Positions 1-64,000 of a stretch of 64,000 nucleotides of DNA are shown here, piece after piece (positions within the stretch are counted from its first letter, which is position 1; the number at the start of each line of letters is the position of its first letter). This stretch comes from a virus. Lineage: Duplodnaviria > Caudoviricetes. The notes beneath the pieces are model-generated. The model did no database searches. It was not told the DNA's origin and worked only from the letters and a program-made list of their open reading frames with translations. Location: positions 1 to 64,000 of IMG/VR virus record IMGVR_UViG_3300013383_000025; one strand, written 5' to 3'. Both the position numbers and the translations under genes were made by a program.

Positions 1-18
1 ACGCGTCACTGCTGCGAT

Positions 19-88
19 ATGATATACCAGAACGCTGCAAAAGTCAATAGTACATTTTGCACAAATTACAAGCGTTTGAATTGTATAA
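19..88 (-). promoter_or_regulatory. sigmaA-like promoter with upstream TTGCACAA-N16-TTGTATAA operator
   Basis: Minus strand TTGACT-17-TATCAT; inverted repeat at 57-88. Confidence 0.55.
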
Positions 89-110
89 AATGATGAACGG
101 TAGATCGGTA

Positions 111-148
111 TAAAAAACCCGGTCAGCTATGACGGCCGGCCGGGAAAA
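111..148 (-). terminator. Intrinsic terminator after 152..352
   Basis: CCCGG(T/C)C...G(G/A)CCGGG stem followed by a T run on the minus strand. Confidence 0.6.
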
Positions 149-151
149 TGT

Positions 152-352
152 TTACCAAATATAATTATTCTTTTTGTCGATAGTGGCCATCCGCAAATCA
201 CGCCGTGCAATGTTTCCAACTACTTTACCATCGCAAATAAAATCGCCGCTTGTAATGTCAATATCATTGTAATAGATGCGATGGCTTTTTGTCGTGCTGT
301 TTTCGTCGAACATCCAGCTTGTCAAGTAACCGGGCTTTCTCATATCTTTCAT
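152..352 (-). CDS. Small hypothetical early protein
   Basis: 66-aa ORF with AAAGGAG RBS, its own upstream promoter and a downstream hairpin terminator. Confidence 0.75.
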   Translation of the reverse strand: MKDMRKPGYLTSWMFDENSTTKSHRIYYNDIDITSGDFICDGKVVGNIARRDLRMATIDKKNNYIW

Positions 353-401
353 TGTAATTATCTCCTTTTCAAAATGTTTTCGTGTTTTATTTGATGGCTA
401 T

Positions 402-470
402 ATCATAGCAAATAATGCCGTACTTGTCTATTGCCATTTTGCACAAATATCATATTTCTGTTTTGTGCAA
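402..470 (-). promoter_or_regulatory. sigmaA-like promoter with upstream TTGCACAA-N16-TTGTGCAA operator
   Basis: Minus strand TAGACA-17-TATGAT with extended -10 TG; perfect inverted repeat at 439-446/463-470. Confidence 0.6.
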
Positions 471-1533
471 TTTTTATGTCGGTTATATAGCCGATCTAAA
501 CAAAAAAGCGTCAATGGCCTTGTGAGGCTGCCAGAGGCGTTTTAAGCGGTTTTTGAGCTGAGGCGTGTTTTTATATGCCTGATCTTTTTATTCCGTTATA
601 CAGTTTTTATACAGTTACAATATTCACTGTTTTATAGGTAAAGGCGGCCATTATACTATAAAAAAGTTAGAATGTGCGCCATTGACTATGATTATTGTAT
701 AGATATGCTATGTATATACTGTATTATTATACATATGAGAATGATTCTTATTATCAATCAGTATGTTTATATCGATATTGACTATACTAACTTTTTATCG
801 ATATATTGTATTGATAAAAATAGTGATATGATATACTTATTACAATAGTTACAATAGTATAACATCTAGTGCGGTATATTAGGTTATATTGCAGGATGTA
901 GTATATGTTTACTTTAAGTAAATATTTATTGACGTGGATATAATGATTATTTATATAGTGGTAATAGGTATTTGGTTTGAGTAAATAGGTGAATTGTGGC
1001 TACTAAAAAATGCGATCCGTGTAATATAACACGCGTTATATATCAAAATTTTGGACGTCGATTTTGATACCAGAATCTGGATTTTTGAGTTACCATTTGG
1101 CAACTTTGTTGGAAATACAACGAATGCAGGTAAAATAAGGCGATACGCCCGCAAAGTGCTATTTTCAGGTGTTTTTCAAGATGCCAGCATTTTCCAGGAC
1201 GGGGGCTAGGATATGGATGAAACTGGTAGAAATGAGAGAAAATGGTATGTAGCACTACAAACCACACACCTTGTAAAGCATGATAAAAAAATAAATCAAA
1301 CCACACACCTTATAACGATTGCTATTTTACTTAATCGGTAAATCCAATAATCTATGACATAATTTACAATCTATTAACAAATAGCCAATCAAAATATAGT
1401 ATAATTAGATAATGGGGCGGACTGGGACGTTCGCTGATACTAATATAGTGTTTCTATAAAAGCGTCACGCAAAGTCCCAGTGGAGGCCCATGAACGTCCC
1501 AACATTACAAAATTGTTACAGAAAGGAAACAAT

Positions 1534-2577
1534 ATGCCAAACAAATCAAAATATCTGCCGTCCAATGAAGATAACAAGCTAATTGACGCTCTAGTCGGTA
1601 TAGAAGGGCGCGAATTAAAATATTCAGAGTTATGTGCTGCAGTTGATATTCCACCAAAAAACGGAAATTCTCGCTCCTATCAACTTGATAAAATTCGCAA
1701 CTATTGCCAACTTGATATTGTGCCTAATTCATATCCGACCCGCTATATTGTCCAAGAGGTTTATCCAGAGGCTGATTCTCTTATCAATGAACTAGATAAA
1801 GATTCGTATCAGGCCGCATTTGAAGCCGCCCTTTACCAGATCTTCCTCAAGACTAACTGTGCCACCATTTATGCTTCGACCAGCAATCTGCTCAGGATGT
1901 TCCAAGAGGTCAATGATAATTTCAGTTATACCTACAGTCAAGCCGTCTCAGATTCAGAGCGTTATGGATACATGGGCATAGTCAATGGTATAGTATACAA
2001 TATCCTTGCTCAGTGGACTAGGCGCAAATTGCTGACTATGAAGAACCGTTACGTCATCGACCTAAATCGCGGTTACCGGCTCTATAAACTCAAAACCAAT
2101 AAAAACGGTGAGGAGTATATGGCCACCCATGACGTGCCTGAAGACAGCGTGGACCATCAGACGTGCCTATCCATTCATTCCAAGGCTGTTTCTGAGATTA
2201 TGCCGCCAAATTGGGGCAAGGTTGTTGATAACAAGGTATATAAGCCATATGTCAGCCAAGAGCTATATAATAAATTTGAGGCGCGACTTGGCGAACTGAC
2301 CAAAGAGGCGTTTGGCGGCAAATACGACCTTGTGAAAGAGGTATATGTCATTAAGCCAGCCACTAAAGAATGGATTGCCAACCGGCTCTTAGATGTCTAT
2401 GAGCATTATCCTAGCTTTGAAAAAATCAATAAAGAGGCTTGTGTTAAGATTATTCAGACCAGTCAGCTCAGTTGTATCACTGGCAAAGAGCGGCGCGAAT
2501 TTATTGATATTAACATGAATCCTGCGCAACCAGATAAACTCAAAGACCTGATTAAAAATGAGCGCAATAAGCAATAA
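1534..2577 (+). CDS. Hypothetical protein (~347 aa), possibly DNA-binding or replication related
   Basis: Long ORF; GAAAGGA RBS before ATG 1534; no recognisable catalytic motif. Confidence 0.8.
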   Translation: MPNKSKYLPSNEDNKLIDALVGIEGRELKYSELCAAVDIPPKNGNSRSYQLDKIRNYCQLDIVPNSYPTRYIVQEVYPEADSLINELDKDSYQAAFEAALYQIFLKTNCATIYASTSNLLRMFQEVNDNFSYTYSQAVSDSERYGYMGIVNGIVYNILAQWTRRKLLTMKNRYVIDLNRGYRLYKLKTNKNGEEYMATHDVPEDSVDHQTCLSIHSKAVSEIMPPNWGKVVDNKVYKPYVSQELYNKFEARLGELTKEAFGGKYDLVKEVYVIKPATKEWIANRLLDVYEHYPSFEKINKEACVKIIQTSQLSCITGKERREFIDINMNPAQPDKLKDLIKNERNKQ

Positions 2578-2630
2578 AAATCTGCCCCATTTCATTCCCT
2601 ACATATATAGGGTTTTGGGGCAGATTTTTT
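2576..2630. terminator. Bidirectional terminator between convergent genes
   Basis: AAAAATCTGCCCCA...TGGGGCAGATTTTT inverted repeat. Confidence 0.75.
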
Positions 2631-2633
2631 ATT

Positions 2634-2966
2634 TTATTTATAACGAGCCTTACTATATCCGTCTAAAATATCATGAATATCGTCATCATCATAATTAACG
2701 TATTTTGTATAATCAGACGGCATATATTCAGCTTTTGTCGTTGTGCTATCTACCGATGTCATACAACCACTGGTTACATATCGGTTACTTACACATTGCT
2801 TATGCTTACATCCTAGCGTCGTTTCTACACATTCAGGCCAATTTGCGCCCTCCTACATCTTTCTATATTCAATCTCGGCGCGCTTCACATCGTCGCTAAA
2901 TTTGCAGATGTGCCAATTTAAGCAACCATCACATACCGATGTAATAATTTTATCATTTACTAACAT
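2634..2966 (-). pseudogene. Cys-rich 110-codon gene interrupted by an in-frame TAG at codon 38
   Basis: Manual translation MLVNDKIITSVCDGCLNWHICK...RKM*EGANWPECVETTLGCKH...KARYK; it fills the gap between 2953 and the terminator. Confidence 0.6.
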
Positions 2967-3216
2967 ATAGCGTACCATCCTCGTTTAGTCTAGGAGTAAT
3001 TGCAGTTCCTCTTGGGCGTTGATACATATCTCCGCCAACAACAATATAATTCACGCCAGTAGTTTCATCTACGACAATACAAACATCGTACGATCCATTG
3101 CTATTTTCAGCCCAAATTTTAACCGGTCTGTTTTGTTCTGCATTTACCATAGTGACACTACAAGCACCAAGCAATACACAAAAAATCATGCTGATGATAA
3201 TTGCAATCCGTTTCAT
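2953..3216 (-). CDS. Putative lipoprotein
   Basis: Signal peptide with lipobox LLGAC; VVDETTGVNY...ITPRLNEDG motif typical of small phage lipoproteins. Confidence 0.7.
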   Translation of the reverse strand: MKRIAIIISMIFCVLLGACSVTMVNAEQNRPVKIWAENSNGSYDVCIVVDETTGVNYIVVGGDMYQRPRGTAITPRLNEDGTLYVSK

Positions 3217-3343
3217 TTATCTTTACTCTCCTTTCATTTCTCAATCACTTTCTTTACCTTCTCCTTACATTCATCAGGCACCCTATATCCATCAGCAAAG
3301 CCGCCCAGCTTTCGAATTAGCCATCGTTTGAATTTTGTCCACA

Positions 3344-3844
3344 TTAACACTTAACCTCAACTGTACAGATTGTATCATTACGACTCCCACCATGAGGTAC
3401 AAGCAAAATCCTTGTCATCTCAAAGCCGCGATTTTTTCCAAGCCCCATGCTGTTCCAACCAAAACAAATAATCTTACCGTTTAACTTTAGAATACGCGCA
3501 CATTCGTTCTTTGTATCGCTCCAAAAGTTTGTCCGGCCATCCCATTTCAACTCGCCACCAATACCATCATAGCATTCCTTAACCTGCCTTGGGGAATATG
3601 GCGGATCATATAGAATCCCGTCTACAGAGTCGTCATCAAACATTTTTAGAAAATCAAGCGCATCCATGTGATAGGTAGTCTGGCGCTTTGGATTTATGTC
3701 ATTTGTAACTTGAGCTGGCGACATTTCGCCAGCAAATGGATCAATCCATAAACCGTTGCCAATCTCTTCTTTTAGCAATTTAGCAATTGGCTTAATGCCG
3801 AATGTCCATTTGTTCGGCATTGCCCAGATTCTTTCAATCTTCAT
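3344..3844 (-). CDS. Small DNA adenine methyltransferase-like protein
   Basis: IDPFAG (SAM binding) and YDPPY (amino-MTase catalytic) motifs. Confidence 0.8.
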   Translation of the reverse strand: MKIERIWAMPNKWTFGIKPIAKLLKEEIGNGLWIDPFAGEMSPAQVTNDINPKRQTTYHMDALDFLKMFDDDSVDGILYDPPYSPRQVKECYDGIGGELKWDGRTNFWSDTKNECARILKLNGKIICFGWNSMGLGKNRGFEMTRILLVPHGGSRNDTICTVEVKC

Positions 3845-4148
3845 CTTCTAACCTCTCTGCATCACTACAGTAGTCCGTTTCTTTCTTTTCTTCCCATTGT
3901 AAGTCGGGGTCAAGATGATATTTGCAACTGCCATACTCGGGCTCAAATGGATATGGATGAAAATAGGCACAATCTTTACAATGGATAATCTCTGTAATAT
4001 TTGCAGCGGGTACGTCGACAACAGCATCCAGAAGCGGCCTTAAATCTTCTCGGATTGCGGCGGCATTGAAAATATTTGCATTTTCATACACACGAATCGC
4101 TTGTTCCCGTGCGGCCATCAGATCCTCGCGCCGGATATAATCAGCCAT
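3834..4148 (-). CDS. Hypothetical phage protein (CKDC Zn motif)
   Basis: YIRRE...HCKDC...DYCS family of small Clostridial phage proteins; overlaps neighbours. Confidence 0.75.
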   Translation of the reverse strand: MADYIRREDLMAAREQAIRVYENANIFNAAAIREDLRPLLDAVVDVPAANITEIIHCKDCAYFHPYPFEPEYGSCKYHLDPDLQWEEKKETDYCSDAERLEDED

Positions 4149-4398
4149 TATTTACCCTCCCATAATTACAATATCCATTTAGCTCAAGGTCATCAAGTCC
4201 AAACCTGTTAAAGCAATATGGTACATTTTCATCATTCACGCCAAAATAGATGCAATCCTTACATCTAACAACCGGTACAGCATCAACAACTGGCGCAGCA
4301 TTCAACCAATCCTCAATATCTTTTCTCGACTTAAAGCCGGTGCGATATAGGGTTTCTTTGATATATTCAGAATCTAGGTCAATCGGTTGCATTATCAA
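4141..4398 (-). CDS. Hypothetical phage protein (CKDC Zn motif)
   Basis: APVVDAVPVVRCKDC...YCNYG; paralog-like to 3834..4148. Confidence 0.75.
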   Translation of the reverse strand: MIMQPIDLDSEYIKETLYRTGFKSRKDIEDWLNAAPVVDAVPVVRCKDCIYFGVNDENVPYCFNRFGLDDLELNGYCNYGRVNNG

Positions 4399-4811
4399 TC
4401 AATCCTTTCTTCAGCAATTCCATCGGCCGTACTATAGCATACATTTTTAATACCCAGCTCTTTAATATATCGCATACAGGCTGGGCATGGTCGCGCCATT
4501 GCTTTATTGCCATTTGCATATTCTCTGTAAATATAAAGCGTGGTCTTATCAAAATCAATGTCCAGATATTTTACTTTACTCAATGCCCGTATCTCTGCAT
4601 GGAGCGAATTGACCACGCCACTCTGGTCTGGGTTGAAATCGCGCTCTGCATTGAGCCGCTTTTGCAATGGGCTTGTTTTGGTACTGTTGCAACCAGTAGC
4701 AAGCAATACACCCTTATAATACAACGCCGCTCCAAGATGATAGCGAGGAAAAGCAGATTCATAGCTAGCTCGACGCGCCGATTCAATGCCGCGCCTAGTT
4801 CTCTGGTTCAT
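4395..4811 (-). CDS. Cytidine/dCMP deaminase-family zinc protein
   Basis: HAE and PCPAC zinc-binding motifs, plus HLGAAL and GCN. Confidence 0.85.
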   Translation of the reverse strand: MNQRTRRGIESARRASYESAFPRYHLGAALYYKGVLLATGCNSTKTSPLQKRLNAERDFNPDQSGVVNSLHAEIRALSKVKYLDIDFDKTTLYIYREYANGNKAMARPCPACMRYIKELGIKNVCYSTADGIAEERID

Positions 4812-4977
4812 TGTATTCCTCTCTGAGCCATTGTTCCCAACAAATATCACAGGTTACATCATCAATTAAATGTGAACAATTGGGATATCCACCAGTGCTG
4901 GGTGGACATTTACTATTTATATAATCCAACCTATTATCTTCCGAGTAATTCAACTCAAACCATTCACGATTAGTCAT
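4795..4977 (-). CDS. Hypothetical protein
   Basis: MTNREW...CP...C..CW..WL..E pattern; translationally coupled to neighbours. Confidence 0.7.
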   Translation of the reverse strand: MTNREWFELNYSEDNRLDYINSKCPPSTGGYPNCSHLIDDVTCDICWEQWLREEYNEPEN

Positions 4978-5147
4978 TCTGTAACCTCGTAGTCTTTACT
5001 CAAATACCTATGACATTTACAGATGATTTCAATGGCTCTGTCCGATGGAAAGCAGTCAACGATATGATAACCAAACCTCTCAATGTCATCTGCTTCGGCT
5101 TTCTTAAATGCTTCAACCGCATCCTCAAGTTTGATATATACACTCAT
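4974..5147 (-). CDS. Hypothetical protein (57 aa, below ORF-track cutoff)
   Basis: Manual translation MSVYIKLEDAVEAFKK...; ATGA overlaps at both ends. Confidence 0.7.
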   Translation of the reverse strand: MSVYIKLEDAVEAFKKAEADDIERFGYHIVDCFPSDRAIEIICKCHRYLSKDYEVTE

Positions 5148-5392
5148 TCTGCAACCTCGCTCATTTCAGCACCACAATACGAACAGTAACGACCATTGCT
5201 AGACTCTGCATTGCCACATTTGCTACAAATGAACACACCATCGTCACCAAAAAACCAATGTGCCGTTACAATTTTTTTAACATTGGCTCTAGGCATACCC
5301 ATGATGATATTGTTCACATAAGCGTCATAACTGTTTGACGCGAATTTCTGCAAATTATCAATCAGTGCATCACGATCAATACAATCAGCCAT
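5144..5392 (-). CDS. Zinc-ribbon hypothetical protein
   Basis: CSKCG...YCSYCGAEM. Confidence 0.8.
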   Translation of the reverse strand: MADCIDRDALIDNLQKFASNSYDAYVNNIIMGMPRANVKKIVTAHWFFGDDGVFICSKCGNAESSNGRYCSYCGAEMSEVAE

Positions 5393-5904
5393 TATTCATC
5401 TACCTCATATCCAAATTCAATCAGCGTCATAATTGCATAATTAGCCATGTCAAGTAGCGTATCCTCAATCTTTTCATCTTTTACCTGGGCATCATGTGCC
5501 ACAGCAAGTGACATAAGTCGGTTCATTTTATCGCTCAGGCGAGTCACTGCGCTGATAATGCCGAGCTTTTTGAACGTATCACCAAATGAATCACCGTAGT
5601 CATGATTCTTTGCCTTGTAGACTGCATTTAGCTTCTGACAGATTGCATAGTGTTGAGCAACCTTTGAGTCGATATGTGGCTTGGGGTCATCTGGTTCTGT
5701 GTCACAACTTTTGATTCCTGTGTTTTTACGAATGCGCGGCGACGCCATTTTAAGCCGTTCGTATAATTCATCAATCTTCGCGTCATTCATTTCTCTAAAG
5801 TCGCATCCATACATCTCAGACGTATCAAAAGGACATCCTTCGCAAGTGTCATTTTGTTCAACGCAGCGTTTTTCAATAGCCTCAATTTTTTCTTCTCTAG
5901 TCAT
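5392..5904 (-). CDS. DUF1599 / nucleotide-modification-associated domain protein
   Basis: KNHDYGDSF...RLSDKMNRL...DTLLDMANYAIM. Confidence 0.85.
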   Translation of the reverse strand: MTREEKIEAIEKRCVEQNDTCEGCPFDTSEMYGCDFREMNDAKIDELYERLKMASPRIRKNTGIKSCDTEPDDPKPHIDSKVAQHYAICQKLNAVYKAKNHDYGDSFGDTFKKLGIISAVTRLSDKMNRLMSLAVAHDAQVKDEKIEDTLLDMANYAIMTLIEFGYEVDE

Positions 5905-5919
5905 ATTATTCGTCCTCCA

Positions 5920-6136
5920 TCAATCATTTGCAATAATATTATCAAATGCCTCATAGTCAATCCACTCATCATTAACTTTAGTAGATTGCGGTATTGAATG
6001 GACGATATTCAATATCGTCTTTTTCTTCATATCGCCAACCACAATTTCTACAAACCCAAACATCAATAGGCGGCAATGTGCAAACGCAGGTATGATAAAT
6101 ATTACCACCACGTTTGGGGCAAGTATAAATAATCAT
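5920..6136 (-). pseudogene. Zinc-ribbon gene, apparently degraded (CPKC>CPKR, probable frameshift near 5990)
   Basis: MIIYTCPKRGG...CRNCGW stops at 5978; another frame continues to 5920, next to the next gene's RBS. Confidence 0.5.
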
Positions 6137-6301
6137 TTATTTATCCTCCTCAAGTGGAATAAAATGTTTTGCACTAATATACTTCCACTGATTGTCGATA
6201 TAGATAAGAAAATGTGGATAGCCGTTTTTATCATCCCTGATGTTATAAACGGTATAAAAATTGGCTTTGCAAGTGATGCTATTATTAAACCGTACCTGCA
6301 T
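6137..6301 (-). CDS. Hypothetical protein
   Basis: GAGGAGG RBS; YTVYNIRDDKNGYPHFLIY. Confidence 0.7.
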   Translation of the reverse strand: MQVRFNNSITCKANFYTVYNIRDDKNGYPHFLIYIDNQWKYISAKHFIPLEEDK

Positions 6302-7457
6302 ATTCATCCTCCTCGTCATCACAATTTTCATCTACGAAATGAACATCAACATTAAAAATTTCTCTCAGCACTTCAATAGCCTCTTTTGGCTCAATGCGGA
6401 AAAATTCTCTATCAGGATTAACACGCTCTTTGTCAAAATATTTGTGCATCTGAGATTCAAGCTCAAAACAATCATCACTAAACACAAAGCAATGAGCTAC
6501 AAATGGCGACGGGAGCGAGGAACTCGATAATTCCTTCACGCGCACCATTGGTACTAACCTCCGTGTGCAACCGATTTTGGTCAATCCGGGCAAGCTGGGT
6601 GAGCTAATAACATATAGCCAACCAGCTTTACTATGTGCTTCACGATATGCAATAGAATCAAGTCGCTTATCAATACTAGCAAGCTGAGCCTTAATCTCAT
6701 TGCGCTCATCATCTGTTAATGCCTTGCTAAATGCAATATTCATTGCTTTCTTTTCTTCAATCAGCTTGGCGCGTTCTCTAGCAATATCAGCCAACAACTG
6801 TTCTTGTTCTCTAAGCCGCCGCTTTTCTTCTCTAATTTTAGCTGCTTCTTCCTTCTTTTTGACTTTTATGGCCAAGTTGATATCAAACATATCAAGTCGC
6901 GCCTTGACGTATTCGGCATTAAGCGCCAAGCCGACCTTGCCAGCTTTAGACTGATAAGAATTAAACTTATTCTTAATCAATTCTTTGCTTTTAGTAATAT
7001 TGCCCGTTGTTAGCGATTTTTCTTTGCTGTCAATGTATGCGTTACAACTGTAAACCAGTCCTCTGCCATAGACATCTTGCATTTCCTTGCCACGCCTAGC
7101 AGAATCGTTAAGCGTATATCCTTGCTCAATGCGATACAAACCGGTATTTACAGCCGATTCGATTTTGCTCTGTAATTCATAGCGTTTATGCTCAAGTTCA
7201 TCAAGCGAATCCTGATAATATGGGATGTTATAATCCTGCATTTCTTCGATAGCGTGAATTTTGTTTTCAAGAATATCTAAGTTGTTCTGTTCTTGAAGCG
7301 CGGCAGATTGTGCTTTCTTTTCTTCTTTGTGCAACATATCGATGTTGAGCTGTGTGCAAGAAATATTCTCTTGTTGCTCTGCAATAATTGATTCTAATTT
7401 GGAAATCTGCCCTTCAAGCTCTTTCTTCTTCTTATTCAGCTTGAAAATCTCGAACAT
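6285..7457 (-). CDS. DUF4041 coiled-coil + T5orf172/GIY-YIG-like domain protein
   Basis: AGWLYVISS...KIGCTRR...RVKELS...LESQMH..F...RVNPDREFF; N-terminal coiled coil. Confidence 0.85.
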   Translation of the reverse strand: MFEIFKLNKKKKELEGQISKLESIIAEQQENISCTQLNIDMLHKEEKKAQSAALQEQNNLDILENKIHAIEEMQDYNIPYYQDSLDELEHKRYELQSKIESAVNTGLYRIEQGYTLNDSARRGKEMQDVYGRGLVYSCNAYIDSKEKSLTTGNITKSKELIKNKFNSYQSKAGKVGLALNAEYVKARLDMFDINLAIKVKKKEEAAKIREEKRRLREQEQLLADIARERAKLIEEKKAMNIAFSKALTDDERNEIKAQLASIDKRLDSIAYREAHSKAGWLYVISSPSLPGLTKIGCTRRLVPMVRVKELSSSSLPSPFVAHCFVFSDDCFELESQMHKYFDKERVNPDREFFRIEPKEAIEVLREIFNVDVHFVDENCDDEEDEYAGTV

Positions 7458-7644
7458 TCTTAGCCGCCTCCTTACCAAAAATTTTGTCAATATATTTATC
7501 AAAATCCAGTGGATTATTGCTCTTTGCTAGAATCTGCTTAGTGTTGGTATTATATAACTCAAATTGCCCATTGCCGCAATCGTTGATTATCCAGTCTGTA
7601 TTGCCATATTGTACTACGGCGTTAATTTTCTTTGTTCTTGGCAT
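7432..7644 (-). CDS. Hypothetical protein
   Basis: Coupled ORF in the leftward operon. Confidence 0.65.
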   Translation of the reverse strand: MPRTKKINAVVQYGNTDWIINDCGNGQFELYNTNTKQILAKSNNPLDFDKYIDKIFGKEAAKNVRDFQAE

Positions 7645-7835
7645 TACAAGTACCCATTATTTTTCTTTTTTGCTTCAATATTTCGCAGAACTTCTTGTAT
7701 ATCAAAAGCATCAATATGGCAATTCCAGCTATCCGCGCCAAATTCTCTAAATATGCAATTTTGACATCTGGGCTGTTGTTTGCAAAACTCAACAATCTCT
7801 TTTGCGGCATTTAATGCCTTGTCGTATTTTTTCAT
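7644..7835 (-). CDS. Hypothetical Cys-containing protein
   Basis: First gene after the leftward promoter; GAGGTG RBS. Confidence 0.7.
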   Translation of the reverse strand: MKKYDKALNAAKEIVEFCKQQPRCQNCIFREFGADSWNCHIDAFDIQEVLRNIEAKKKNNGYL

Positions 7836-7855
7836 TTATTTCACCTCATGGCTCG

Positions 7856-8032
7856 ATTATGCCACAAATTGTGCTGCTTGTCAAGAACAATTTCATTTAC
7901 AATTCGTTTACAATTTGACGGTTTTCCCCCTACAACCCCTTTTCTATAAAAAATAATTATCATTACAGTATATACTGTTAATACTTATATATTACTATAC
8001 TAGATTATATCATAGAAGCAATAGAATGTCAA
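7856..8032 (-). promoter_or_regulatory. Two tandem leftward sigmaA promoters
   Basis: TTGACA-17-CATAAT (7884-7856) and TTGACA-17-TATAAT (8032-8004). Confidence 0.85.
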
Positions 8033-8055
8033 GAGGAAAATTTTTATTTTTGCTA

Positions 8056-8196
8056 TTGACAAATAGAAAAATTTGTGATATAATATAGTAAATAATTAAA
8101 TACGTTAGTATTTAATTATACCTTATAGGGGGTTATAGGGGGATAAATTTTAGACCGAAATTATTACTTGACAAATATCAAGTTATATGATATAAT
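8056..8196 (+). promoter_or_regulatory. Two tandem rightward consensus sigmaA promoters upstream of the RNAP gene
   Basis: TTGACA-17-TATAAT at 8056-8084 and 8168-8196, both with extended -10 TG. Confidence 0.9.
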
Positions 8197-8225
8197 GGCA
8201 TTAAGCTCAAGGAGGTGGTAATAAT

Positions 8226-8369
8226 TTGTGGAGTGAAATGAGCTACAACTGGTATCGTTACACCGATACTGAGCCAGAGGTGTGGGATGATGAATATGAG
8301 CCAACTGAGCGCGATTGGGCGCTTTGGATATATGGAAGTTCAGAAAATGAATTAGAGGTGATTTGCTAA
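8226..8369 (+). CDS. 47-aa acidic Trp-rich protein
   Basis: AGGAGGTG RBS, TTG start; MWSEMSYNWYRYTDTEPEVWDDEYEPTERDWALWIYGSSENELEVIC; stop abuts the RNAP start. Confidence 0.7.
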   Translation: MWSEMSYNWYRYTDTEPEVWDDEYEPTERDWALWIYGSSENELEVIC

Positions 8370-10268
8370 GTGCCATTGACAGAGTTTTGCTTCATCCCCT
8401 CCATCAATACAGATGCTTTTTATACGCCTGACGAACAAGTTGTTCATAATAGACTCGTCAAGCTATATACATTGCGAATGCGAGAAAAAGACGGTCAGAA
8501 TCGTAAATGGCGCGTTTCATCTATCAATCGTGTTATCAAGAAGCATAAAGATGAGCTTGTTGAATTGCTTAAAAAATCTCTCGAAGATAATATTACTAGA
8601 GAACTCAATCCAGACGCAGTAAAAGACAAGACAATCATCAATCTATTCTGTTCTGAGTTGACTCGAAGTCTAGGAATCAAGACGTTCGAGCGTAGCGACA
8701 AAATAATCATTGTCAACGTGTTCTTTTTTGAGATTCTTAACAGTATCATTCATAATGGATTCAATTACAAAGGTGACCATTATATCTTTTACTCATGCGG
8801 CGCTGGCATGATACGTACAAAGCGGTTTATGGCGGTTCGAGAAAAAGACTATAATGAAGTTGAGCAGACGCTCATGTGTGGATTAACCATCGATTCAATT
8901 AACGCTCAGGGCGGTATGAATGAAAACAAGCTGTTGAGCTATAAGAGCCTTATGGCATCCGCAACAGACAGAATGGACGATTTTGATATAGACCGGTGTA
9001 TAGTGGTGGATGATTTTGAGATGCCGGTAACTGCCGAGTCGGACTTTATTGATTATATAGATTATAGCATTACGCGCAAAGTATCAGAGACGGTTATAGC
9101 TGAAACTGACGGGTGGGGCATGTGTTGTAAGCCCGGATTTAAGACGCAAATTGTACGCGGCCCGTGGATAAAAGGACTAGTATCCTACTTTGACTTTAGA
9201 GGATGGCTTAAAGAATATTGTCCTGCTGATGATTGGTCTGTTACGGATATATATGGAAAGGAATGGAAAATCATTGAAAATGATATTCAGTATATCCTAA
9301 CGAAATCAATGTTTAAGCTGTACAAATTCTATCCTAGCTGGTTCTGTTATAAGTCGAACTTTAAGAGTTATGGTTGCCACTTTGGTTGTTGTAAGGTTGA
9401 GGAGGATTATATCCCAAAGGCTCGAATCAATTATCAGATGCTACAATCATTGAGCGATATGACCGACAATGAAATTGAGCGGCTTATCGCGAAGACAGTA
9501 GATGAAATTGACAGTGTTGGGCGTGACTATCAAACAACGATGAGATTGCTTGGGGCAACTGAGTATAATCAGACAAAAACAGCCATGCAAGAGGCGTTGA
9601 CGATTTATCCAGAATTATTCAAGGATGTTTACAATCGGGAAATATTAAAGCAAACTAAAAAAAGTCTTGTCAAACAAGCAAAAGGCGGTAGATTGAGAAT
9701 CAATGGCAAATACTTGTTTATCTCACCTGACCCTGTGGCGTTCTGTGAGTGGTTATTCAAGGGTGAACAATTCCCAACTGGATTACTTGAGAATGGTGAA
9801 GTATATACTAATCAATTCAAGGATGGCGACGAGCTTGATTGTCTGAGAAGTCCGCACCTATACCAAGAACACGCAGTTCGTGTCAACAAGCGAAATGAAT
9901 TGACTGATAAATGGTTGGGTGGGACAAAGTGTGTTTATTTTAGTTGTCATGACATGATTAGCCGTATCTTGCAGCAAGATTTTGACGGAGATATTTCTTT
10001 AGTTGTCAAGGATAGGACGCTAACAACTGTAGCAAAGCGCAATATGCAAGGGATTGTTCCGCTGTCATATGACCTTAAAAAAGCTCGTGGTGGTATTATC
10101 GACGCAGACAGGCTATATGAAGGTGTAAGTACAGCATATACAGGCGGCTCAATCGGCCCTATCAGTAATGCAATTTCGAAGGTAAAAAACGCTAATGGCG
10201 GTAAGATGACGGAGGAACAAATCAAGGTTATCGCTTGGCTGACAATGAAGAATAATCAAGTTATAGAT
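8370..10268 (+). CDS. yonO: YonO-like single-subunit DNA-dependent RNA polymerase, exon 1
   Basis: TDGWG, LRSPHL and catalytic DFDGD motifs of the two-barrel RdRP-like family; SPbeta-like position ahead of the late genes. Confidence 0.85.
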
Positions 10269-11279
10269 TAAACGATAGTCCACTCATATGGTGACATATG
10301 ATGTGAATGATGGTGAACCTACAAATGTAGGGTGTGCGGCATATGCCGTGCTAACGGTAAAACCCTAAACGCATGAGCGCATGGCAATACCGTGGCAAGC
10401 GAATGTTTGATGTTATCATAAAAGAAAGGAGGTTTAGGTGTGAGATCAAATGAAATTAAGATAGGCGATAAATTTGAAAAATTGACGGTTGTTGAATTAC
10501 CAGACAAAAGAAATAAAGAAGGCAAATTACTTGTAGTATGCAAGTGTGATTGCGGCAACATTGTCGAGGTTGTTAAATACAAATTAGTCCAGCAGTATAA
10601 ACCAATTCGTTCTTGTGGATGTTTAAGACTTGAGAGAGTTCATCAGAACAAAACTCGTCATGGAGAGTCTGGTGGTGCGATAGTTGGCAATCGAAGCAAA
10701 CTTTATAGGACGTGGTCAAATATGAAGTCGCGTTGCTATAATCCTAACGTTCGTAGCTATGCGGATTATGGAGCAAAGGGTATTACGGTTTGTGACGAGT
10801 GGTTAAATTCTTATGAAACATTCAGAGATTGGGCGTTATCCAATGGTTATCAAGAAGATTTGACTATCGACAGAATAAATCCACATGGTGATTATTGTCC
10901 AGAAAATTGTAGATGGCTCACCCTGCATAACAATTCATCTAGGGCGCACGAAAAGGCGTGTTGGGGAAGAAACTTAAAAACTGGCGAATATGTAGAATTT
11001 GTGAATATTAGAAATTTTGCAAAAGACCGCAATTTAAGTTATTCCTGTATTGACAGAGTGTTACACGGACGAAATAAAACCCATAAGGATTGGATATTTG
11101 GTTATCAAGAAAATTAAAATATCAAACATTTGAAGCTGTAACGACTAACTGTTTTCAGTGTAGCTTGTAGGTGAAATTCCTACTTGCGAAGTGCCATCCA
11201 TCTCATTGAGATGAAGAGATAGTCTACTCCGACCGCTTAGAGTGGTGTTAAAGTATCTCGAAAGAGACGGTATTAAAGG
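10269..11279 (+). mobile_element. Group I intron in the RNAP gene, with HNH endonuclease
   Basis: Exon ends in U (GAT|), intron ends in G (AAAGG|TTC); splicing restores NNQVID-FAKTLWK; P7 GACTA 11143/TAGTC 11220; ATGTTTGAT/ATCAAACAT stem flanks the ORF. Confidence 0.92.
10440..11117 (+). CDS. Intron-encoded HNH homing endonuclease
   Basis: CKCDCGN...SCGC, WSNMKSRC...YGAKGITVC.EW, LTIDRINP.GDY.PENCRW; C-terminal NUMOD1-like helix. Confidence 0.9.
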   Translation: MRSNEIKIGDKFEKLTVVELPDKRNKEGKLLVVCKCDCGNIVEVVKYKLVQQYKPIRSCGCLRLERVHQNKTRHGESGGAIVGNRSKLYRTWSNMKSRCYNPNVRSYADYGAKGITVCDEWLNSYETFRDWALSNGYQEDLTIDRINPHGDYCPENCRWLTLHNNSSRAHEKACWGRNLKTGEYVEFVNIRNFAKDRNLSYSCIDRVLHGRNKTHKDWIFGYQEN

Positions 11280-11969
11280 TTCGCAAAGACATTGTGGAAA
11301 TCGGAACCGCCAAAAGAAATTTCAGATATTATAAAAAAATATACTAAATCCAAATTGCCTAATTTCTTCCAATACGCTAAAGACAAAGACCCAGATACCC
11401 AGGTCGAGCCAGCAAACAATTCTACGATGAATCGCATATCGGCTAAAATTCCTACTTCCCGAATCCACTATAATAACAGAATTGGGAAGTTCGATTGGAC
11501 GATGCTGATTAACAAACAGGTTGATTATACGACGCGCGAAGAATCACCAGTCATCGAGCGATATAATTACTGGATTAAGAATCAGAGCCGATTTGATTAT
11601 GGCGATGACCCGCATATCAATGAGGACGATTTGTACAAGTATCGGTGCATAGCACAAGATATTGTAGATTATAGCGCAGAGCCACTAGATGTTGTAGTCA
11701 ATAGCTTGGTAGCGTATCTATATACAGTTAAGAAAGCAAGCAATAAAAAAATGTTGTGGGCTTGTTTTGGCAAGCAGATTGTAGAGAATCTGAAAGTCAA
11801 TACGGCCACACTCAATCCAATCTGTCCAATTTGTGGCAAGCGGTTCAAGCCGCGCGATGTATGCCAACATTATTGTTCTGAGGGGTGTGGCAAAAAGGCT
11901 GATAATCAGCGTCGTATTGCATCGCGTGAAGCTCCGCCTGTCCGAACGGGAGGTATGTTAAAATCGTAG
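11280..11969 (+). CDS. yonO: YonO-like RNA polymerase, exon 2 (spliced protein ~862 aa, C-terminal Zn finger)
   Basis: In frame with exon 1 after splicing; KLPNFFQYAK; CPICGK...YCS..C. Confidence 0.85.
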   Translation, partial: FAKTLWKSEPPKEISDIIKKYTKSKLPNFFQYAKDKDPDTQVEPANNSTMNRISAKIPTSRIHYNNRIGKFDWTMLINKQVDYTTREESPVIERYNYWIKNQSRFDYGDDPHINEDDLYKYRCIAQDIVDYSAEPLDVVVNSLVAYLYTVKKASNKKMLWACFGKQIVENLKVNTATLNPICPICGKRFKPRDVCQHYCSEGCGKKADNQRRIASREAPPVRTGGMLKS

Positions 11970-12036
11970 TAAATATATGGATAAAATGAATCAATCACAA
12001 TATGTAGTGGTAAAGTAATAGGGAAGGAGCAATATA

Positions 12037-12456
12037 GTGCATAAAAATAAATATCCACGGCTTGGCAAGGCCGATATGAAAAAAGAGCTGATTCGGCGCA
12101 CAGGCGTTGACACGAAAATTATTGAAATCGTGCTGACGGCATATCACGACATTATTCGTGAGACGCTACAGCATGGCGTGGAATATTCATTACCTGATAT
12201 TGGCGTGATTACATTTCGTGACCATCCGCCCAAGCCAGCAGGTGAATATTGGAATGGCTTTCAGAAGCGGCGTATGTATTATCCTGATAGAAAGGGATAC
12301 TATCGGCTAGAGTTTAAGGCCGAAAAGCATATGGCAAGTTATGTTAAGGCTGGCACATTGTATGGAAAAGGCCCGACCAAAGAAGAATGGGACGCTTGGG
12401 TGCTAGAGAATTATCCTGATAATCCTAAGTTTGCTAAGGAAGAAGAAGATGTCTGA
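12037..12456 (+). CDS. HU/IHF-like DNA-binding protein
   Basis: KELIRRTG...IIRETL..G..YSLPDIGVI...LEFKA pattern. Confidence 0.65.
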   Translation: MHKNKYPRLGKADMKKELIRRTGVDTKIIEIVLTAYHDIIRETLQHGVEYSLPDIGVITFRDHPPKPAGEYWNGFQKRRMYYPDRKGYYRLEFKAEKHMASYVKAGTLYGKGPTKEEWDAWVLENYPDNPKFAKEEEDV

Positions 12457-13012
12457 ACATAATAAGCTGAATCAAGAATTTTATGCTTATGCCGGTGGAT
12501 TGCTTAATGTATCGCCCCAGACTGCCAAGAAATACTGGATGGGATTTGTTGATACTATCATACATATTCTTCATTTTGATGGTAGGTGTCAAATGCCAGC
12601 AGTAGGAACATTCTCATTGGAGGAATTGCCTGAACGTAGAGTGATGGCTAAGAATGAACAAGGTGAGCTTGTTGAGCAAATCAATCCGGCTTGGTTTAAA
12701 ATATTATACAAAGTCAATGAAGATTTTCTTAACAACGTCAATGGGCGTGGCGTGACAAAGAAATACCGCAAGCGTGTCCGTGAACGTAAGTTGACCCCAA
12801 ATGACCTCAAGTTGCTGACTCAGGCCGAGGCAGAACGAACAGCAAGAAAAACGCTTGAGCAAAGAGCACAAGAGCGCATGGAAAAGGCAAAGCAACAGAA
12901 CTATGATGATTTTATCAATGTCATCAATAAGAAAAAAGAGGAATATGAACGGAAGCAGAAGGAAAAGGAACGGAAATTGAATGAATCTACAGAAGATACG
13001 ACAAGCGACTGA
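12449..13012 (+). CDS. HU/IHF-like DNA-binding protein with charged C-terminal tail
   Basis: FVDTII..L..DGRCQMPAVGTF pattern. Confidence 0.6.
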   Translation: MSEHNKLNQEFYAYAGGLLNVSPQTAKKYWMGFVDTIIHILHFDGRCQMPAVGTFSLEELPERRVMAKNEQGELVEQINPAWFKILYKVNEDFLNNVNGRGVTKKYRKRVRERKLTPNDLKLLTQAEAERTARKTLEQRAQERMEKAKQQNYDDFINVINKKKEEYERKQKEKERKLNESTEDTTSD

Positions 13013-14180
13013 GCTACTAGATAGCAAGTTGATTGACTTGCAAGAATGGACGGCTCGTTGTCTTGGTGAAGATTATAGGGATGTCTGGTCAAGCGAATAT
13101 CTGCGAAGATGCGCCGTGTTTGTCCGCAATATGCTGAATGGTGCAGATGATGTCGAGACAGATGAGAAAGATGCGGAGATTTTAGACCAACTCAGAGAAG
13201 CTAAAATTGAACTAGAGAAAGAGCGCCTTAAAATCCGCACAGAAAATCTTGAGTATGCAGCTAATAAGCGTGAAGTTGCGCGGCATGATATGCTCAATGA
13301 AGAAATCGTGGCGGCAATCAAACGGCTTGAGCCAATCAAGTTTAGCCGTAAGTTCGAGCCTGACCCGATTCGTGAGCAAGTTGGTGTACTATGTATTGGT
13401 GACGAGCATTATGGTACGACCATTGATATGGATTCACTGTTTGGTGAAAAGGTCAATGTGTACAATCCTGACGTGTTCAAGGCGCGAATGGAAAAGCTGA
13501 TGAACGATATTGAGAATGATGTATATTCAGTATCTTCATTCAGCCGTTTGGTCGTGTTCGACCTTGGAGATTCCATCCAAGGCGCATTGAGGCTATCAGA
13601 CCTCATGAAGCTCAAGGCTGGTGTTGTGGATTGCGCGATGCAATACGCCGAATATATCAGTCAATGGCTAGTTGAACTGAGTGAACGCCTACAAGTGCCA
13701 ATTGAATATATTGCAGTTGGTGGAAATCATTCGGAACTTAGGTTACTTAATACGAAGAAGGGCGACTTGCCAGAAGATAATATCGCTAAGATTATCACGC
13801 AGATTGCGCGTCTGCGACTAGCTGATAACCCCAATATTGAGGTTGCGCCATACGCTGAGTGCGGCTTTAAGACAATTCAGGGCGTGAACATCCTAGCATA
13901 TCATGGCGACGATACAAAGGATGTAACTAGAGAAATCGCGTTCTTTGAGGATTATCACCAGATTGATATTGACATTTTATTACTTGGACACTTCCATCAT
14001 CTTGAACAACAGTCAGTTGGCATTGGCTTGAATACCGAGAAAGAGGTAATCAAGTGCCCGTCCATCGTTGGCATTGATGATTATAGCAAGAGATGCCGCA
14101 AGTTGTCAAGAGCTGGCGCATTGCTCATGCTGTTTGAAGATGGCCAAAAGACGTGGACGAAGAAATATATTTTGAATTGA
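12981..14180 (+). CDS. Calcineurin-like metallophosphoesterase
   Basis: GDEHYG, LGDSI, GGNH, YHGD, GHFHH motifs. Confidence 0.9.
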   Translation: MNLQKIRQATELLDSKLIDLQEWTARCLGEDYRDVWSSEYLRRCAVFVRNMLNGADDVETDEKDAEILDQLREAKIELEKERLKIRTENLEYAANKREVARHDMLNEEIVAAIKRLEPIKFSRKFEPDPIREQVGVLCIGDEHYGTTIDMDSLFGEKVNVYNPDVFKARMEKLMNDIENDVYSVSSFSRLVVFDLGDSIQGALRLSDLMKLKAGVVDCAMQYAEYISQWLVELSERLQVPIEYIAVGGNHSELRLLNTKKGDLPEDNIAKIITQIARLRLADNPNIEVAPYAECGFKTIQGVNILAYHGDDTKDVTREIAFFEDYHQIDIDILLLGHFHHLEQQSVGIGLNTEKEVIKCPSIVGIDDYSKRCRKLSRAGALLMLFEDGQKTWTKKYILN

Positions 14181-14182
14181 TA

Positions 14183-14211
14183 TTGACAATCAATAGATTG
14201 TGCGATATAAT
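14183..14211 (+). promoter_or_regulatory. Consensus sigmaA promoter
   Basis: TTGACA-17-TATAAT. Confidence 0.9.
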
Positions 14212-14217
14212 ACAACT

Positions 14218-15025
14218 ATGGAATTGCGGCTAATATCTGCGGAGTTAGCCTTGGCTTGGGGATGCGTCCTATAAGCTCCATAATAGAGGAAAAGCCTGAA
14301 CGCTTTTCGCTGTCATATGACAGAATTTATCTTATCGGTAGCGTCAGTTGCAAATGGCGCTACCAACCTAAATTGATTCATTCTTTGCTAGGTGATAGCT
14401 ACGGCTGGTTAATCATGCTTGCGGGGCGATTGACGCATCTAGTAGGGTTGAATATAATCGAGCCGTGAATCCACAATTCAGCGGAGCCTAATACGAGCAT
14501 GACGTTGGCTGTGGCGGGCTACGTCAATATAGTATCGAAAATCCTATCCTTGATGATAGGCGTATAGCAACAAGTGTGTTATACGAACGTATGAAGCATA
14601 TGGCTCGGTTGTCAATGAGTGATATGTGGACGCTTATCGAAGGTTTGCGGTATACCATAAGGCAACGATGAAAACCGTATATTCAAAAACGCTTCTGATA
14701 TGCGGCAAAGAAATATCAGGTGATTCTGCTATAAGTAGGCAAAGGTGAGATGAGCAGACATCTAAGACCCATTGCACCATATTTCCCAACATAGCGCCAT
14801 GCGTGGGTGAAATAAGATGAGGCGCACTGCGGTTCCCGTGTGCATGGGATGAGGGATTAAATAAGACCAAATTGGCGGTAACACCAAGCGAGTCTTAGCC
14901 GTGATTAAAACATAACAGTGAGTGGCGCTAGATGCTTGATGGCGCTTGACAAGTAAGAGCTTTAACGAAATGCTTGTATCTAGGCACATACTGAAACTGC
15001 CTGTCGCTACTACTCATTGGCGGCT
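14218..15025 (+). ncRNA. Candidate large, ornate structured ncRNA (~800 nt; may extend to the terminator at ~15225)
   Basis: No credible ORF; dedicated promoter; many nested helices with G-U pairs, including long-range 14611-20/15012-21 and 14457-67/14599-609. Confidence 0.75.
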
Positions 15026-15187
15026 ATGAATATCCGAAAGGAGGTCACTTTCTCTTGAATTATCCACTGGTTTATCCGAAGCATAATTGACGAAAGGAGG
15101 TGACAGAGGCTACGGCCTCATATCTACAATAAGCCCAACTCAATGGGAACTGTTGTTTTGAACCTTGACAACTGAATAATTGGAATA

Positions 15188-15225
15188 AACGAACGGCTGG
15201 CTCTATATGAGCTGGCCGTTTTGTT
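15188..15225 (+). terminator. Intrinsic terminator
   Basis: AACGGCTGGCTC-TATAT-GAGCTGGCCGTT followed by TTGTT. Confidence 0.75.
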
Positions 15226-15257
15226 ATATCTTAACGGAAATTGAAAGGAATGAGAAT

Positions 15258-16082
15258 ATGTTTTGCCCGTATTGCGGCAAAGAGAAGCAAGATAGCCAAT
15301 TCTACAAAAGCCCAATCAAGACGGGCGAATATATTAAGCCGTGCAAATCGTGTGTGACTGAGCTATATAAACAGGCGCTTGATGCGACTAAAGACCAAGG
15401 TGCGGCGTTATGGGCGACCTGTATGACGACCGGCATTCCTATGCGGCGGGCAGAATATAATTCATGCTTAGAGACACTAGATAAGGCGGCTAAGGGCAAA
15501 AAACCTAGTCTATTTATGTTGTATCATACCTACTTGTCTACATCGCCCGATAAATTAACGGGTGTATGGGATAGTGATATAGAGCTGTCTAATTTCAAGG
15601 ATTTGGGCGATGTTGCTAAGGGCGAAACTGATGAGGTGGCGCTTAAAGCAAGATGGCGCAAACAGTGGGGTGGCGATTATGAGGACGAGGACTGTCAATG
15701 GCTAGACGATATGTTTGATAGCTATACGTCTGGCGTATTTGAGATGGACACCGCTATGGAGATGCGCTATCGTGATTTGTGCAAGTTGGAATTGGAACAG
15801 TATAAAAATGGCGTAACTAAAGACACTCAGGCGCAGATTAAGACACTTATGTCTTTGCTTAAACTTGATGACTTTAAGAGTAATCAAAAGTCGGACGCTG
15901 AAAGGGCATTTGAGAAGCGCATAACATGGGTGGAATATAATAAACCGGCAGAGTGTGAAGATTTAACTAGATTCGTAGATATGGTTGGTTACGAGAAGGA
16001 TAAAGGCGAAAAGATGCGCAGTTTACGCAATGCACTTATTGGCTCCCGCGACTATCCGGCAATCCCGAAGGAGGAGGCATAA
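15258..16082 (+). CDS. Putative terminase small subunit / Zn-finger protein
   Basis: CPYCG...FYKS...CKSC N-terminus; directly upstream of and coupled to terL. Confidence 0.6.
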   Translation: MFCPYCGKEKQDSQFYKSPIKTGEYIKPCKSCVTELYKQALDATKDQGAALWATCMTTGIPMRRAEYNSCLETLDKAAKGKKPSLFMLYHTYLSTSPDKLTGVWDSDIELSNFKDLGDVAKGETDEVALKARWRKQWGGDYEDEDCQWLDDMFDSYTSGVFEMDTAMEMRYRDLCKLELEQYKNGVTKDTQAQIKTLMSLLKLDDFKSNQKSDAERAFEKRITWVEYNKPAECEDLTRFVDMVGYEKDKGEKMRSLRNALIGSRDYPAIPKEEA

Positions 16083-17926
16083 TGCGTTCTAGGATGGGCG
16101 GGCTCAGAGAATCCTTCAAAGCCGACAAGTTGCGTGCCGTATCTGGTATATCCAAACAAATAGACAACGAATTGGAAAATAATATCATAGAGTGGACTAC
16201 CATGTTCAGGCGGAACTGGGATATATTTGCTGAGTTTTATCTTGGTATTCCGTTAAAACCGTATCAGCGACAAGCATTGCACGAAATCGGCATATCCGAT
16301 GTGTATTTCTGGAGAGCAGCCCGTGGCGCGGCAAAATCGTTTATTACAATGCTTGCGGCGGTCTGCAAGATGTTGCTTTATCCAAACTGTCAAATTGTTA
16401 TCACATCCTCAACTGTTGACCAAGCCAATAAAATGGTCAAAGAGAAGTTAGAGAAAGAGCTGATTAAAAAATTATCTCAGTTGCTTTTATTTTACTATGA
16501 AAAAGACTGGATAAAGATAACAAAGCCGAATGATGGTTATTATGTAGAATGTACACTCAATAACTCATCCATCACCGTTCTTGCTCCTGTCGAGTCGGCG
16601 CGTGGTTCCAGATCGAATTTTACAATTTATGATGAGGTTGCCATCATGAAGAAATCGGCAGTCGACCAAATCTTCGATGGTATGTTGTTCCCAAGACAAC
16701 CCAACTATCTGAGTAATCCTGCATACTCCGGAAAAAAGAGATGGCTCGAAGAATCTAAGAGTATTTATCTAACCTCATCTAAGTTTAAGTTCCAATGGTG
16801 GTATCGTCTTTGGTGTGACTGCGTAACAGGCTACTATGTTGACAAACGTACAAAGTATGGTGTGTTTGCTACTGACTTTTTTGACAACATCGAGAATGGT
16901 CTAAAGACATGGGGTGATTATCGTAGAGCTAAGCGGCAAAATGATGATATTTCATTTAGAACCGAATACCTGAATGAAGCTATTGGTGAAGCTGAAGATG
17001 CGTTCTTTAGCCTTGAGTCGTTCAAAGAGAATCAAGTGCTTAACGATGCGTTTACACCGCCGTCACCGATGAGTATGCTTGTTGGCGATAATACTGATAC
17101 AATAGAAAAAACCGAAGACGAAGTACGGCTTGTAGTGGCCGACTTTGCGTGGACTACGACTGGCAAGAAAGCAAACGAGTCTGATAACAGTGTGGCCATT
17201 TGTATAAGGGCGAAATGGAATAAAGATCATTTTGACAAATATGTAGATTATATAGAGATGTTACCAACCGCTGATAACGCTGACGGATGTGCAGACAGGC
17301 TGAAGGAGATATTCTGGTTATATGATGCGGATTATCTCGTGCCGGACGCTCGCAGCGGAGGAGAATCGGTCATGATTGCTTTATCTAAACCATACACAAA
17401 TGAGCGGTATGCGGCGTTTATCAATAATCATGGTTTAACCGTTGCAGATAAGGGCGAATATCATGTGGCACGACCTGATAAACTTGACTATTATAGGACA
17501 AATGCGGTTGACCCAAATGCTTACCCTTGTATTATACCGATTGTTGGTAGCGAAACGCTCAATACAGCTTACTGGAAGGCGACTCGTGTATCGCTTGAAC
17601 ATGGACGTATAAAATTCCTGACGAGCATGGGTGATAAGCAGGATTCTATGGTTGAGACTGGTGAATATTACAAATATACCGGTGAACAGCTTGCAGATAT
17701 TCTTGCTCCCCATGGAAATACAGACTTGCTTATATCTGAGGCTGTCAACCTAAAGACAGTCATTAAAAACGACCAGATTAAGCTAGAAGCGCCAAGAACA
17801 GGGCATCGTGACCGTATTGTTACATTGGCTATGGGTATTCTTATTTGTGATTATATTGAGAATGAATGGAATAGACAGAATCATGTGGAGGAATACGATT
17901 TAGAAGATGTGCAGCTCGTCTGGTGA
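16082..17926 (+). CDS. terL: Terminase large subunit
   Basis: Walker A ARGAAKS, Walker B IYDE, RGSR, C-terminal nuclease with AD..A and HRDR. Confidence 0.92.
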   Translation: MRSRMGGLRESFKADKLRAVSGISKQIDNELENNIIEWTTMFRRNWDIFAEFYLGIPLKPYQRQALHEIGISDVYFWRAARGAAKSFITMLAAVCKMLLYPNCQIVITSSTVDQANKMVKEKLEKELIKKLSQLLLFYYEKDWIKITKPNDGYYVECTLNNSSITVLAPVESARGSRSNFTIYDEVAIMKKSAVDQIFDGMLFPRQPNYLSNPAYSGKKRWLEESKSIYLTSSKFKFQWWYRLWCDCVTGYYVDKRTKYGVFATDFFDNIENGLKTWGDYRRAKRQNDDISFRTEYLNEAIGEAEDAFFSLESFKENQVLNDAFTPPSPMSMLVGDNTDTIEKTEDEVRLVVADFAWTTTGKKANESDNSVAICIRAKWNKDHFDKYVDYIEMLPTADNADGCADRLKEIFWLYDADYLVPDARSGGESVMIALSKPYTNERYAAFINNHGLTVADKGEYHVARPDKLDYYRTNAVDPNAYPCIIPIVGSETLNTAYWKATRVSLEHGRIKFLTSMGDKQDSMVETGEYYKYTGEQLADILAPHGNTDLLISEAVNLKTVIKNDQIKLEAPRTGHRDRIVTLAMGILICDYIENEWNRQNHVEEYDLEDVQLVW

Positions 17927-18065
17927 TATTTGCCTGTGAAGCAATGGCTATGTTGGCGTGTTGTTGTGGAGGCGCTATTAGGGTTTAGTGAAATCCAAGT
18001 TCCAACTAGACTTAATCAAAAGCCGAAAATAAAAACACTCAAAAATATAAAACAAAGAAAGGAGG

Positions 18066-19646
18066 TTGAAGATGCCAAAAAATAATGAAGATGTAAAGCT
18101 GTCAAAGAGCGACCTTCAGGATATTATTGATTTTAGTGCCGGTCTTATGGCGGTTGATAATTTCTACTCACCATTCCTGAGCAATCAGCTCTTGACCAAT
18201 CTAAATAATAATCCGCGCCTGCCCAATGCAGAGGCGGTCAAAAAGGCGCTTAATGATTATAAGAATAGCGGCGCTGATTTACAGGGGTTTGTAGAATTTG
18301 CATCAGCGTTTGATATGATTTTCAAGCGCACATTGTATTCTTATGCAAACGCGCTATCTTTCGACCTTCAGATAACGTGTAAAAATGCATATACAAAGGT
18401 GGACTATGAGTCAGACGAATATAAGAAGGATAGACAGATAGTAGATAATTTCTTGACAAATTTTGACTACAAGAAAGAATTTTACAACGTCCTGCTTAAT
18501 GTTCTCAAGCGCGACTCATATTTCACTTGGTTTAGAAAGACCAAGAGCGGCAACCGTGGCAAGATGAAGTATGCTCTACAGATTATGCCGCAAGATTATT
18601 GTATGTTGACTGGCTATTTTGAGAAGGGCTTTTTATGGTCAATGAACGTACTGTACTGGACAATGCCGGGTGTGGATATCGAGGGCTTTGATCCGAGCTT
18701 GAAGCGTACATACCAAAGAGCGCTTGAAAATGCTGGGCTAGATTATAGACCATCTGCACCACTTGACCAACGCACAGGTACTTATGCACTATGGGCAGAC
18801 GTATCACCGCTTGATGGCGCATGGGCTTGGCGCTTCAATACAGATAATTTTGCCAACAACCCATTCCTAGCGCCATATGTTGCCAATGTTCTGCGCAGTG
18901 ACGAAATTGGGGAACTTCAATATAATAAAGACCTTATTTCTGCGGCTGGTATTCTGGCTGGCGAGATTCGACTATTTGATTCGGCTAAGTCGGGCACGAA
19001 GGCAGATCAGTTTGCAATCGCACCTAAGACATTGGGGCAGTTTATGGGAAAGGTGCGGCAGGGTATTCAAAATACAGTCAAACTTGCAGCCATGCCTCTT
19101 GAGAACATCAAGTTCTTCCAATTCGAGGACAAGAATCCAGACAGTTACACCAACGAACTAACCACTACTGCCGGTATTGGTACGGGCATTAGCCGTGTTA
19201 TCTATTCATCTGATAAGATGAGTAATGCTGAACTTGAAGCGGCGCTTAATGAGGTCTATCAGACCATGAAGCCTATGTATGCCCAGTTCAATAACTTCCT
19301 TGATTTCTATGTCAATCAGATGACTAGCAAGTACAAGTTTAAGTTTGAGTTCACTGGTTCTAATTATCCGTTTGAGCGTGAGGCGCGATTTGACAAGTTG
19401 ATGAAGATGGCCGATAAGGGGCTTGTGCTCAATTCGTCCGCATGGGCTAGTGCTGTTGGTATGAATCCTGCTACATTTGATAGGATGCTTGCTGAGAGTA
19501 AATATACTGGTTGGATTGACAAGTATAGCCAGATGCTTATGAACACATACACGACGAGTCAAAGCAATGAGGGTGGCCGTCCGAGGGCTAGTTCGACATC
19601 GCTTACCGACAGCGGTGAAGCAAGTCGTGAAACATTAGAGGATTAG
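18066..19646 (+). CDS. Portal protein
   Basis: ~525 aa after terL, C-terminal GGRP tail, SPbeta-like synteny. Confidence 0.8.
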   Translation: MKMPKNNEDVKLSKSDLQDIIDFSAGLMAVDNFYSPFLSNQLLTNLNNNPRLPNAEAVKKALNDYKNSGADLQGFVEFASAFDMIFKRTLYSYANALSFDLQITCKNAYTKVDYESDEYKKDRQIVDNFLTNFDYKKEFYNVLLNVLKRDSYFTWFRKTKSGNRGKMKYALQIMPQDYCMLTGYFEKGFLWSMNVLYWTMPGVDIEGFDPSLKRTYQRALENAGLDYRPSAPLDQRTGTYALWADVSPLDGAWAWRFNTDNFANNPFLAPYVANVLRSDEIGELQYNKDLISAAGILAGEIRLFDSAKSGTKADQFAIAPKTLGQFMGKVRQGIQNTVKLAAMPLENIKFFQFEDKNPDSYTNELTTTAGIGTGISRVIYSSDKMSNAELEAALNEVYQTMKPMYAQFNNFLDFYVNQMTSKYKFKFEFTGSNYPFEREARFDKLMKMADKGLVLNSSAWASAVGMNPATFDRMLAESKYTGWIDKYSQMLMNTYTTSQSNEGGRPRASSTSLTDSGEASRETLED

Positions 19647-19648
19647 AC

Positions 19649-19828
19649 ATGATTATTTTAGGAATCCCAAAGAACCCAGAAGATTATTTTATTGCTGATA
19701 GTGCGCTTGCATGGGAATTGGATAAAGCTGGATTTTCAGCTAAATACCTAGACGACGACGCGCATTATTATAAGAAAAACGCAAAACTACTGAAATGGCT
19801 AGAAAAGAATGGAATAACAGAAGGATAA
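19649..19828 (+). CDS. Hypothetical protein (59 aa)
   Basis: Manual translation MIILGIPKNPEDYFIADSALAWELDKAGF...; GAGGA RBS. Confidence 0.7.
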   Translation: MIILGIPKNPEDYFIADSALAWELDKAGFSAKYLDDDAHYYKKNAKLLKWLEKNGITEG

Positions 19829-19853
19829 TTTACTGAGAAAGGAGGAGCTATGA

Positions 19854-20273
19854 TTGGAGACAATCAAGAATATTGCCGCAATTTTAGGAGCAATCCTTTC
19901 ATTAAGTGCAGTAATTACCCTGTTTTGCAAACCTATCAAGGCATATATTGCGAAAATCCTAGATAAGCATATTAGCGAACAAGATGACAAAATAAAACAA
20001 AACACTCTTAAGGCGACACTCAAGAGAATTGAGAATAAACTAGACGCGACTGTGGCATATACCACTGAGGCTTGTCGTGGTGAGATTAAAAATATGTTTT
20101 ATCGTTATATGGATAGCAAGACGCTACCATATTATGAAAAGATGCATATGTTACAAATTGAGGATATTTATGTAAATAAATTGCAAAAGAATCACTATAC
20201 TAAAGGGCTTATTGAGGAAATGAAAACGTGGTCTGTTGATTATACCGGAGTAGATTCTCAGGATATCAATTAA
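19854..20273 (+). CDS. Membrane-anchored coiled-coil protein
   Basis: N-terminal hydrophobic helix; AAAGGAGG RBS. Confidence 0.7.
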   Translation: METIKNIAAILGAILSLSAVITLFCKPIKAYIAKILDKHISEQDDKIKQNTLKATLKRIENKLDATVAYTTEACRGEIKNMFYRYMDSKTLPYYEKMHMLQIEDIYVNKLQKNHYTKGLIEEMKTWSVDYTGVDSQDIN

Positions 20274-20362
20274 CCATATAGATGGCTTGGGCATTGTGCT
20301 CTTTGGGCCACCGCAAATGGGATGAATATCTCATTATATCCTTGAAGAAAGGAGGAAGATGA

Positions 20363-22102
20363 TTGGAGAAAAATGTAAAATTTGAGCTTGAAGATGTTGT
20401 CGAATATCCTGATTGGTGTGATGCTTACCCAGAGCATAAGTTTACCGTATTTAAGTGTTGTTTTTTAAGCACCGCTAAAAACTCTCATCATTTAGATATT
20501 GGTGATGAGGTATTGCGGCGCGACGCTCCGTCCATTCTTGGTTCTATGCTTGTAGCCAAGATTGAGAATGGGGATGCAACTACGCATCTCCCCACGGAAA
20601 TTCAGTACGGGTATTTCCCTCGCGAACAAGAGGTTGAGTTTGTTGAAGAAGATGGCATTACCAAGGCATATGCATATGCCGTTGTAAGTAAACGATACGG
20701 CAAGGAATTAAACGATATCTTTGAGTTTGATAATCTTCGCAATAGTTCTGTTGAGATGACTGTAAATGTAGAAGACGATAAAGACGAGGGCAAGGTATTA
20801 TCGCTAGACCTCTACGCGCTGACTGTGCTCGGAAAAACCGTAGCCGGAAGTTGTCCTGATGCAGATATTAAAATGGTGCGATTCTCTGCTGAGGAGGCTG
20901 AGGCATATTTTGCCAAGTCCGATTCTCTATCGCAACCCAAGAACTTCGTCGAAGAAAGGAAACAATCAATGGCTGAAAAATACGTAAACCATCCTATCAA
21001 TACATCCAAGGATGCTGTATATACAGGTGAATGGGATGGTGACGAAGCAAAGAAAAATTTGGTCAAAGAGAAAAATTATAAGACTCTAGCACCCAAGGTT
21101 TGCCTCAGACTTGAGGAAGGTTGGGAAGATAGAGAGGTGACCAAGCTAGGTTATCCCGTCATGGGATTATATGACGGTGAATGGCGTTATTCAACCAAGG
21201 CTCTATCATCGGCTCTAGCATATGCAAAGCAGAATGATGAGGCTGAGGTTGTAAATAAAATTGAGGCTATTTATAAGAAATTAGACCTTGATGATGATTC
21301 TGAAAGAAAGGAGGACAAGAAAATGGCTGAAATTGAATTTAGCGCAGTTGATATTGGCGATATGTGGGGCAGACTATACTCTGCTATGCGTGAAGCCCGT
21401 AATTGGGATTATGGCATTCATGGCATTTATGAGGAGGACAATAAGAAGTTTGCTATCCTTATTGATGATGCCAAGAAGCTATATCGGCTCGATTTTAGTC
21501 TGACTGAGGATGGCCTTACTCTTGCAGATGAGGTTGTCGAGGTTAAGCAGGAATTTACCGAGACTGATAATATCAAGAAATTTGCCGAGCCTGAGAACGT
21601 TGCCGAATATCGTCTATCTGAGGATGAGGGTGAATCCAAGGAAGATAATGATGAACCCGACCATGATGACGATGATGATGAGCACGAAGAAGAGCTATCC
21701 TGTGACGAGCTAAAGGCCAAGATGGCTGAGCTTGAGAAGGACATTGAATCCCGTGACAATATTATCATGGAGAAGGACGCAGAACTAGAAGAACTGCGCA
21801 AGTTTAAGGCAGAGGTAGAGGAACAGCGCAAAGCCGCGACCGTTGAATCCACCATGGCTGAATGCAAGGAGTTTATGTCTGACGAGCAGTATAAAGAAAC
21901 GCGCGAGGAAGGCATGGCTTGCAAGATGAGCGAACTTGATGGCTGGACAAATAAGGCTAAGGCCGTTTGTTTCTCTGCTGTTAAGAAAAATGTAAAGAAA
22001 AATAATGATGGGCTGTTCCGCTTTGCGGCTCCTATCGCTAAGGCAAATCGCGAAGATGAGGACGTTTGGACTCGCCTAAAGAGAAAATCTGAGAATATTT
22101 AA
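20363..22102 (+). CDS. Prohead protease/scaffold protein
   Basis: NSH, SVEM, LTVLG motifs; acidic coiled-coil C-terminus; precedes capsid genes. Confidence 0.75.
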   Translation: MEKNVKFELEDVVEYPDWCDAYPEHKFTVFKCCFLSTAKNSHHLDIGDEVLRRDAPSILGSMLVAKIENGDATTHLPTEIQYGYFPREQEVEFVEEDGITKAYAYAVVSKRYGKELNDIFEFDNLRNSSVEMTVNVEDDKDEGKVLSLDLYALTVLGKTVAGSCPDADIKMVRFSAEEAEAYFAKSDSLSQPKNFVEERKQSMAEKYVNHPINTSKDAVYTGEWDGDEAKKNLVKEKNYKTLAPKVCLRLEEGWEDREVTKLGYPVMGLYDGEWRYSTKALSSALAYAKQNDEAEVVNKIEAIYKKLDLDDDSERKEDKKMAEIEFSAVDIGDMWGRLYSAMREARNWDYGIHGIYEEDNKKFAILIDDAKKLYRLDFSLTEDGLTLADEVVEVKQEFTETDNIKKFAEPENVAEYRLSEDEGESKEDNDEPDHDDDDDEHEEELSCDELKAKMAELEKDIESRDNIIMEKDAELEELRKFKAEVEEQRKAATVESTMAECKEFMSDEQYKETREEGMACKMSELDGWTNKAKAVCFSAVKKNVKKNNDGLFRFAAPIAKANREDEDVWTRLKRKSENI

Positions 22103-22125
22103 TAAAAAAAAGGAGATTATATATT

Positions 22126-22659
22126 ATGGCTTTTCATGGTCTAGTCAATACTATGGGTATGTCCTGCACCAATGTTGATGCAATGAATAAGGTTGGTGTG
22201 GCATCCGTCAATCTTGATAACGGTACTCTTGTTACTATCGGTAAGATGGAACAGGCTACTGATGGTACTGTTACCAGTTATCATTATGCACTAACTCCCG
22301 CCACTGCAAATGCAGAGCACGTTCTACTTGTTGCTTCTCCCGAAGTCGGTGGAACTCTTGAGATGCAGATTCATAACGACCGCCGCTATTTCTATAATGT
22401 CGCTGGCGACCCAGTTGATGTAAAGGATATTCTTGCACAGGTTGACACTTTGGAGGTTGATACCGTTGCATTTGGGGGCACTCTACCTGTTGCGGCTGAT
22501 GTTGGCAAGTTTGTTTCTCCTGCGGCCGATGGCAAGTACGCTGCTCCTGTCCAGGATGCTCCAGCTGCCGGTGCATACTTTGTAGTTGAGGGCTTTGGTT
22601 CTATTACTTGTGGTCAGGATGAGGTTAAGACCGTCATCCTTCGTTGTATCAAGAACTAA
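22126..22659 (+). CDS. Capsid decoration protein
   Basis: LDNG.LV..G pattern; lies between scaffold and MCP. Confidence 0.65.
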   Translation: MAFHGLVNTMGMSCTNVDAMNKVGVASVNLDNGTLVTIGKMEQATDGTVTSYHYALTPATANAEHVLLVASPEVGGTLEMQIHNDRRYFYNVAGDPVDVKDILAQVDTLEVDTVAFGGTLPVAADVGKFVSPAADGKYAAPVQDAPAAGAYFVVEGFGSITCGQDEVKTVILRCIKN

Positions 22660-22695
22660 GCGGGAAACTAATTATTGTAAAGGAGAAAGAATAAT

Positions 22696-23736
22696 ATGCT
22701 AATGAATAAAGAACTCGTTCAGTTTGCCGCTGGTAACACTGAATTTTATGAAGGCTCTATGTCCTACTTCTGCGATAAGAAGCAGAGTGTTGAGAATAAG
22801 GCTCTACTCCAAGAGGCTTTCCTGGCAGAGGTTGAGCGCAAGTCTGGCGTTTCTCGCTCTGGTAATGAAATCTCTGCTTGGCTGAACAATCCAAACGTTC
22901 AGTGGGCAGCTTTTGCTATTGTTGATAGAACTATCAATGCAATTCTTCCTATCAGCATCCTTCCTCAGTTCAATCTATTTGCTGATTTCCGTCTACAGAA
23001 CTTTGGCGATATTACCAAGTTTAAGATTCTACCCGGCAGCTTCTATACTGTTTCTCTTGATGGTCGTGGTCAGCGCACTACCCTCCGTCAGAAGAAGGGT
23101 GCATCCGACATTACTGTCGCACCTAAGGGTCATATTGTCACTATCTTCAGTGACCTATTCCGTGTCCTAGCCGATATGGACAATATTGCTGATTTCATGG
23201 GTTGGCTACTTACTTCTGTTGAGTCCGCTATGTATAAGGACGCTATTGGCGCTCTCAACACTGGTCTTGAGGCAATTCCCGCTGGCGACCTCAATGTTAC
23301 CGGTGCAATCGACCTTGGTAAGCTAGTTACTATGTGTGAACTTGTTGAGGCTCGTAACGGTGGCGCTCCCGCTACTATCGTTGGCTCTGCTACTGCTCTT
23401 ATGAAGGTTCTACCTGATTCCACTCTTGGCTATCGTGTAAATGTTGGCAGTGAGGGCGGTCGTATTGAGCTGCTCAAGGACATTGTTGGTTATGACGTTA
23501 TGCGTCTCCGCAACGCTGTTGATTCTACTGGTAAGCTAGTCCTTGATGCTAACAAGATTTATGTTGTTTCTGCATCTGCTGACAAGCTAATTAAGGGCGT
23601 TATGTCCAATGCCATGACTAATACCAACCAGCATTTCGACAACGCCGACATTACTTCCAACTTTACTTATCGTAAGGAATGGGACTTTGTATATGCCTCC
23701 GCAGCAAAAGCTGGCGTGTACAATATCACCGACTAA
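22696..23736 (+). CDS. Major capsid protein
   Basis: 346 aa, highly biased codon use, followed by a terminator; synteny. Confidence 0.8.
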   Translation: MLMNKELVQFAAGNTEFYEGSMSYFCDKKQSVENKALLQEAFLAEVERKSGVSRSGNEISAWLNNPNVQWAAFAIVDRTINAILPISILPQFNLFADFRLQNFGDITKFKILPGSFYTVSLDGRGQRTTLRQKKGASDITVAPKGHIVTIFSDLFRVLADMDNIADFMGWLLTSVESAMYKDAIGALNTGLEAIPAGDLNVTGAIDLGKLVTMCELVEARNGGAPATIVGSATALMKVLPDSTLGYRVNVGSEGGRIELLKDIVGYDVMRLRNAVDSTGKLVLDANKIYVVSASADKLIKGVMSNAMTNTNQHFDNADITSNFTYRKEWDFVYASAAKAGVYNITD

Positions 23737-23744
23737 TCATATTT

Positions 23745-23775
23745 TTGAGAGGGGTTAATAGCCCCTCTCTATTTA
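23745..23775 (+). terminator. Terminator after MCP
   Basis: GAGAGGGGTTA-A-TAGCCCCTCTC stem plus T-rich tail. Confidence 0.75.
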
Positions 23776-23805
23776 TAACGGAAATAAGAAAGGAAAATAA
23801 AAGGA

Positions 23806-24450
23806 ATGGCAAATACTACAAGTACTAAATCTACAACAGCACCAAAGACGACCACAAAGAAAGAAGCCGCCCCTGTTGTTGATACAGAGAAGGAACAGCT
23901 AAGGGCGCAGCTTGCAGAACAACAGAAGCGCATAGAAGAAATGATGGCTCAGATGCAGGTTCTTATGCAAGCACAGAGCAATGCTGTAACATCTACAAAG
24001 CCGGTCGATAATCGCAAGATTAAGTTTGTTAATATGTGTACTGGTAAGCTGATTCTAAAGGGTACGTCTCTATGGGAAATTGATGGGCAGTTCAATGACC
24101 GCGATTTCTCGGAGACGGAAGCCAATATTATCGTCAACAATATGGCGAATGCTATTCGTTCAGGATGTGTTTACATCGCTGACGCACAGTATGTCGAAGA
24201 ACATCAACTTCAGCCAATTTATGATAACCTGCTTTCTAATAAGCAGATGGTCGAGCTTCTTAATCATGATTATAAATATGTGACAGATGCCTACAAGACT
24301 GCAAGCGATGCGCAGAAGAAAATTATTGTCGACACGATTGTAGCAAAGCGGGCGCGTGGGGAATATGTGGACGCAAACATCCTTACACAGCTTGGGGAAC
24401 TATGCGGTAGAGATTTAATGTGTATCACCTCACTAGATAATGAGGAGTGA
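23806..24450 (+). CDS. Conserved hypothetical head-associated protein
   Basis: ORF with strong RBS in the head-neck block. Confidence 0.7.
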   Translation: MANTTSTKSTTAPKTTTKKEAAPVVDTEKEQLRAQLAEQQKRIEEMMAQMQVLMQAQSNAVTSTKPVDNRKIKFVNMCTGKLILKGTSLWEIDGQFNDRDFSETEANIIVNNMANAIRSGCVYIADAQYVEEHQLQPIYDNLLSNKQMVELLNHDYKYVTDAYKTASDAQKKIIVDTIVAKRARGEYVDANILTQLGELCGRDLMCITSLDNEE

Positions 24451-24456
24451 TAAATT

Positions 24457-24897
24457 ATGGCAACATCATTTGATGTTATTGGTGAAAGAGCATTAAGTGT
24501 AATTGATGACTATAAACTGCGCAAGCTATATGATGCAAGCATTGATATGTTTCATGACAAGATAGATGGTTGGGTTATTAGTTCTGCGGCAAAGTTTATA
24601 GAATGTGAGCAAACCCTGACATACGATTTAGAGCTTAGACAATTTGACGCAGACTTAACAAATTTAGAGATTCAGATTCTTGCCGATTATTGGGTTATCA
24701 ACTGGTGGCGCGGCGAGACGGACGTAGCATCTCAGATTGCACAGAAACTTAAAGTTCCATCATCTTTTCAGATGGATGGCGTATCCTCACAGAATTTCAA
24801 GGAAAAACAGAACGTCATTGATAAGCTCGAAGAAGATGTAGATAGGCTCATTCACGACAAATACCAGCTCTTATATCTATCCTCCTATGATTATTAA
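24457..24897 (+). CDS. Head-tail adaptor
   Basis: MATSF..I...L..I.DYKL...F.ADLT..EI.ILA pattern; synteny. Confidence 0.65.
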   Translation: MATSFDVIGERALSVIDDYKLRKLYDASIDMFHDKIDGWVISSAAKFIECEQTLTYDLELRQFDADLTNLEIQILADYWVINWWRGETDVASQIAQKLKVPSSFQMDGVSSQNFKEKQNVIDKLEEDVDRLIHDKYQLLYLSSYDY

Positions 24898-24909
24898 AGG
24901 GGTGGATAT

Positions 24910-25176
24910 ATGAGTAGAACAGATAAACAAGAAAAAATCCATGCTTTATATAAAGTATTATTGCTATTTGAAGACCTAACCAGCGCCGACCCTAGTATTG
25001 ACGAAGCTGACTATACAACATATTGTGAGCGGCTATCTGTGCGATTTAGGGCGGTCGATGGCGAAGTTGCCGATACGTTGGCCGGTCTTAGCAAAATGGG
25101 GCTTGAGCTTACCCATCCGATTATTCGTTCATGCGTCTTGCGTATGACCAATAAGATAGAAAGGATTGGTGATTGA
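24910..25176 (+). CDS. Hypothetical protein
   Basis: LYKVLLLFE...IRSCVL; neck block. Confidence 0.7.
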   Translation: MSRTDKQEKIHALYKVLLLFEDLTSADPSIDEADYTTYCERLSVRFRAVDGEVADTLAGLSKMGLELTHPIIRSCVLRMTNKIERIGD

Positions 25177-25177
25177 C

Positions 25178-25924
25178 ATGGCGTATGAGATGTTTAATTA
25201 CCAACCTGACCCCAACGATTATTACCGTGATTTGACGCAAGAATTTATAAACGCACAGTGGCAAGATACCTCAGCTAAAACGCCTGAGAATGGCGGCGCA
25301 TTGCTGGAACAAGCGGCGATTGGCTCTGATGAATATAATTGTATTGAGGCGTGGGTGAAGCCAACTGTGGCTACTACAAGCACCGGTTTGAAGGATACTA
25401 GAGATTTTCTACAGTTTATCTTCAAGGATATCAACCATGTTGTTGACAGAGGTTTATATTATAGATTCTCAAACGATGTGTGGTTGGTTCACGATTCTGG
25501 TATCTTTGATGGCCTACCTAAAGCGGTAGGTGTGCGTCGTTGTAACAATGTCATGCGTATCAAAGACGGCGATACTATCTTTAGCATTCCTGTCATTGTT
25601 GATTATGACATGGCTAGCCCATCTGCACAAGTTAGTACACCTATCACCACGCCAAATAACCATGCGGTCGTTATGGTGCAGGGTAATGATGATGTGTATA
25701 GGCTATTCAAGTTAAATACGCGTTATATTCTGGGTGGCAGACCATTCAAGTTGCTATCCTGTCAGAACGCAATCAATACGGCGGGTATGTCAAAGCCAAC
25801 ATTGCTTTATCTTGACCTATATCTTGATGAGGCTCATGCTGGTGATGACATTGAGAATCAACTAGCAGACAATAGCTCGATTGATTATCCTATGGATGAG
25901 AATGAGCCGTTCCCGATGGGCTAA
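25178..25924 (+). CDS. Head closure / neck protein
   Basis: RG.YY.F....WLV...RRCNN pattern; synteny. Confidence 0.6.
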   Translation: MAYEMFNYQPDPNDYYRDLTQEFINAQWQDTSAKTPENGGALLEQAAIGSDEYNCIEAWVKPTVATTSTGLKDTRDFLQFIFKDINHVVDRGLYYRFSNDVWLVHDSGIFDGLPKAVGVRRCNNVMRIKDGDTIFSIPVIVDYDMASPSAQVSTPITTPNNHAVVMVQGNDDVYRLFKLNTRYILGGRPFKLLSCQNAINTAGMSKPTLLYLDLYLDEAHAGDDIENQLADNSSIDYPMDENEPFPMG

Positions 25925-25938
25925 AGGAGGGCGGCTAG

Positions 25939-26517
25939 ATGTACAATTCATTGTCAAGGCTACCAAGCATACCATATAATATCATGGTGTACCTAGCCAA
26001 ATCGACCGACCCTATGGCTGATATTTTCTGGAAGATGCTGGCATATAAGGACTATAAGGCGCTGAGCCATGAGTCACTTACATTCAAGCAGAAGATGCAA
26101 CTGGTGTGGGCGCAGGGCAAGCAGGATAATTACAACGTATTTCTGACTAATCTAATTGAGGACGCTATGGCTGAATCTAAGCAGATTGTTAAGATTTACC
26201 AATATTATATCCATGCCTCTGAGTTATATACTAGCACAGTAGTCTATGCGTTTGATTGCCTATATGGCGGTCAGATGAGCCTAGTTGACTATGACGGTAT
26301 TCCTGTCAATCGCGGAGATTTGTTCATTCATTGCATTTTATACTTACTTAATGGTGTAGATGTAGGCGGCGTTGGCAAGCTCATGTTCCTAGATGATATG
26401 AGCCGATATAGCGCGGCGCGGTCAACCATTGGCAATAATAAGACCTTTACAGGTGTACAGCTCTATATGGCTGTCAATGTAGGTGATGCTGGCAAGGAGA
26501 CTAGTTGTGGCGATTGA
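25939..26517 (+). CDS. Tail completion/terminator protein
   Basis: LNGVDVGGVGKL pattern; synteny. Confidence 0.55.
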   Translation: MYNSLSRLPSIPYNIMVYLAKSTDPMADIFWKMLAYKDYKALSHESLTFKQKMQLVWAQGKQDNYNVFLTNLIEDAMAESKQIVKIYQYYIHASELYTSTVVYAFDCLYGGQMSLVDYDGIPVNRGDLFIHCILYLLNGVDVGGVGKLMFLDDMSRYSAARSTIGNNKTFTGVQLYMAVNVGDAGKETSCGD

Positions 26518-27331
26518 TATAGCCGTCCTTGAGAAGGCATATTTTTATTTCGATAAGCCAGTGCCATATAAGCTATCTGACACGACACATATAGATATCA
26601 CGCCTATATCAGTATATGATAGTGAGGTCTTTTTGTCAAGTTGTGATATTCTTCAAATAGATAAAAATGCGCTCAATTCCGTTGAGATAATTCAGATGAG
26701 CTATCTTGATTTTTTATTCAAGGTCATGTTGCCAACAGACCAATCAAAGATAGGGCTAGATAAATTCTGTAATATCATGAAATTGTGTCTTGGTATGCCA
26801 GATTGGAAAATCAAGATGAATGAAAAGAAGAAAATCAGCCTAGTTGCTCCCGATGATTCATTCGAGATTACAGGCAAGCAATTCGATGATATCAAACGGG
26901 TTATATTATATCAGAATATAGCGCATTATGACGATACATATATTGACCCAGACTTGAAAAAGGCAATGGCCGATGTTGACAGATTGAAAAGCAAGGGTAT
27001 TGACGTGCCGACGTTAGAGCGGCGTATGGCTATTATCACGGCTCATTGCGGTATTGGTAAACGGGTACTTATGCAATATTCCATGCGGTCATTACAGTTA
27101 CTGTTTGAAGAATGTGCAGGTGAGGTTGAGTTCACAACCTTGCGTCCAATCATGCTATATGCCGGTAAAGCCAAAGAGCTTGAGCATTGGATATACAAGA
27201 AGAAGAAAGATAAGTTTGACGGATATATTACATCTGTTGAATCCTACAATAAATCTATGGGTGGAGATGGCAAGGTAAAACAAGCCGACCCCAATACGAT
27301 TGCGAATATAAACAATATTGTAAATAAATAA
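26507..27331 (+). CDS. Tail assembly chaperone-like protein
   Basis: FDKPVPY, IDKN, MSYLDFL, FDDIK.VILYQN; synteny. Confidence 0.55.
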   Translation: MAIDIAVLEKAYFYFDKPVPYKLSDTTHIDITPISVYDSEVFLSSCDILQIDKNALNSVEIIQMSYLDFLFKVMLPTDQSKIGLDKFCNIMKLCLGMPDWKIKMNEKKKISLVAPDDSFEITGKQFDDIKRVILYQNIAHYDDTYIDPDLKKAMADVDRLKSKGIDVPTLERRMAIITAHCGIGKRVLMQYSMRSLQLLFEECAGEVEFTTLRPIMLYAGKAKELEHWIYKKKKDKFDGYITSVESYNKSMGGDGKVKQADPNTIANINNIVNK

Positions 27332-27345
27332 GGAGGAAATTCTAT

Positions 27346-27480
27346 ATGAGAAAATTCCTAGCTGGCGTTGGCGATGCTATTCTCCTAAAAGGTCAGAATA
27401 TCATTGGCTTCGCTAAGACTTTGACCGAAAGCACCTTCGGCTTCACTATTTCTTCAGAGGAAATCAGAGGTGGCAAGGGT
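27346..27480 (+). CDS. Major tail protein, exon 1 (45 codons)
   Basis: AGGAGG RBS; MRKFLAGVGDA...EEIRGGKG; missed by the ORF track. Confidence 0.85.
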
Positions 27481-27941
27481 AATAATTGCTCTCTACGTTG
27501 AGTAATCAGCGTATGACTTCGGGTTAAATGCTTTGAATCCCTAAAGCCCACACACCTAAACAGTAGTTGGAAACGACAAGCTGAATGGTTGCGAAAGTAG
27601 AAAAAAGTTGTGGGATGACTACATGGTCAAATCCTAAATAGTCTATGCCGATAAAAATGGGTGTTTAGCAGAGAAATCCCTAAATATATTGACATATTTA
27701 TAGTAATATGATGTAATATACATGGGAAACTTTCAACGAATATCTCCTTGTGGGAGAAGTAGAACCTCAAGCGTATGGAGGAGGAAAAATCCGACCCCTA
27801 TTAAATAGGGTGAACATATATTCTACTCTCATGTGAAAACATGAGCAGACTGCTAGTGATAGTAAGTCGATATTGGCGTTGCGACCCAATATGAATACAA
27901 AATATTTTATACCATTTTTTTTGGTATAAAATATAATAGGC
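27481..27941 (+). mobile_element. ORF-less group I intron in the major tail gene (junction +/-1 nt uncertain)
   Basis: P1 AGGGT/GCTCT with U.G pair; P7 GAATA 27738/TATTC 27819; GAACATATATTCT J8/7; removal restores EIRGGKG-NALIGKYYHD. Confidence 0.85.
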
Positions 27942-28871
27942 AATGCACTAATCGGTAAATATTACCATGATTCCGGTCTTACTGTTCAGATTACTGACTC
28001 TTGCTTCAAGCTTGAGTATATTGCCGCTAATCTAGGCGTTGACCTAACCAAAGGCGGTCTTGGTGTTTATCAGAATGAGCTTACCGTTGCTACGGCTGGT
28101 CAGGTCACTCTACCACAGTCCCCGTCCACAGTTGCAGGCTCTCTAATCGGCTGGTATCGTAAACCCGGTGAAGCCGACTATTCTGTTGGTACTATCACTG
28201 AATCTACTGGCACTTATACTATGGCTATTCCTAATGCACAGGCTGGTGAGAAGTATTGTGTTATGTATTTCTATCAGAACGCCAATGCAGATAGCATCAT
28301 TATTCCTGTTGACTACGTCCCTGATGAGCTTCACGTCATCATTCTGAACGACCTGTTTAATGCAGATATTTCCACCACGAACAATGCAACGAAGATTGGC
28401 CGTCTGATTACTGATATTCCCAGACTACAGCTTGATGGTGCTCAAGACCTCAATTTGACCGCAACTTCCGCAGCCACTGTTTCTCTGTCTGGCTCTGCTC
28501 TAGCAGTTGACAACACCGATTCTTGCGAATCCGAGTCCTACTATGGCACTATGACCGAAGAAATCTTTGGTGCAAAGTGGCAGAACGAAGTCAAGGCTAT
28601 TGCATTTGAGGACGCTGACATGTCTCTAGCCGCTCAGGGTACTCAGACCGCTGTTTGCTATGTCCTGTTTGATGGCAATAAAGCGCCTAAGATTATGGAC
28701 AACTCCAACTTTACCTTTGCGGTTGAAGATGGCGACACCTATGCATCTGTTGACGCTAAGGGTGTTGTGACCGCTAAGGCGGCTGGCACGGCTCATATCT
28801 CTGCAACGCTCAAGGGCGCTGATGGTGGCGTTCCTGTCGTTGGTTATTTCGAGGTTACTGCAACCGGCTAA
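27942..28871 (+). CDS. Major tail protein, exon 2, with C-terminal Ig-like (Big_2) domain; spliced ~354 aa
   Basis: Open frame from 27942; ASVDAKGVVTAKAAGTAHISAT. Confidence 0.85.
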   Translation, partial: NALIGKYYHDSGLTVQITDSCFKLEYIAANLGVDLTKGGLGVYQNELTVATAGQVTLPQSPSTVAGSLIGWYRKPGEADYSVGTITESTGTYTMAIPNAQAGEKYCVMYFYQNANADSIIIPVDYVPDELHVIILNDLFNADISTTNNATKIGRLITDIPRLQLDGAQDLNLTATSAATVSLSGSALAVDNTDSCESESYYGTMTEEIFGAKWQNEVKAIAFEDADMSLAAQGTQTAVCYVLFDGNKAPKIMDNSNFTFAVEDGDTYASVDAKGVVTAKAAGTAHISATLKGADGGVPVVGYFEVTATG

Positions 28872-28884
28872 TTTGATTATTCCT

Positions 28885-28920
28885 AATGGGGAGAGATAGC
28901 AATATCTTTCCCCATTTTAT
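28885..28920 (+). terminator. Terminator after the major tail gene
   Basis: AATGGGGAGAGATAGCAATATCTTTCCCCATTTT hairpin. Confidence 0.75.
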
Positions 28921-28936
28921 TACGAGGTGAGAAATA

Positions 28937-29254
28937 ATGGATTGCCCATATTGCAATGTGGTTAATTATGAGAAAGTACCGACTTGTGATAAGCAAAGCG
29001 GTAACCCTATTTGTCCTCATGTGCGGCGTTGCTTAGAGCATCATATCTGGAAGCCCCTAGCGTATATGGCTAATTGTCCAATTAAGACCGCGCCAACCGG
29101 CAATGTCCAGTTTGAGAGACATGGATATCTATATGTTCAGGTTGATGACAAAGTCATCAAGGTAAAGAACCCGTATGGCTACATCCCTGACAATGTAGAA
29201 CTAAGGAAATATAAAGGAACATATAAGGTAGTAAAGGAGAATAAGGAACAATGA
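28937..29254 (+). CDS. Hypothetical Cys-rich protein
   Basis: GAGGTG RBS; CPYC...CPHVRRC. Confidence 0.75.
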   Translation: MDCPYCNVVNYEKVPTCDKQSGNPICPHVRRCLEHHIWKPLAYMANCPIKTAPTGNVQFERHGYLYVQVDDKVIKVKNPYGYIPDNVELRKYKGTYKVVKENKEQ

Positions 29255-29646
29255 AGGAAAATATTATGAGTAAAGAACCAGTAGAGATTAAGGAATACGG
29301 CATCAAGGTCAATCCGTACCTGACATATAGCCAGATTCAGTCTATTGTTGATGGACTAAAAAAGCTGGATTCATGGGCGGCTAGACAGCAGAGTATTGAT
29401 ATGTGTATCCTCTATTTCGCGACCGACTTGAAGAAGGAAGAGATTGAGGCGCACGACCATGATTATTGGCTCAAGACCGGCGTTATTGAAGAGGTACAGG
29501 CGCGGATTGAGAATATCTTCCAACTATATGACGCTATTAAATATGAGGAATCGCTACAGAAGTCCATTACTCAGATTGCAAGAGAAATGCCACGATTCAG
29601 CAATAAGGTCGATGAGGTGATGAAACTTGCCTCAAGCAAGAAATGA
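29251..29646 (+). CDS. Hypothetical protein, possible tail assembly chaperone
   Basis: Lies between the tail tube and tape measure genes. Confidence 0.6.
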   Translation: MKENIMSKEPVEIKEYGIKVNPYLTYSQIQSIVDGLKKLDSWAARQQSIDMCILYFATDLKKEEIEAHDHDYWLKTGVIEEVQARIENIFQLYDAIKYEESLQKSITQIAREMPRFSNKVDEVMKLASSKK

Positions 29647-30175
29647 TAAAGAAGTCCTAGCTATGTTGCGTAGCCCCATTATGAAAGCGATAAATTATGT
29701 TATAGATAAAATATATGATGAGAATATTGGCGCTATTCATGATGTGGTCTATATGGCATATAGCCCAGAAGAATATAATCGTACTGGCGATTTCTATGGA
29801 GCATGGGGCGCTGGTACAACCAAAGCACTGAACGAGCGAACGAGCCGTGGCACATTTGAATACAAGCCCGAAAAAATGAGCATTGGTAGCACCGACCCGC
29901 AATCATCTAATTATGCACAGCATATTGGCGTAGGTGGCGATTTTTATGGGCAGGATGCGCGACCATATTTAGCCGAACTGATATACAATGGCGCAACCGG
30001 TTCATTTTTTGGGGATGGCGCATTTCGTAAGCAACGTGATGCATGGGCTGAATTAAATAAGCGCATAGGTAGACGTAAGATGAAACAATGGATGAAAGAA
30101 GGGTTGGAGGCGGCTGGGCTTAAAGTGCAGATGCACAATAAGGCTATAGAGGTCACCACAACCAAGGTGGACTAG
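29627..30175 (+). CDS. Putative neck/tail completion protein
   Basis: VVY.AYSP.EY.RTG motif. Confidence 0.55.
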   Translation: MPQARNDKEVLAMLRSPIMKAINYVIDKIYDENIGAIHDVVYMAYSPEEYNRTGDFYGAWGAGTTKALNERTSRGTFEYKPEKMSIGSTDPQSSNYAQHIGVGGDFYGQDARPYLAELIYNGATGSFFGDGAFRKQRDAWAELNKRIGRRKMKQWMKEGLEAAGLKVQMHNKAIEVTTTKVD

Positions 30176-30177
30176 AT

Positions 30178-30684
30178 ATGAGATATATGGGAATAGACGC
30201 ATCTTCTACCTGTACTGGAATTGCCGTATTTGAAGATGACAAGCTTATTTATCATGGCGCGGTCAAGCCATCAAAAGGCCTGCATTGGCGTGAGCGACTT
30301 GAAGAAGAGGGCGAAGAAATCGAGGCGATTATCAAGCAATATAAACCGTCCTGTATTTATATTGAGGATGTTCCTTTGATGGGCAAACAGATGCAGACAC
30401 TTGTGTTGCTTGGGGCGGTACAGGGATATATACTCAGTATTGCCACACATTATAATGTGCCAGTTCATTTTTTATTACCGTCTCAATGGCGCAGCGATAT
30501 TGGCTTGTTTGATGGCTCAAAGATGGGCACAAAGCGAGATGCGATGAAGGAGAAGGCCGTACTGACGGCTAACGAAAAATTTGGGCTTAATCTAAGATGG
30601 GTGAAGCCAAAAAGTAGGCTCAATGATGATGATATCGCAGAGTCTATTCTTATAGCCTACTCACAAATAAAAAAGGGAGTGTGA
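30178..30684 (+). CDS. RuvC-like Holliday junction resolvase
   Basis: MGIDASSTCTG, IEDV, PSQWRS, DDDIAES. Confidence 0.85.
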   Translation: MRYMGIDASSTCTGIAVFEDDKLIYHGAVKPSKGLHWRERLEEEGEEIEAIIKQYKPSCIYIEDVPLMGKQMQTLVLLGAVQGYILSIATHYNVPVHFLLPSQWRSDIGLFDGSKMGTKRDAMKEKAVLTANEKFGLNLRWVKPKSRLNDDDIAESILIAYSQIKKGV

Positions 30685-30687
30685 TGA

Positions 30688-31086
30688 ATGGCTGGAAGTA
30701 ACTCAAACTACTCGATTCTGGTCGATGTTCAGCTTCAAGAAGAGAGTATAAAGAAGCAATTAAAGCAAATCCAAAATAGCAAGGATATGCAAATCAACTT
30801 CAAGGTTGGAGCAGATGGGCTAGACAAGGTAGCTAAGAACGCCAATGAGGCGACCGATGCTACTAAGCGGCTCAACGATTCTGGTGAAGACCTGCAAATG
30901 ACGTTCAACGTGGCAAATGAGGTATTTAGTAAATTCTCAGATGTCATTAGAAGTATGGTTGGTCAGGTCTATGAACTTGATGATGCACTTACAGAGTTTC
31001 GTAAAGTCTCCGAGCTGTCTGGCTCTGAACTTGACAATTATGTAGACAAATTAACCAAAATCGGTCAAACAGTTGGCCGCACCGGT
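30688..31086 (+). CDS. Tape measure protein, exon 1 (133 codons)
   Basis: ELDDALTEFRKVS...GQTVGRTG, start of a phage tail tape-measure domain. Confidence 0.9.
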
Positions 31087-31433
31087 AAACCAAATCGGTC
31101 TGAGCCGGTATGTCGCGATGGAAAAGCGGCATAGAGAACAGCCCCTAAACCCTTGAAAGCCTCAAGAGCCTTATCACTACAACATGAGGATGAGATATGC
31201 CTGAGTGTGAATTATTCATTATTTACAATGAATTTGTGCGAAAGCAGAAAGACGATAAGGATGATTCCATGGGTAAAAGCTCTAAAGAATCTGTCACGAA
31301 TAATGTATAAAATTCGTGACAAAAGGGCAGATTGGGCACGAAGTCCTGATGAGGGATGTGTCAATCGAATATACAGGGCGGCCCTCCAAAATATATAGGG
31401 TGAAGAATTATTCAGGAAGGGATTGAAAACCCC

Positions 31434-31462
31434 TTGACAAATTATCTGATATATGCTATGGT
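31434..31462 (+). promoter_or_regulatory. Intron-internal sigmaA promoter
   Basis: TTGACA-17-TATGGT with extended -10 TG. Confidence 0.75.
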
Positions 31463-31495
31463 ATAGATACTTGATAGAGAGAAGAGGTATCTAGC

Positions 31496-31699
31496 ATGAT
31501 TACAATGTCTATCGTTATTTTTTGCGGCACTATTTATTGTCTTGGTTGGCTCGCCATCATTATTTTACAGGCTTTATTTCAACCAATTGTCTGTCTGTTT
31601 AGGCGATTATTCAACAGTGGTGATGATGTACCTGAGATTATCGATGACAATGTGGCAGAAGTTGAAACAACCAAGGATGATACATGGGGGAGATTGTAA
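31496..31699 (+). CDS. Intron-borne small membrane protein A (67 aa)
   Basis: AGAGGT RBS; N-terminal hydrophobic helix, acidic tail ending KDDTWGRL. Confidence 0.75.
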   Translation: MITMSIVIFCGTIYCLGWLAIIILQALFQPIVCLFRRLFNSGDDVPEIIDDNVAEVETTKDDTWGRL

Positions 31700-31902
31700 T
31701 GGAGAGCGTATACACATCGGCTATTATTATTTGGCTCATTTTCTTCTGTTGGTTTACATATAAATGTTGTGTACCAAGATATGCAAAGCCGGGCGATAGA
31801 ACGCCGGAAGAGCGCAAACAAGATGAAGAAGAAAAGCGGCGTGATATAGCACAAGTAAAAGCCCAAGATAAATATGATAATGATTGGGGATATATTAGAT
31901 AA
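31699..31902 (+). CDS. Intron-borne small membrane protein B (67 aa)
   Basis: TAATG overlap with A; GGGGAG RBS; hydrophobic helix, charged tail ending DNDWGYIR. Confidence 0.75.
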   Translation: MESVYTSAIIIWLIFFCWFTYKCCVPRYAKPGDRTPEERKQDEEEKRRDIAQVKAQDKYDNDWGYIR

Positions 31903-31912
31903 TTTATAACCG

Positions 31913-34900
31913 TCGGAAATGGTTGAAGCTGCAACAAGCTTCAGAAAAAATAGCTTTAATGATAGCGATTCAGCAACACTGGCAAAGGTGGCTACTACAT
32001 TCCAGAATGTCAGCGATGAGGCAATAAGCGCAAGTGAATCAGCCGACTTTATTATTGCCCAAATGAAGGCATTTAATATTGAGGCTGATGACGCAGAGCA
32101 TATCATCGATGCGGTCAACGCTGTAAGTAACTCCTATGCTGTGTCATCTGGGCAATTAGCCAAGAATCTTGGTAATATGTCCTCGGCGTTGGCGGTTGGC
32201 AACAATTCATTTGAAGAAAGTCTTGGTCTTCTGACGGCTGGCGTTGAGGTGACACGAAATGCAAGCAAGGTATCTCGCGCACTTGTGTCTGTGCAATCTC
32301 GCCTGAACCAAGTTATCGATGAATCATCGTCTACGGGGCAAGCGTTAACAGAATGGTACCAAGAGCATGGGATTGCGATTCTTGACCAAGAGGGACAACT
32401 TCGTAGTCTATACGATGTATTAACAGACGTTTCCGAAATTTGGCCGACGTTAACAAAGAATGAACAGGCGTATTATCTGAATCAGCAAGCGGGTGCTAAC
32501 CAGTCACAGAATCTTGCTGCTATTCTTTCAAATTTCGACACGGCGGCAAAAGCGACCGCAACCGCACTGAATTCCGCAGGTTCGGCAATGCGCGAGAACG
32601 AAGCGTATCAATCCTCACTCGAATATCAAACCTCAGAGCTTAAAGCTGAGTTTCAAGATCTAGCAAACAATGTCATTGATAAACAGGTTATAACTGGATT
32701 CTTAAATCTCGGTCAAACAATGCTCAAGGTTGCCAATACAGACTTTGGTCAATTTGTAACTAAAGTAGGATTACTTGGCGGTGCTAGTTGGGGCATTGAG
32801 AGCTTGCTTCATGTGAGTAAAATTTTGCCAACCATTGGCAAACAGTTTACCAACTTGGGCACAGCTATTAAATTAGCGGCCGGTGGAGCGGGTACTTTTG
32901 GCGAGGCGATTGCAGCAGTTGGTGGGGGAGCTAGTGTAGCCCTGCCAATTATACTTGCCATCTCAGCTGCTATTATCGGATGTATAGAGGCGTATAAGGC
33001 ATTTGAAGAAGCCCAAGAAGCCAAAAAATTTGAGAATCTAGTTAATAACTATGAGTCGCTTAAAGAAGAAGCAGATGGCGCGGCAGACAAGCTAGAAGAG
33101 CTAAAGCAAAAGCTAGAAGACCTTAACGCCGTGCCAGAGGATGACCGAGACCAACAGTGGCGTGATGAACAAGCTGAGGTTAAGACGCTTATTGAATATT
33201 ATAATCAGCTTGAACGTGCGAGAAAGGCGCAAGCTGATGAGGCAGGGGCTGCGGCATATGGCGCAGACAGAGAAACCGGCGTTACAGTTGGACAATACTA
33301 TCAAGGCAAATATGGCGTTGAATCAAAAGAAATTGGTAGATATGCGACAACCACGGAAGCTGTAACCAAACTCGCTGAAGAAAATGACGTAACTCTAACA
33401 AGGGAACAGATGAATGAACTATCTGAGCTAACCGATGATGGTGAACGTGCTGCCAAAGCCATTGATTTCCTTAAACAGAATCTTGAAGCTCTGCATTATA
33501 CATTTGATTCTACCACGGTATCTGCGTCTGAGTATCAGTCCACTCAGGGACAACTCATGCTCGATTTGGCTGAAACAGCAAGTAAATCCGGTGAGGTATC
33601 AGATGCAGTATTAGAGCAACGTGATGCCTATATGAATGCTAATGAAGCTGAGTATTTATACCTTATTGGGCTTGGAACGCTGAATGAAGCACAACAGAAG
33701 TTTGTAAACGGCTACGAAGCCATTGCTGAAATTGGTGGGACTCAAACTCAGAACATTCGAGAGCTAGGCACAGCCGCAGAAGAATCAGTGGGCGCTTTTG
33801 AGCAATACAATAACATACTTGCGAATTATGAAGCTGCAACAGCAGGAGCATCTGGTGCAACTGAGAATCTTGTTAAATCGTTATTTGATACCAATGGTCA
33901 GCTTACCGATACTGCCAGTTATGCTTTGTCGACGAATGGCTCTATGGCAGACATGGCACAGTCATTTATTCAAGCCCAACAAGCGCAGTCTCAAGCAAAC
34001 TTCCAAAACCTAATTAACCAAATATATTCAGTCGGTCAAGCGGCATCAATAACGACTTCTCAAATATCAAGTATGATGTCCGCTGCTGGTGTTGGAATTG
34101 GAATTAGTGATACAGAATTATCAAAAAATCTTCGTCGCACCTATCAAGAAAAGTATAAGAAGAGCGTAGAAAGCGACCCCGCAGCATATAAAAAATGGTT
34201 GCAGGACTATGCTTATAAGGCTGGACAAGAGAAATATCAAATAGAGCAAAAGAAATATCAAGAGCAACTTGAGCAGATATCGTCTTTTGTCTCATCGTCT
34301 TCTGGTGGCGGTGGCAGTTCATCCTCGACCAAATCCGACCAAGAAGAAGTCAAAGCCCAAACCATCAACACGATTGAAGAACTGCGCGAATATCTGACTG
34401 ATGAATCAACACGTCTCAAGCTGATTGACCCAGACATTAGTAAATCTGATTTACAGTCGACCCTATCAGAAGTAGCCACTATATATCAATCCTATCAGGA
34501 TTATCTGTCTCAACTCAAGCAACAAGGGTTTGATGAAACAAGCGAACAATATAAAGCTGCCGAGGCTGAATTTGCTCAATTCCTAGCGGTGCTTGAAGAC
34601 CTATTTAATCAGATTGCTCAAAAGGGTAATTATACCATTGAAGAGCTGTATCAAAAATTGCAGAGTGCATTGGGCGATAGTAGCGAATTGGTAAGTAGTC
34701 TGGCTGACGGTTTTAGCTCTGTCTCAAGTAGCGTAGACGAAGCTACCAGTAGTCTGAAGCAGATGATCAAGCAAGGCAAAAAGTTACAAACGCTCAATGT
34801 TGTCGCAATGGATTCGGCTACGGGGCATCGTGTTGAAATTAGCGAAGCTTATAAAAGTGGTGCTTTAAGTGCCGAAGACATTGTTAGCGGATACGAATCA

Positions 34901-36358
34901 GCTTGGGACACTCTTCGTGCCGAATATGACTATGACCAAGAGCAATATGAGCAAGCCGTCCAAGATGCGCTTAAAAATGCCGCCGCTGAAAAAGATGTAG
35001 CCGAAGAAGTATCCAATGAATATGAGTGGCAGAACAAGTTGCTTGAGGATAAGATTGCCCTTGAAGAAAAGCTAGAGGCGCTAGAAAGAGCCAAACAACG
35101 CCGTATGCTTGTATATAGCGAAGGGCGATTCCAATATATGCAAGATGCTGACGCAATATCTAGCGCTCAAGCCGATTATCAAGAGACATATAGAGATGTT
35201 GAGCAAAGCCAGATTCAGTCATTGATGAATATGATTGGCAATGAATCATCGTCATTCTTCACTGATTATTTCTCAAAAGAAAACGCAGATGTTTTAGGAT
35301 ATGGTGAGGCATTGCGCGATCACCTGATGGGCTATCTTGGCGAAAAAATTGGCGGCTCTCTATTTGAGGGCATGGACGATGCCGGGCTTTATGATATATT
35401 TGGCGATGCGATGCAACCAGGTGCGGCATATTCTCAGATTCTGGCAGCTTATCGAGCAGAACAAGAAGCAGCTGAAAAACGCGCTGAAAAAAAAGCGGCT
35501 CTCAAGAAGCAAATTCGTGAAGAGAATGTAAGAAAATGGGGCGTCGACACTGATTTTGGTGAAAAGATAAAGAACGCTGAGTCCCAAGCAGAGGCGGCGT
35601 ATTGGGCGGACTTGCGCGATGCCAAGCTTGAGATGATTAAAGAGTACAAAGAGGCATATGGTACGGAGGCGGCCTCTAAATATTTTGGTACTGACGCATC
35701 GAGTATTGATAGTTGGAAATCCAATGAAGATCTATATCGAGAAGCGTGGGATAGCGGTAACACTGGATATGCTACATCTGCAAGCGACTTTGAGCGTCAA
35801 CATTTAGCGTATGACAGCGATGGCAGTGATAGGTATACTGTAGAAAATCCAGACCTTGAAGCGGCTGAATATAATGTTGCGTCTGGTCTTACGTTTGATG
35901 GATATAGCAAGGCAGACCAAGCTCTATATAACAAGATATTTGAAGGCTCTGTTACAAAAGACCAATTACAAAAATTATATGATAGCGACGAATTATCTGA
36001 TGTGACAAAGGGCTATATCCTTAATCTTGCCTCAGAGTTAAAAAAATCTGGTGCAACCGGTTATGCCAGTGGTACAAAATCAGCAAGTGGCGGGTTATCT
36101 CTGGTTGGTGAAAATGGCCCAGAGCTTAGAGTCCTCAATCAAGGCGACGGTATCTTGCCAAATAGTATCACAGATAATTTATGGCGCTGGGGTTCTATGA
36201 CACCTAGTGATATGCTGACATCGTTAGCCCAGAAGGCGCAGAGTTGGGCGCAGACGCTAAATATTAGCAATGTCACGTTGCCCAATGTGCGCGATGCTCA
36301 GTCGTTCGTAAGCGGACTTAGAGAATTGGCGCAACAATATGTAACAAGACGTAGTTAA
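31913..36358 (+). CDS. Tape measure protein, exon 2 (spliced ~1614 aa)
   Basis: HIIDAVNAVSN...GQLRSLYDVL, long helical region, C-terminal YASGT...LVGENGPEL. Confidence 0.92.
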   Translation, partial: SEMVEAATSFRKNSFNDSDSATLAKVATTFQNVSDEAISASESADFIIAQMKAFNIEADDAEHIIDAVNAVSNSYAVSSGQLAKNLGNMSSALAVGNNSFEESLGLLTAGVEVTRNASKVSRALVSVQSRLNQVIDESSSTGQALTEWYQEHGIAILDQEGQLRSLYDVLTDVSEIWPTLTKNEQAYYLNQQAGANQSQNLAAILSNFDTAAKATATALNSAGSAMRENEAYQSSLEYQTSELKAEFQDLANNVIDKQVITGFLNLGQTMLKVANTDFGQFVTKVGLLGGASWGIESLLHVSKILPTIGKQFTNLGTAIKLAAGGAGTFGEAIAAVGGGASVALPIILAISAAIIGCIEAYKAFEEAQEAKKFENLVNNYESLKEEADGAADKLEELKQKLEDLNAVPEDDRDQQWRDEQAEVKTLIEYYNQLERARKAQADEAGAAAYGADRETGVTVGQYYQGKYGVESKEIGRYATTTEAVTKLAEENDVTLTREQMNELSELTDDGERAAKAIDFLKQNLEALHYTFDSTTVSASEYQSTQGQLMLDLAETASKSGEVSDAVLEQRDAYMNANEAEYLYLIGLGTLNEAQQKFVNGYEAIAEIGGTQTQNIRELGTAAEESVGAFEQYNNILANYEAATAGASGATENLVKSLFDTNGQLTDTASYALSTNGSMADMAQSFIQAQQAQSQANFQNLINQIYSVGQAASITTSQISSMMSAAGVGIGISDTELSKNLRRTYQEKYKKSVESDPAAYKKWLQDYAYKAGQEKYQIEQKKYQEQLEQISSFVSSSSGGGGSSSSTKSDQEEVKAQTINTIEELREYLTDESTRLKLIDPDISKSDLQSTLSEVATIYQSYQDYLSQLKQQGFDETSEQYKAAEAEFAQFLAVLEDLFNQIAQKGNYTIEELYQKLQSALGDSSELVSSLADGFSSVSSSVDEATSSLKQMIKQGKKLQTLNVVAMDSATGHRVEISEAYKSGALSAEDIVSGYESAWDTLRAEYDYDQEQYEQAVQDALKNAAAEKDVAEEVSNEYEWQNKLLEDKIALEEKLEALERAKQRRMLVYSEGRFQYMQDADAISSAQADYQETYRDVEQSQIQSLMNMIGNESSSFFTDYFSKENADVLGYGEALRDHLMGYLGEKIGGSLFEGMDDAGLYDIFGDAMQPGAAYSQILAAYRAEQEAAEKRAEKKAALKKQIREENVRKWGVDTDFGEKIKNAESQAEAAYWADLRDAKLEMIKEYKEAYGTEAASKYFGTDASSIDSWKSNEDLYREAWDSGNTGYATSASDFERQHLAYDSDGSDRYTVENPDLEAAEYNVASGLTFDGYSKADQALYNKIFEGSVTKDQLQKLYDSDELSDVTKGYILNLASELKKSGATGYASGTKSASGGLSLVGENGPELRVLNQGDGILPNSITDNLWRWGSMTPSDMLTSLAQKAQSWAQTLNISNVTLPNVRDAQSFVSGLRELAQQYVTRRS

Positions 36359-36369
36359 TATAATATTAC

Positions 36370-36405
36370 ATCATGGTGGGTTGAGTTATATCCGCTCACC
36401 ATGAT
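36370..36405 (+). terminator. Hairpin after the tape measure gene
   Basis: ATCATGGTGGG...CTCACCATGAT. Confidence 0.55.
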
Positions 36406-36425
36406 TATCATAAAGAGGTGATTTA

Positions 36426-36743
36426 GTGTTATCTAGCGAAGAATTATTACAATCCATTGATATCTTGGCTCAAAATGCAGTTAAAGATTCAGTAAAAATA
36501 TATACGGCCATTGTCACCTCTGTAGCGGATGATTATACCTGTTCAGTTAAAGTGAATGGTAAGACGCATAGTGGTGTGACATATTATGGGGCGACTCCTA
36601 GTACCAATAAAAGCTATAGGGTATTTTGCCCAAACGGCTCAATGAATCAGGCATTTATTGTTGTACCATTGCCAGCTTACACAAAAGATGATGCTGGGAA
36701 AACATTGTCCGTGGATAGCGATGGGCGATTAGTATGGAAATGA
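36426..36743 (+). CDS. Small baseplate/spike-like protein
   Basis: OB-like beta N-terminus; DAGKTLSV..DG..W tail. Confidence 0.6.
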   Translation: MLSSEELLQSIDILAQNAVKDSVKIYTAIVTSVADDYTCSVKVNGKTHSGVTYYGATPSTNKSYRVFCPNGSMNQAFIVVPLPAYTKDDAGKTLSVDSDGRLVWK

Positions 36744-36760
36744 TGTGGAGGTGATATAAT

Positions 36761-39139
36761 TTGAATTTAAAGTTAATTGGAACCAAAGTGACACAAGATG
36801 TGCAAACATTTGCATTTCAGAAAAACAACTTGGTTGATAATATTACGGTTGAAGTTGATACTGACGAATCATGGCAATATAAACTAGACATACAATACGC
36901 GCGTAAAGATTGTTCTGGCAAGACATTATATAATATTATAAACTTAAATAGAACGGGTAATATCTGTACTGCACAATTGACTACAGATATGCTTCCATTT
37001 AACGGGCGCTATATTATGCAACTAAGAGCCATCAATGGGAATAAAATCCAACACAGCGACACATTTAATGCGTGGGTAGAGTATAGCGTTGAGCCAGGGT
37101 CGACATACGTCGATACCCCTAGTGAATTTTATCAAATCGAACAAAACATTACAGAAATTAACAACAATCCTCCTTATCCCGGACCGAATGGGTATTGGAT
37201 GATATGGAATCCAGATACTCACCAATACGAGCAGAGCGATAAACCTATCCCAGATGGCAGCCTCCCAGACATCGATGAATCCACTAATGGAAAATATCTA
37301 ACTAATGATGGCGAAAAATCATATTGGGCAGATGTGCAAGGTGGTAGTAGCGAAAGCAAAATTGACAAGATTGAAGTTAATAGCATAGAACAACCTATAA
37401 TTGATAAGGTAGTACAGATAGTTATTAGTAAGGATACGATTGGGCTGAATAACGTCAATAATACATCAGATGCTGATAAACCTATCTCTATACAGACACA
37501 AGCCGCCCTTAATAAAAAGCAGGATGTTATCAATGTTAATGGATTGCTCAAAGGCGATGAAACCGGCGCTGTTTCTCAAGCAGAGGCAGGAATTGATTAT
37601 ATTGCTCCTGATGCAATTAGTCAATTACTAGGTGCTAGCGCAGATAAGATACCAAGCGAAAAGGCCGTTTCAGATGCTATTGCATCTATGAGTGGTGGCG
37701 ATATGCTACAATCGGTGTATGACCCTAGTGGTGTGGTAAAAGATGCTGGTGGTATTCCTTCTTATGTAGAAGCCAATGGTGGTAAAATTGACGCAATCCA
37801 AGTTAATGGCGAAACTCAGGATATCGTCAACAAAAAGGTCAACATTATAGTCCCAACCAATGTTAGCGAATTAAACAACGATTCTAAGTATATTACGAAT
37901 GAAGCATTATCTGATTATGCGACAAAGGCAGAATTACCAACCAAGACTAGTCAGCTAGAAAACGATAGTAATTTTATCAACGAATCGGCACTAGATGGCT
38001 ATGTAAAGACGGTTGATATGCCGACTAAGATTAGCCAATTGGAAAACGATGCTGGCTATGTTACTATCGAGACCGCCCCTGTGAAATCTGTCAATGGTCA
38101 GATTGGCAATGTAAAAATAGATATTCCAAAGCAGTATGAATTGCCAGTGGCAACTGCCGAGACGTTGGGCGGCATTAAAGCCGAGGCTAAAACAGAGGAA
38201 CAGACTGTGCCCGTTGGTATAGATGTCGATGGCAAGTTGTGGGTTCATATTGAAGGCGGCAGCTCTATTGACACTATTTTAGCTGATAAAGTTATGTTTG
38301 ATGGTGATATGGTATTTACCGAGCAATTTGGTAAATATGAACCAAGTGGCGGTAAGGTCACTATTCCATCAGATGGAAAGAGCTTAAAAGAGTTGTTGCT
38401 TGATGCTTATAGTGAGGATAAAAATCCTGTTATCACACAACCAAGTGTTGGCATTACAAGTCCAACAGCTAGAGCTTATGAAGTTGGCACGGTTGTTACG
38501 CCTCAATATAGCGGTTCATTCAACGCTGGTAAATATGAATACGGGCCAACTCCAACTGGCGTATCTGTCACAGAATGGCAAGTGACAAACAACGTGACTG
38601 CTGAAACAAGGGCGACTCAGGCCGGTTCATTTGCGACCTATACTGTACCAGATGGCTCAAATTATAGAATTACCATTAAAGCAACATATAGTGACGGCAT
38701 GATTCCTGTTACCGCACTAGGCGCTCAATATGAGGTCGGTAAAATTTCAGCATCAAGCAAGTCTGCTCAAAGCGGCGCTATCAGCAGCTATCGCAATAGT
38801 TTTTATGGTACATTGGCTGATAAATCGGTGGATGTTACAAATTCCATTATTAGAGGTTTACAACAAAAATCTAATAAAACTTTAGCTAATGGTAATACAT
38901 TTACCGTAAATGTCCCTATCGGTGCAGAGGCCGTGCTTATTGCTTATCCGGCCACGTTGCGTGATGTTACGTCAATCAAGGACGTAAACGGATTAAACGC
39001 CGACATTACATCTGCATTTGTCGGCAGTACCATAGACGTTACTGGCGCGAATGAATATACCGCCATTAGTTATAAGCTTTATAGGCTTGATTATGCAAAA
39101 CCAAATGATGTAGCAAATAAATATACTGTTACTATTTAA
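36761..39139 (+). CDS. Baseplate/tail fibre protein (BppU-like N-terminus, fibre repeats)
   Basis: GLNNVNNTSDADKP, PTKTSQLENDS and LPVATAETLGGIK repeats. Confidence 0.7.
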   Translation: MNLKLIGTKVTQDVQTFAFQKNNLVDNITVEVDTDESWQYKLDIQYARKDCSGKTLYNIINLNRTGNICTAQLTTDMLPFNGRYIMQLRAINGNKIQHSDTFNAWVEYSVEPGSTYVDTPSEFYQIEQNITEINNNPPYPGPNGYWMIWNPDTHQYEQSDKPIPDGSLPDIDESTNGKYLTNDGEKSYWADVQGGSSESKIDKIEVNSIEQPIIDKVVQIVISKDTIGLNNVNNTSDADKPISIQTQAALNKKQDVINVNGLLKGDETGAVSQAEAGIDYIAPDAISQLLGASADKIPSEKAVSDAIASMSGGDMLQSVYDPSGVVKDAGGIPSYVEANGGKIDAIQVNGETQDIVNKKVNIIVPTNVSELNNDSKYITNEALSDYATKAELPTKTSQLENDSNFINESALDGYVKTVDMPTKISQLENDAGYVTIETAPVKSVNGQIGNVKIDIPKQYELPVATAETLGGIKAEAKTEEQTVPVGIDVDGKLWVHIEGGSSIDTILADKVMFDGDMVFTEQFGKYEPSGGKVTIPSDGKSLKELLLDAYSEDKNPVITQPSVGITSPTARAYEVGTVVTPQYSGSFNAGKYEYGPTPTGVSVTEWQVTNNVTAETRATQAGSFATYTVPDGSNYRITIKATYSDGMIPVTALGAQYEVGKISASSKSAQSGAISSYRNSFYGTLADKSVDVTNSIIRGLQQKSNKTLANGNTFTVNVPIGAEAVLIAYPATLRDVTSIKDVNGLNADITSAFVGSTIDVTGANEYTAISYKLYRLDYAKPNDVANKYTVTI

Positions 39140-39156
39140 GAAGGGAGGTTGGCCTA

Positions 39157-39612
39157 ATGGCTATTGAATCGTTACCAAAATTAAATTTTAGCGTGCCACT
39201 TGCCATGACGGCGGCAATGCCGGTTGATTACAATTCCTACTTTGACGATTATGACAAGGCTGTGGCGGCAGCGTTAACCGCTGAAGAAATAGGCTCTTCT
39301 AATACTATTTATCATTATGGTCAAGAAATTATAGTTATTACCCAGGCATCTGCTGACCTCTATCTTATTCAACCAGATAGGACACTAAAACTGATAAGTA
39401 GTTCTGGTATAGGCGACGACAAAACATTTGTGTTCACACAATCAATTGCTTCTGACACATGGGATATTCAACACGACTTGAATAAATATCCATCTATAGC
39501 TATCGTCGACTCTGGTAACAATATTGTGTATGGCGATGTTGAATATGTGAATAAAAATAATGTGGTATGTAAATTCACATCGGCATTTAGCGGAAAAGCC
39601 TACCTAAATTAA
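39157..39612 (+). CDS. Virion structural protein
   Basis: C-terminal WDIQHDLNKYPS...FSGKAYLN domain. Confidence 0.7.
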   Translation: MAIESLPKLNFSVPLAMTAAMPVDYNSYFDDYDKAVAAALTAEEIGSSNTIYHYGQEIIVITQASADLYLIQPDRTLKLISSSGIGDDKTFVFTQSIASDTWDIQHDLNKYPSIAIVDSGNNIVYGDVEYVNKNNVVCKFTSAFSGKAYLN

Positions 39613-39655
39613 AAGGTAGTCGATATATAAATGTATATTAGGAGGAAATTTTATT

Positions 39656-41398
39656 ATGGCGAAATATTTAACCAATATTGATTTAATGAAAAACGAGCTT
39701 CAGAATGCCGTTCTTCAACCACTAGCGGTTGCTCCATCTAATCCAAAAGAAGGCCAGTTCTACTATAATAGTGGTGATAAGGTTGTATATAGATATGATG
39801 GTACAAGTTGGGGACCGATTGGAGTTGTATATCAGCAAGGTTCTACTACTGGGGCTGTCATTACAGGTCTTGATGAAAGTGGAAACGTAACAACCACTGA
39901 CGTTGTCAATCTGACTCTAGCTGGGTATACACCTGTTGAAGATGGCTATGTGAGTGCTGATATGAGTCTTGAAGATGCGTTGAAGGCGCTTGATACAGCT
40001 GTTAAAAACGCTGTTGCTGGTGGTGGCGAAGTCAACCAGAACGCATGGTCTAATATCAGCGTAAAGAAGCAGAGTACGGCTACTACAGCTGTGACTGGTG
40101 CAACTGCCGACACCACCCTTGCCGCAGCAAGCAAGACAGATACGTTCTCTGTAGCGTCTGGTAATAAGTGGGTTGACATCAACGGTTCTGGCAAGACGGT
40201 TAATATTGGTCATAGTCTGAGCGGTGCTACTGCTGGCACATATGGCGCGGCTGGCTCTGTGGCTCAGGTTACAGTTGATGAGGCGGGTCATGTTACTGCG
40301 GCGCAGAATGTAGCCATTACCCCAGCGGCTATTGGCGCGGCAACTACTGATGCCGTCGAGGCGGCTCAGACGGCTGCCGATAATGCACAGACAGCAGCAG
40401 ATAGCAAAGTAGCATCTGTTGGTGCTACTGCCAATGGTGGTATTACTATTGGTGGTACGGCCACTGAGCCCACTGTTGGTATTAAGCTAGATACAACCAA
40501 TGGCAATGCGGCCTCTCTATCTGCTGACGGCCTCATGGTCACCATTCCAGAGGTCAACGTGCCAGAATATACCATTACTAAGTTGACTACAGCTACAAGC
40601 GGCTATCTAGCATCCTATCAGCTTGAGAAGGATGGGGTTAAGGCTGGTGAAGTTATCAACATTCCCAAGGACTATCTAGTTAAGAGCGCGTCCATCAAGA
40701 CCTCTGCTGGTGAAGATGACCCATCTGGTTTACCTGCCGACTCTAAGTATATTGATTTCGTTATCAATACACATGACACTGCGTCAGGGACTGGCACAGA
40801 GAGCCATATTTATTTAAATGTTGAAGACCTAGTTGATGTTTATACGGCTGGTAATGGCATTAGCATTGATGCATCTAATGTTGTGTCTGCTAAGGTTGTT
40901 GCTGGCAACGGTTTATCTATTGACGAATCTGGCATTAAGATGGGTGCGGCTTCTGCTACTACCGCAGGTGCTATGAGCGCCGATGATTTCAGCAAGCTGG
41001 CTGGTATTGAAGCTGGCGCAACCAATAATAAAATTACACTAAACGGCACGACAACCAAGAACCCAAGTTTCTATGCGCCTACTACCGGAGGTACTGCCGG
41101 TCAGCATCTTGTCTCTAATGGCTCTGATGCGCCAGCTTGGCAAAATATGCCAACTATTCTTAAGAAATATACTGCTACAAATGGTGAACTTACTGCCACC
41201 GGTGGTGTATACTCATGGACAATTGCTAAGGCAACACATGGAGTAGAAACACCGGCAACTGTGCAACTATATGAAGTGGCAACTAATGAACAGGTCATTG
41301 CAGATGTTGTAATTGCCACCAATGGGGGGGTTACCATTAAAATTAACGGAACCGGTACTCTTGAGGCTGGCACATATAGAGTAGTAATCATTGGATAA
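39656..41398 (+). CDS. Tail fibre protein
   Basis: Ala/Thr/Gly-rich; AGAMSADD.SKL.GIEAGA; INIPKD.LVKS. Confidence 0.7.
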   Translation: MAKYLTNIDLMKNELQNAVLQPLAVAPSNPKEGQFYYNSGDKVVYRYDGTSWGPIGVVYQQGSTTGAVITGLDESGNVTTTDVVNLTLAGYTPVEDGYVSADMSLEDALKALDTAVKNAVAGGGEVNQNAWSNISVKKQSTATTAVTGATADTTLAAASKTDTFSVASGNKWVDINGSGKTVNIGHSLSGATAGTYGAAGSVAQVTVDEAGHVTAAQNVAITPAAIGAATTDAVEAAQTAADNAQTAADSKVASVGATANGGITIGGTATEPTVGIKLDTTNGNAASLSADGLMVTIPEVNVPEYTITKLTTATSGYLASYQLEKDGVKAGEVINIPKDYLVKSASIKTSAGEDDPSGLPADSKYIDFVINTHDTASGTGTESHIYLNVEDLVDVYTAGNGISIDASNVVSAKVVAGNGLSIDESGIKMGAASATTAGAMSADDFSKLAGIEAGATNNKITLNGTTTKNPSFYAPTTGGTAGQHLVSNGSDAPAWQNMPTILKKYTATNGELTATGGVYSWTIAKATHGVETPATVQLYEVATNEQVIADVVIATNGGVTIKINGTGTLEAGTYRVVIIG

Positions 41399-41412
41399 TG
41401 GGGTGTTGACCA

Positions 41413-42072
41413 ATGAAATATATTGGCACATACCTCAATGATGAATCCATTGTCACCAAAGATAAATTAGACAATGTAAAAAATAGTATTCCAGCTAAGA
41501 CAAGTCAGCTAACAAATGATAGTGGTTATATTACAGAAGATGATATTCCTGTTAAGTCGGTAAATGGGAAAACCGGCGTTGTGCAAATAGACAAATCCGG
41601 CATTGGTTTGGGCAATGTTGACAACGTCAAGCAATACAGTTCAACCAACCCTCCACCATATCCTGTCACAAGCGTGAATGGTAAGACTGGTGCGGTTACA
41701 GTGGATGTAGACCTGCCTGATGGGTTGGTTAAATACGAGTCGCTAGCACCTGTAGAAGCGACTACGCCAATTGATGCCAATACATTGCAGGGGCACAATG
41801 CTAGTTACTTTGCTACATCTAGCGCATTGGCTACTACTAATAGCAATGTATCATCCAATAGCTCAGATATATCCACATTGCAATCGGGACTATCTACAGC
41901 CAATACAAATATTGCTAATAAACTCAATAGATCTGGCGGTACTATGACGGGCGCATTAGTCGCTCAGACAAATACTAGCTATACTACGCGCCAAGTTCGC
42001 AACATTATTATCTCCACATCCGACCCAAGCGGTGGTTCGTCAGGAGACATATGGATAAAATATCAGGCATGA
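41413..42072 (+). CDS. Tail fibre/adaptor protein
   Basis: SVNGKTG repeats; C-terminal RNIIIST.DPSGG..GDIWIKY. Confidence 0.7.
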   Translation: MKYIGTYLNDESIVTKDKLDNVKNSIPAKTSQLTNDSGYITEDDIPVKSVNGKTGVVQIDKSGIGLGNVDNVKQYSSTNPPPYPVTSVNGKTGAVTVDVDLPDGLVKYESLAPVEATTPIDANTLQGHNASYFATSSALATTNSNVSSNSSDISTLQSGLSTANTNIANKLNRSGGTMTGALVAQTNTSYTTRQVRNIIISTSDPSGGSSGDIWIKYQA

Positions 42073-42080
42073 GGTAGGAT

Positions 42081-43058
42081 ATGGCAAGTATTAAAACAGG
42101 CGACGTCCTCAATTACACATATACTGGCTCCGTGCAATCTGTCCAGTTACCTCCAGGTACATATACACTAGAATGTTGGGGTGCTCAAGGCGGCTATAGG
42201 TCCAGTTCTACATATGGCGGCAAGGGTGGCAAATCATATGGTATATTAACATTAAAAAGAAAGACCACGGTATATATCTATGTAGGTGGGGCTGGTAATA
42301 CAGGAAAGACGAATGGCGGTTTCAATGGCGGTGGCAAGCGCGGTTCATACAATGGCGGCGGCGGTGCGTCTGATATTCGTATTGGCACAGATAGCTTATA
42401 TGCTCGTGTTATCGTAGCTGGTGGTGGTGGCTCAGATGGCGCATCCTCAAAGACAGGTATGTATGGTGGCGGCGAATCTGGTGGCTCATCATCTGAGAAT
42501 TATGGTACGGGCGGCTACGGTGGTACACAGACAGGCGTTTCTAGTTCATCATGGCAAACAACTAGTCAATCGACATCTACAACGACTCAAACTGGCGCAT
42601 ATGCCGGATTTGGCTTTGGTGGAAATGGTATCACTAGCAGCTCGGGCTATGGTGGTGCTGGAGGCGGAGGTTGGTATGGCGGCTCAGGTTCATACCCAGA
42701 TGGCTCAGGAGATGATGATAGAGGTGGCGGCGGTGGCTCGGGATATGTATATACGTCATCTACCGCTTCTAATTATCCAACCGGTTGTTTGCTGAATAGT
42801 GAATATTATTTATCTAATGCCGTAACGAAGGCTGGTAATGTATCGTTTACTGGAACGGGCGGTTCTAGCGAAACAGGACATAGTGGAAATGGATACGTGC
42901 GCATTACAGCCAATAAAGTTCAGTCACTGAATATTCCTGTTAATATCGGTGGTACTTGGAAAGATATGGATTCTGCATATGTCAATATTGGTGGCGTATG
43001 GAAGTCAGTAGAAGCCGCATATGTGAATGTAGGTGGAACATGGAAAGAATTATCATAA
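42081..43058 (+). CDS. Glycine-rich domain protein (putative receptor binding)
   Basis: YTG.VQ...LECWGAQGG...GGGGASDIR...GGGGSGY...GNGYVRIT. Confidence 0.8.
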   Translation: MASIKTGDVLNYTYTGSVQSVQLPPGTYTLECWGAQGGYRSSSTYGGKGGKSYGILTLKRKTTVYIYVGGAGNTGKTNGGFNGGGKRGSYNGGGGASDIRIGTDSLYARVIVAGGGGSDGASSKTGMYGGGESGGSSSENYGTGGYGGTQTGVSSSSWQTTSQSTSTTTQTGAYAGFGFGGNGITSSSGYGGAGGGGWYGGSGSYPDGSGDDDRGGGGGSGYVYTSSTASNYPTGCLLNSEYYLSNAVTKAGNVSFTGTGGSSETGHSGNGYVRITANKVQSLNIPVNIGGTWKDMDSAYVNIGGVWKSVEAAYVNVGGTWKELS

Positions 43059-43073
43059 TAAAGGAGGGAGAAA

Positions 43074-43370
43074 ATGGCAGAAAGAGTAACATTAACAGAT
43101 GCGACAACTGGCGATGTAATTTATCCGCAAACGCTAGTTGACTCTGTTCAAAATGAATCTGGTGCATTGCTCAAGACGTTGGTTCTCATGTTGAACAATA
43201 CCACGCCTTTTACTCCCACGGGGGATTATAATCCAGCCACAAAGAAATATATAGATGATTTACTGTCCGGATTTAAGGGCGGCGTAGATATTCAATTATC
43301 CACAACTCAACCAAGCGGACAATCATCTGGTGATTATTGGTATCACGTTACAGGAACGGCTGACATCTGA
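43074..43370 (+). CDS. Small fibre adaptor protein
   Basis: IYPQT N-terminus, YNPATKKY, QP..Q..GDYW C-terminus. Confidence 0.7.
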   Translation: MAERVTLTDATTGDVIYPQTLVDSVQNESGALLKTLVLMLNNTTPFTPTGDYNPATKKYIDDLLSGFKGGVDIQLSTTQPSGQSSGDYWYHVTGTADI

Positions 43371-43391
43371 AACAAGAAAGGAGGATGAGAC

Positions 43392-44474
43392 ATGGCATTA
43401 ACCAAGCCTAGCCTATTTCCGGTTGCTGCATTTGACGCAAGCAAGGAGCAACAATTTAGATTCTATTCACAAGGCGGCTCTCAGGTCACAGGCAACATAT
43501 TAACAATAAGAAATAATGTAACGCTGGAACAGGTGTATAAACAGACAGTTACGACGTTTGCTTATATTCATACATTATCAGCTGATACATTAACCAATGG
43601 TACGCGATATCAGGCGACAATTCAAACGATTGATGCTCAGGGCAATATATCGGTTGAGTCAGACCCAATTTTATTCTATTGCTATACTCGGCCTACTTTG
43701 GCATTCACTAATATGCCCGCAAGCAATAATATCCCCAATGCTTCATTTAAATTTGAGGCGCAATACAATCAGGTGCAATCTGAGCAACTGGCACAGTATC
43801 AATTCAATTTATATGACGCGCAGGGTGGCCTAGTGGCAACAAGCGGCACTAAATATCTACAAAATCAGGCCGTACCTACGGTTATAGCATATACATTTTC
43901 GGGTTTTGAGGATGGGCTTACCTATCAGATTGAGGTGGTGGGGCAGACTGTAGAGGGCACAGCCGTAGAATCTGGTAAGACGAGCATATACATCGTTTAC
44001 TATGTGCCGCGCGTCTATACCACCATGTATCTGACAAATAATTGCCATGATGGCTACGTCACAATTGAGAATAACATGATTGGTATTCCGGGTGATTCTA
44101 ATCCATATCCTCCTACATATATCAATGATAAAGAGGTCGACCTTAGAGAGACTGATACATGGGTTGAATGGAAAGATAATTACGAGATAGCTGGTGATTA
44201 TACCATGGGTATATGGGGGCGTGACTTTAATCCTAACTCAAAAATTCTCACATTCACTAACGACGATGGCGCTACTGTCACATTGATATATCGTGAAGAG
44301 AATGAGTATATATGGGTAGAGTTAGCCTCCAAGCATCCAAAATGGGAACATTACTATGGTATCTTCTCTAATAAGATAGCCAAACCAGCCGACACAGAAT
44401 ATCTATTCATTTGGAATCGGCGCATCAACAATGTATATGACTTAAAGATTGAGAATAGAGGTGAGATTGTTTGA
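43392..44474 (+). CDS. Baseplate protein with FN3-like repeats
   Basis: YQFNLYD...FSGFEDG..Y.IEV.G.T. Confidence 0.65.
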   Translation: MALTKPSLFPVAAFDASKEQQFRFYSQGGSQVTGNILTIRNNVTLEQVYKQTVTTFAYIHTLSADTLTNGTRYQATIQTIDAQGNISVESDPILFYCYTRPTLAFTNMPASNNIPNASFKFEAQYNQVQSEQLAQYQFNLYDAQGGLVATSGTKYLQNQAVPTVIAYTFSGFEDGLTYQIEVVGQTVEGTAVESGKTSIYIVYYVPRVYTTMYLTNNCHDGYVTIENNMIGIPGDSNPYPPTYINDKEVDLRETDTWVEWKDNYEIAGDYTMGIWGRDFNPNSKILTFTNDDGATVTLIYREENEYIWVELASKHPKWEHYYGIFSNKIAKPADTEYLFIWNRRINNVYDLKIENRGEIV

Positions 44475-45379
44475 TAGCTGTATTAGGATATAATTTTTGT
44501 TCAGATAGAAACGCCATCGACCCAATGCCTACAAACGTCTCACATATTACAAAGACGCGCATTGAGAATGGCATATATGACCATTTCAATGTGACTAATA
44601 ATGTAACAAAACCATACAGTCCAGAAAAGCCCACTGATTGGGATTGGGAGACTATTATGGATTGTAACTTTGACAACAACATCTCGGCGGGCAATGTCGA
44701 CCAGATTGCTAAGGATGTGACTGGCTATAGGCTGAAGCGGCGCAAAGTTGGTGAATTTGAGTGGACAACGATTAAAGAGGCTGAGATTAACGACTTGTCT
44801 GAATTGGCGTTCACATTCACTGACAACTTGGCGCTTAACTTTACCGACTATCAATATGCCTATGTGCCCATGATGAGTGGTGTTGAGGGAGACTATATGG
44901 TCGAGCAGATTACTACTAATTTCAAAGGCGTGTTTATCTGCGACTTGGATACTGTATATAAGATATACTGTGGTGTGGCATATGGAAATAACGACCAAGT
45001 GCGGCAAGTGGGCGTATTTACACCATATGGGCGCGAATTCCCTATTGTTATTAGTAACGGCTTGCAGAATTATCAGACTGGCTCAATTCAAGGCAAGGTA
45101 CTGCCAGCCGATTTTGAGGAGACAGGTAGTATTGATAGGAAAGAAATTGTGGCAAGGCGCAATACCCTGCTTAAATTCCTGACCAATGGCAAGCCAAAGA
45201 TTATTAAGGACTGGAATGGCGGTTCTTGGCTTGTTTGCGTTACTGGTAATCCATCTGTATCTTATGACGCAAGTTATGGCATGGGCATGTGCGATGTTAG
45301 TGCAAGTTGGACTGAGACGGGTAAAGCAGACAGCAAGAGCGACCTATTTATGAATGGGCTTATCCCAACGGAGGCTTAA
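44471..45379 (+). CDS. Distal tail (Dit)-like protein
   Basis: FLTNGKPKIIKDWNG..W...S.SWTE.G; synteny. Confidence 0.6.
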   Translation: MIAVLGYNFCSDRNAIDPMPTNVSHITKTRIENGIYDHFNVTNNVTKPYSPEKPTDWDWETIMDCNFDNNISAGNVDQIAKDVTGYRLKRRKVGEFEWTTIKEAEINDLSELAFTFTDNLALNFTDYQYAYVPMMSGVEGDYMVEQITTNFKGVFICDLDTVYKIYCGVAYGNNDQVRQVGVFTPYGREFPIVISNGLQNYQTGSIQGKVLPADFEETGSIDRKEIVARRNTLLKFLTNGKPKIIKDWNGGSWLVCVTGNPSVSYDASYGMGMCDVSASWTETGKADSKSDLFMNGLIPTEA

Positions 45380-45382
45380 TAT

Positions 45383-47461
45383 ATGGCATTAAATATTACA
45401 CAGGACGATTATAATATTCTTAGGCAATCATATATTAAGCAGTATATTAAGCTCGACCTGTTAGACTTCAACATGAACGTCGTAGATGAGTTGAGTGGCA
45501 ACCTCATCGGCTTCTCTGTGGCGGTTGATGCAAATGCTGATTTGCGACGTTCATGTGAATGTAGCTTAGTTGTTACAGACAGCTCCTTTGAGATTAAGGC
45601 TGGTGGCAAGATTTTTCTTGATAGATATATTCGCCCATGGATTGGCTATGAGAATATGCGAACAGGTAACATTCAGTGGTATAATCAGGGCGTATATCTA
45701 ATCAATGCACCTAGTTATCAGTATGATGCCGCTAATTACACTTTGTCATTTTCTGGGCTTGACCTGATGGCCAAGTTGACAGGACTGAGAAATGGTGAAT
45801 TACCTGGCGTACCGACAAAAATTCCTATTGGCTCAGATGTGCGTGGAGCAATTATTGCCGCATTGGAATTAGGGGGGTTTACCAAATATATTGTCAGTGA
45901 ATGTAAGAACGTAGATGACACAATACAGGAAGTGCCATATGATATTGAGATAGCACAGGGTGGCACAGTATATGATATTCTCAAAGAGTTACTTGCTATC
46001 CTACCTCAGTATCAGATGTATTTTGATGTTGATGGCGTATTTCACTATGAGCCTATCCCAACCGGAGCAAATGACCCAGTGTTGATTGATGATGATGTGT
46101 GGCAAAATATTGTTATTCAAGAATCAGTAAGCACTGATTTTGAGAATGTCAAGAACTATATAGAGGTATATGGCCGCAGTCATGACATCGACCACTTTAG
46201 CGATAAGACAACCGTAGATGGCTCGACCGTCACGTTGCATATACCGTCATTAACGCCGACAACAACAGGGTCATTTCCAATTGATGAATTTACGCTAATT
46301 GGATTTGTGCCTCCTAGTGATGTAACTGGCGATATTCAGCTAAAGGTAACGGCTGGCGCTAGTGAGGCCGAGGCTACTGTATTGGGCACATATAAATTCG
46401 TTAATAAGGATGGTTCATTCGTGACCTCACTGACAAACGGCACATACTATGTTGGCCAATTTCAAGCAGATGGCACATTCTTAGATATTGGTCAAGACCA
46501 AGCAGTGGGCACGGCATATGATAATAATCCAGACAGCCCCTTCTATGTGGGCGACCCCGTTGGCTCTAGCTCGGTTGGTATCATTAGACACGTATGCTAT
46601 AGCGGCGAATACGACAATATTACATCAAACGACCTAGCTAAGCAACGTGCCGACTTAGAACTATATTGGCGGTGTCGGCTAAACGATAGCATCTCATTGG
46701 CTACTATACCAATTCCTTGGCTTGATGTTAATATTATTATGAGCCATGCCATGAAATTACAAGGCGACCAAAAGAAATATATGATACAGTCATATAATGC
46801 CCAATATGGCGATGCAAACAGTATGACCATATCAGCGTCAAGTTGGTATCCTTATTATTTGGTCGACGGAACATCTGAGCCGGTTGAGCTACAGTATATT
46901 ATGTCTACGGGTAGCCAGCTTATTAGCACCGGCTTTATCCCAAACAATAACACACGTGTTCAGATGGTGGTAACGCCAATGAATAATACAAGTGGCTACA
47001 TATTCGGCTCATTATATACCAATGAGAAGGAAGATCAAGCCGCAGATGATACATATACATATTTTGGGGTGTCATACAATAATGGTACGGTCGCGTTTGG
47101 CTATAATCAAGACAACACGCAAACAATATCAGTAGGCGCGTCATTTGCCAAGATGACCGTGGATATGAATAAAAATCAACTTACAGTCAATGGGCAAACC
47201 GTGCAATATGATGCAAGCGAATTTAAGATGAAGAACAATATGGCGCTATTAACTTACAGCAAAGACGGATTTTTTCAAAAACCGGCATTGGCGGCGTTCC
47301 TACATTCGTGCAAAATATGGGATGATGGCGTGCTGATTAGGGATTATGTTCCATATCAGAACAAGCTGGGCGATGTCGGCCTATGGGATAGAGTGAATAG
47401 TGTATTTTATGGAAATATGGGCACAGGCAAATTTACGGCTGGCCCAGCAGTAGAAGAATAA
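45383..47461 (+). CDS. Tail hub/Tal-like protein with C-terminal lectin-like domain
   Basis: LRRSC, YFDVDGVF; C-terminal LQYI.STG.Q.I.TG...KIWDDGVLIRDYVP...GLWDRV. Confidence 0.7.
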   Translation: MALNITQDDYNILRQSYIKQYIKLDLLDFNMNVVDELSGNLIGFSVAVDANADLRRSCECSLVVTDSSFEIKAGGKIFLDRYIRPWIGYENMRTGNIQWYNQGVYLINAPSYQYDAANYTLSFSGLDLMAKLTGLRNGELPGVPTKIPIGSDVRGAIIAALELGGFTKYIVSECKNVDDTIQEVPYDIEIAQGGTVYDILKELLAILPQYQMYFDVDGVFHYEPIPTGANDPVLIDDDVWQNIVIQESVSTDFENVKNYIEVYGRSHDIDHFSDKTTVDGSTVTLHIPSLTPTTTGSFPIDEFTLIGFVPPSDVTGDIQLKVTAGASEAEATVLGTYKFVNKDGSFVTSLTNGTYYVGQFQADGTFLDIGQDQAVGTAYDNNPDSPFYVGDPVGSSSVGIIRHVCYSGEYDNITSNDLAKQRADLELYWRCRLNDSISLATIPIPWLDVNIIMSHAMKLQGDQKKYMIQSYNAQYGDANSMTISASSWYPYYLVDGTSEPVELQYIMSTGSQLISTGFIPNNNTRVQMVVTPMNNTSGYIFGSLYTNEKEDQAADDTYTYFGVSYNNGTVAFGYNQDNTQTISVGASFAKMTVDMNKNQLTVNGQTVQYDASEFKMKNNMALLTYSKDGFFQKPALAAFLHSCKIWDDGVLIRDYVPYQNKLGDVGLWDRVNSVFYGNMGTGKFTAGPAVEE

Positions 47462-47476
47462 GGAGGTCGTATAAAT

Positions 47477-48787
47477 TTGTCAGAAAAATTGATTACAATG
47501 AAGGAATACAATGGCTCATCCTATGATGACCTGTACCCTAAAAATATAAGCGGTCAAGTATATTTAGATGCGACGGCTCAAGGCGTGCTCAACCTACCAA
47601 GCGGCAAGACGGTAAATGATGCATTTAGCGCTATGTCCAATGGTGGCGCATTCAATGTAGGTGACATCCTTGTTACTAGTAGGACAGATTTGGACGATAG
47701 GTGGTTGTTGTGTAATGGAGAAACTGTTTCTCCTTATGATTATCCGAATTTGATAAATGCATTACCGGCTTTTAAAACAGGAACGTGGTTTGAAGATGGT
47801 ATTTTTACGACTTCGTCTGAATACAAAGATTCTCATTCTATTGTAAAGCTCGATGAGAAGTGGGGCATATTATCAGCAAATCAACAAACCTCGCCAAGTT
47901 ACGCAACAAATGGCAGAGTGTTTGTTTTGAGCAATTTGAAAAATGGGACAATCGCAGACACCGGATTGGGCGCTAGAGCGTCTGGTGCAGTTGCCGCAGT
48001 TGCTGCCCATGTTAATGATGGCAAATCGATGTGCGGTATGGTGTATGCTTTTACGGACTTATTAACAAATCCAACGAGCAGCCAGATGTCTGCTTCTAAC
48101 GGATATTTTATTTATAATTCGAATGATGGATATTATTATAACTATTCGAGAAATGATTCATCCCCGTTCAATACAATCGTCAAACGGAATAATTTGACGA
48201 GTAGCGCTACAACATCAATAATAGAAGAATCTGGAAGCATTACATCTATAGGATTGCGACAGTTTATAAATGGGCATATGATTGGTGTTGGTGATGGTGG
48301 TAGTGGTGCTAACATTCATTTTATTCCGATTCTTGTAAATGAAAGTGGTGCTGGGACAAGATTAAATTATAACACTCCAACCGGTACTATGTCGAACACG
48401 CCACCCATTCCTACAATTCAGTATCTTAATGGATATTATTACGGATTTGGAGATACGACTATATATAGAACGCAATCTTTAACAGGTAATAACTGGCAAT
48501 CATGGAAAACAATGCCTGATGGTATTAACTCTGGACTAAGTTATATGGGCGACAATTGTATTTTACTAACAAGCGGATATACAATTACAGCAGATGAACA
48601 ATTGATTGAATGGAGTGATAAACCGTCTTTTACAAATCCTATATATATTGATGAAGTAAATAATCAATATATATCTCAGATCGGTACGTCAAATATGTAT
48701 ATATATACCCCCATTTCTAATTTTATTAAAATCCCAACATGGACTCCCGCCGATGGCTTATACGCCTATATTAAAGCAAAGAAGTAA
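47477..48787 (+). CDS. Receptor-binding fibre paralog 1 (no poly-G)
   Basis: KEYNG..YD.LYP N-terminus, collar-like VGDI...WLLCNG...YP.L, C-terminal PTWTPA.GLYAYIKAK. Confidence 0.75.
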   Translation: MSEKLITMKEYNGSSYDDLYPKNISGQVYLDATAQGVLNLPSGKTVNDAFSAMSNGGAFNVGDILVTSRTDLDDRWLLCNGETVSPYDYPNLINALPAFKTGTWFEDGIFTTSSEYKDSHSIVKLDEKWGILSANQQTSPSYATNGRVFVLSNLKNGTIADTGLGARASGAVAAVAAHVNDGKSMCGMVYAFTDLLTNPTSSQMSASNGYFIYNSNDGYYYNYSRNDSSPFNTIVKRNNLTSSATTSIIEESGSITSIGLRQFINGHMIGVGDGGSGANIHFIPILVNESGAGTRLNYNTPTGTMSNTPPIPTIQYLNGYYYGFGDTTIYRTQSLTGNNWQSWKTMPDGINSGLSYMGDNCILLTSGYTITADEQLIEWSDKPSFTNPIYIDEVNNQYISQIGTSNMYIYTPISNFIKIPTWTPADGLYAYIKAKK

Positions 48788-48804
48788 AAACAAGGAGGTA
48801 AATT

Positions 48805-49017
48805 ATGGTAATAACTAGACCTCAGTTGCCAGCTAGAGCTGGATATGTAGAAATCATTAATGAGAATGGCGAACACGTATACAAGCCAACTCAAGAGACT
48901 ATTGATAGACAGAATCAAGAAAATCTCATCCTTGAGTTGCAGAATAGGCTGGTAGAAGCAAATTCTGTAATCGATGCGATGATTGGCGTTAAGGAACAGG
49001 AGGTGGCGACTGAATGA
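48805..49017 (+). CDS. Small fibre chaperone-like protein
   Basis: AAGGAGG RBS; short coiled coil. Confidence 0.65.
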   Translation: MVITRPQLPARAGYVEIINENGEHVYKPTQETIDRQNQENLILELQNRLVEANSVIDAMIGVKEQEVATE

Positions 49018-49664
49018 TTGACAGAATAGCACAAGCCCAGCAATTTAGAAAAGCGGTACAATATTTCACGGCTACATTACCTGAAGAAAAGGCGCTAGTT
49101 GTATCTAGCGTATTTGATGCATGGGCGGCCAATGTCAAATATATCACAGGCGAATGGGTGTCATACGGTGTCAATGCTGTAGGTGACCCACAGCTATATC
49201 AGGTGCTACAAGACCATACTAGCCAAGAGCAATACACGCCAGATACGGCTACGAGCTTATATAAAGCGGTTGGCATTGACCCAAGTGGTATTCCTACTTG
49301 GGTTCAGCCACTAGGCGCAACAGATGCTTATAAGCTAGGTGATATCGTCATGCATAATGACAAGAAATGGAAGAGTGTAGTTGACGCTAACGTGTGGGAG
49401 CCGGGCGTATATGGCTGGGAAGAAGTAACAGAGGATAGTGGTGAAACAGACCCTGTTGAACCTACTGAACCAACAGAGCCAGACGAACCAGATACGCCGA
49501 GCGAGGATACAATCCCTGACTTCGTTCAACCTACAGACGCAACCAATGCATACAACAAGGGCGATAAGGTAAAATATAACGGTAAGGTATATGAGAGTCT
49601 GATGGATGGAAATGCGTATAGCCCAGACGCATATCTTGCCGGTTGGAAAGAAATTACGGAATAA
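49014..49664 (+). CDS. CBM5/12 (ChiC-like) carbohydrate-binding protein
   Basis: WVQP.GA.DAY..GD.V..N.K.W.S..D.NVWEPGVYGW, repeated. Confidence 0.8.
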   Translation: MIDRIAQAQQFRKAVQYFTATLPEEKALVVSSVFDAWAANVKYITGEWVSYGVNAVGDPQLYQVLQDHTSQEQYTPDTATSLYKAVGIDPSGIPTWVQPLGATDAYKLGDIVMHNDKKWKSVVDANVWEPGVYGWEEVTEDSGETDPVEPTEPTEPDEPDTPSEDTIPDFVQPTDATNAYNKGDKVKYNGKVYESLMDGNAYSPDAYLAGWKEITE

Positions 49665-49689
49665 CAATGGAAATTAGGAGGAATATATA

Positions 49690-50019
49690 ATGAGTGCAGA
49701 ACAAATTGTTAGTCTAGTGGTAGCGCTACTTGCCGGTCTGGCAACCTGTATCCCGCTTGTTCTCAAGTTGGTACAGTATGTAAAAAAGGCGACTCAAGAA
49801 AAGAACTGGGCTGGACTACTCGACCTAGTTATGAAGCTAATGGAACAGGCCGAAAAGAAATTCGCTGATGGCGCGACCCGTAAAGAGTGGGTTATGGCTA
49901 TGGTGCAGACAAGCGCAGAATACGTGCAGTATCCAATGGACGTGACAGCTCTTAGCGATATGATTGACCAACTGACCAACCTGACTAAGAATGTCAACGC
50001 CAAGAAGGAGAGCAAGTAA
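49690..50019 (+). CDS. Holin
   Basis: N-terminal TM helix, AEKKF..G..RKEWV motif; coupled to the lysin. Confidence 0.75.
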   Translation: MSAEQIVSLVVALLAGLATCIPLVLKLVQYVKKATQEKNWAGLLDLVMKLMEQAEKKFADGATRKEWVMAMVQTSAEYVQYPMDVTALSDMIDQLTNLTKNVNAKKESK

Positions 50020-50687
50020 TGGCTGTATATATTGGTCAGGCCAGTATTGACGAAAACGGTAATATCAAGAACGGTCAAGCTGGCAATCAATCGGGGCGTG
50101 AACTAAACAAATCGGGCTGGTATAGCAATGGCTGGACATTACTGATTAGAGCTAAAGACCCAAAGACGGCTGAAAAGATGGCTGAGGCGTGTGAGGCTGG
50201 TGTAGCTAACAGAAATATTGGCTACGACCAGTGGCAGAGAAACACGCTTAGAGCTGAAGCAAAAAAGGCTGGTTGGAATCTAGCCGCAATCAAGGCCCCA
50301 TGTGAGACGGACTGTTCGGCGTTTATGGCGGTTTGTGCCGAGGCGGCTGGTGTCAATATGGATATGACATATACGGCTGGTAATGCGCCCGCTACGTTCC
50401 AGATGCGTCAACAGTGGGCTAAAACAGGCAAGTTTGATATGCTGACCGATAAGAAATATCTAACATCGGCTGATTATCTAAGACGTGGTGACGTGCTAGT
50501 CAATGAAAGCCGTCATACTGTAATGGTGCTTAATGATGGTGCTAAAGCCGAGAAGGCCAATCCTGAGCACGAGGCGAATAAGGTCAAAGTAAAGTCGCGT
50601 TTTGGATTTGACGATAAGACAATCGATTGGCTCGACACATATAAATGGAATGAGGCGCTATTTGAGAAATTAGCGACCAAGCCATGA
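50019..50687 (+). CDS. Endolysin (NlpC/P60/CHAP-like Cys-His peptidase)
   Basis: ASIDENG...GYDQ..RNTL...ETDCSAF...RGDVL....HT. Confidence 0.75.
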   Translation: MAVYIGQASIDENGNIKNGQAGNQSGRELNKSGWYSNGWTLLIRAKDPKTAEKMAEACEAGVANRNIGYDQWQRNTLRAEAKKAGWNLAAIKAPCETDCSAFMAVCAEAAGVNMDMTYTAGNAPATFQMRQQWAKTGKFDMLTDKKYLTSADYLRRGDVLVNESRHTVMVLNDGAKAEKANPEHEANKVKVKSRFGFDDKTIDWLDTYKWNEALFEKLATKP

Positions 50688-50941
50688 ACCGACTTAGCTA
50701 TAAGCGAAGATGGGCTAAAGGACAGATGAGTAAAACAATCGTTCTATACTGCATTAGGGCAATCACTCTAATTGCAGTATGGGCGGTTGCCATTAAGACA
50801 TATGCTGTTTTCAAGTGGGGCGCGACCGATATTAGTGATGTGTTGATATTTGCTGCTACAGCATTTGGTGGTGAATTGCTCTTATTGGCATTTAAGCGTG
50901 TCTTTGCTAAAAAGAATGAAGATGTAAACGAATATAGTTAA
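50684..50941 (+). CDS. Two-TM membrane protein (second holin-like)
   Basis: Two hydrophobic helices, FGGELLLLAFKR. Confidence 0.65.
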   Translation: MNRLSYKRRWAKGQMSKTIVLYCIRAITLIAVWAVAIKTYAVFKWGATDISDVLIFAATAFGGELLLLAFKRVFAKKNEDVNEYS

Positions 50942-50955
50942 AAAGGGGTGACATA

Positions 50956-51282
50956 ATGGCAACTAAATTCCCCGGACAAGTTGATACATTCCCAACCATG
51001 CTTGATATCGCAGCTGACGATGCTGAGTTGGTCAAGCAATATCAGGAGGCCATGGAGGCTGGGAGTTACGATGTAGCGCAACAGGTGCTATCACAGATTC
51101 CTAACGGCCAAAGAAAGATTATATCCGCAGGGTTGATGAATGACGTATTAGATGGCTTAACCGCAACAGAACAATATTTTGGTGATAGATATAGTCCGGC
51201 CTATATTGTATCTGAGACACAACCTACATATCAGCAAGCCACGGATTTCTGGTTTCATGTAACAGGTGAGGCTGACATATGA
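50956..51282 (+). CDS. Small tail adaptor protein
   Basis: FPGQVDTF N-terminus; C-terminal SETQP..Q...DFWFHVTGEADI like 43074..43370. Confidence 0.7.
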   Translation: MATKFPGQVDTFPTMLDIAADDAELVKQYQEAMEAGSYDVAQQVLSQIPNGQRKIISAGLMNDVLDGLTATEQYFGDRYSPAYIVSETQPTYQQATDFWFHVTGEADI

Positions 51283-51560
51283 CAAAATACCAAGACCTAC
51301 ATCTAACGGATGTTGACCTGAACACCCAATTCAAACAGTATATGACTAATGGTCAGTATGGGGCGGCGCTGGCCATCCTACAAAATGACCAACTAGCCGA
51401 TAAGACGGTAATTGCGGCATTGTTTAATTATGTGACCAGCCGTATTATACAGGTACAGTCGACATCTGACCCTACATTCAAACAAGATAAAATTCAGGTT
51501 GCCACTACGCCTCCTAGTGGCATGACAAGCGGACAGGTATATTTTCAATTAAAGGAGTAA
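51279..51560 (+). CDS. Small tail adaptor protein
   Basis: C-terminal V.TTPPSG..SGQVYF. Confidence 0.7.
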   Translation: MTKYQDLHLTDVDLNTQFKQYMTNGQYGAALAILQNDQLADKTVIAALFNYVTSRIIQVQSTSDPTFKQDKIQVATTPPSGMTSGQVYFQLKE

Positions 51561-51564
51561 TATA

Positions 51565-52874
51565 ATGTCAGATAAACTAATAACGATGAAAGAATATAAT
51601 GGCAATTCCTATGATGCCTTATATCCTGAAAATACGAGTGGACAGGTCAATCTTGACGCATCTGCCCAAAACATCCTCAACCTCTCTACTGACACTACGC
51701 TGAATGATGCATTCACTGCGTTGACCACGGGGGGGGGTATTCAGTAGGCGACGTATTAGTCACTGCTAGAACTGACCTTGATGATAAGTGGTTGTTGTGC
51801 AATGGGCAAGAATTTGATAGTGCTGAATATCCTGCATTAAATGGCGTACTTGGACAGAGTGTCAGCGTATTAGATAGTTCAAGATGGAGTACAGTGACAT
51901 ATGATGGTGTTTTGGGGAACAGATTGTATTATTGTGGTGGAAGGTTCTATGCTGTTACTAGATTACCTTCGACCGAATATTTAAGTGGCAACTACAAAAA
52001 AGATTCCTATCATGGAGATTCGTGGAGTAGTGTTGTAATCAACAACAGCAACTATTATATATTACATGATATGTGCGATGTAAACGGGGTTGCCTACGCT
52101 GCCATAAGTCAAAACTCCTATTCATCACGAGAAACACCATACCTTTATAAGTTGGATGAAAATAACAATGCGACTATGATTGGAAGCAATATCTCCGTAT
52201 TTGGTATGTGCGAATATAATGGAAAAATATTGATATCAAATAATGGTGTGAGCCTAGTAGACCCTTCGACAGGGGCCGTAACAACCTTTACGTCATCCTC
52301 TTTGGGGAGTGGGGATTGGTTTCATGTTGGCAATATGGTTTATTGTGTAAATAAAGTTCTTGACTTGCAAACCAAAACAATAAGCGCGTTGAGTACGACT
52401 GGTACTGGGAATTCTTTTGGATATTACAACGGTTATTATTATATGTCGAGTTCGCAATCTGTCTACAACCCCCAAACCAAACAAGACGTTATAAACATTC
52501 ATCTTTTACAGTCTAGTGACGGTGTTACATTTACTTCTATATATAACAGAACTATTAGTGGCTCTTTGGGTCAAGATGCGGAAGATCCTCATCTTGTATT
52601 ATTTATTATCGGCGATGAATTATTATTCGATACGAATATTTACAAATTGACCGATACTGGAGCACAGTTAATATCTTCTAGTAACAGTCACGTGTGCAAT
52701 TGCGCGGCTATGAACAATGTAAATGTGTCAAATGAAAAATCTATTGTAATAAACATTAATGAGAGGAACGGTTCTGGTTACTCAACCGTGTATCTATTTA
52801 ATAGAAGTGGAACAAAAACCCCAACATGGACTCCCGCCGGTAGTCTGTACGCCTATATCAAGGCAAAACGATAA
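51565..52874 (+). pseudogene. Receptor-binding fibre paralog 2, frameshifted in a G9 tract (putative phase OFF)
   Basis: ORFs 51565..51747 and 51792..52874 join into one 436-aa paralog of 47477..48787 if G9 at 51729-51737 becomes G10. Confidence 0.85.
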
Positions 52875-52904
52875 AATAACAACTCTAAGGAGGTTGAATA
52901 TAAA

Positions 52905-54317
52905 TTGGCAACTAAGAAAAATTTTACTGTGAAGGAATACAATGGTGCAGATTATGACACTCTGTATCCAGAAACAAATAGCGGACAGGTATTGCTTGAT
53001 AACACCGCCAAGGCAGAGCTAGGGCTTGCGGGGGGGGGGCAGACTCCACCGACTCTTGATGATGCGTTAAGCAAGCTAAATAAATTTGATAATCGCTACG
53101 AGATTGGCGATGTATTGACAACAAGCAGAACCAATCTCAGCGACAAATGGTTACTTTGTAATGGTGCTACATTGGATAATGGTGAGTATCCTGAATTGGG
53201 TGCTCAGTTTTCCGGCGTTGAAATGCATTTTGATAAAGTTAGCAAACAGAGCTTTACTATGAGTGCAAATATAAAACCATTTGACTATAGTGTTGCATCA
53301 AGGAAGCTAGATAATGGAAGCGAAGAGCTTTTAATGTCAATAAAGTATAAGTATGATTATGTATCGTCTTTGTATTATAAAAATTTATCAGTTAGTGGCG
53401 ATTGGGTTTTATTAGGAGATGCAGATACAGTATATTATGCATATTCTATGAATAATAATTTTGTCATTATTCCAATATCAAATGCTGACTTATCTAGCTA
53501 CAAAGCCAAGTATTGTATTGGAAGTCCGACTTCCTTTAGTAGTTTCCAAAATTTACAAATACCGTCTTCTTTACCATCTTATCCACATTGGGCAGATGCC
53601 AAATATTATAACGGAAAGTATTATTTTGGTATACGGAGTGATTCTGGACAGGTGTGGATTTATGATTCGTTATCATCGTCACCAATAGTTGCATCATACG
53701 ATGTTGGAGAGTATGGTACTGGGCATGGATGTTTGGGTATTGCAGATGGAAAAATAACTACAAGTTATACACGATACAGAGGTAGTGATGATTATAGTCT
53801 TGGGTTTGTTGGCATAACTGGTGACGGTGGAACTGTTGAAATATCATCACACTATGGAGCATCGTCATCTTCTTATCAACCATTGCCAACTGCAATTTGG
53901 AAATTTGCTGGGAAATATTATTATGTGGCGTTTGGTTCTAATATTACTTCATCGTATGTGTATCTTACCGTTAATCAAGCAGATTCGCTTTCGGATACCC
54001 CAACACAAATAAAATACATCTCAACAGATTCAACATTAGGCAAAAAAAATAATCCATGGGCAACGTATATGGTGACAGATAATGCAATACTATTGCCAGA
54101 TAAAACATATATAAACTTAAACAATAAATTAAAGAGCTGGGAAAACACCTCTTCTATATCGCAATCGCAGTGTATGTCATTCTCTCAAACCGATTCAGCT
54201 ATTTACGCAATGTGCCCACAATACGAAATCTGGCGCTCAAGCAAGTCAGCTCAATTCAAGCTCCCTAAATACTCTCCTGCGACTGGGCTACGTGCCTACA
54301 TCAAAGCAAAAGATTAA
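52905..54317 (+). CDS. Receptor-binding fibre paralog 3, in-frame G10 tract (putative phase ON)
   Basis: Same N- and C-terminal modules; G10 at 53030-53039 encodes AGGG. Confidence 0.8.
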   Translation: MATKKNFTVKEYNGADYDTLYPETNSGQVLLDNTAKAELGLAGGGQTPPTLDDALSKLNKFDNRYEIGDVLTTSRTNLSDKWLLCNGATLDNGEYPELGAQFSGVEMHFDKVSKQSFTMSANIKPFDYSVASRKLDNGSEELLMSIKYKYDYVSSLYYKNLSVSGDWVLLGDADTVYYAYSMNNNFVIIPISNADLSSYKAKYCIGSPTSFSSFQNLQIPSSLPSYPHWADAKYYNGKYYFGIRSDSGQVWIYDSLSSSPIVASYDVGEYGTGHGCLGIADGKITTSYTRYRGSDDYSLGFVGITGDGGTVEISSHYGASSSSYQPLPTAIWKFAGKYYYVAFGSNITSSYVYLTVNQADSLSDTPTQIKYISTDSTLGKKNNPWATYMVTDNAILLPDKTYINLNNKLKSWENTSSISQSQCMSFSQTDSAIYAMCPQYEIWRSSKSAQFKLPKYSPATGLRAYIKAKD

Positions 54318-54336
54318 ATATAAAGAAAAAATATTC

Positions 54337-54370
54337 AGAGCGCCCTGCAAATTGGGGCGCTCGATTTATT
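54337..54370 (+). terminator. Terminator
   Basis: GAGCGCCCT-GCAAATT-GGGGCGCTC followed by a T-rich tail. Confidence 0.6.
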
Positions 54371-54383
54371 GAGGTGATAATAT

Positions 54384-55688
54384 ATGAAAACAATTAGAGC
54401 AAATGATGGTGGATATCTATTAAATGCAAAACAGTTTAGTTATACGAAAGACGAACAAGGCAGACCTGTGCTAAATGTACAAAGTGTAACTGGTGGCGAC
54501 TTCAAAGCGGATGGCACAGTGCCTATGACCGGCAATCTGTATATGGACGGAAACAGTATCATAGGCGTTAATTCCATTAGTAATACAAATAGCGGTATCG
54601 CCATCGAATCAGAGGTTAGTTTGAACAATCACAAGATTACAGATTTACTCGATCCTACAGAAAATCAAGATGCCGCAACTAAAACTTATGTTGATGGCAA
54701 AGTGCCGACAAAAGTTAGCGAATTAAGCAATGATTCTAAATTTATTGTAGCGGCTGAAGCGCCTGTTCAATCGGTCAATAAAAAGACCGGTTCTGTCAGC
54801 CTAACTGCATCTGACGTTGGGGCGCTACCTTCTACTACTAAGATTCCCACCAAAACCTCCGAGCTTGAGAATGATGCTGGTTTCTTAACGAACTCTGCTG
54901 TTAAATCGGTTAATGGGAAGACAGGCGTTGTGACGTTGGTGGCTGGTGAAATCGGTGCTGTCCCTACCACGAGAACAGTGGCTGGTCATACGCTTTCCGC
55001 AAATGTGACGCTTGTAAAGGGCGACGTTGGACTTGGCAATGTAGATAATACCTCGGATGCTGACAAGCCAGTTTCTACAGCAACTCAAACGGCGCTTGAC
55101 GACAAAGTATCAACGACGCGCAAGGTTAATGGCAAGGCTCTATCGGCTGACATTACTTTAACCGCCACTGATGTTGGCGCGGCAACTAAGGCCTATGTAG
55201 ATGAACATAGCTTGCTTGGGGACAATGGAAAAGTTGATAGTGACTTAGATATGAACGAGCATGGTATTATCAATGCTCATAGAATTAGCACAGACGGGCC
55301 AGCACCACTATATATTGGCTCAACTATTGAGGATTCTGGTACAAACGCACCAAGGTTGACCGGTTCTAATGATGGAACTGCGGCATTCGTCAAGGCTGAT
55401 ACTCAATCAACTTATGTTGCAGTTAGTGTTGGTGCACCAACCGCAACAAACCATGCAACCACCAAAGAATACGTTGATGGAAAAACTGGGGCTGTTCAAG
55501 CTAGTGCGTTGCTTAAATCCGGGGGTACTATGGTAGGAAAATTAAAACTGACCGCTGAGGCAACCGAGGATAATGACGCTGTTAACAAGGCATACGTTGA
55601 CGCTATTTTACCAGCCTTTACCGCCAATGACAATGGTAAAATATTAGGCGTTGTTGACGGCGCTCTTGCATGGGTATCAAAAACATAA
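54384..55688 (+). CDS. Fibre-like structural protein with repeats
   Basis: DAATK.YVD, SVNGKTG and GLGNVDNTSDADKP repeats. Confidence 0.7.
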   Translation: MKTIRANDGGYLLNAKQFSYTKDEQGRPVLNVQSVTGGDFKADGTVPMTGNLYMDGNSIIGVNSISNTNSGIAIESEVSLNNHKITDLLDPTENQDAATKTYVDGKVPTKVSELSNDSKFIVAAEAPVQSVNKKTGSVSLTASDVGALPSTTKIPTKTSELENDAGFLTNSAVKSVNGKTGVVTLVAGEIGAVPTTRTVAGHTLSANVTLVKGDVGLGNVDNTSDADKPVSTATQTALDDKVSTTRKVNGKALSADITLTATDVGAATKAYVDEHSLLGDNGKVDSDLDMNEHGIINAHRISTDGPAPLYIGSTIEDSGTNAPRLTGSNDGTAAFVKADTQSTYVAVSVGAPTATNHATTKEYVDGKTGAVQASALLKSGGTMVGKLKLTAEATEDNDAVNKAYVDAILPAFTANDNGKILGVVDGALAWVSKT

Positions 55689-55708
55689 TAGAGGGTGGAG
55701 GATAGAAT

Positions 55709-56239
55709 ATGGCTAATTTTTGTGGCGGCATCAAACTTGGTGCTACACTCAAACTAATCAATGGGGTGATTTGTGATGCAAATACAACAACTGTTGATAA
55801 ATCTAAGGCAGTTTCTACTTGCGGCCAGCTCTGGGATGGCGCACTATTTACCGTGGCTGCGGTTGGCGGCGCTAAGCTTATTACTCTACACAATAGCGAA
55901 GGCGAGGAAGTTGGTACGCCTGTTGTCGGTAGGGGCAATTGTGGTGTTGGTCTTGATGGACGTTTTTTCAAGGTTGTAAAGGGCACTGTTGAGCTACAGG
56001 ACGGTTTTGTATTGACTGTTGATGTAACACCAAAGGATGCTATCATTACTGTCACCGATGCTGATGGCGAAGAGGTCGACCCTGTTAGCGACAATGCCAA
56101 GCAATTTCTGCTAAGTGGCATTGGCGATACATACACTGTCACGGCCACTAAAACAGGATATACTACTGAAGCTAAACAAGTCAAGAATACTGGCGACCAG
56201 ACATTTAAGATGGTGATGAAAGCGGTTGCTGGCGACTAA
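55709..56239 (+). CDS. Ig-like domain protein
   Basis: LTVDVTPKDA.ITV...YTVTATKTGY. Confidence 0.7.
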   Translation: MANFCGGIKLGATLKLINGVICDANTTTVDKSKAVSTCGQLWDGALFTVAAVGGAKLITLHNSEGEEVGTPVVGRGNCGVGLDGRFFKVVKGTVELQDGFVLTVDVTPKDAIITVTDADGEEVDPVSDNAKQFLLSGIGDTYTVTATKTGYTTEAKQVKNTGDQTFKMVMKAVAGD

Positions 56240-56242
56240 TAT

Positions 56243-56299
56243 AAAAAAATGGGGAACATGGCAGAATAAATATCTGTAATCATGTTCCCCATTTTTTTT
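56243..56299. terminator. Bidirectional terminator between the late and replication arms
   Basis: AAAAAAATGGGGAACATG...CATGTTCCCCATTTTTTT. Confidence 0.85.
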
Positions 56300-56588
56300 A
56301 TTCTATAGTATCTTTGCCCAGAGCATCTGCAACGCCACGTTTATATCCATCATCGTAGCCGTTTGTATAACCACATTCCTTGCCATCTTCTAGTCCATTC
56401 AGATACGCCTCATCACAACTGACAATATCAGTATCTAGGTTTTCATATGCCGCCATTGCTCGATTATGTCTATCGCATAAATCCTCAATCACGGCTTGAA
56501 TAATCGTGTCTCGTTTACGGCATAGATAGATACTGTCGCCATCGACTAATAGCTCGTAGTAGAGTCCGATTGGTCTAAACTTCCACAT
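56298..56588 (-). CDS. Hypothetical protein (GY..GY repeats)
   Basis: GGAGG RBS; GYTNGYDDGYKRG. Confidence 0.7.
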   Translation of the reverse strand: MWKFRPIGLYYELLVDGDSIYLCRKRDTIIQAVIEDLCDRHNRAMAAYENLDTDIVSCDEAYLNGLEDGKECGYTNGYDDGYKRGVADALGKDTIE

Positions 56589-56805
56589 TAAATTCGCCTC
56601 CTTCCATATCATCTATTGCGTCATTGTAGCCTACGTCATAGCCGTCATCATAATTCTCTAGCATCATATATAGCATATTGGTAAATAGGTCACATGATGA
56701 ACGAGCCAAGCCAGACATGGTGGCAATGGGATTATCTGGGTCTTCAGGATAATACAGCTCTACACGGTATCTGCTACCATTGATACATAGTCGCGGTAGA
56801 ATCAT
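56575..56805 (-). CDS. Hypothetical protein
   Basis: YDDGYDVGYNDA; overlaps the HNH stop. Confidence 0.65.
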   Translation of the reverse strand: MILPRLCINGSRYRVELYYPEDPDNPIATMSGLARSSCDLFTNMLYMMLENYDDGYDVGYNDAIDDMEGGEFNVEV

Positions 56806-57428
56806 GTGCCAGTACCCTCCTTCGGCAAGAATCGACCAGTCTTCTCATCTCTTTTGTGTGGCTTTTTAGCGTTATGCAGTCTTATATGGTCGCTTTTAAG
56901 TAAAACTAATAAATTTGACGGATCGTTGTTAAGTCTATTTTCATCGATATGGTGCACGTCGTATTCTTTCTTTAGATACAACGCCCTATTGATTTCGACG
57001 CTATTTTCTTCTGTTAATAAATATTTTTCTGCAACGAGTCTGTGTTCAAATACAAAATTGTCACAATCTCTAAAAGGATGATCTAATACCCGGATTTTCC
57101 TATAACCATAATGAGTAATTTTTTCATCTGTTTTCCAAGTTGGATTTAATTTACCTTTTAAGCCGTACTGATGGTTCCCTTCACCTTTCATCCTTTTGCT
57201 TAAATATTTAAGATAGCATTCTTTCGAGCAAAAGACGTGCTTATAATTTTTTATATCTCGTGGGTTTGCATGAAAATTCTTATTGCACGTTGGACACACA
57301 TAATTTGGCTTTGTTAATGATTTTCTTAATTCAGACTGGCATTGTTTTGAACAGCATATGTGTTTCGCTTTTAATCTTGATGGGTGTATATTAAATTCTT
57401 TACCACACCATTCGCATTTATAAATCAT
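56802..57428 (-). CDS. Free-standing HNH endonuclease with Zn-finger repeats
   Basis: CEWCGK.F...CSKQC x2; FEHRLVAE...VHHIDENRLNNDPSNL. Confidence 0.9.
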   Translation of the reverse strand: MIYKCEWCGKEFNIHPSRLKAKHICCSKQCQSELRKSLTKPNYVCPTCNKNFHANPRDIKNYKHVFCSKECYLKYLSKRMKGEGNHQYGLKGKLNPTWKTDEKITHYGYRKIRVLDHPFRDCDNFVFEHRLVAEKYLLTEENSVEINRALYLKKEYDVHHIDENRLNNDPSNLLVLLKSDHIRLHNAKKPHKRDEKTGRFLPKEGTGT

Positions 57429-57526
57429 AAAATCTCTCCATTTCAAAGATTATATTTGGGTAGGGATGATAGGAAATGGCTATCATCCCTCAGAGCGAAA
57501 ATACGTCTATCCGCGCACCCTATCTA

Positions 57527-57555
57527 ATTATATCATACAATCAGTGATTTGTCAA
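57527..57555 (-). promoter_or_regulatory. Consensus promoter for the HNH gene
   Basis: TTGACA-17-TATAAT with extended TG. Confidence 0.85.
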
Positions 57556-57570
57556 GATGTTTTTTTTTGT

Positions 57571-58074
57571 TTATTCTCCAGTGGAACCGAATCCGTTTCC
57601 GCCTCTAGCGGTTTCTTCAAGCTCGTCCACAATATCAAATTCTGCCTGATAATATTTTCTAACTGCCATTTGTGCCACTCTATCTCTGTTATTTACGAAA
57701 ATATAATCATCGCTAGTATTAAGTAGAATCACAATGATCTCAGAATTGTAATCATTATCTACAATACCACCAATCGGGATTAGCCCTTTGCTTGCTAGAC
57801 CAGACCGCTGTAGAATTTGTAACATATATCCTTCAGGCGGCTGAAATGCCCATCCAGTAGGAATCTTGATGGTGCTATGAGGCGCAATGCCCACACGCTG
57901 AATCGGGCCGTTTTCATTGCCACTAATATTGCGCACTTCTACATCCGGATTAAGCGTGATGCAATGGTCACTTAAATCTGCATATAAATCCATACAAGCC
58001 GCGCGTTCGCTACCATAAGTAGGTAACTTGGCAGTATCGGTTATGCGCTTTGCTTTAATCTTCATTTGGTTCAT
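57571..58074 (-). CDS. dut: Trimeric dUTPase
   Basis: AACMDL, QRSGLA, GIVDNDY, RVAQ, RGGNGFGSTG. Confidence 0.93.
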   Translation of the reverse strand: MNQMKIKAKRITDTAKLPTYGSERAACMDLYADLSDHCITLNPDVEVRNISGNENGPIQRVGIAPHSTIKIPTGWAFQPPEGYMLQILQRSGLASKGLIPIGGIVDNDYNSEIIVILLNTSDDYIFVNNRDRVAQMAVRKYYQAEFDIVDELEETARGGNGFGSTGE

Positions 58075-58675
58075 ATCCTCTCTGTGTTAGTTCTAGGAAT
58101 TGAGGCAAACCTTCGCAAAAATCACAAAACATCTGCCAGTCAGGAAGCGCGTGATGCCGTCTCTGCTGATATACAGTTTTAAGCTGACGATAATTGGTGG
58201 TCATTGCGGCTGTAAGCTCAAATCCGCTAGGGATATTATACAGCATCTCAAGTCGTGCTTCTTTCAGTGTATTGTCTGATACAGCAATCCCCTCTTTGCG
58301 TACTTTGAGTAGACGGTTATATTCATCAATCTTTTCATTCAACACATCGATGGCTCTTGGGTCAACATAGCGGTTGCATTGCATTCTGGGTTTCATGTTT
58401 TGCAGTTTATGCATTGTAGAGCAAGAGGATACAAAGTCAAAGAAGTGATATCTTTGCAATTCTGGCCATGCCTTCTGACTGAATGTGAGGTCAAATTGAA
58501 CAATGATGCCGTTTAGAGCATTATCATGCCCTTCTCCGGTTGGACAATTCAAGCAAGCCTTAATACCCTTAGTAAGCTCGGCGGTCAAGCCGTCAAGCTC
58601 AACCGCCTTTGGATACTTAGCTGCTCTAATCGCCTCATCTAGTCCATATACACGAACATTAGATACACTTGGCAA
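58055..58675 (-). CDS. ThyX-like (flavin-dependent thymidylate synthase fold) protein
   Basis: ELQRYHF..VSSCSTMH...TNYRQLK..Y.QRR.H.L.DW; canonical RHR motif not present. Confidence 0.55.
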   Translation of the reverse strand: MPSVSNVRVYGLDEAIRAAKYPKAVELDGLTAELTKGIKACLNCPTGEGHDNALNGIIVQFDLTFSQKAWPELQRYHFFDFVSSCSTMHKLQNMKPRMQCNRYVDPRAIDVLNEKIDEYNRLLKVRKEGIAVSDNTLKEARLEMLYNIPSGFELTAAMTTNYRQLKTVYQQRRHHALPDWQMFCDFCEGLPQFLELTQRGYEPNED

Positions 58676-58930
58676 TTAGTAGTCCTCCTCACTGTCCGTT
58701 TCATCATCTCGAATGACGTATACGTCGACAAATCCTGTTGCCCCACTGTCATACAGGTCATATTCGACATTGCGTACTAGATATCTAGCACCTAGCCCAT
58801 CTTCTGTTGGTAGCCAGACGTGCTCACCAATGCGTGGCACTAGCATACGGGCGGCATGAGTGTATTCATATTGATGCTCTGGTTTACAACAATTTGCATG
58901 ATTGATAAAAAATCTTAGTAGGTACTCCAT
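58676..58930 (-). CDS. Hypothetical protein
   Basis: GGAGG RBS; VPRIGEHVWL. Confidence 0.7.
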   Translation of the reverse strand: MEYLLRFFINHANCCKPEHQYEYTHAARMLVPRIGEHVWLPTEDGLGARYLVRNVEYDLYDSGATGFVDVYVIRDDETDSEEDY

Positions 58931-58931
58931 C

Positions 58932-59156
58932 TCAATCCTCCCAATTATATGGCTTGCAGAAATAGGCAATTTCATCGCCTGAGATATATTTCTGCATGAC
59001 TACATACATCTCGCGGTCTTCGTCATCACCATCTAGGGGCAACCATAGTAGGTCACCTTTGTTTGGTTCGGACATGAGGTCAAGTTCATCACATGAGCAA
59101 ATCCAGTCCTCATCACCTAGTCGATTCTTATAGAAATTGATACGGGGTTCTGTCAT
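58932..59156 (-). CDS. Hypothetical protein
   Basis: AAGGAGG RBS; EPNKGDLLWL, similar to its neighbour. Confidence 0.7.
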   Translation of the reverse strand: MTEPRINFYKNRLGDEDWICSCDELDLMSEPNKGDLLWLPLDGDDEDREMYVVMQKYISGDEIAYFCKPYNWED

Positions 59157-59174
59157 TTGGTTAATCCTCCTTAT

Positions 59175-60713
59175 TTATTCGCACTTTGTATATCCACATG
59201 ACTTACAGGTGCAGCAACCGCCCTCAAACACAAGCGGTTCGCCACATTCAGGGCATACACCATTGTTCGTATTTAATACGTTTATTTTGCCAATCTCGGA
59301 TTTAATCGGTACTTTCTTTACCGGCTTATCGTCATCCTCTTTATCATCTAGCTCTGCTTGCATCTCATTATACATATCAACTAGAGCATTGCCAATAGCC
59401 ATGGGGCAACAAGACCCCTTACTGGTATCATGGTTGGTTGCTCTGCGCGTAGCATAAGAGGGGCATACACCTGTTGAATCAAGCTGGTCTTTGATGGTCA
59501 TAATATCTACACCGGCACGGCATAGTAGGCTGATTGCGCGACTCAGACCAACCATGAAATTCTGGCATCCGCCTGTCGAGCCTTTGTTGAAATATACCTC
59601 TTGTAGACTGCCGTCAATAGGGTCAAAGAAGCCGATGACGTGTAAGCTGCCACATCCTGTCTGAATCTTGCGCTTTTTGCCAATCAGGTCATTGCTTGGC
59701 TCGATGATTGAACCGCGAGGGAGAGTTGGTGGTTCCATCGATTCAGATTTTTCTTCGCCTTGCTTATTATCAGTCAGCAAAATGCCCTGACGAATAGCAT
59801 TAGGTCTAAAGATGGTGCAACCCTTAATGCCTTTTTCCCAACATTGCATATAAATGTCCTTGACTTCATCAAACGATGCTTCAGTAGGAACGTTGATTGT
59901 CTTGCTGACGCTCATGTCGGTATATTTGCTAATAATAGCAAGCATGGCTACATGGTCATCAACAGACATATTGAGCGCAGTCGGGAAAATATCATGCTCG
60001 TCAAAATCTAGGGACTTGCCTTCATCTTTTAGTTTATGGTATAGATAGTAAGCATAGTCCATCATCTTGACGATTTTGACATCCTTATCGTCTTGCCCGC
60101 CAATCTTTACCTTGCGGTCATAGCTCAGAGAGAAAATTGGCTCGATGCCACTAGAGCAGTTGTTACCAAACACCATGGAGATTGTGCCGCATGGTGCAAC
60201 TGCCTGAATCTTGGCATTACGAATACCGTACTCGGCCATTTCATCGAGAATACTATCCTCAAGCACATCCATAACATAACTACCACTCATATGCTTATCA
60301 GGCTCACACAAAGGGAAACAGCCCTTTTCTTTAGCAAGCTGCACAGAGGCATAATATTCAGCATTGGTAATCATCTGCATTAGAGATTCGACATAATCTC
60401 TAGCCTTCTTGCTATCATATTTCATGCCAAGCATAGCAAGCATATCTGCTAGACCGGTGACGCCAATACCAATAGTGCGCATACCCTTCTGATAATTCTC
60501 ATAAATCTTATCTGGAAATTTATTGACATCAATAATATCGTCGAGCATACGGACGGCAACAGAGATTGTGTCTCTTAGTGCCTCAGTATCAAGATGTGCC
60601 TGTTTAGTAAATGGGTTACGCACAAAATTATGAAGGAACAATGAACCAAGATTGCAAGCACCACCATACTGCGATGGGTCGATTGCGTTAATTGTTCCTG
60701 CTAGATATTCTGC
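59175..60713 (-). CDS. nrdJ: Class II (B12-dependent) ribonucleotide reductase, exon 2
   Basis: ACNLGS, APCGTIS..SSGIEP, VSKTIN, KGCTIFR; C-terminal TSCPD-like domain and Zn ribbon. Confidence 0.9.
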   Translation of the reverse strand, partial: AEYLAGTINAIDPSQYGGACNLGSLFLHNFVRNPFTKQAHLDTEALRDTISVAVRMLDDIIDVNKFPDKIYENYQKGMRTIGIGVTGLADMLAMLGMKYDSKKARDYVESLMQMITNAEYYASVQLAKEKGCFPLCEPDKHMSGSYVMDVLEDSILDEMAEYGIRNAKIQAVAPCGTISMVFGNNCSSGIEPIFSLSYDRKVKIGGQDDKDVKIVKMMDYAYYLYHKLKDEGKSLDFDEHDIFPTALNMSVDDHVAMLAIISKYTDMSVSKTINVPTEASFDEVKDIYMQCWEKGIKGCTIFRPNAIRQGILLTDNKQGEEKSESMEPPTLPRGSIIEPSNDLIGKKRKIQTGCGSLHVIGFFDPIDGSLQEVYFNKGSTGGCQNFMVGLSRAISLLCRAGVDIMTIKDQLDSTGVCPSYATRRATNHDTSKGSCCPMAIGNALVDMYNEMQAELDDKEDDDKPVKKVPIKSEIGKINVLNTNNGVCPECGEPLVFEGGCCTCKSCGYTKCE

Positions 60714-61616
60714 CACACATATTTAATGTGTTAGACTATATCTTATCCCTCGTCTTTACACGTTAGGGCAATCGCACTGCGTAAATTTATTTGGAGTTGC
60801 CAGTTTTCATCACTCATCCATACGGGTTGATACTCATATCCGAGATATAGTTTATACATCATACTATCAACCATATATGGTTTTATTAAATTGATAAATG
60901 TTTCATAACTAGACTGCTGAATGCGCAACCGTCTAAATTTATCTCTTTTAATAATTGAGCAATTAAGTCCGAATTTATCTTTGAGCATCTTGCTCATTGC
61001 TTCAACTGTTTCAAGAGAATATCTATCTGTGCAAATATTAATGCGTCTCGATCTAATATTATTAGTTGACTTACCTACAAGACAAACATATCCATCACTC
61101 ATATACCAATTGGCGAGTCCGTTTGGGGTCAGCCAACTTAATGCTTCTTTAGATGCTGTTCTATGTTTGTAGTCATCGTAGAAATGATGGTACTTTTTAG
61201 CGAAGTACGGATGAGCTTTAATGTATAATTCCCAATTATCTTTATGATTACATCCATTCGCCCATTTACCTTGATGGTAATTCACAACAATATCAAAATT
61301 AGAACAAGACTCTAAATCAGATTTAATCTTATAAATAAAATCCTTATTGATACTACTCATTCTAATAGCACGCTTAGTTACGCCGTTATCAATTCTTGCA
61401 TCTCCAAAAATAAGCCCTGTTAAATATCCTTTTAACTCTGAACTGTTCATACTATTATAGCCTCCTATAATTTCGTACCATATTAAATTTACATTAGTCG
61501 TTGAACCTTCCAACCTGTTGTTGGCTTGGCTGCTGATTAGCTTTAGCTTTCCAGCAATTCACGATTGATTATTTCCATTAGATTTCTCTAAAGCCCTGCA
61601 CTTTTTATCTAGGCTT
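60714..61616 (-). mobile_element. Group I intron in nrdJ with LAGLIDADG endonuclease
   Basis: P1 CCCTGT/GCAGGG; terminal G; AACGACTA and AAGATATAGTCT core; splicing restores SNPC-AEY. Confidence 0.93.
60743..61450 (-). CDS. Intron-encoded LAGLIDADG homing endonuclease
   Basis: LTGLIFGDA and LANWYMSDG motifs; AGGAGG RBS. Confidence 0.9.
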   Translation of the reverse strand: MNSSELKGYLTGLIFGDARIDNGVTKRAIRMSSINKDFIYKIKSDLESCSNFDIVVNYHQGKWANGCNHKDNWELYIKAHPYFAKKYHHFYDDYKHRTASKEALSWLTPNGLANWYMSDGYVCLVGKSTNNIRSRRINICTDRYSLETVEAMSKMLKDKFGLNCSIIKRDKFRRLRIQQSSYETFINLIKPYMVDSMMYKLYLGYEYQPVWMSDENWQLQINLRSAIALTCKDEG

Positions 61617-62438
61617 ACAGGGATTGCTGCATACAATTCTTTCTACATACCATGCAGGATTGCGGTTATTAGCATTATCCTCATAGAATACGCCCGGCTC
61701 ACCATTATCATATGCCATCTTCATGATTTCGTTCCAGATATCACGAGCTAGCACTAGCTTGGTAAACTGCTTATCCCACTTGGCTGGTGGTAACTTATTG
61801 CCCTTTTCATCATAAATAGGCCAATGCAACTGAACTTGACCATCGGCAATGACTAACTGCATAAAAGCATCATCTACAACTACGGATAGATTAAAATGAT
61901 TAAGCCGTCCTTCAGTTGCAGACTTGGCGCGTATAAATTCAAGGATGTCAGGATGATACACACTGAGCATACCCATGTTTGCGCCGCGCCTGCTACCTTG
62001 CTGCACCGTAGCTGTCTGAGCATTAAATACATCCATAAAACTAACTGGGCCAGATGCAATAGCGTCATTGCGCGTCTTATAGCCATTGGGAGCTAGATTA
62101 CTGAACGCATATCCAATGCCACCTCCGGCCTTATGTGTCATAGCGCCTAACTTAACCGCATCAAAAATCTGCTCCATACTATTGCCAATAATAGGCGCGA
62201 CAAAGCAATTATTGAGGGTTAGTTTTTCACCAACGCCAGCATTGCTCATGGTACGACCAGCAGGAAAGAAATAACCTTCTTTCATAATTGAGTAAAACTT
62301 ATCAGCCCACATATATGGCTTATCATCTTCTGCTCTAGCAATAAATTCAGCTACGCGCCATAGTTGCTCATCATATGACTCACCATCCTTTTGGTATCGG
62401 TCTTTCCAGATAGACTCATATACCTCATTTACAAACAA
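61617..62438 (-). CDS. nrdJ: Class II ribonucleotide reductase, exon 1 (spliced ~786 aa)
   Basis: FFPAGRT, LNNCFV, GGGIG, ASGPVSF, QGSRRGANM, NGEPG, SNPC. Confidence 0.9.
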
Positions 62439-62451
62439 TATATCATCCTCC

Positions 62452-62631
62452 TTATTTATCCTTAACATGAATAACAATATTTGGCTTATTTGTATCCATG
62501 TCAATTACTGTGTCAATGTGGTCAATGTCGTAGAGCTGGTTGCCAATGTGGATACGGACGTGCGCCGTATCTTCAGCCATTGTACGCATTTTCGACAAAT
62601 TGTTGATTAGTTGCTGTTTTGTCAATCGCAT
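62452..62631 (-). CDS. Hypothetical protein
   Basis: AAGGAGGT RBS; upstream TTGACA-17-TAATAT (62676-62648). Confidence 0.65.
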   Translation of the reverse strand: MRLTKQQLINNLSKMRTMAEDTAHVRIHIGNQLYDIDHIDTVIDMDTNKPNIVIHVKDK

Positions 62632-62653
62632 TACCTCCTTGTCATCTATATTA

Positions 62654-62872
62654 TCACGATTCGGTTGATTTGTCAAGAGTGATTTTTAGTGTTTGAACAT
62701 AATTATAAATTGAATCGGCACAATCTTGGCAAACATCACAAATGGTCAGCTCACAATTTTTTTGCCCGTATTTAAGGACGTTAACGCCAACTGCAGATTT
62801 AATTGACACGAGCCATCTCTCTCTATTATCAGTAATTAGTTTGCCACAAATATCACACGTTGTTCTCGTCAT
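62654..62872 (-). CDS. Zinc-finger hypothetical protein
   Basis: CDICGK...DVCQDC. Confidence 0.75.
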   Translation of the reverse strand: MTRTTCDICGKLITDNRERWLVSIKSAVGVNVLKYGQKNCELTICDVCQDCADSIYNYVQTLKITLDKSTES

Positions 62873-62874
62873 TT

Positions 62875-63261
62875 TTATTTCTCCATCAATTTATTCACAG
62901 CATCAACAAGCTCATTGATTTTATCAATCATCTTGCCATTATAAACAAACTTAACGTACTCTCCATCGCTAAAGTATTGCTTAAATTCAACCGTTTTATC
63001 TTTAATTCGTCCCTCTACTGGCAAGTCTTTTTCAAGATGTTCAATCTTCTTCTTTTCTTTCTTAGTGAAATCATATGCGCCGATACGAAGAAAATTATTT
63101 GTGACATTTAAGTCATTAACTTTAAAGGGCACAAGGTCTTCATCTTCGCAACGTACACGAACTACAATGTTCCCATCTCCCAAGTCTGAGACATTATCAA
63201 TATACCCGATATATCCAGCTCTTGTCTTAACATAATCCCCTACATGAAATTCATAATTCAT
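62875..63261 (-). CDS. Hypothetical protein
   Basis: FHVGDYV...KINELVDAVNKL. Confidence 0.75.
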   Translation of the reverse strand: MNYEFHVGDYVKTRAGYIGYIDNVSDLGDGNIVVRVRCEDEDLVPFKVNDLNVTNNFLRIGAYDFTKKEKKKIEHLEKDLPVEGRIKDKTVEFKQYFSDGEYVKFVYNGKMIDKINELVDAVNKLMEK

Positions 63262-64000
63262 TTAATCAACGCCATCCTTTAACACCTCTCTCAACCACGT
63301 ATTCCTACATTTTTCTTCCTGCACATTTAGTCCTGTCTCAATCGCCTCCATATCGCCAATTACTACTAGCCGCTCTTGCGCCCTTGACACCCCAGTATAT
63401 AGCAGGTTGCGCGAAATAAGCCGCATATGGCTTCTATCTACCACCACAATCACCGCCTTTGCTTGACAGCCCTGGCTGCTATGTGTGCTGATACAATATC
63501 CTAGCAACATCCTGCTGATATGCGCCTTATCAACTAGACAATCGCCACAATCAAAACGTACGACCATCTGCGGCATCTTATCATCAGGCTCAATATCCAT
63601 AACGCGCCCCATATCACCATTGGCTACAAACACCGTAGCCTCCCTATCGACAAGTGGCATACGATATTCATTCTTTTTATTGATGACCTTATCACCAACA
63701 CGGAACTTGACTTCCACGCCATTCATTGTCCAACCAACATCTGTAGGTGGATTTGGGTTAAATTTATCTTGGATATAATTGTTGATAACCAATGAGCCGC
63801 ATTGCCCCTTATTGAATGGCGACAGAATCAATATATCATCCTGCCCATAGCCACTAGCCAACAGAGCCGCATATTCTCGCTCAATTTGCTTGATTGGCAA
63901 TGTATCAATTTTAACAAACTTGTAATCCGTGAAAGTATCTGTCAGATGGCTACTATCACTATTTCGTACATCAGTAGCAATAGTTATAATGCCAGATGTG
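63262..64000 (-). CDS. RecD2-like SF1 helicase, C-terminal part (5' end outside window)
   Basis: FRVGDKV, NGDMG, GYCISTHSSQG, RNLLYTGVSRA; frame open to the window edge. Confidence 0.88.
   Translation of the reverse strand, partial: TSGIITIATDVRNSDSSHLTDTFTDYKFVKIDTLPIKQIEREYAALLASGYGQDDILILSPFNKGQCGSLVINNYIQDKFNPNPPTDVGWTMNGVEVKFRVGDKVINKKNEYRMPLVDREATVFVANGDMGRVMDIEPDDKMPQMVVRFDCGDCLVDKAHISRMLLGYCISTHSSQGCQAKAVIVVVDRSHMRLISRNLLYTGVSRAQERLVVIGDMEAIETGLNVQEEKCRNTWLREVLKDGVD

What the first reader, a model, noticed from the sequence alone, without database searches (positions are those of the whole stretch)
31087..31912. Group I intron in the tape-measure gene used as a cargo vector for a two-gene membrane-protein operon
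Seen: a canonical group I intron (6-bp P1 with U.G, 5-bp P10, terminal G, P7 GAATA/TATTC) splits the tape measure gene exactly in frame. After the catalytic core, in the P9 region, there is no homing endonuclease. Instead there is a sigmaA promoter (31434-31462) and two translationally coupled 67-aa ORFs. Each has an N-terminal TM helix, a charged tail and a similar C-terminal D-x-WG ending (KDDTWGRL / DNDWGYIR). Known: phage group I introns normally carry HNH, GIY-YIG or LAGLIDADG ORFs or nothing, and several superinfection-exclusion proteins are small membrane proteins that block tape-measure-dependent DNA entry. Inference: self-splicing makes this a neutral insertion site for a 'moron', possibly an exclusion or immunity module kept physically linked to its cognate tape measure allele.
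Basis: partly seen in the sequence, partly recalled or inferred. Interest (0 to 1): 0.9.

Follow-up and report, generated by a model that had tools for sequence, protein, structure and literature searches.

The report
Tail-gene intron carrying membrane-protein genes
A self-splicing-type (group I) RNA intron interrupts this gut phage's tail tape measure gene and, instead of the usual DNA-cutting enzyme, carries its own promoter and two tiny membrane-protein genes whose job is still unknown.

Summary
Bases 31087-31912 split the tape measure gene exactly between ...GRTG and SEMVEAAT.... Four related phages have the same residues joined with no gap.

Rfam's group I model does not match. A P1-P9 fold with a P3/P7 pseudoknot does fit an alignment of 21 relatives. 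It has 95.2% of cells paired against at most 43.3% when slid, and 33 of 65 pairs show compensatory change.

All 79 distinct versions end in G. All 79 carry one to three small hydrophobic ORFs. A TTGACA-16/18-TAnnnT promoter is present in 39 of the 39 scored. No version holds a nuclease.

The ORFs are under purifying selection, with median dN/dS of 0.19 and 0.23. They share a C-terminal aromatic-Gly motif and match no known family.

Their function is not shown. Superinfection exclusion, by analogy with the HK97 gp15 moron, is my best guess at about 0.3. Splicing was not observed.

This scan already reported the same intron family on other DNA (e1-3753236, e1-5868517, e1-5944297). I found no paper describing it.

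The parts
30688..31086 (+). Tape measure exon 1 (133 codons, ends ...GRTG)
   Evidence: Translation. There are weak tape measure hits (PF24164, PF20155, phrog_2335). Residue 133 abuts exon 2 residue 1 in the uninterrupted relatives.
31087..31912 (+). Group I-type intron, 826 nt, ending in G
   Evidence: RF00028 is negative.
31099..31109 (+). Internal guide: UCUGA (P10 partner of exon 2 UCGGA) followed by GCCGG(U) (P1 partner of exon 1 CCGGU, with U.G at the cut)
   Evidence: Sequence. P1 pairs covary at 2 of 5 positions. The -1 nucleotide and its partner are tabulated over 79 introns.
31109..31133 (+). P2 hairpin (AUGUCGC / GCGGCAU) with the conserved loop GAUGGNAAA
   Evidence: 5 of 7 counted pairs show changes on both sides.
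31141..31379 (+). P3 (31141-31144 with 31376-31379) enclosing P4, P5 with a long extension, and P6. The extension has a GCGAAAGC loop and a CAUGG...CUAAAG element. The 25-nt P6 stretch used as the search pattern is 31340-31364.
   Evidence: P3 has 3 of 4 pairs compensatory. P4 is weak (62.9% of cells paired).
31367..31413 (+). P7 (GAAUA 31367-31371 with UAUUC 31409-31413) around P3' and P8 (CCC 31382-31384 with GGG 31398-31400). The flanks GUCAAUCGAAUAUA and GAAGAAUUAUUC recall the classical R and S elements (the labels are recalled).
   Evidence: The G-C and A-U pairs are invariant in 21 of 21, and 2 of 5 pairs are compensatory.
31417..31435 (+). P9 hairpin AAGGG...CCCUU. Its 3' arm overlaps the -35 hexamer.
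   Evidence: 5 of 5 pairs are compensatory.
31434..31462 (+). Predicted sigma-70/sigmaA promoter: TTGACA, 17 nt with a TGn extension, TATGGT
   Evidence: The same layout is present in 39 of 39 scored relatives, with TG in 38.
31464..31493 (+). Hairpin UAGAUAC...GUAUCUA between the -10 hexamer and the first start codon. The predicted start of transcription lies in its 5' arm.
   Evidence: The lead came from note e1-6253005.
31496..31699 (+). Cargo ORF 1, 67 aa: N-terminal hydrophobic helix, acidic tail, ends DDTWGRL
   Evidence: It has no family match.
31699..31902 (+). Cargo ORF 2, 67 aa (72 aa if started at 31684): N-terminal helix, charged helix, ends KYDNDWGYIR. Its start overlaps the stop of ORF 1 (TAATG).
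31913..36358 (+). Tape measure exon 2 (1481 codons plus stop)
   Evidence: PF10145 at 4.6e-21 from profile position 17, and phrog_4211 at 5.8e-54. Translation.

Best explanation
Bases 31087-31912 are a divergent group I intron in the tape measure gene of a roughly 96-kb uncultured gut siphovirus-like phage.

Inferred splicing route: on the late pre-mRNA the intron folds and is removed, which joins ...GRTG to SEMVEAAT... and gives one 1614-residue tape measure protein. The fold comprises P1-P9 with a P3/P7 pseudoknot, a large P5 extension and no P7.1/P7.2.

Between P9 and the 3' splice site the intron carries an independent expression unit instead of a homing endonuclease. The unit is a near-consensus host-type promoter followed by two overlapping 67-aa genes. 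Each gene encodes a membrane anchor and a charged tail, probably cytoplasmic, that ends in a conserved aromatic-Gly motif.

Inferred regulation: host RNA polymerase transcribes the cassette from inside the intron, early in infection or in a lysogen, independently of the tail operon. A hairpin spanning the transcription start lowers translation of the cassette on read-through precursor RNA. Phage T4 controls its intron ORFs the same way.

What is shown:
- exact exon continuity;
- a covarying RNA fold;
- a terminal G in every version;
- promoter and cargo kept in every version;
- purifying selection on the cargo.

What is inferred:
- splicing;
- promoter activity;
- membrane insertion;
- function.

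My most likely function, at about 0.3, is superinfection exclusion or another block at the membrane step of DNA entry. The model is the small membrane protein gp15 of the HK97 moron, which sits beside the tape measure gene. The cargo would then give the intron a benefit to the phage that keeps it in place without a nuclease.
For: **Exon continuity**
- Of 70 related viral loci, 35 had a detectable exon 1 homologue.
- 9 of those were contiguous across the site. 4 of them join exactly at residue 133 | residue 1.
- 26 had inserts of 458-2232 nt.

**RNA fold**
- 65 pairs were counted on 21 sequences.
- 95.2% of cells are paired, against 28.9-43.3% for slid controls.
- 33 pairs have changes on both sides, against 18.7 +/- 1.9 in shuffles, and 0 of 500 shuffles reach that value.

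**Splice-site features**
- All 79 distinct introns end in G.
- The -1 nucleotide and its guide partner form U.G in 59.

**Site specificity**
- The 25-nt core pattern hit 61 viral loci. In all 52 where both exons were visible it lies at this same site.

**Cargo**
- At least one small hydrophobic ORF is present in 79 of 79 distinct introns.
- Arrays of one, two or three genes occur.

**Promoter**
- TTGACA-like, 16-18 nt, TAnnnT in 39 of 39 scored, with TG in 38.

**Coding evidence**
- Median dN/dS is 0.23 over 19 pairs and 0.19 over 56 pairs.
- There are 146 database homologues of 62-72 aa.

**Predicted protein fold**
- A TM helix at residues 2-24 and a second helix at 36-63.

**Analogies from papers, passages read**
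- T4 intron ORFs with internal promoters and RBS hairpins (PMC2988022).
- HK97 gp15, a small inner-membrane exclusion protein encoded by a moron next to the tape measure gene (PMC3594210).
Against: **On the intron**
- Rfam RF00028 does not match, even at E up to 10 on a 1.4-kb search. It does match other introns in the same gene of a relative (L039, 101 and 97 bits).
- P4 is only 3-4 bp and weakly supported (62.9% of cells paired).
- In 20 of 79 relatives the cut-site pair is not U.G: C.A in 10, G-C in 6 and C-G in 4.
- No spliced junction was seen in the four public runs laid, but these were contigs only.

**On the cassette**
- No terminator-like site follows the cargo on the + strand before 35665, so it is not a textbook moron.
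- The hairpin effect is partly trivial. SD-AUG was predicted more open in the short transcript in 31 of 34 cases, but shorter RNAs pair less anyway.

**On the exclusion idea**
- There is no sequence or fold similarity to any exclusion, defence or holin family.
- The phage's lifestyle is unresolved. It has a PF00589 recombinase gene. The intron core occurs in only 1 of 185,579 species genomes scanned.
Confidence: 0.72

Rival explanations
1. The cargo proteins act in lysis timing or as early host-takeover membrane factors, holin- or antiholin-like, and not in exclusion. The intron is just where they happen to sit.
For: Size and layout resemble many small phage lysis and early proteins: one to three TM helices plus a charged tail. 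The promoter is host-type and so probably early.
Against: There is no holin family hit in Pfam or PHROGs. The genes are not next to an endolysin. Cultured relatives with 42-44% identical tape measure regions lack any detectable homologue (tblastn, no match), so the proteins are not part of a core lysis system. The conserved part is the C-terminal motif and not the TM segments.
Confidence: 0.2
2. The cargo is a small membrane toxin or addiction-type element that stabilises the intron, or harms cells or phages that lose it. It serves the intron rather than the phage.
For: The intron has no nuclease of its own. It is nevertheless kept, always with cargo, across tape measure exon 1 divergence down to about 38% identity. 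Small hydrophobic peptides are typical membrane toxins (own knowledge).
Against: No antitoxin-like partner or antisense promoter was found in the cassette. The charged tail with its conserved motif is unlike known type I toxins (own knowledge). There is no PADLOC hit.
Confidence: 0.12
3. This is not an intron. The tape measure function is supplied by two separate polypeptides (148 aa and 1479 aa), with an ordinary intergenic moron between the two genes.
For: Gene callers list exon 2 alone as a 1390-1481-aa protein in 120 of the 120 listed database entries. RF00028 is silent. No spliced RNA was seen.
Against: The break falls inside the conserved KTG|(T/S)EM motif that is continuous in relatives. 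The 5' 400 nt is more conserved than the exons and shows helix covariation. The guide sequence tracks synonymous changes in the last exon codons. G is the last base in 79 of 79.
Confidence: 0.05

Closest known systems
[quoted passage not shown]
   Same: A self-splicing intron in a phage gene. The intron ORF has its own internal promoter. A hairpin at the ribosome binding site forms only on read-through transcripts. In nrdD the ORF lies after the core near the 3' end (this last point is recalled).
   Different: The cargo here is one to three small membrane proteins, not a nuclease. The internal promoter is host sigma-70/sigmaA type inside a late gene, whereas T4 has late or middle promoters inside early genes. 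The RNA lacks P7.1/P7.2 and is missed by RF00028.
Group I introns in tape measure genes: TMP-IVS1/2/3 of Bacillus cereus-group prophages (PMC2504315, section 8 read) and the three introns of Vibrio phage ICP1, shown spliced by RT-PCR (PMC10448857, passages read)
   Same: The same host gene. Several insertion sites per gene. Versions with and without endonucleases. Relatives of this window also carry further RF00028-type introns in the gene.
   Different: Those introns are IA1/IA2 and carry HNH-type nucleases, fragments of them, or nothing. None is reported with a promoter-driven membrane-protein cassette.
HK97 gene 15 moron (PMC3594210, passages read)
   Same: A small membrane protein gene with its own promoter, inserted in the tail operon right beside the tape measure gene. 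It is absent from relatives.
   Different: gp15 lies between genes, has a terminator and is YebO-related. Here the unit sits inside a ribozyme, has no terminator and has no detectable homology to anything named. Exclusion is proven for gp15 and only guessed here.
IStrons and ORF-bearing organellar group I introns such as rps3 in fungal mitochondrial rRNA introns (recalled, not read here)
   Same: Group I ribozymes that carry genes other than homing endonucleases.
   Different: There is no transposase here. The cargo is phage-specific and separately promoted.
Intron endonuclease used in phage-phage competition in PhiPA3 and PhiKZ (Birkholz 2024, as summarised in PMC12908238, passages read)
   Same: The idea that intron cargo can benefit the carrying phage against rivals.
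   Different: There the weapon is the nuclease acting on DNA. Here any competitive role of the membrane proteins is hypothetical.

Membership tests
Group I intron | P1 helix between the last exon bases and an internal guide, with U.G at the cut | tested here: met
   In the window, CCGGU pairs with GCCGG and U31086 pairs with G31104. The helix covaries. Across 79 relatives the cut-site pair is U.G in 59, C.A in 10, G-C in 6 and C-G in 4.
Group I intron | Intron ends in G, and a P10 pairing links the guide with the first bases of exon 2 | tested here: met
   G31912. G is last in 79 of 79. UCUGA (31099-31103) pairs with UCGGA (31913-17) in 5 bp including one G.U. P10 is absent or shorter in some relatives (L004, L053).
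Group I intron | Conserved core P3-P8 with a P3/P7 pseudoknot, supported by covariation | tested here: met
   P3 has 3 of 4 pairs compensatory, P7 has 2 of 5 with the rest invariant, and P8 has 1 of 3. P4 is weak (62.9% of cells paired).
Group I intron | Match to the curated Rfam model RF00028 | tested here: not met
   No hit at gathering score on the window. No hit at E up to 10 on 30800-32200. No hit at this site in 7 relatives.
Group I intron | Removal restores one continuous host protein | tested here: met
   The Enterocloster phage records annotate one uninterrupted CDS across the site.
Group I intron | Guanosine-dependent self-splicing | not testable with these tools
   Only contigs of public runs could be laid, and no 31086|31913 joint appeared.
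Homing-endonuclease-bearing mobile intron | An intron ORF of the HNH, GIY-YIG, LAGLIDADG or PD-(D/E)XK type | tested here: not met
   No nuclease family matches either ORF or the 81-aa frame over the core. None matches any of the 22 cargo proteins.
Moron | Own promoter and own terminator; extra DNA relative to related phages | tested here: inconclusive
   The promoter is predicted and conserved. The unit is absent from intron-less relatives. No terminator-like site follows on the + strand. Expression is untested.
Superinfection exclusion proteins (HK97 gp15/YebO, T4 Imm, Sie2009, Ltp, P22 SieA) | Homology to a known exclusion family, or an exclusion phenotype | tested here: not met
   No Pfam, PHROG, NCBIfam or PADLOC family is shared by more than 2 of the 22 members, and all matches have E >= 0.0009. 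The phenotype is not testable here.
Holins | Holin family match and a place in a lysis cassette | tested here: not met
   No holin hit. The location is inside the tape measure gene.
IStron | A group I ribozyme fused to an IS element with a transposase | tested here: not met
   Besides the two small genes, only short overlapping frames of at most 99 aa are open in 31087-31912; the one tested, the 81-aa frame over the core, matched no family.

The most novel reading that the evidence does not exclude
The intron and its membrane-protein cassette form a new kind of selfish-yet-useful unit. The cargo proteins block tape-measure-dependent DNA entry of rival phages, including intron-less ones. Under this reading the intron spreads and persists through exclusion rather than through DNA cleavage. 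The rapidly varying one-to-three-gene arrays would then be an arms-race locus sheltered inside an essential gene.
Probability: 0.2. Interest if true: 0.85.

Novelty: new variant of a known kind. Interest (0 to 1): 0.68.

Why it matters
Group I introns in phages are treated as vehicles for homing endonucleases or as empty relics. Here about 80 distinct versions of one intron all keep a promoter and small membrane-protein genes under purifying selection, and none keeps a nuclease.

That points to three consequences:
- Self-splicing can make an essential gene a safe place to store accessory genes.
- The cargo, and not homing, may be what maintains the intron.
- A restricted, unnamed protein family with a sharp C-terminal motif becomes open to a simple test: express it and challenge with phage.

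It also matters for annotation. The intron is invisible to RF00028, so the tape measure gene is called as two genes and the cargo as hypothetical proteins.

Tried and rejected
**RNA evidence for splicing**
One search for runs and one laying of three RNA-type runs and one DNA holder gave only contigs of relatives, mostly over the conserved core. There was no 31086|31913 joint. This says nothing either way.

**Binding of cargo ORF 2 to the hydrophobic segment of the tape measure protein**
The test used exon 2 residues 230-400. Complex prediction returned no answer, score 0.00. That is not evidence for or against binding.

**Fold search**
The AlphaFold model of ORF 2 was searched against viral structures. 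No match had E <= 0.001.

**ESM Atlas**
Only unnamed viral clusters came back.

**Profile search of 1.84 billion representatives**
27 hits at E <= 0.001. One hit, a 1346-aa protein, turned out to be a repetitive sequence, and I judged it spurious after reading it.

**Cargo outside the intron**
- The back-translated YDN(D/E)WGY pattern hit 9 viral loci. All 9 were already known as carriers of this intron.
- tblastn of ORF 2 against 50,697 phage records gave no match.

**Host**
- The core pattern hit one contig among 185,579 species genomes, L136, which looks like a phage-sized contig in a metagenome bin.
- The nearest cultured relatives are Enterocloster bolteae phages at 42-44% identity. The host is probably a gut Clostridia member, but this is not shown.

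**Other points**
- GC content of the cargo (0.35-0.40) is only slightly below the flanks (0.42-0.48). I make nothing of it.
- I considered whether the real 5' splice site is shifted, to rescue U.G in the 20 non-U.G relatives. No conserved U exists in the last 10 exon bases, so I rejected the idea.
- The DNA search of phage records with 30688-32400 gave one trivial 48-nt hit.
- Supplementary files of the papers were not opened.
Full report
**What is in the window**

The window is the first 64 kb of a 95,956-base virus record. The frame that opens at 30688 codes 133 residues ending ...IGQTVGRTG at 31086, then runs into a stop at 31132-31134. A second frame is open from 31913 to 36358. It begins SEMVEAATSFRKNSF... 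and matches the tape measure core family PF10145 from profile position 17 onward (4.6e-21) and phrog_4211 (5.8e-54).

They overlap as TAATG. Neither ORF matches any Pfam or PHROG family at a meaningful level. The same is true of the 81-codon frame that lies over the RNA core.

**Is the gene really interrupted at that exact point?**

I fetched 70 viral loci that encode relatives of the first 300 residues of exon 2. I then looked for exon 1 upstream of each by tblastn.

- Exon 1 was detectable in 35 of the 70 loci.
- In 9 of these the two parts are contiguous. L013, L015, L017 and L018 have residue 133 directly abutting residue 1. L038, L041, L058, L064 and L059 differ by a few codons.
- In the other 26 there is an insert of 458 to 2232 nt.

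The contiguous ones read ...VAKTG|TEMV(Q/D)AAT... in one long open frame. The window's junction GRTG|SEMVEAAT is therefore exact to the residue.

The nearest cultured phages are the Enterocloster bolteae phages PMBT24 and CB473P1, at 42-44% identity. Their records annotate one uninterrupted tape measure CDS across the site.

**Is it a group I intron?**

Rfam says no. RF00028 gives nothing on the window at its gathering score. It gives nothing at E up to 10 on 30800-32200. It also gives nothing at this site in seven relatives, although it finds four other introns in the tape measure gene of one of them (L039, 36 to 101 bits).

The comparative evidence says yes. An alignment of the window with 20 relatives (A2) folds into P1, P2, P5 with a long extension, P6, P7, P8 and P9. 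I added P3 and P4 by hand and counted pairs on the full pseudoknotted structure.

- 95.2% of 1359 cells are standard pairs, against 28.9-43.3% when the 3' partners are slid by one to three columns.
- 33 of 65 pairs have changes on both sides, against 18.7 +/- 1.9 in shuffles. None of 500 shuffles reaches the observed value.
It covaries as GAAUA/UAUUC, GACUA/UAGUC, GAACA/UGUUC and GAGUA/UAUUC.
- P3 covaries at 3 of 4 pairs, P2 at 5 of 7 and P9 at 5 of 5.
- P4 is the weak point. It is three to four pairs that shift register between subgroups, with 62.9% of cells paired.

There is no room for P7.1/P7.2 between P7 and P3'. That sets this intron apart from the IA1/IA2 introns described in tape measure genes of Bacillus prophages (PMC2504315, section 8). 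I leave the subgroup unassigned.

The structure was partly derived from these same sequences. The slid control therefore flatters it somewhat, but the compensatory changes do not depend on that.

**Splice-site detail**

In the window the last exon base U31086 pairs with G31104. UCUGA (31099-31103) can pair with the first five bases of exon 2. The intron ends in G31912.

I therefore count five pairs in P1.

Over all 79 distinct introns with clean boundaries, taking the window, the viral loci and the metagenome loci together:

- The last base is G in 79 of 79.
- The pair at the cut is U.G in 59, C.A in 10, G-C in 6 and C-G in 4.

The guide follows synonymous changes of the glycine codon. That is good evidence for P1. 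The loss of the wobble in a quarter of the family is unusual for group I introns and remains unexplained.

**The cargo**

I scanned the viral collection for a 25-nt stretch of P6 and found 61 loci.

- In all 52 loci where both exons were on the fetched piece, the pattern lies between exon 1 and exon 2 of the tape measure gene.
- 41 of them had clean boundaries, giving 39 distinct introns of 584 to 1066 nt.
- Every one carries a small ORF with a hydrophobic N-terminal part between P9 and the 3' splice site, as does the window.

The metagenome collection gave 102 stretches, of which 80 were returned.

- 55 had clean boundaries, giving 51 distinct introns, 39 of them new.
- My filter flagged cargo in 49 of the 51.
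- The other two have the same kind of gene with a GTG start.

Arrays hold one gene in most introns. Two genes occur in the window, L120, L104, L129 and some metagenome loci. Three genes occur in L087, L094, L173 and L193. The last stop codon lies 3 to about 30 nt before the splice site wherever the last gene is intact.

The proteins have one, two or three hydrophobic segments. A charged stretch of 25 to 40 residues follows. The C-terminus is built on an aromatic residue followed by an invariant glycine, for example KYDNDWGYIR, NEWGLDDDWRWGKL, EEYGPIDN, QEYGIIDFFDKDK and DDTWGRL.

Basic residues follow the last hydrophobic segment. By the positive-inside rule (my knowledge) the conserved tail would then face the cytoplasm, whatever the number of helices.

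AlphaFold gives ORF 2 a confident helix at residues 2-24, a loose linker and a second helix at 36-63. Mean pLDDT is 73.

**Are they real genes?**

- Nearly all have a strong Shine-Dalgarno sequence.
- Median dN/dS is 0.23 over 19 pairs of the DNDWGYIR type. It is 0.19 over 56 pairs of the RWGKL type.
- The protein database holds 146 relatives of ORF 2. All are 62-72 residues long and none has a name or Pfam domain.
- A profile search of 1.84 billion cluster representatives finds only 27 at E <= 0.001. One is a spurious repetitive protein.
- No member matches a defence, holin, exclusion or nuclease family. The fold search and the Atlas give nothing named.

The family is real, small, phage-restricted and, as far as I could search, found only inside this intron.

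**Expression signals**

A TTGACA-like hexamer, 16-18 nt and TAnnnT precede the first cargo gene in 39 of 39 introns scored. One further intron, L111, has a GTG start and my script skipped it. A TG lies at -15/-14 in 38 of the 39.

The hexamers are kept while the spacers differ between subgroups. That speaks for a promoter and against an RNA helix. In the window it is the only + strand site with a TG extension scoring 10 of 12 in 26000-40000, and no terminator-like site follows it.

Between the -10 hexamer and the start codon most versions can form a hairpin whose 5' arm covers the predicted transcription start. This lead came from note e1-6253005. The predicted unpaired probability of the SD-AUG stretch is higher in the promoter-started RNA than in a read-through RNA in 31 of 34 distinct leaders, with medians of 0.48 and 0.28. 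Part of that gain is the trivial effect of a shorter RNA, so I rate it as suggestive.

The layout is the one described for the T4 intron endonuclease genes (PMC2988022, passages on promoter choice and RNA structures).

**Not a decayed nuclease**

In ten loci the cargo-bearing intron is followed by an eight-codon micro-exon (SEMIEATT in L088) and then a second intron. The loci are L088, L110, L112, L115 and L130 and L150, L176, L182, L186 and L201, the last five judged by their boundaries only.

The second intron has the classical GAAUUGC...GGUUCAACGACUA...GAAGAUAUAGUC core. In the five loci I read it carries a 264-271-residue ORF with weak DUF2726-type, nuclease-like similarity.

In L039 the same second intron is an RF00028 hit of 96.6 bits without an ORF.

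So nucleases do live in this gene, but in a neighbouring intron. That neighbour could drag the cargo intron along during homing. This last point is an inference.

**What the cargo does**

Nothing here shows it. I rank the options as follows.

- Exclusion at the DNA-entry step comes first, at about 0.3. The closest described thing in layout is the HK97 gene 15 moron. It encodes a small inner-membrane protein with its own promoter, inserted next to the tape measure gene. It blocks genome injection in a way that depends on the incoming tail (PMC3594210, passages). Early membrane proteins also do this in virulent phages such as T4 Imm (recalled).
- Lysis timing or host takeover comes next, at about 0.2.
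- A toxin-like stabiliser of the intron follows, at about 0.12.

Whether the phage is temperate is open. It has a tyrosine-recombinase gene at 85839-86339 of the record. The intron core occurs in only one contig among 185,579 species genomes.

**Comparison with what is known, and novelty**

Introns in tape measure genes are in print. They are described for Bacillus prophages (PMC2504315). In ICP1 splicing was shown by RT-PCR and the nuclease content varies (PMC10448857). Cluster J mycobacteriophages have a tail-gene intron without a nuclease (PMC3706429).

My searches returned no paper describing a phage group I intron that carries a promoter-driven membrane-protein cassette. The searches were:

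- 'group I intron' with 'tape measure';
- 'group I intron', phage, transmembrane, 'homing endonuclease' and moron, at least four of the five terms;
- 'group I intron' with 'superinfection exclusion' and 'intron-encoded';
- 'group I intron' with phage and 'small membrane protein' (0 papers).

These cover only the open-access library and preprints.

Within this scan the same family has been reported before on other DNA.

- e1-3753236 is a near-identical intron, with the same conclusion reached from 44 versions.
- e1-5868517, e1-5944297 and e1-5845898 concern relatives.
- Cargo-bearing tape measure introns of other kinds were noted in at least 31 genomes.

My tests were made independently of those notes and agree with them. 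This report adds the following:

- the table of cut-site pairs;
- the tandem nuclease-bearing intron behind a micro-exon;
- the dN/dS figures;
- the definition of the C-terminal motif;
- the narrow distribution of the protein family;
- the intron-less cultured relatives.

**Verdict**

The intron reading and the carrier reading are well supported by comparative evidence, but no RNA or bench evidence exists. The exclusion reading is open. This is a new variant of a known kind.

Noticed in passing
window 31086/31104 and the same positions in 79 related introns (loci L072-L132, L139-L218): The pair at the 5' splice site is not the canonical U.G in 20 of 79 distinct introns: C.A in 10, G-C in 6 and C-G in 4. 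The guide tracks the synonymous third base of the glycine codon. This is unusual for group I introns. Whether these versions splice is unknown.
   Followed up: partly
L088, L110, L112, L115, L130; L039:3709-3971: In some relatives a second intron follows the cargo intron after a micro-exon of only eight codons. It is RF00028-type and in some cases carries a 264-271-aa nuclease-like ORF. A tandem arrangement like this could co-mobilise the nuclease-less intron.
   Followed up: partly
window 27465-27960: A second insert lies in a tail gene. It shares the GCGAAAG.AGAAA and CAUGG...CCUAAA extension motifs and the AAUAUACA / AGGGUGAA..UAUUC core stretches with the tape measure intron, but it has no ORF (note e1-6253010). 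It is probably a cargo-less sibling.
   Followed up: partly
window 61462-61626 (-) and 60716-60878 (-): Two RF00028 matches below threshold (41.5 and 20.2 bits) lie beside or within ribonucleotide-reductase-like ORFs at 59175-60716 and 60743-61513. They are probably further introns.
   Followed up: no
window 14586-14682 and 17931-18043 (+): Two copies of the drum RNA motif (RF02958) score above the gathering threshold at 44.9 and 52.9 bits.
   Followed up: no
L103 / L007 intron, second cargo gene: The DNDWGYIR-type gene is split over two frames, with the N-terminal helix in one frame and the tail in another. This could be a frameshifted pseudogene, a sequencing error in an A-run, or slippage.
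   Followed up: no
window 56802-57446 (-): A free-standing HNH endonuclease gene (phrog_1271, 8.8e-18) lies next to a dUTPase gene. It shows that the phage does carry homing-type nucleases elsewhere.
   Followed up: no
G000 record 85839-86339 (-), outside the window: A tyrosine recombinase/integrase family gene (PF00589, 117 bits). It bears on whether the phage is temperate.
   Followed up: no
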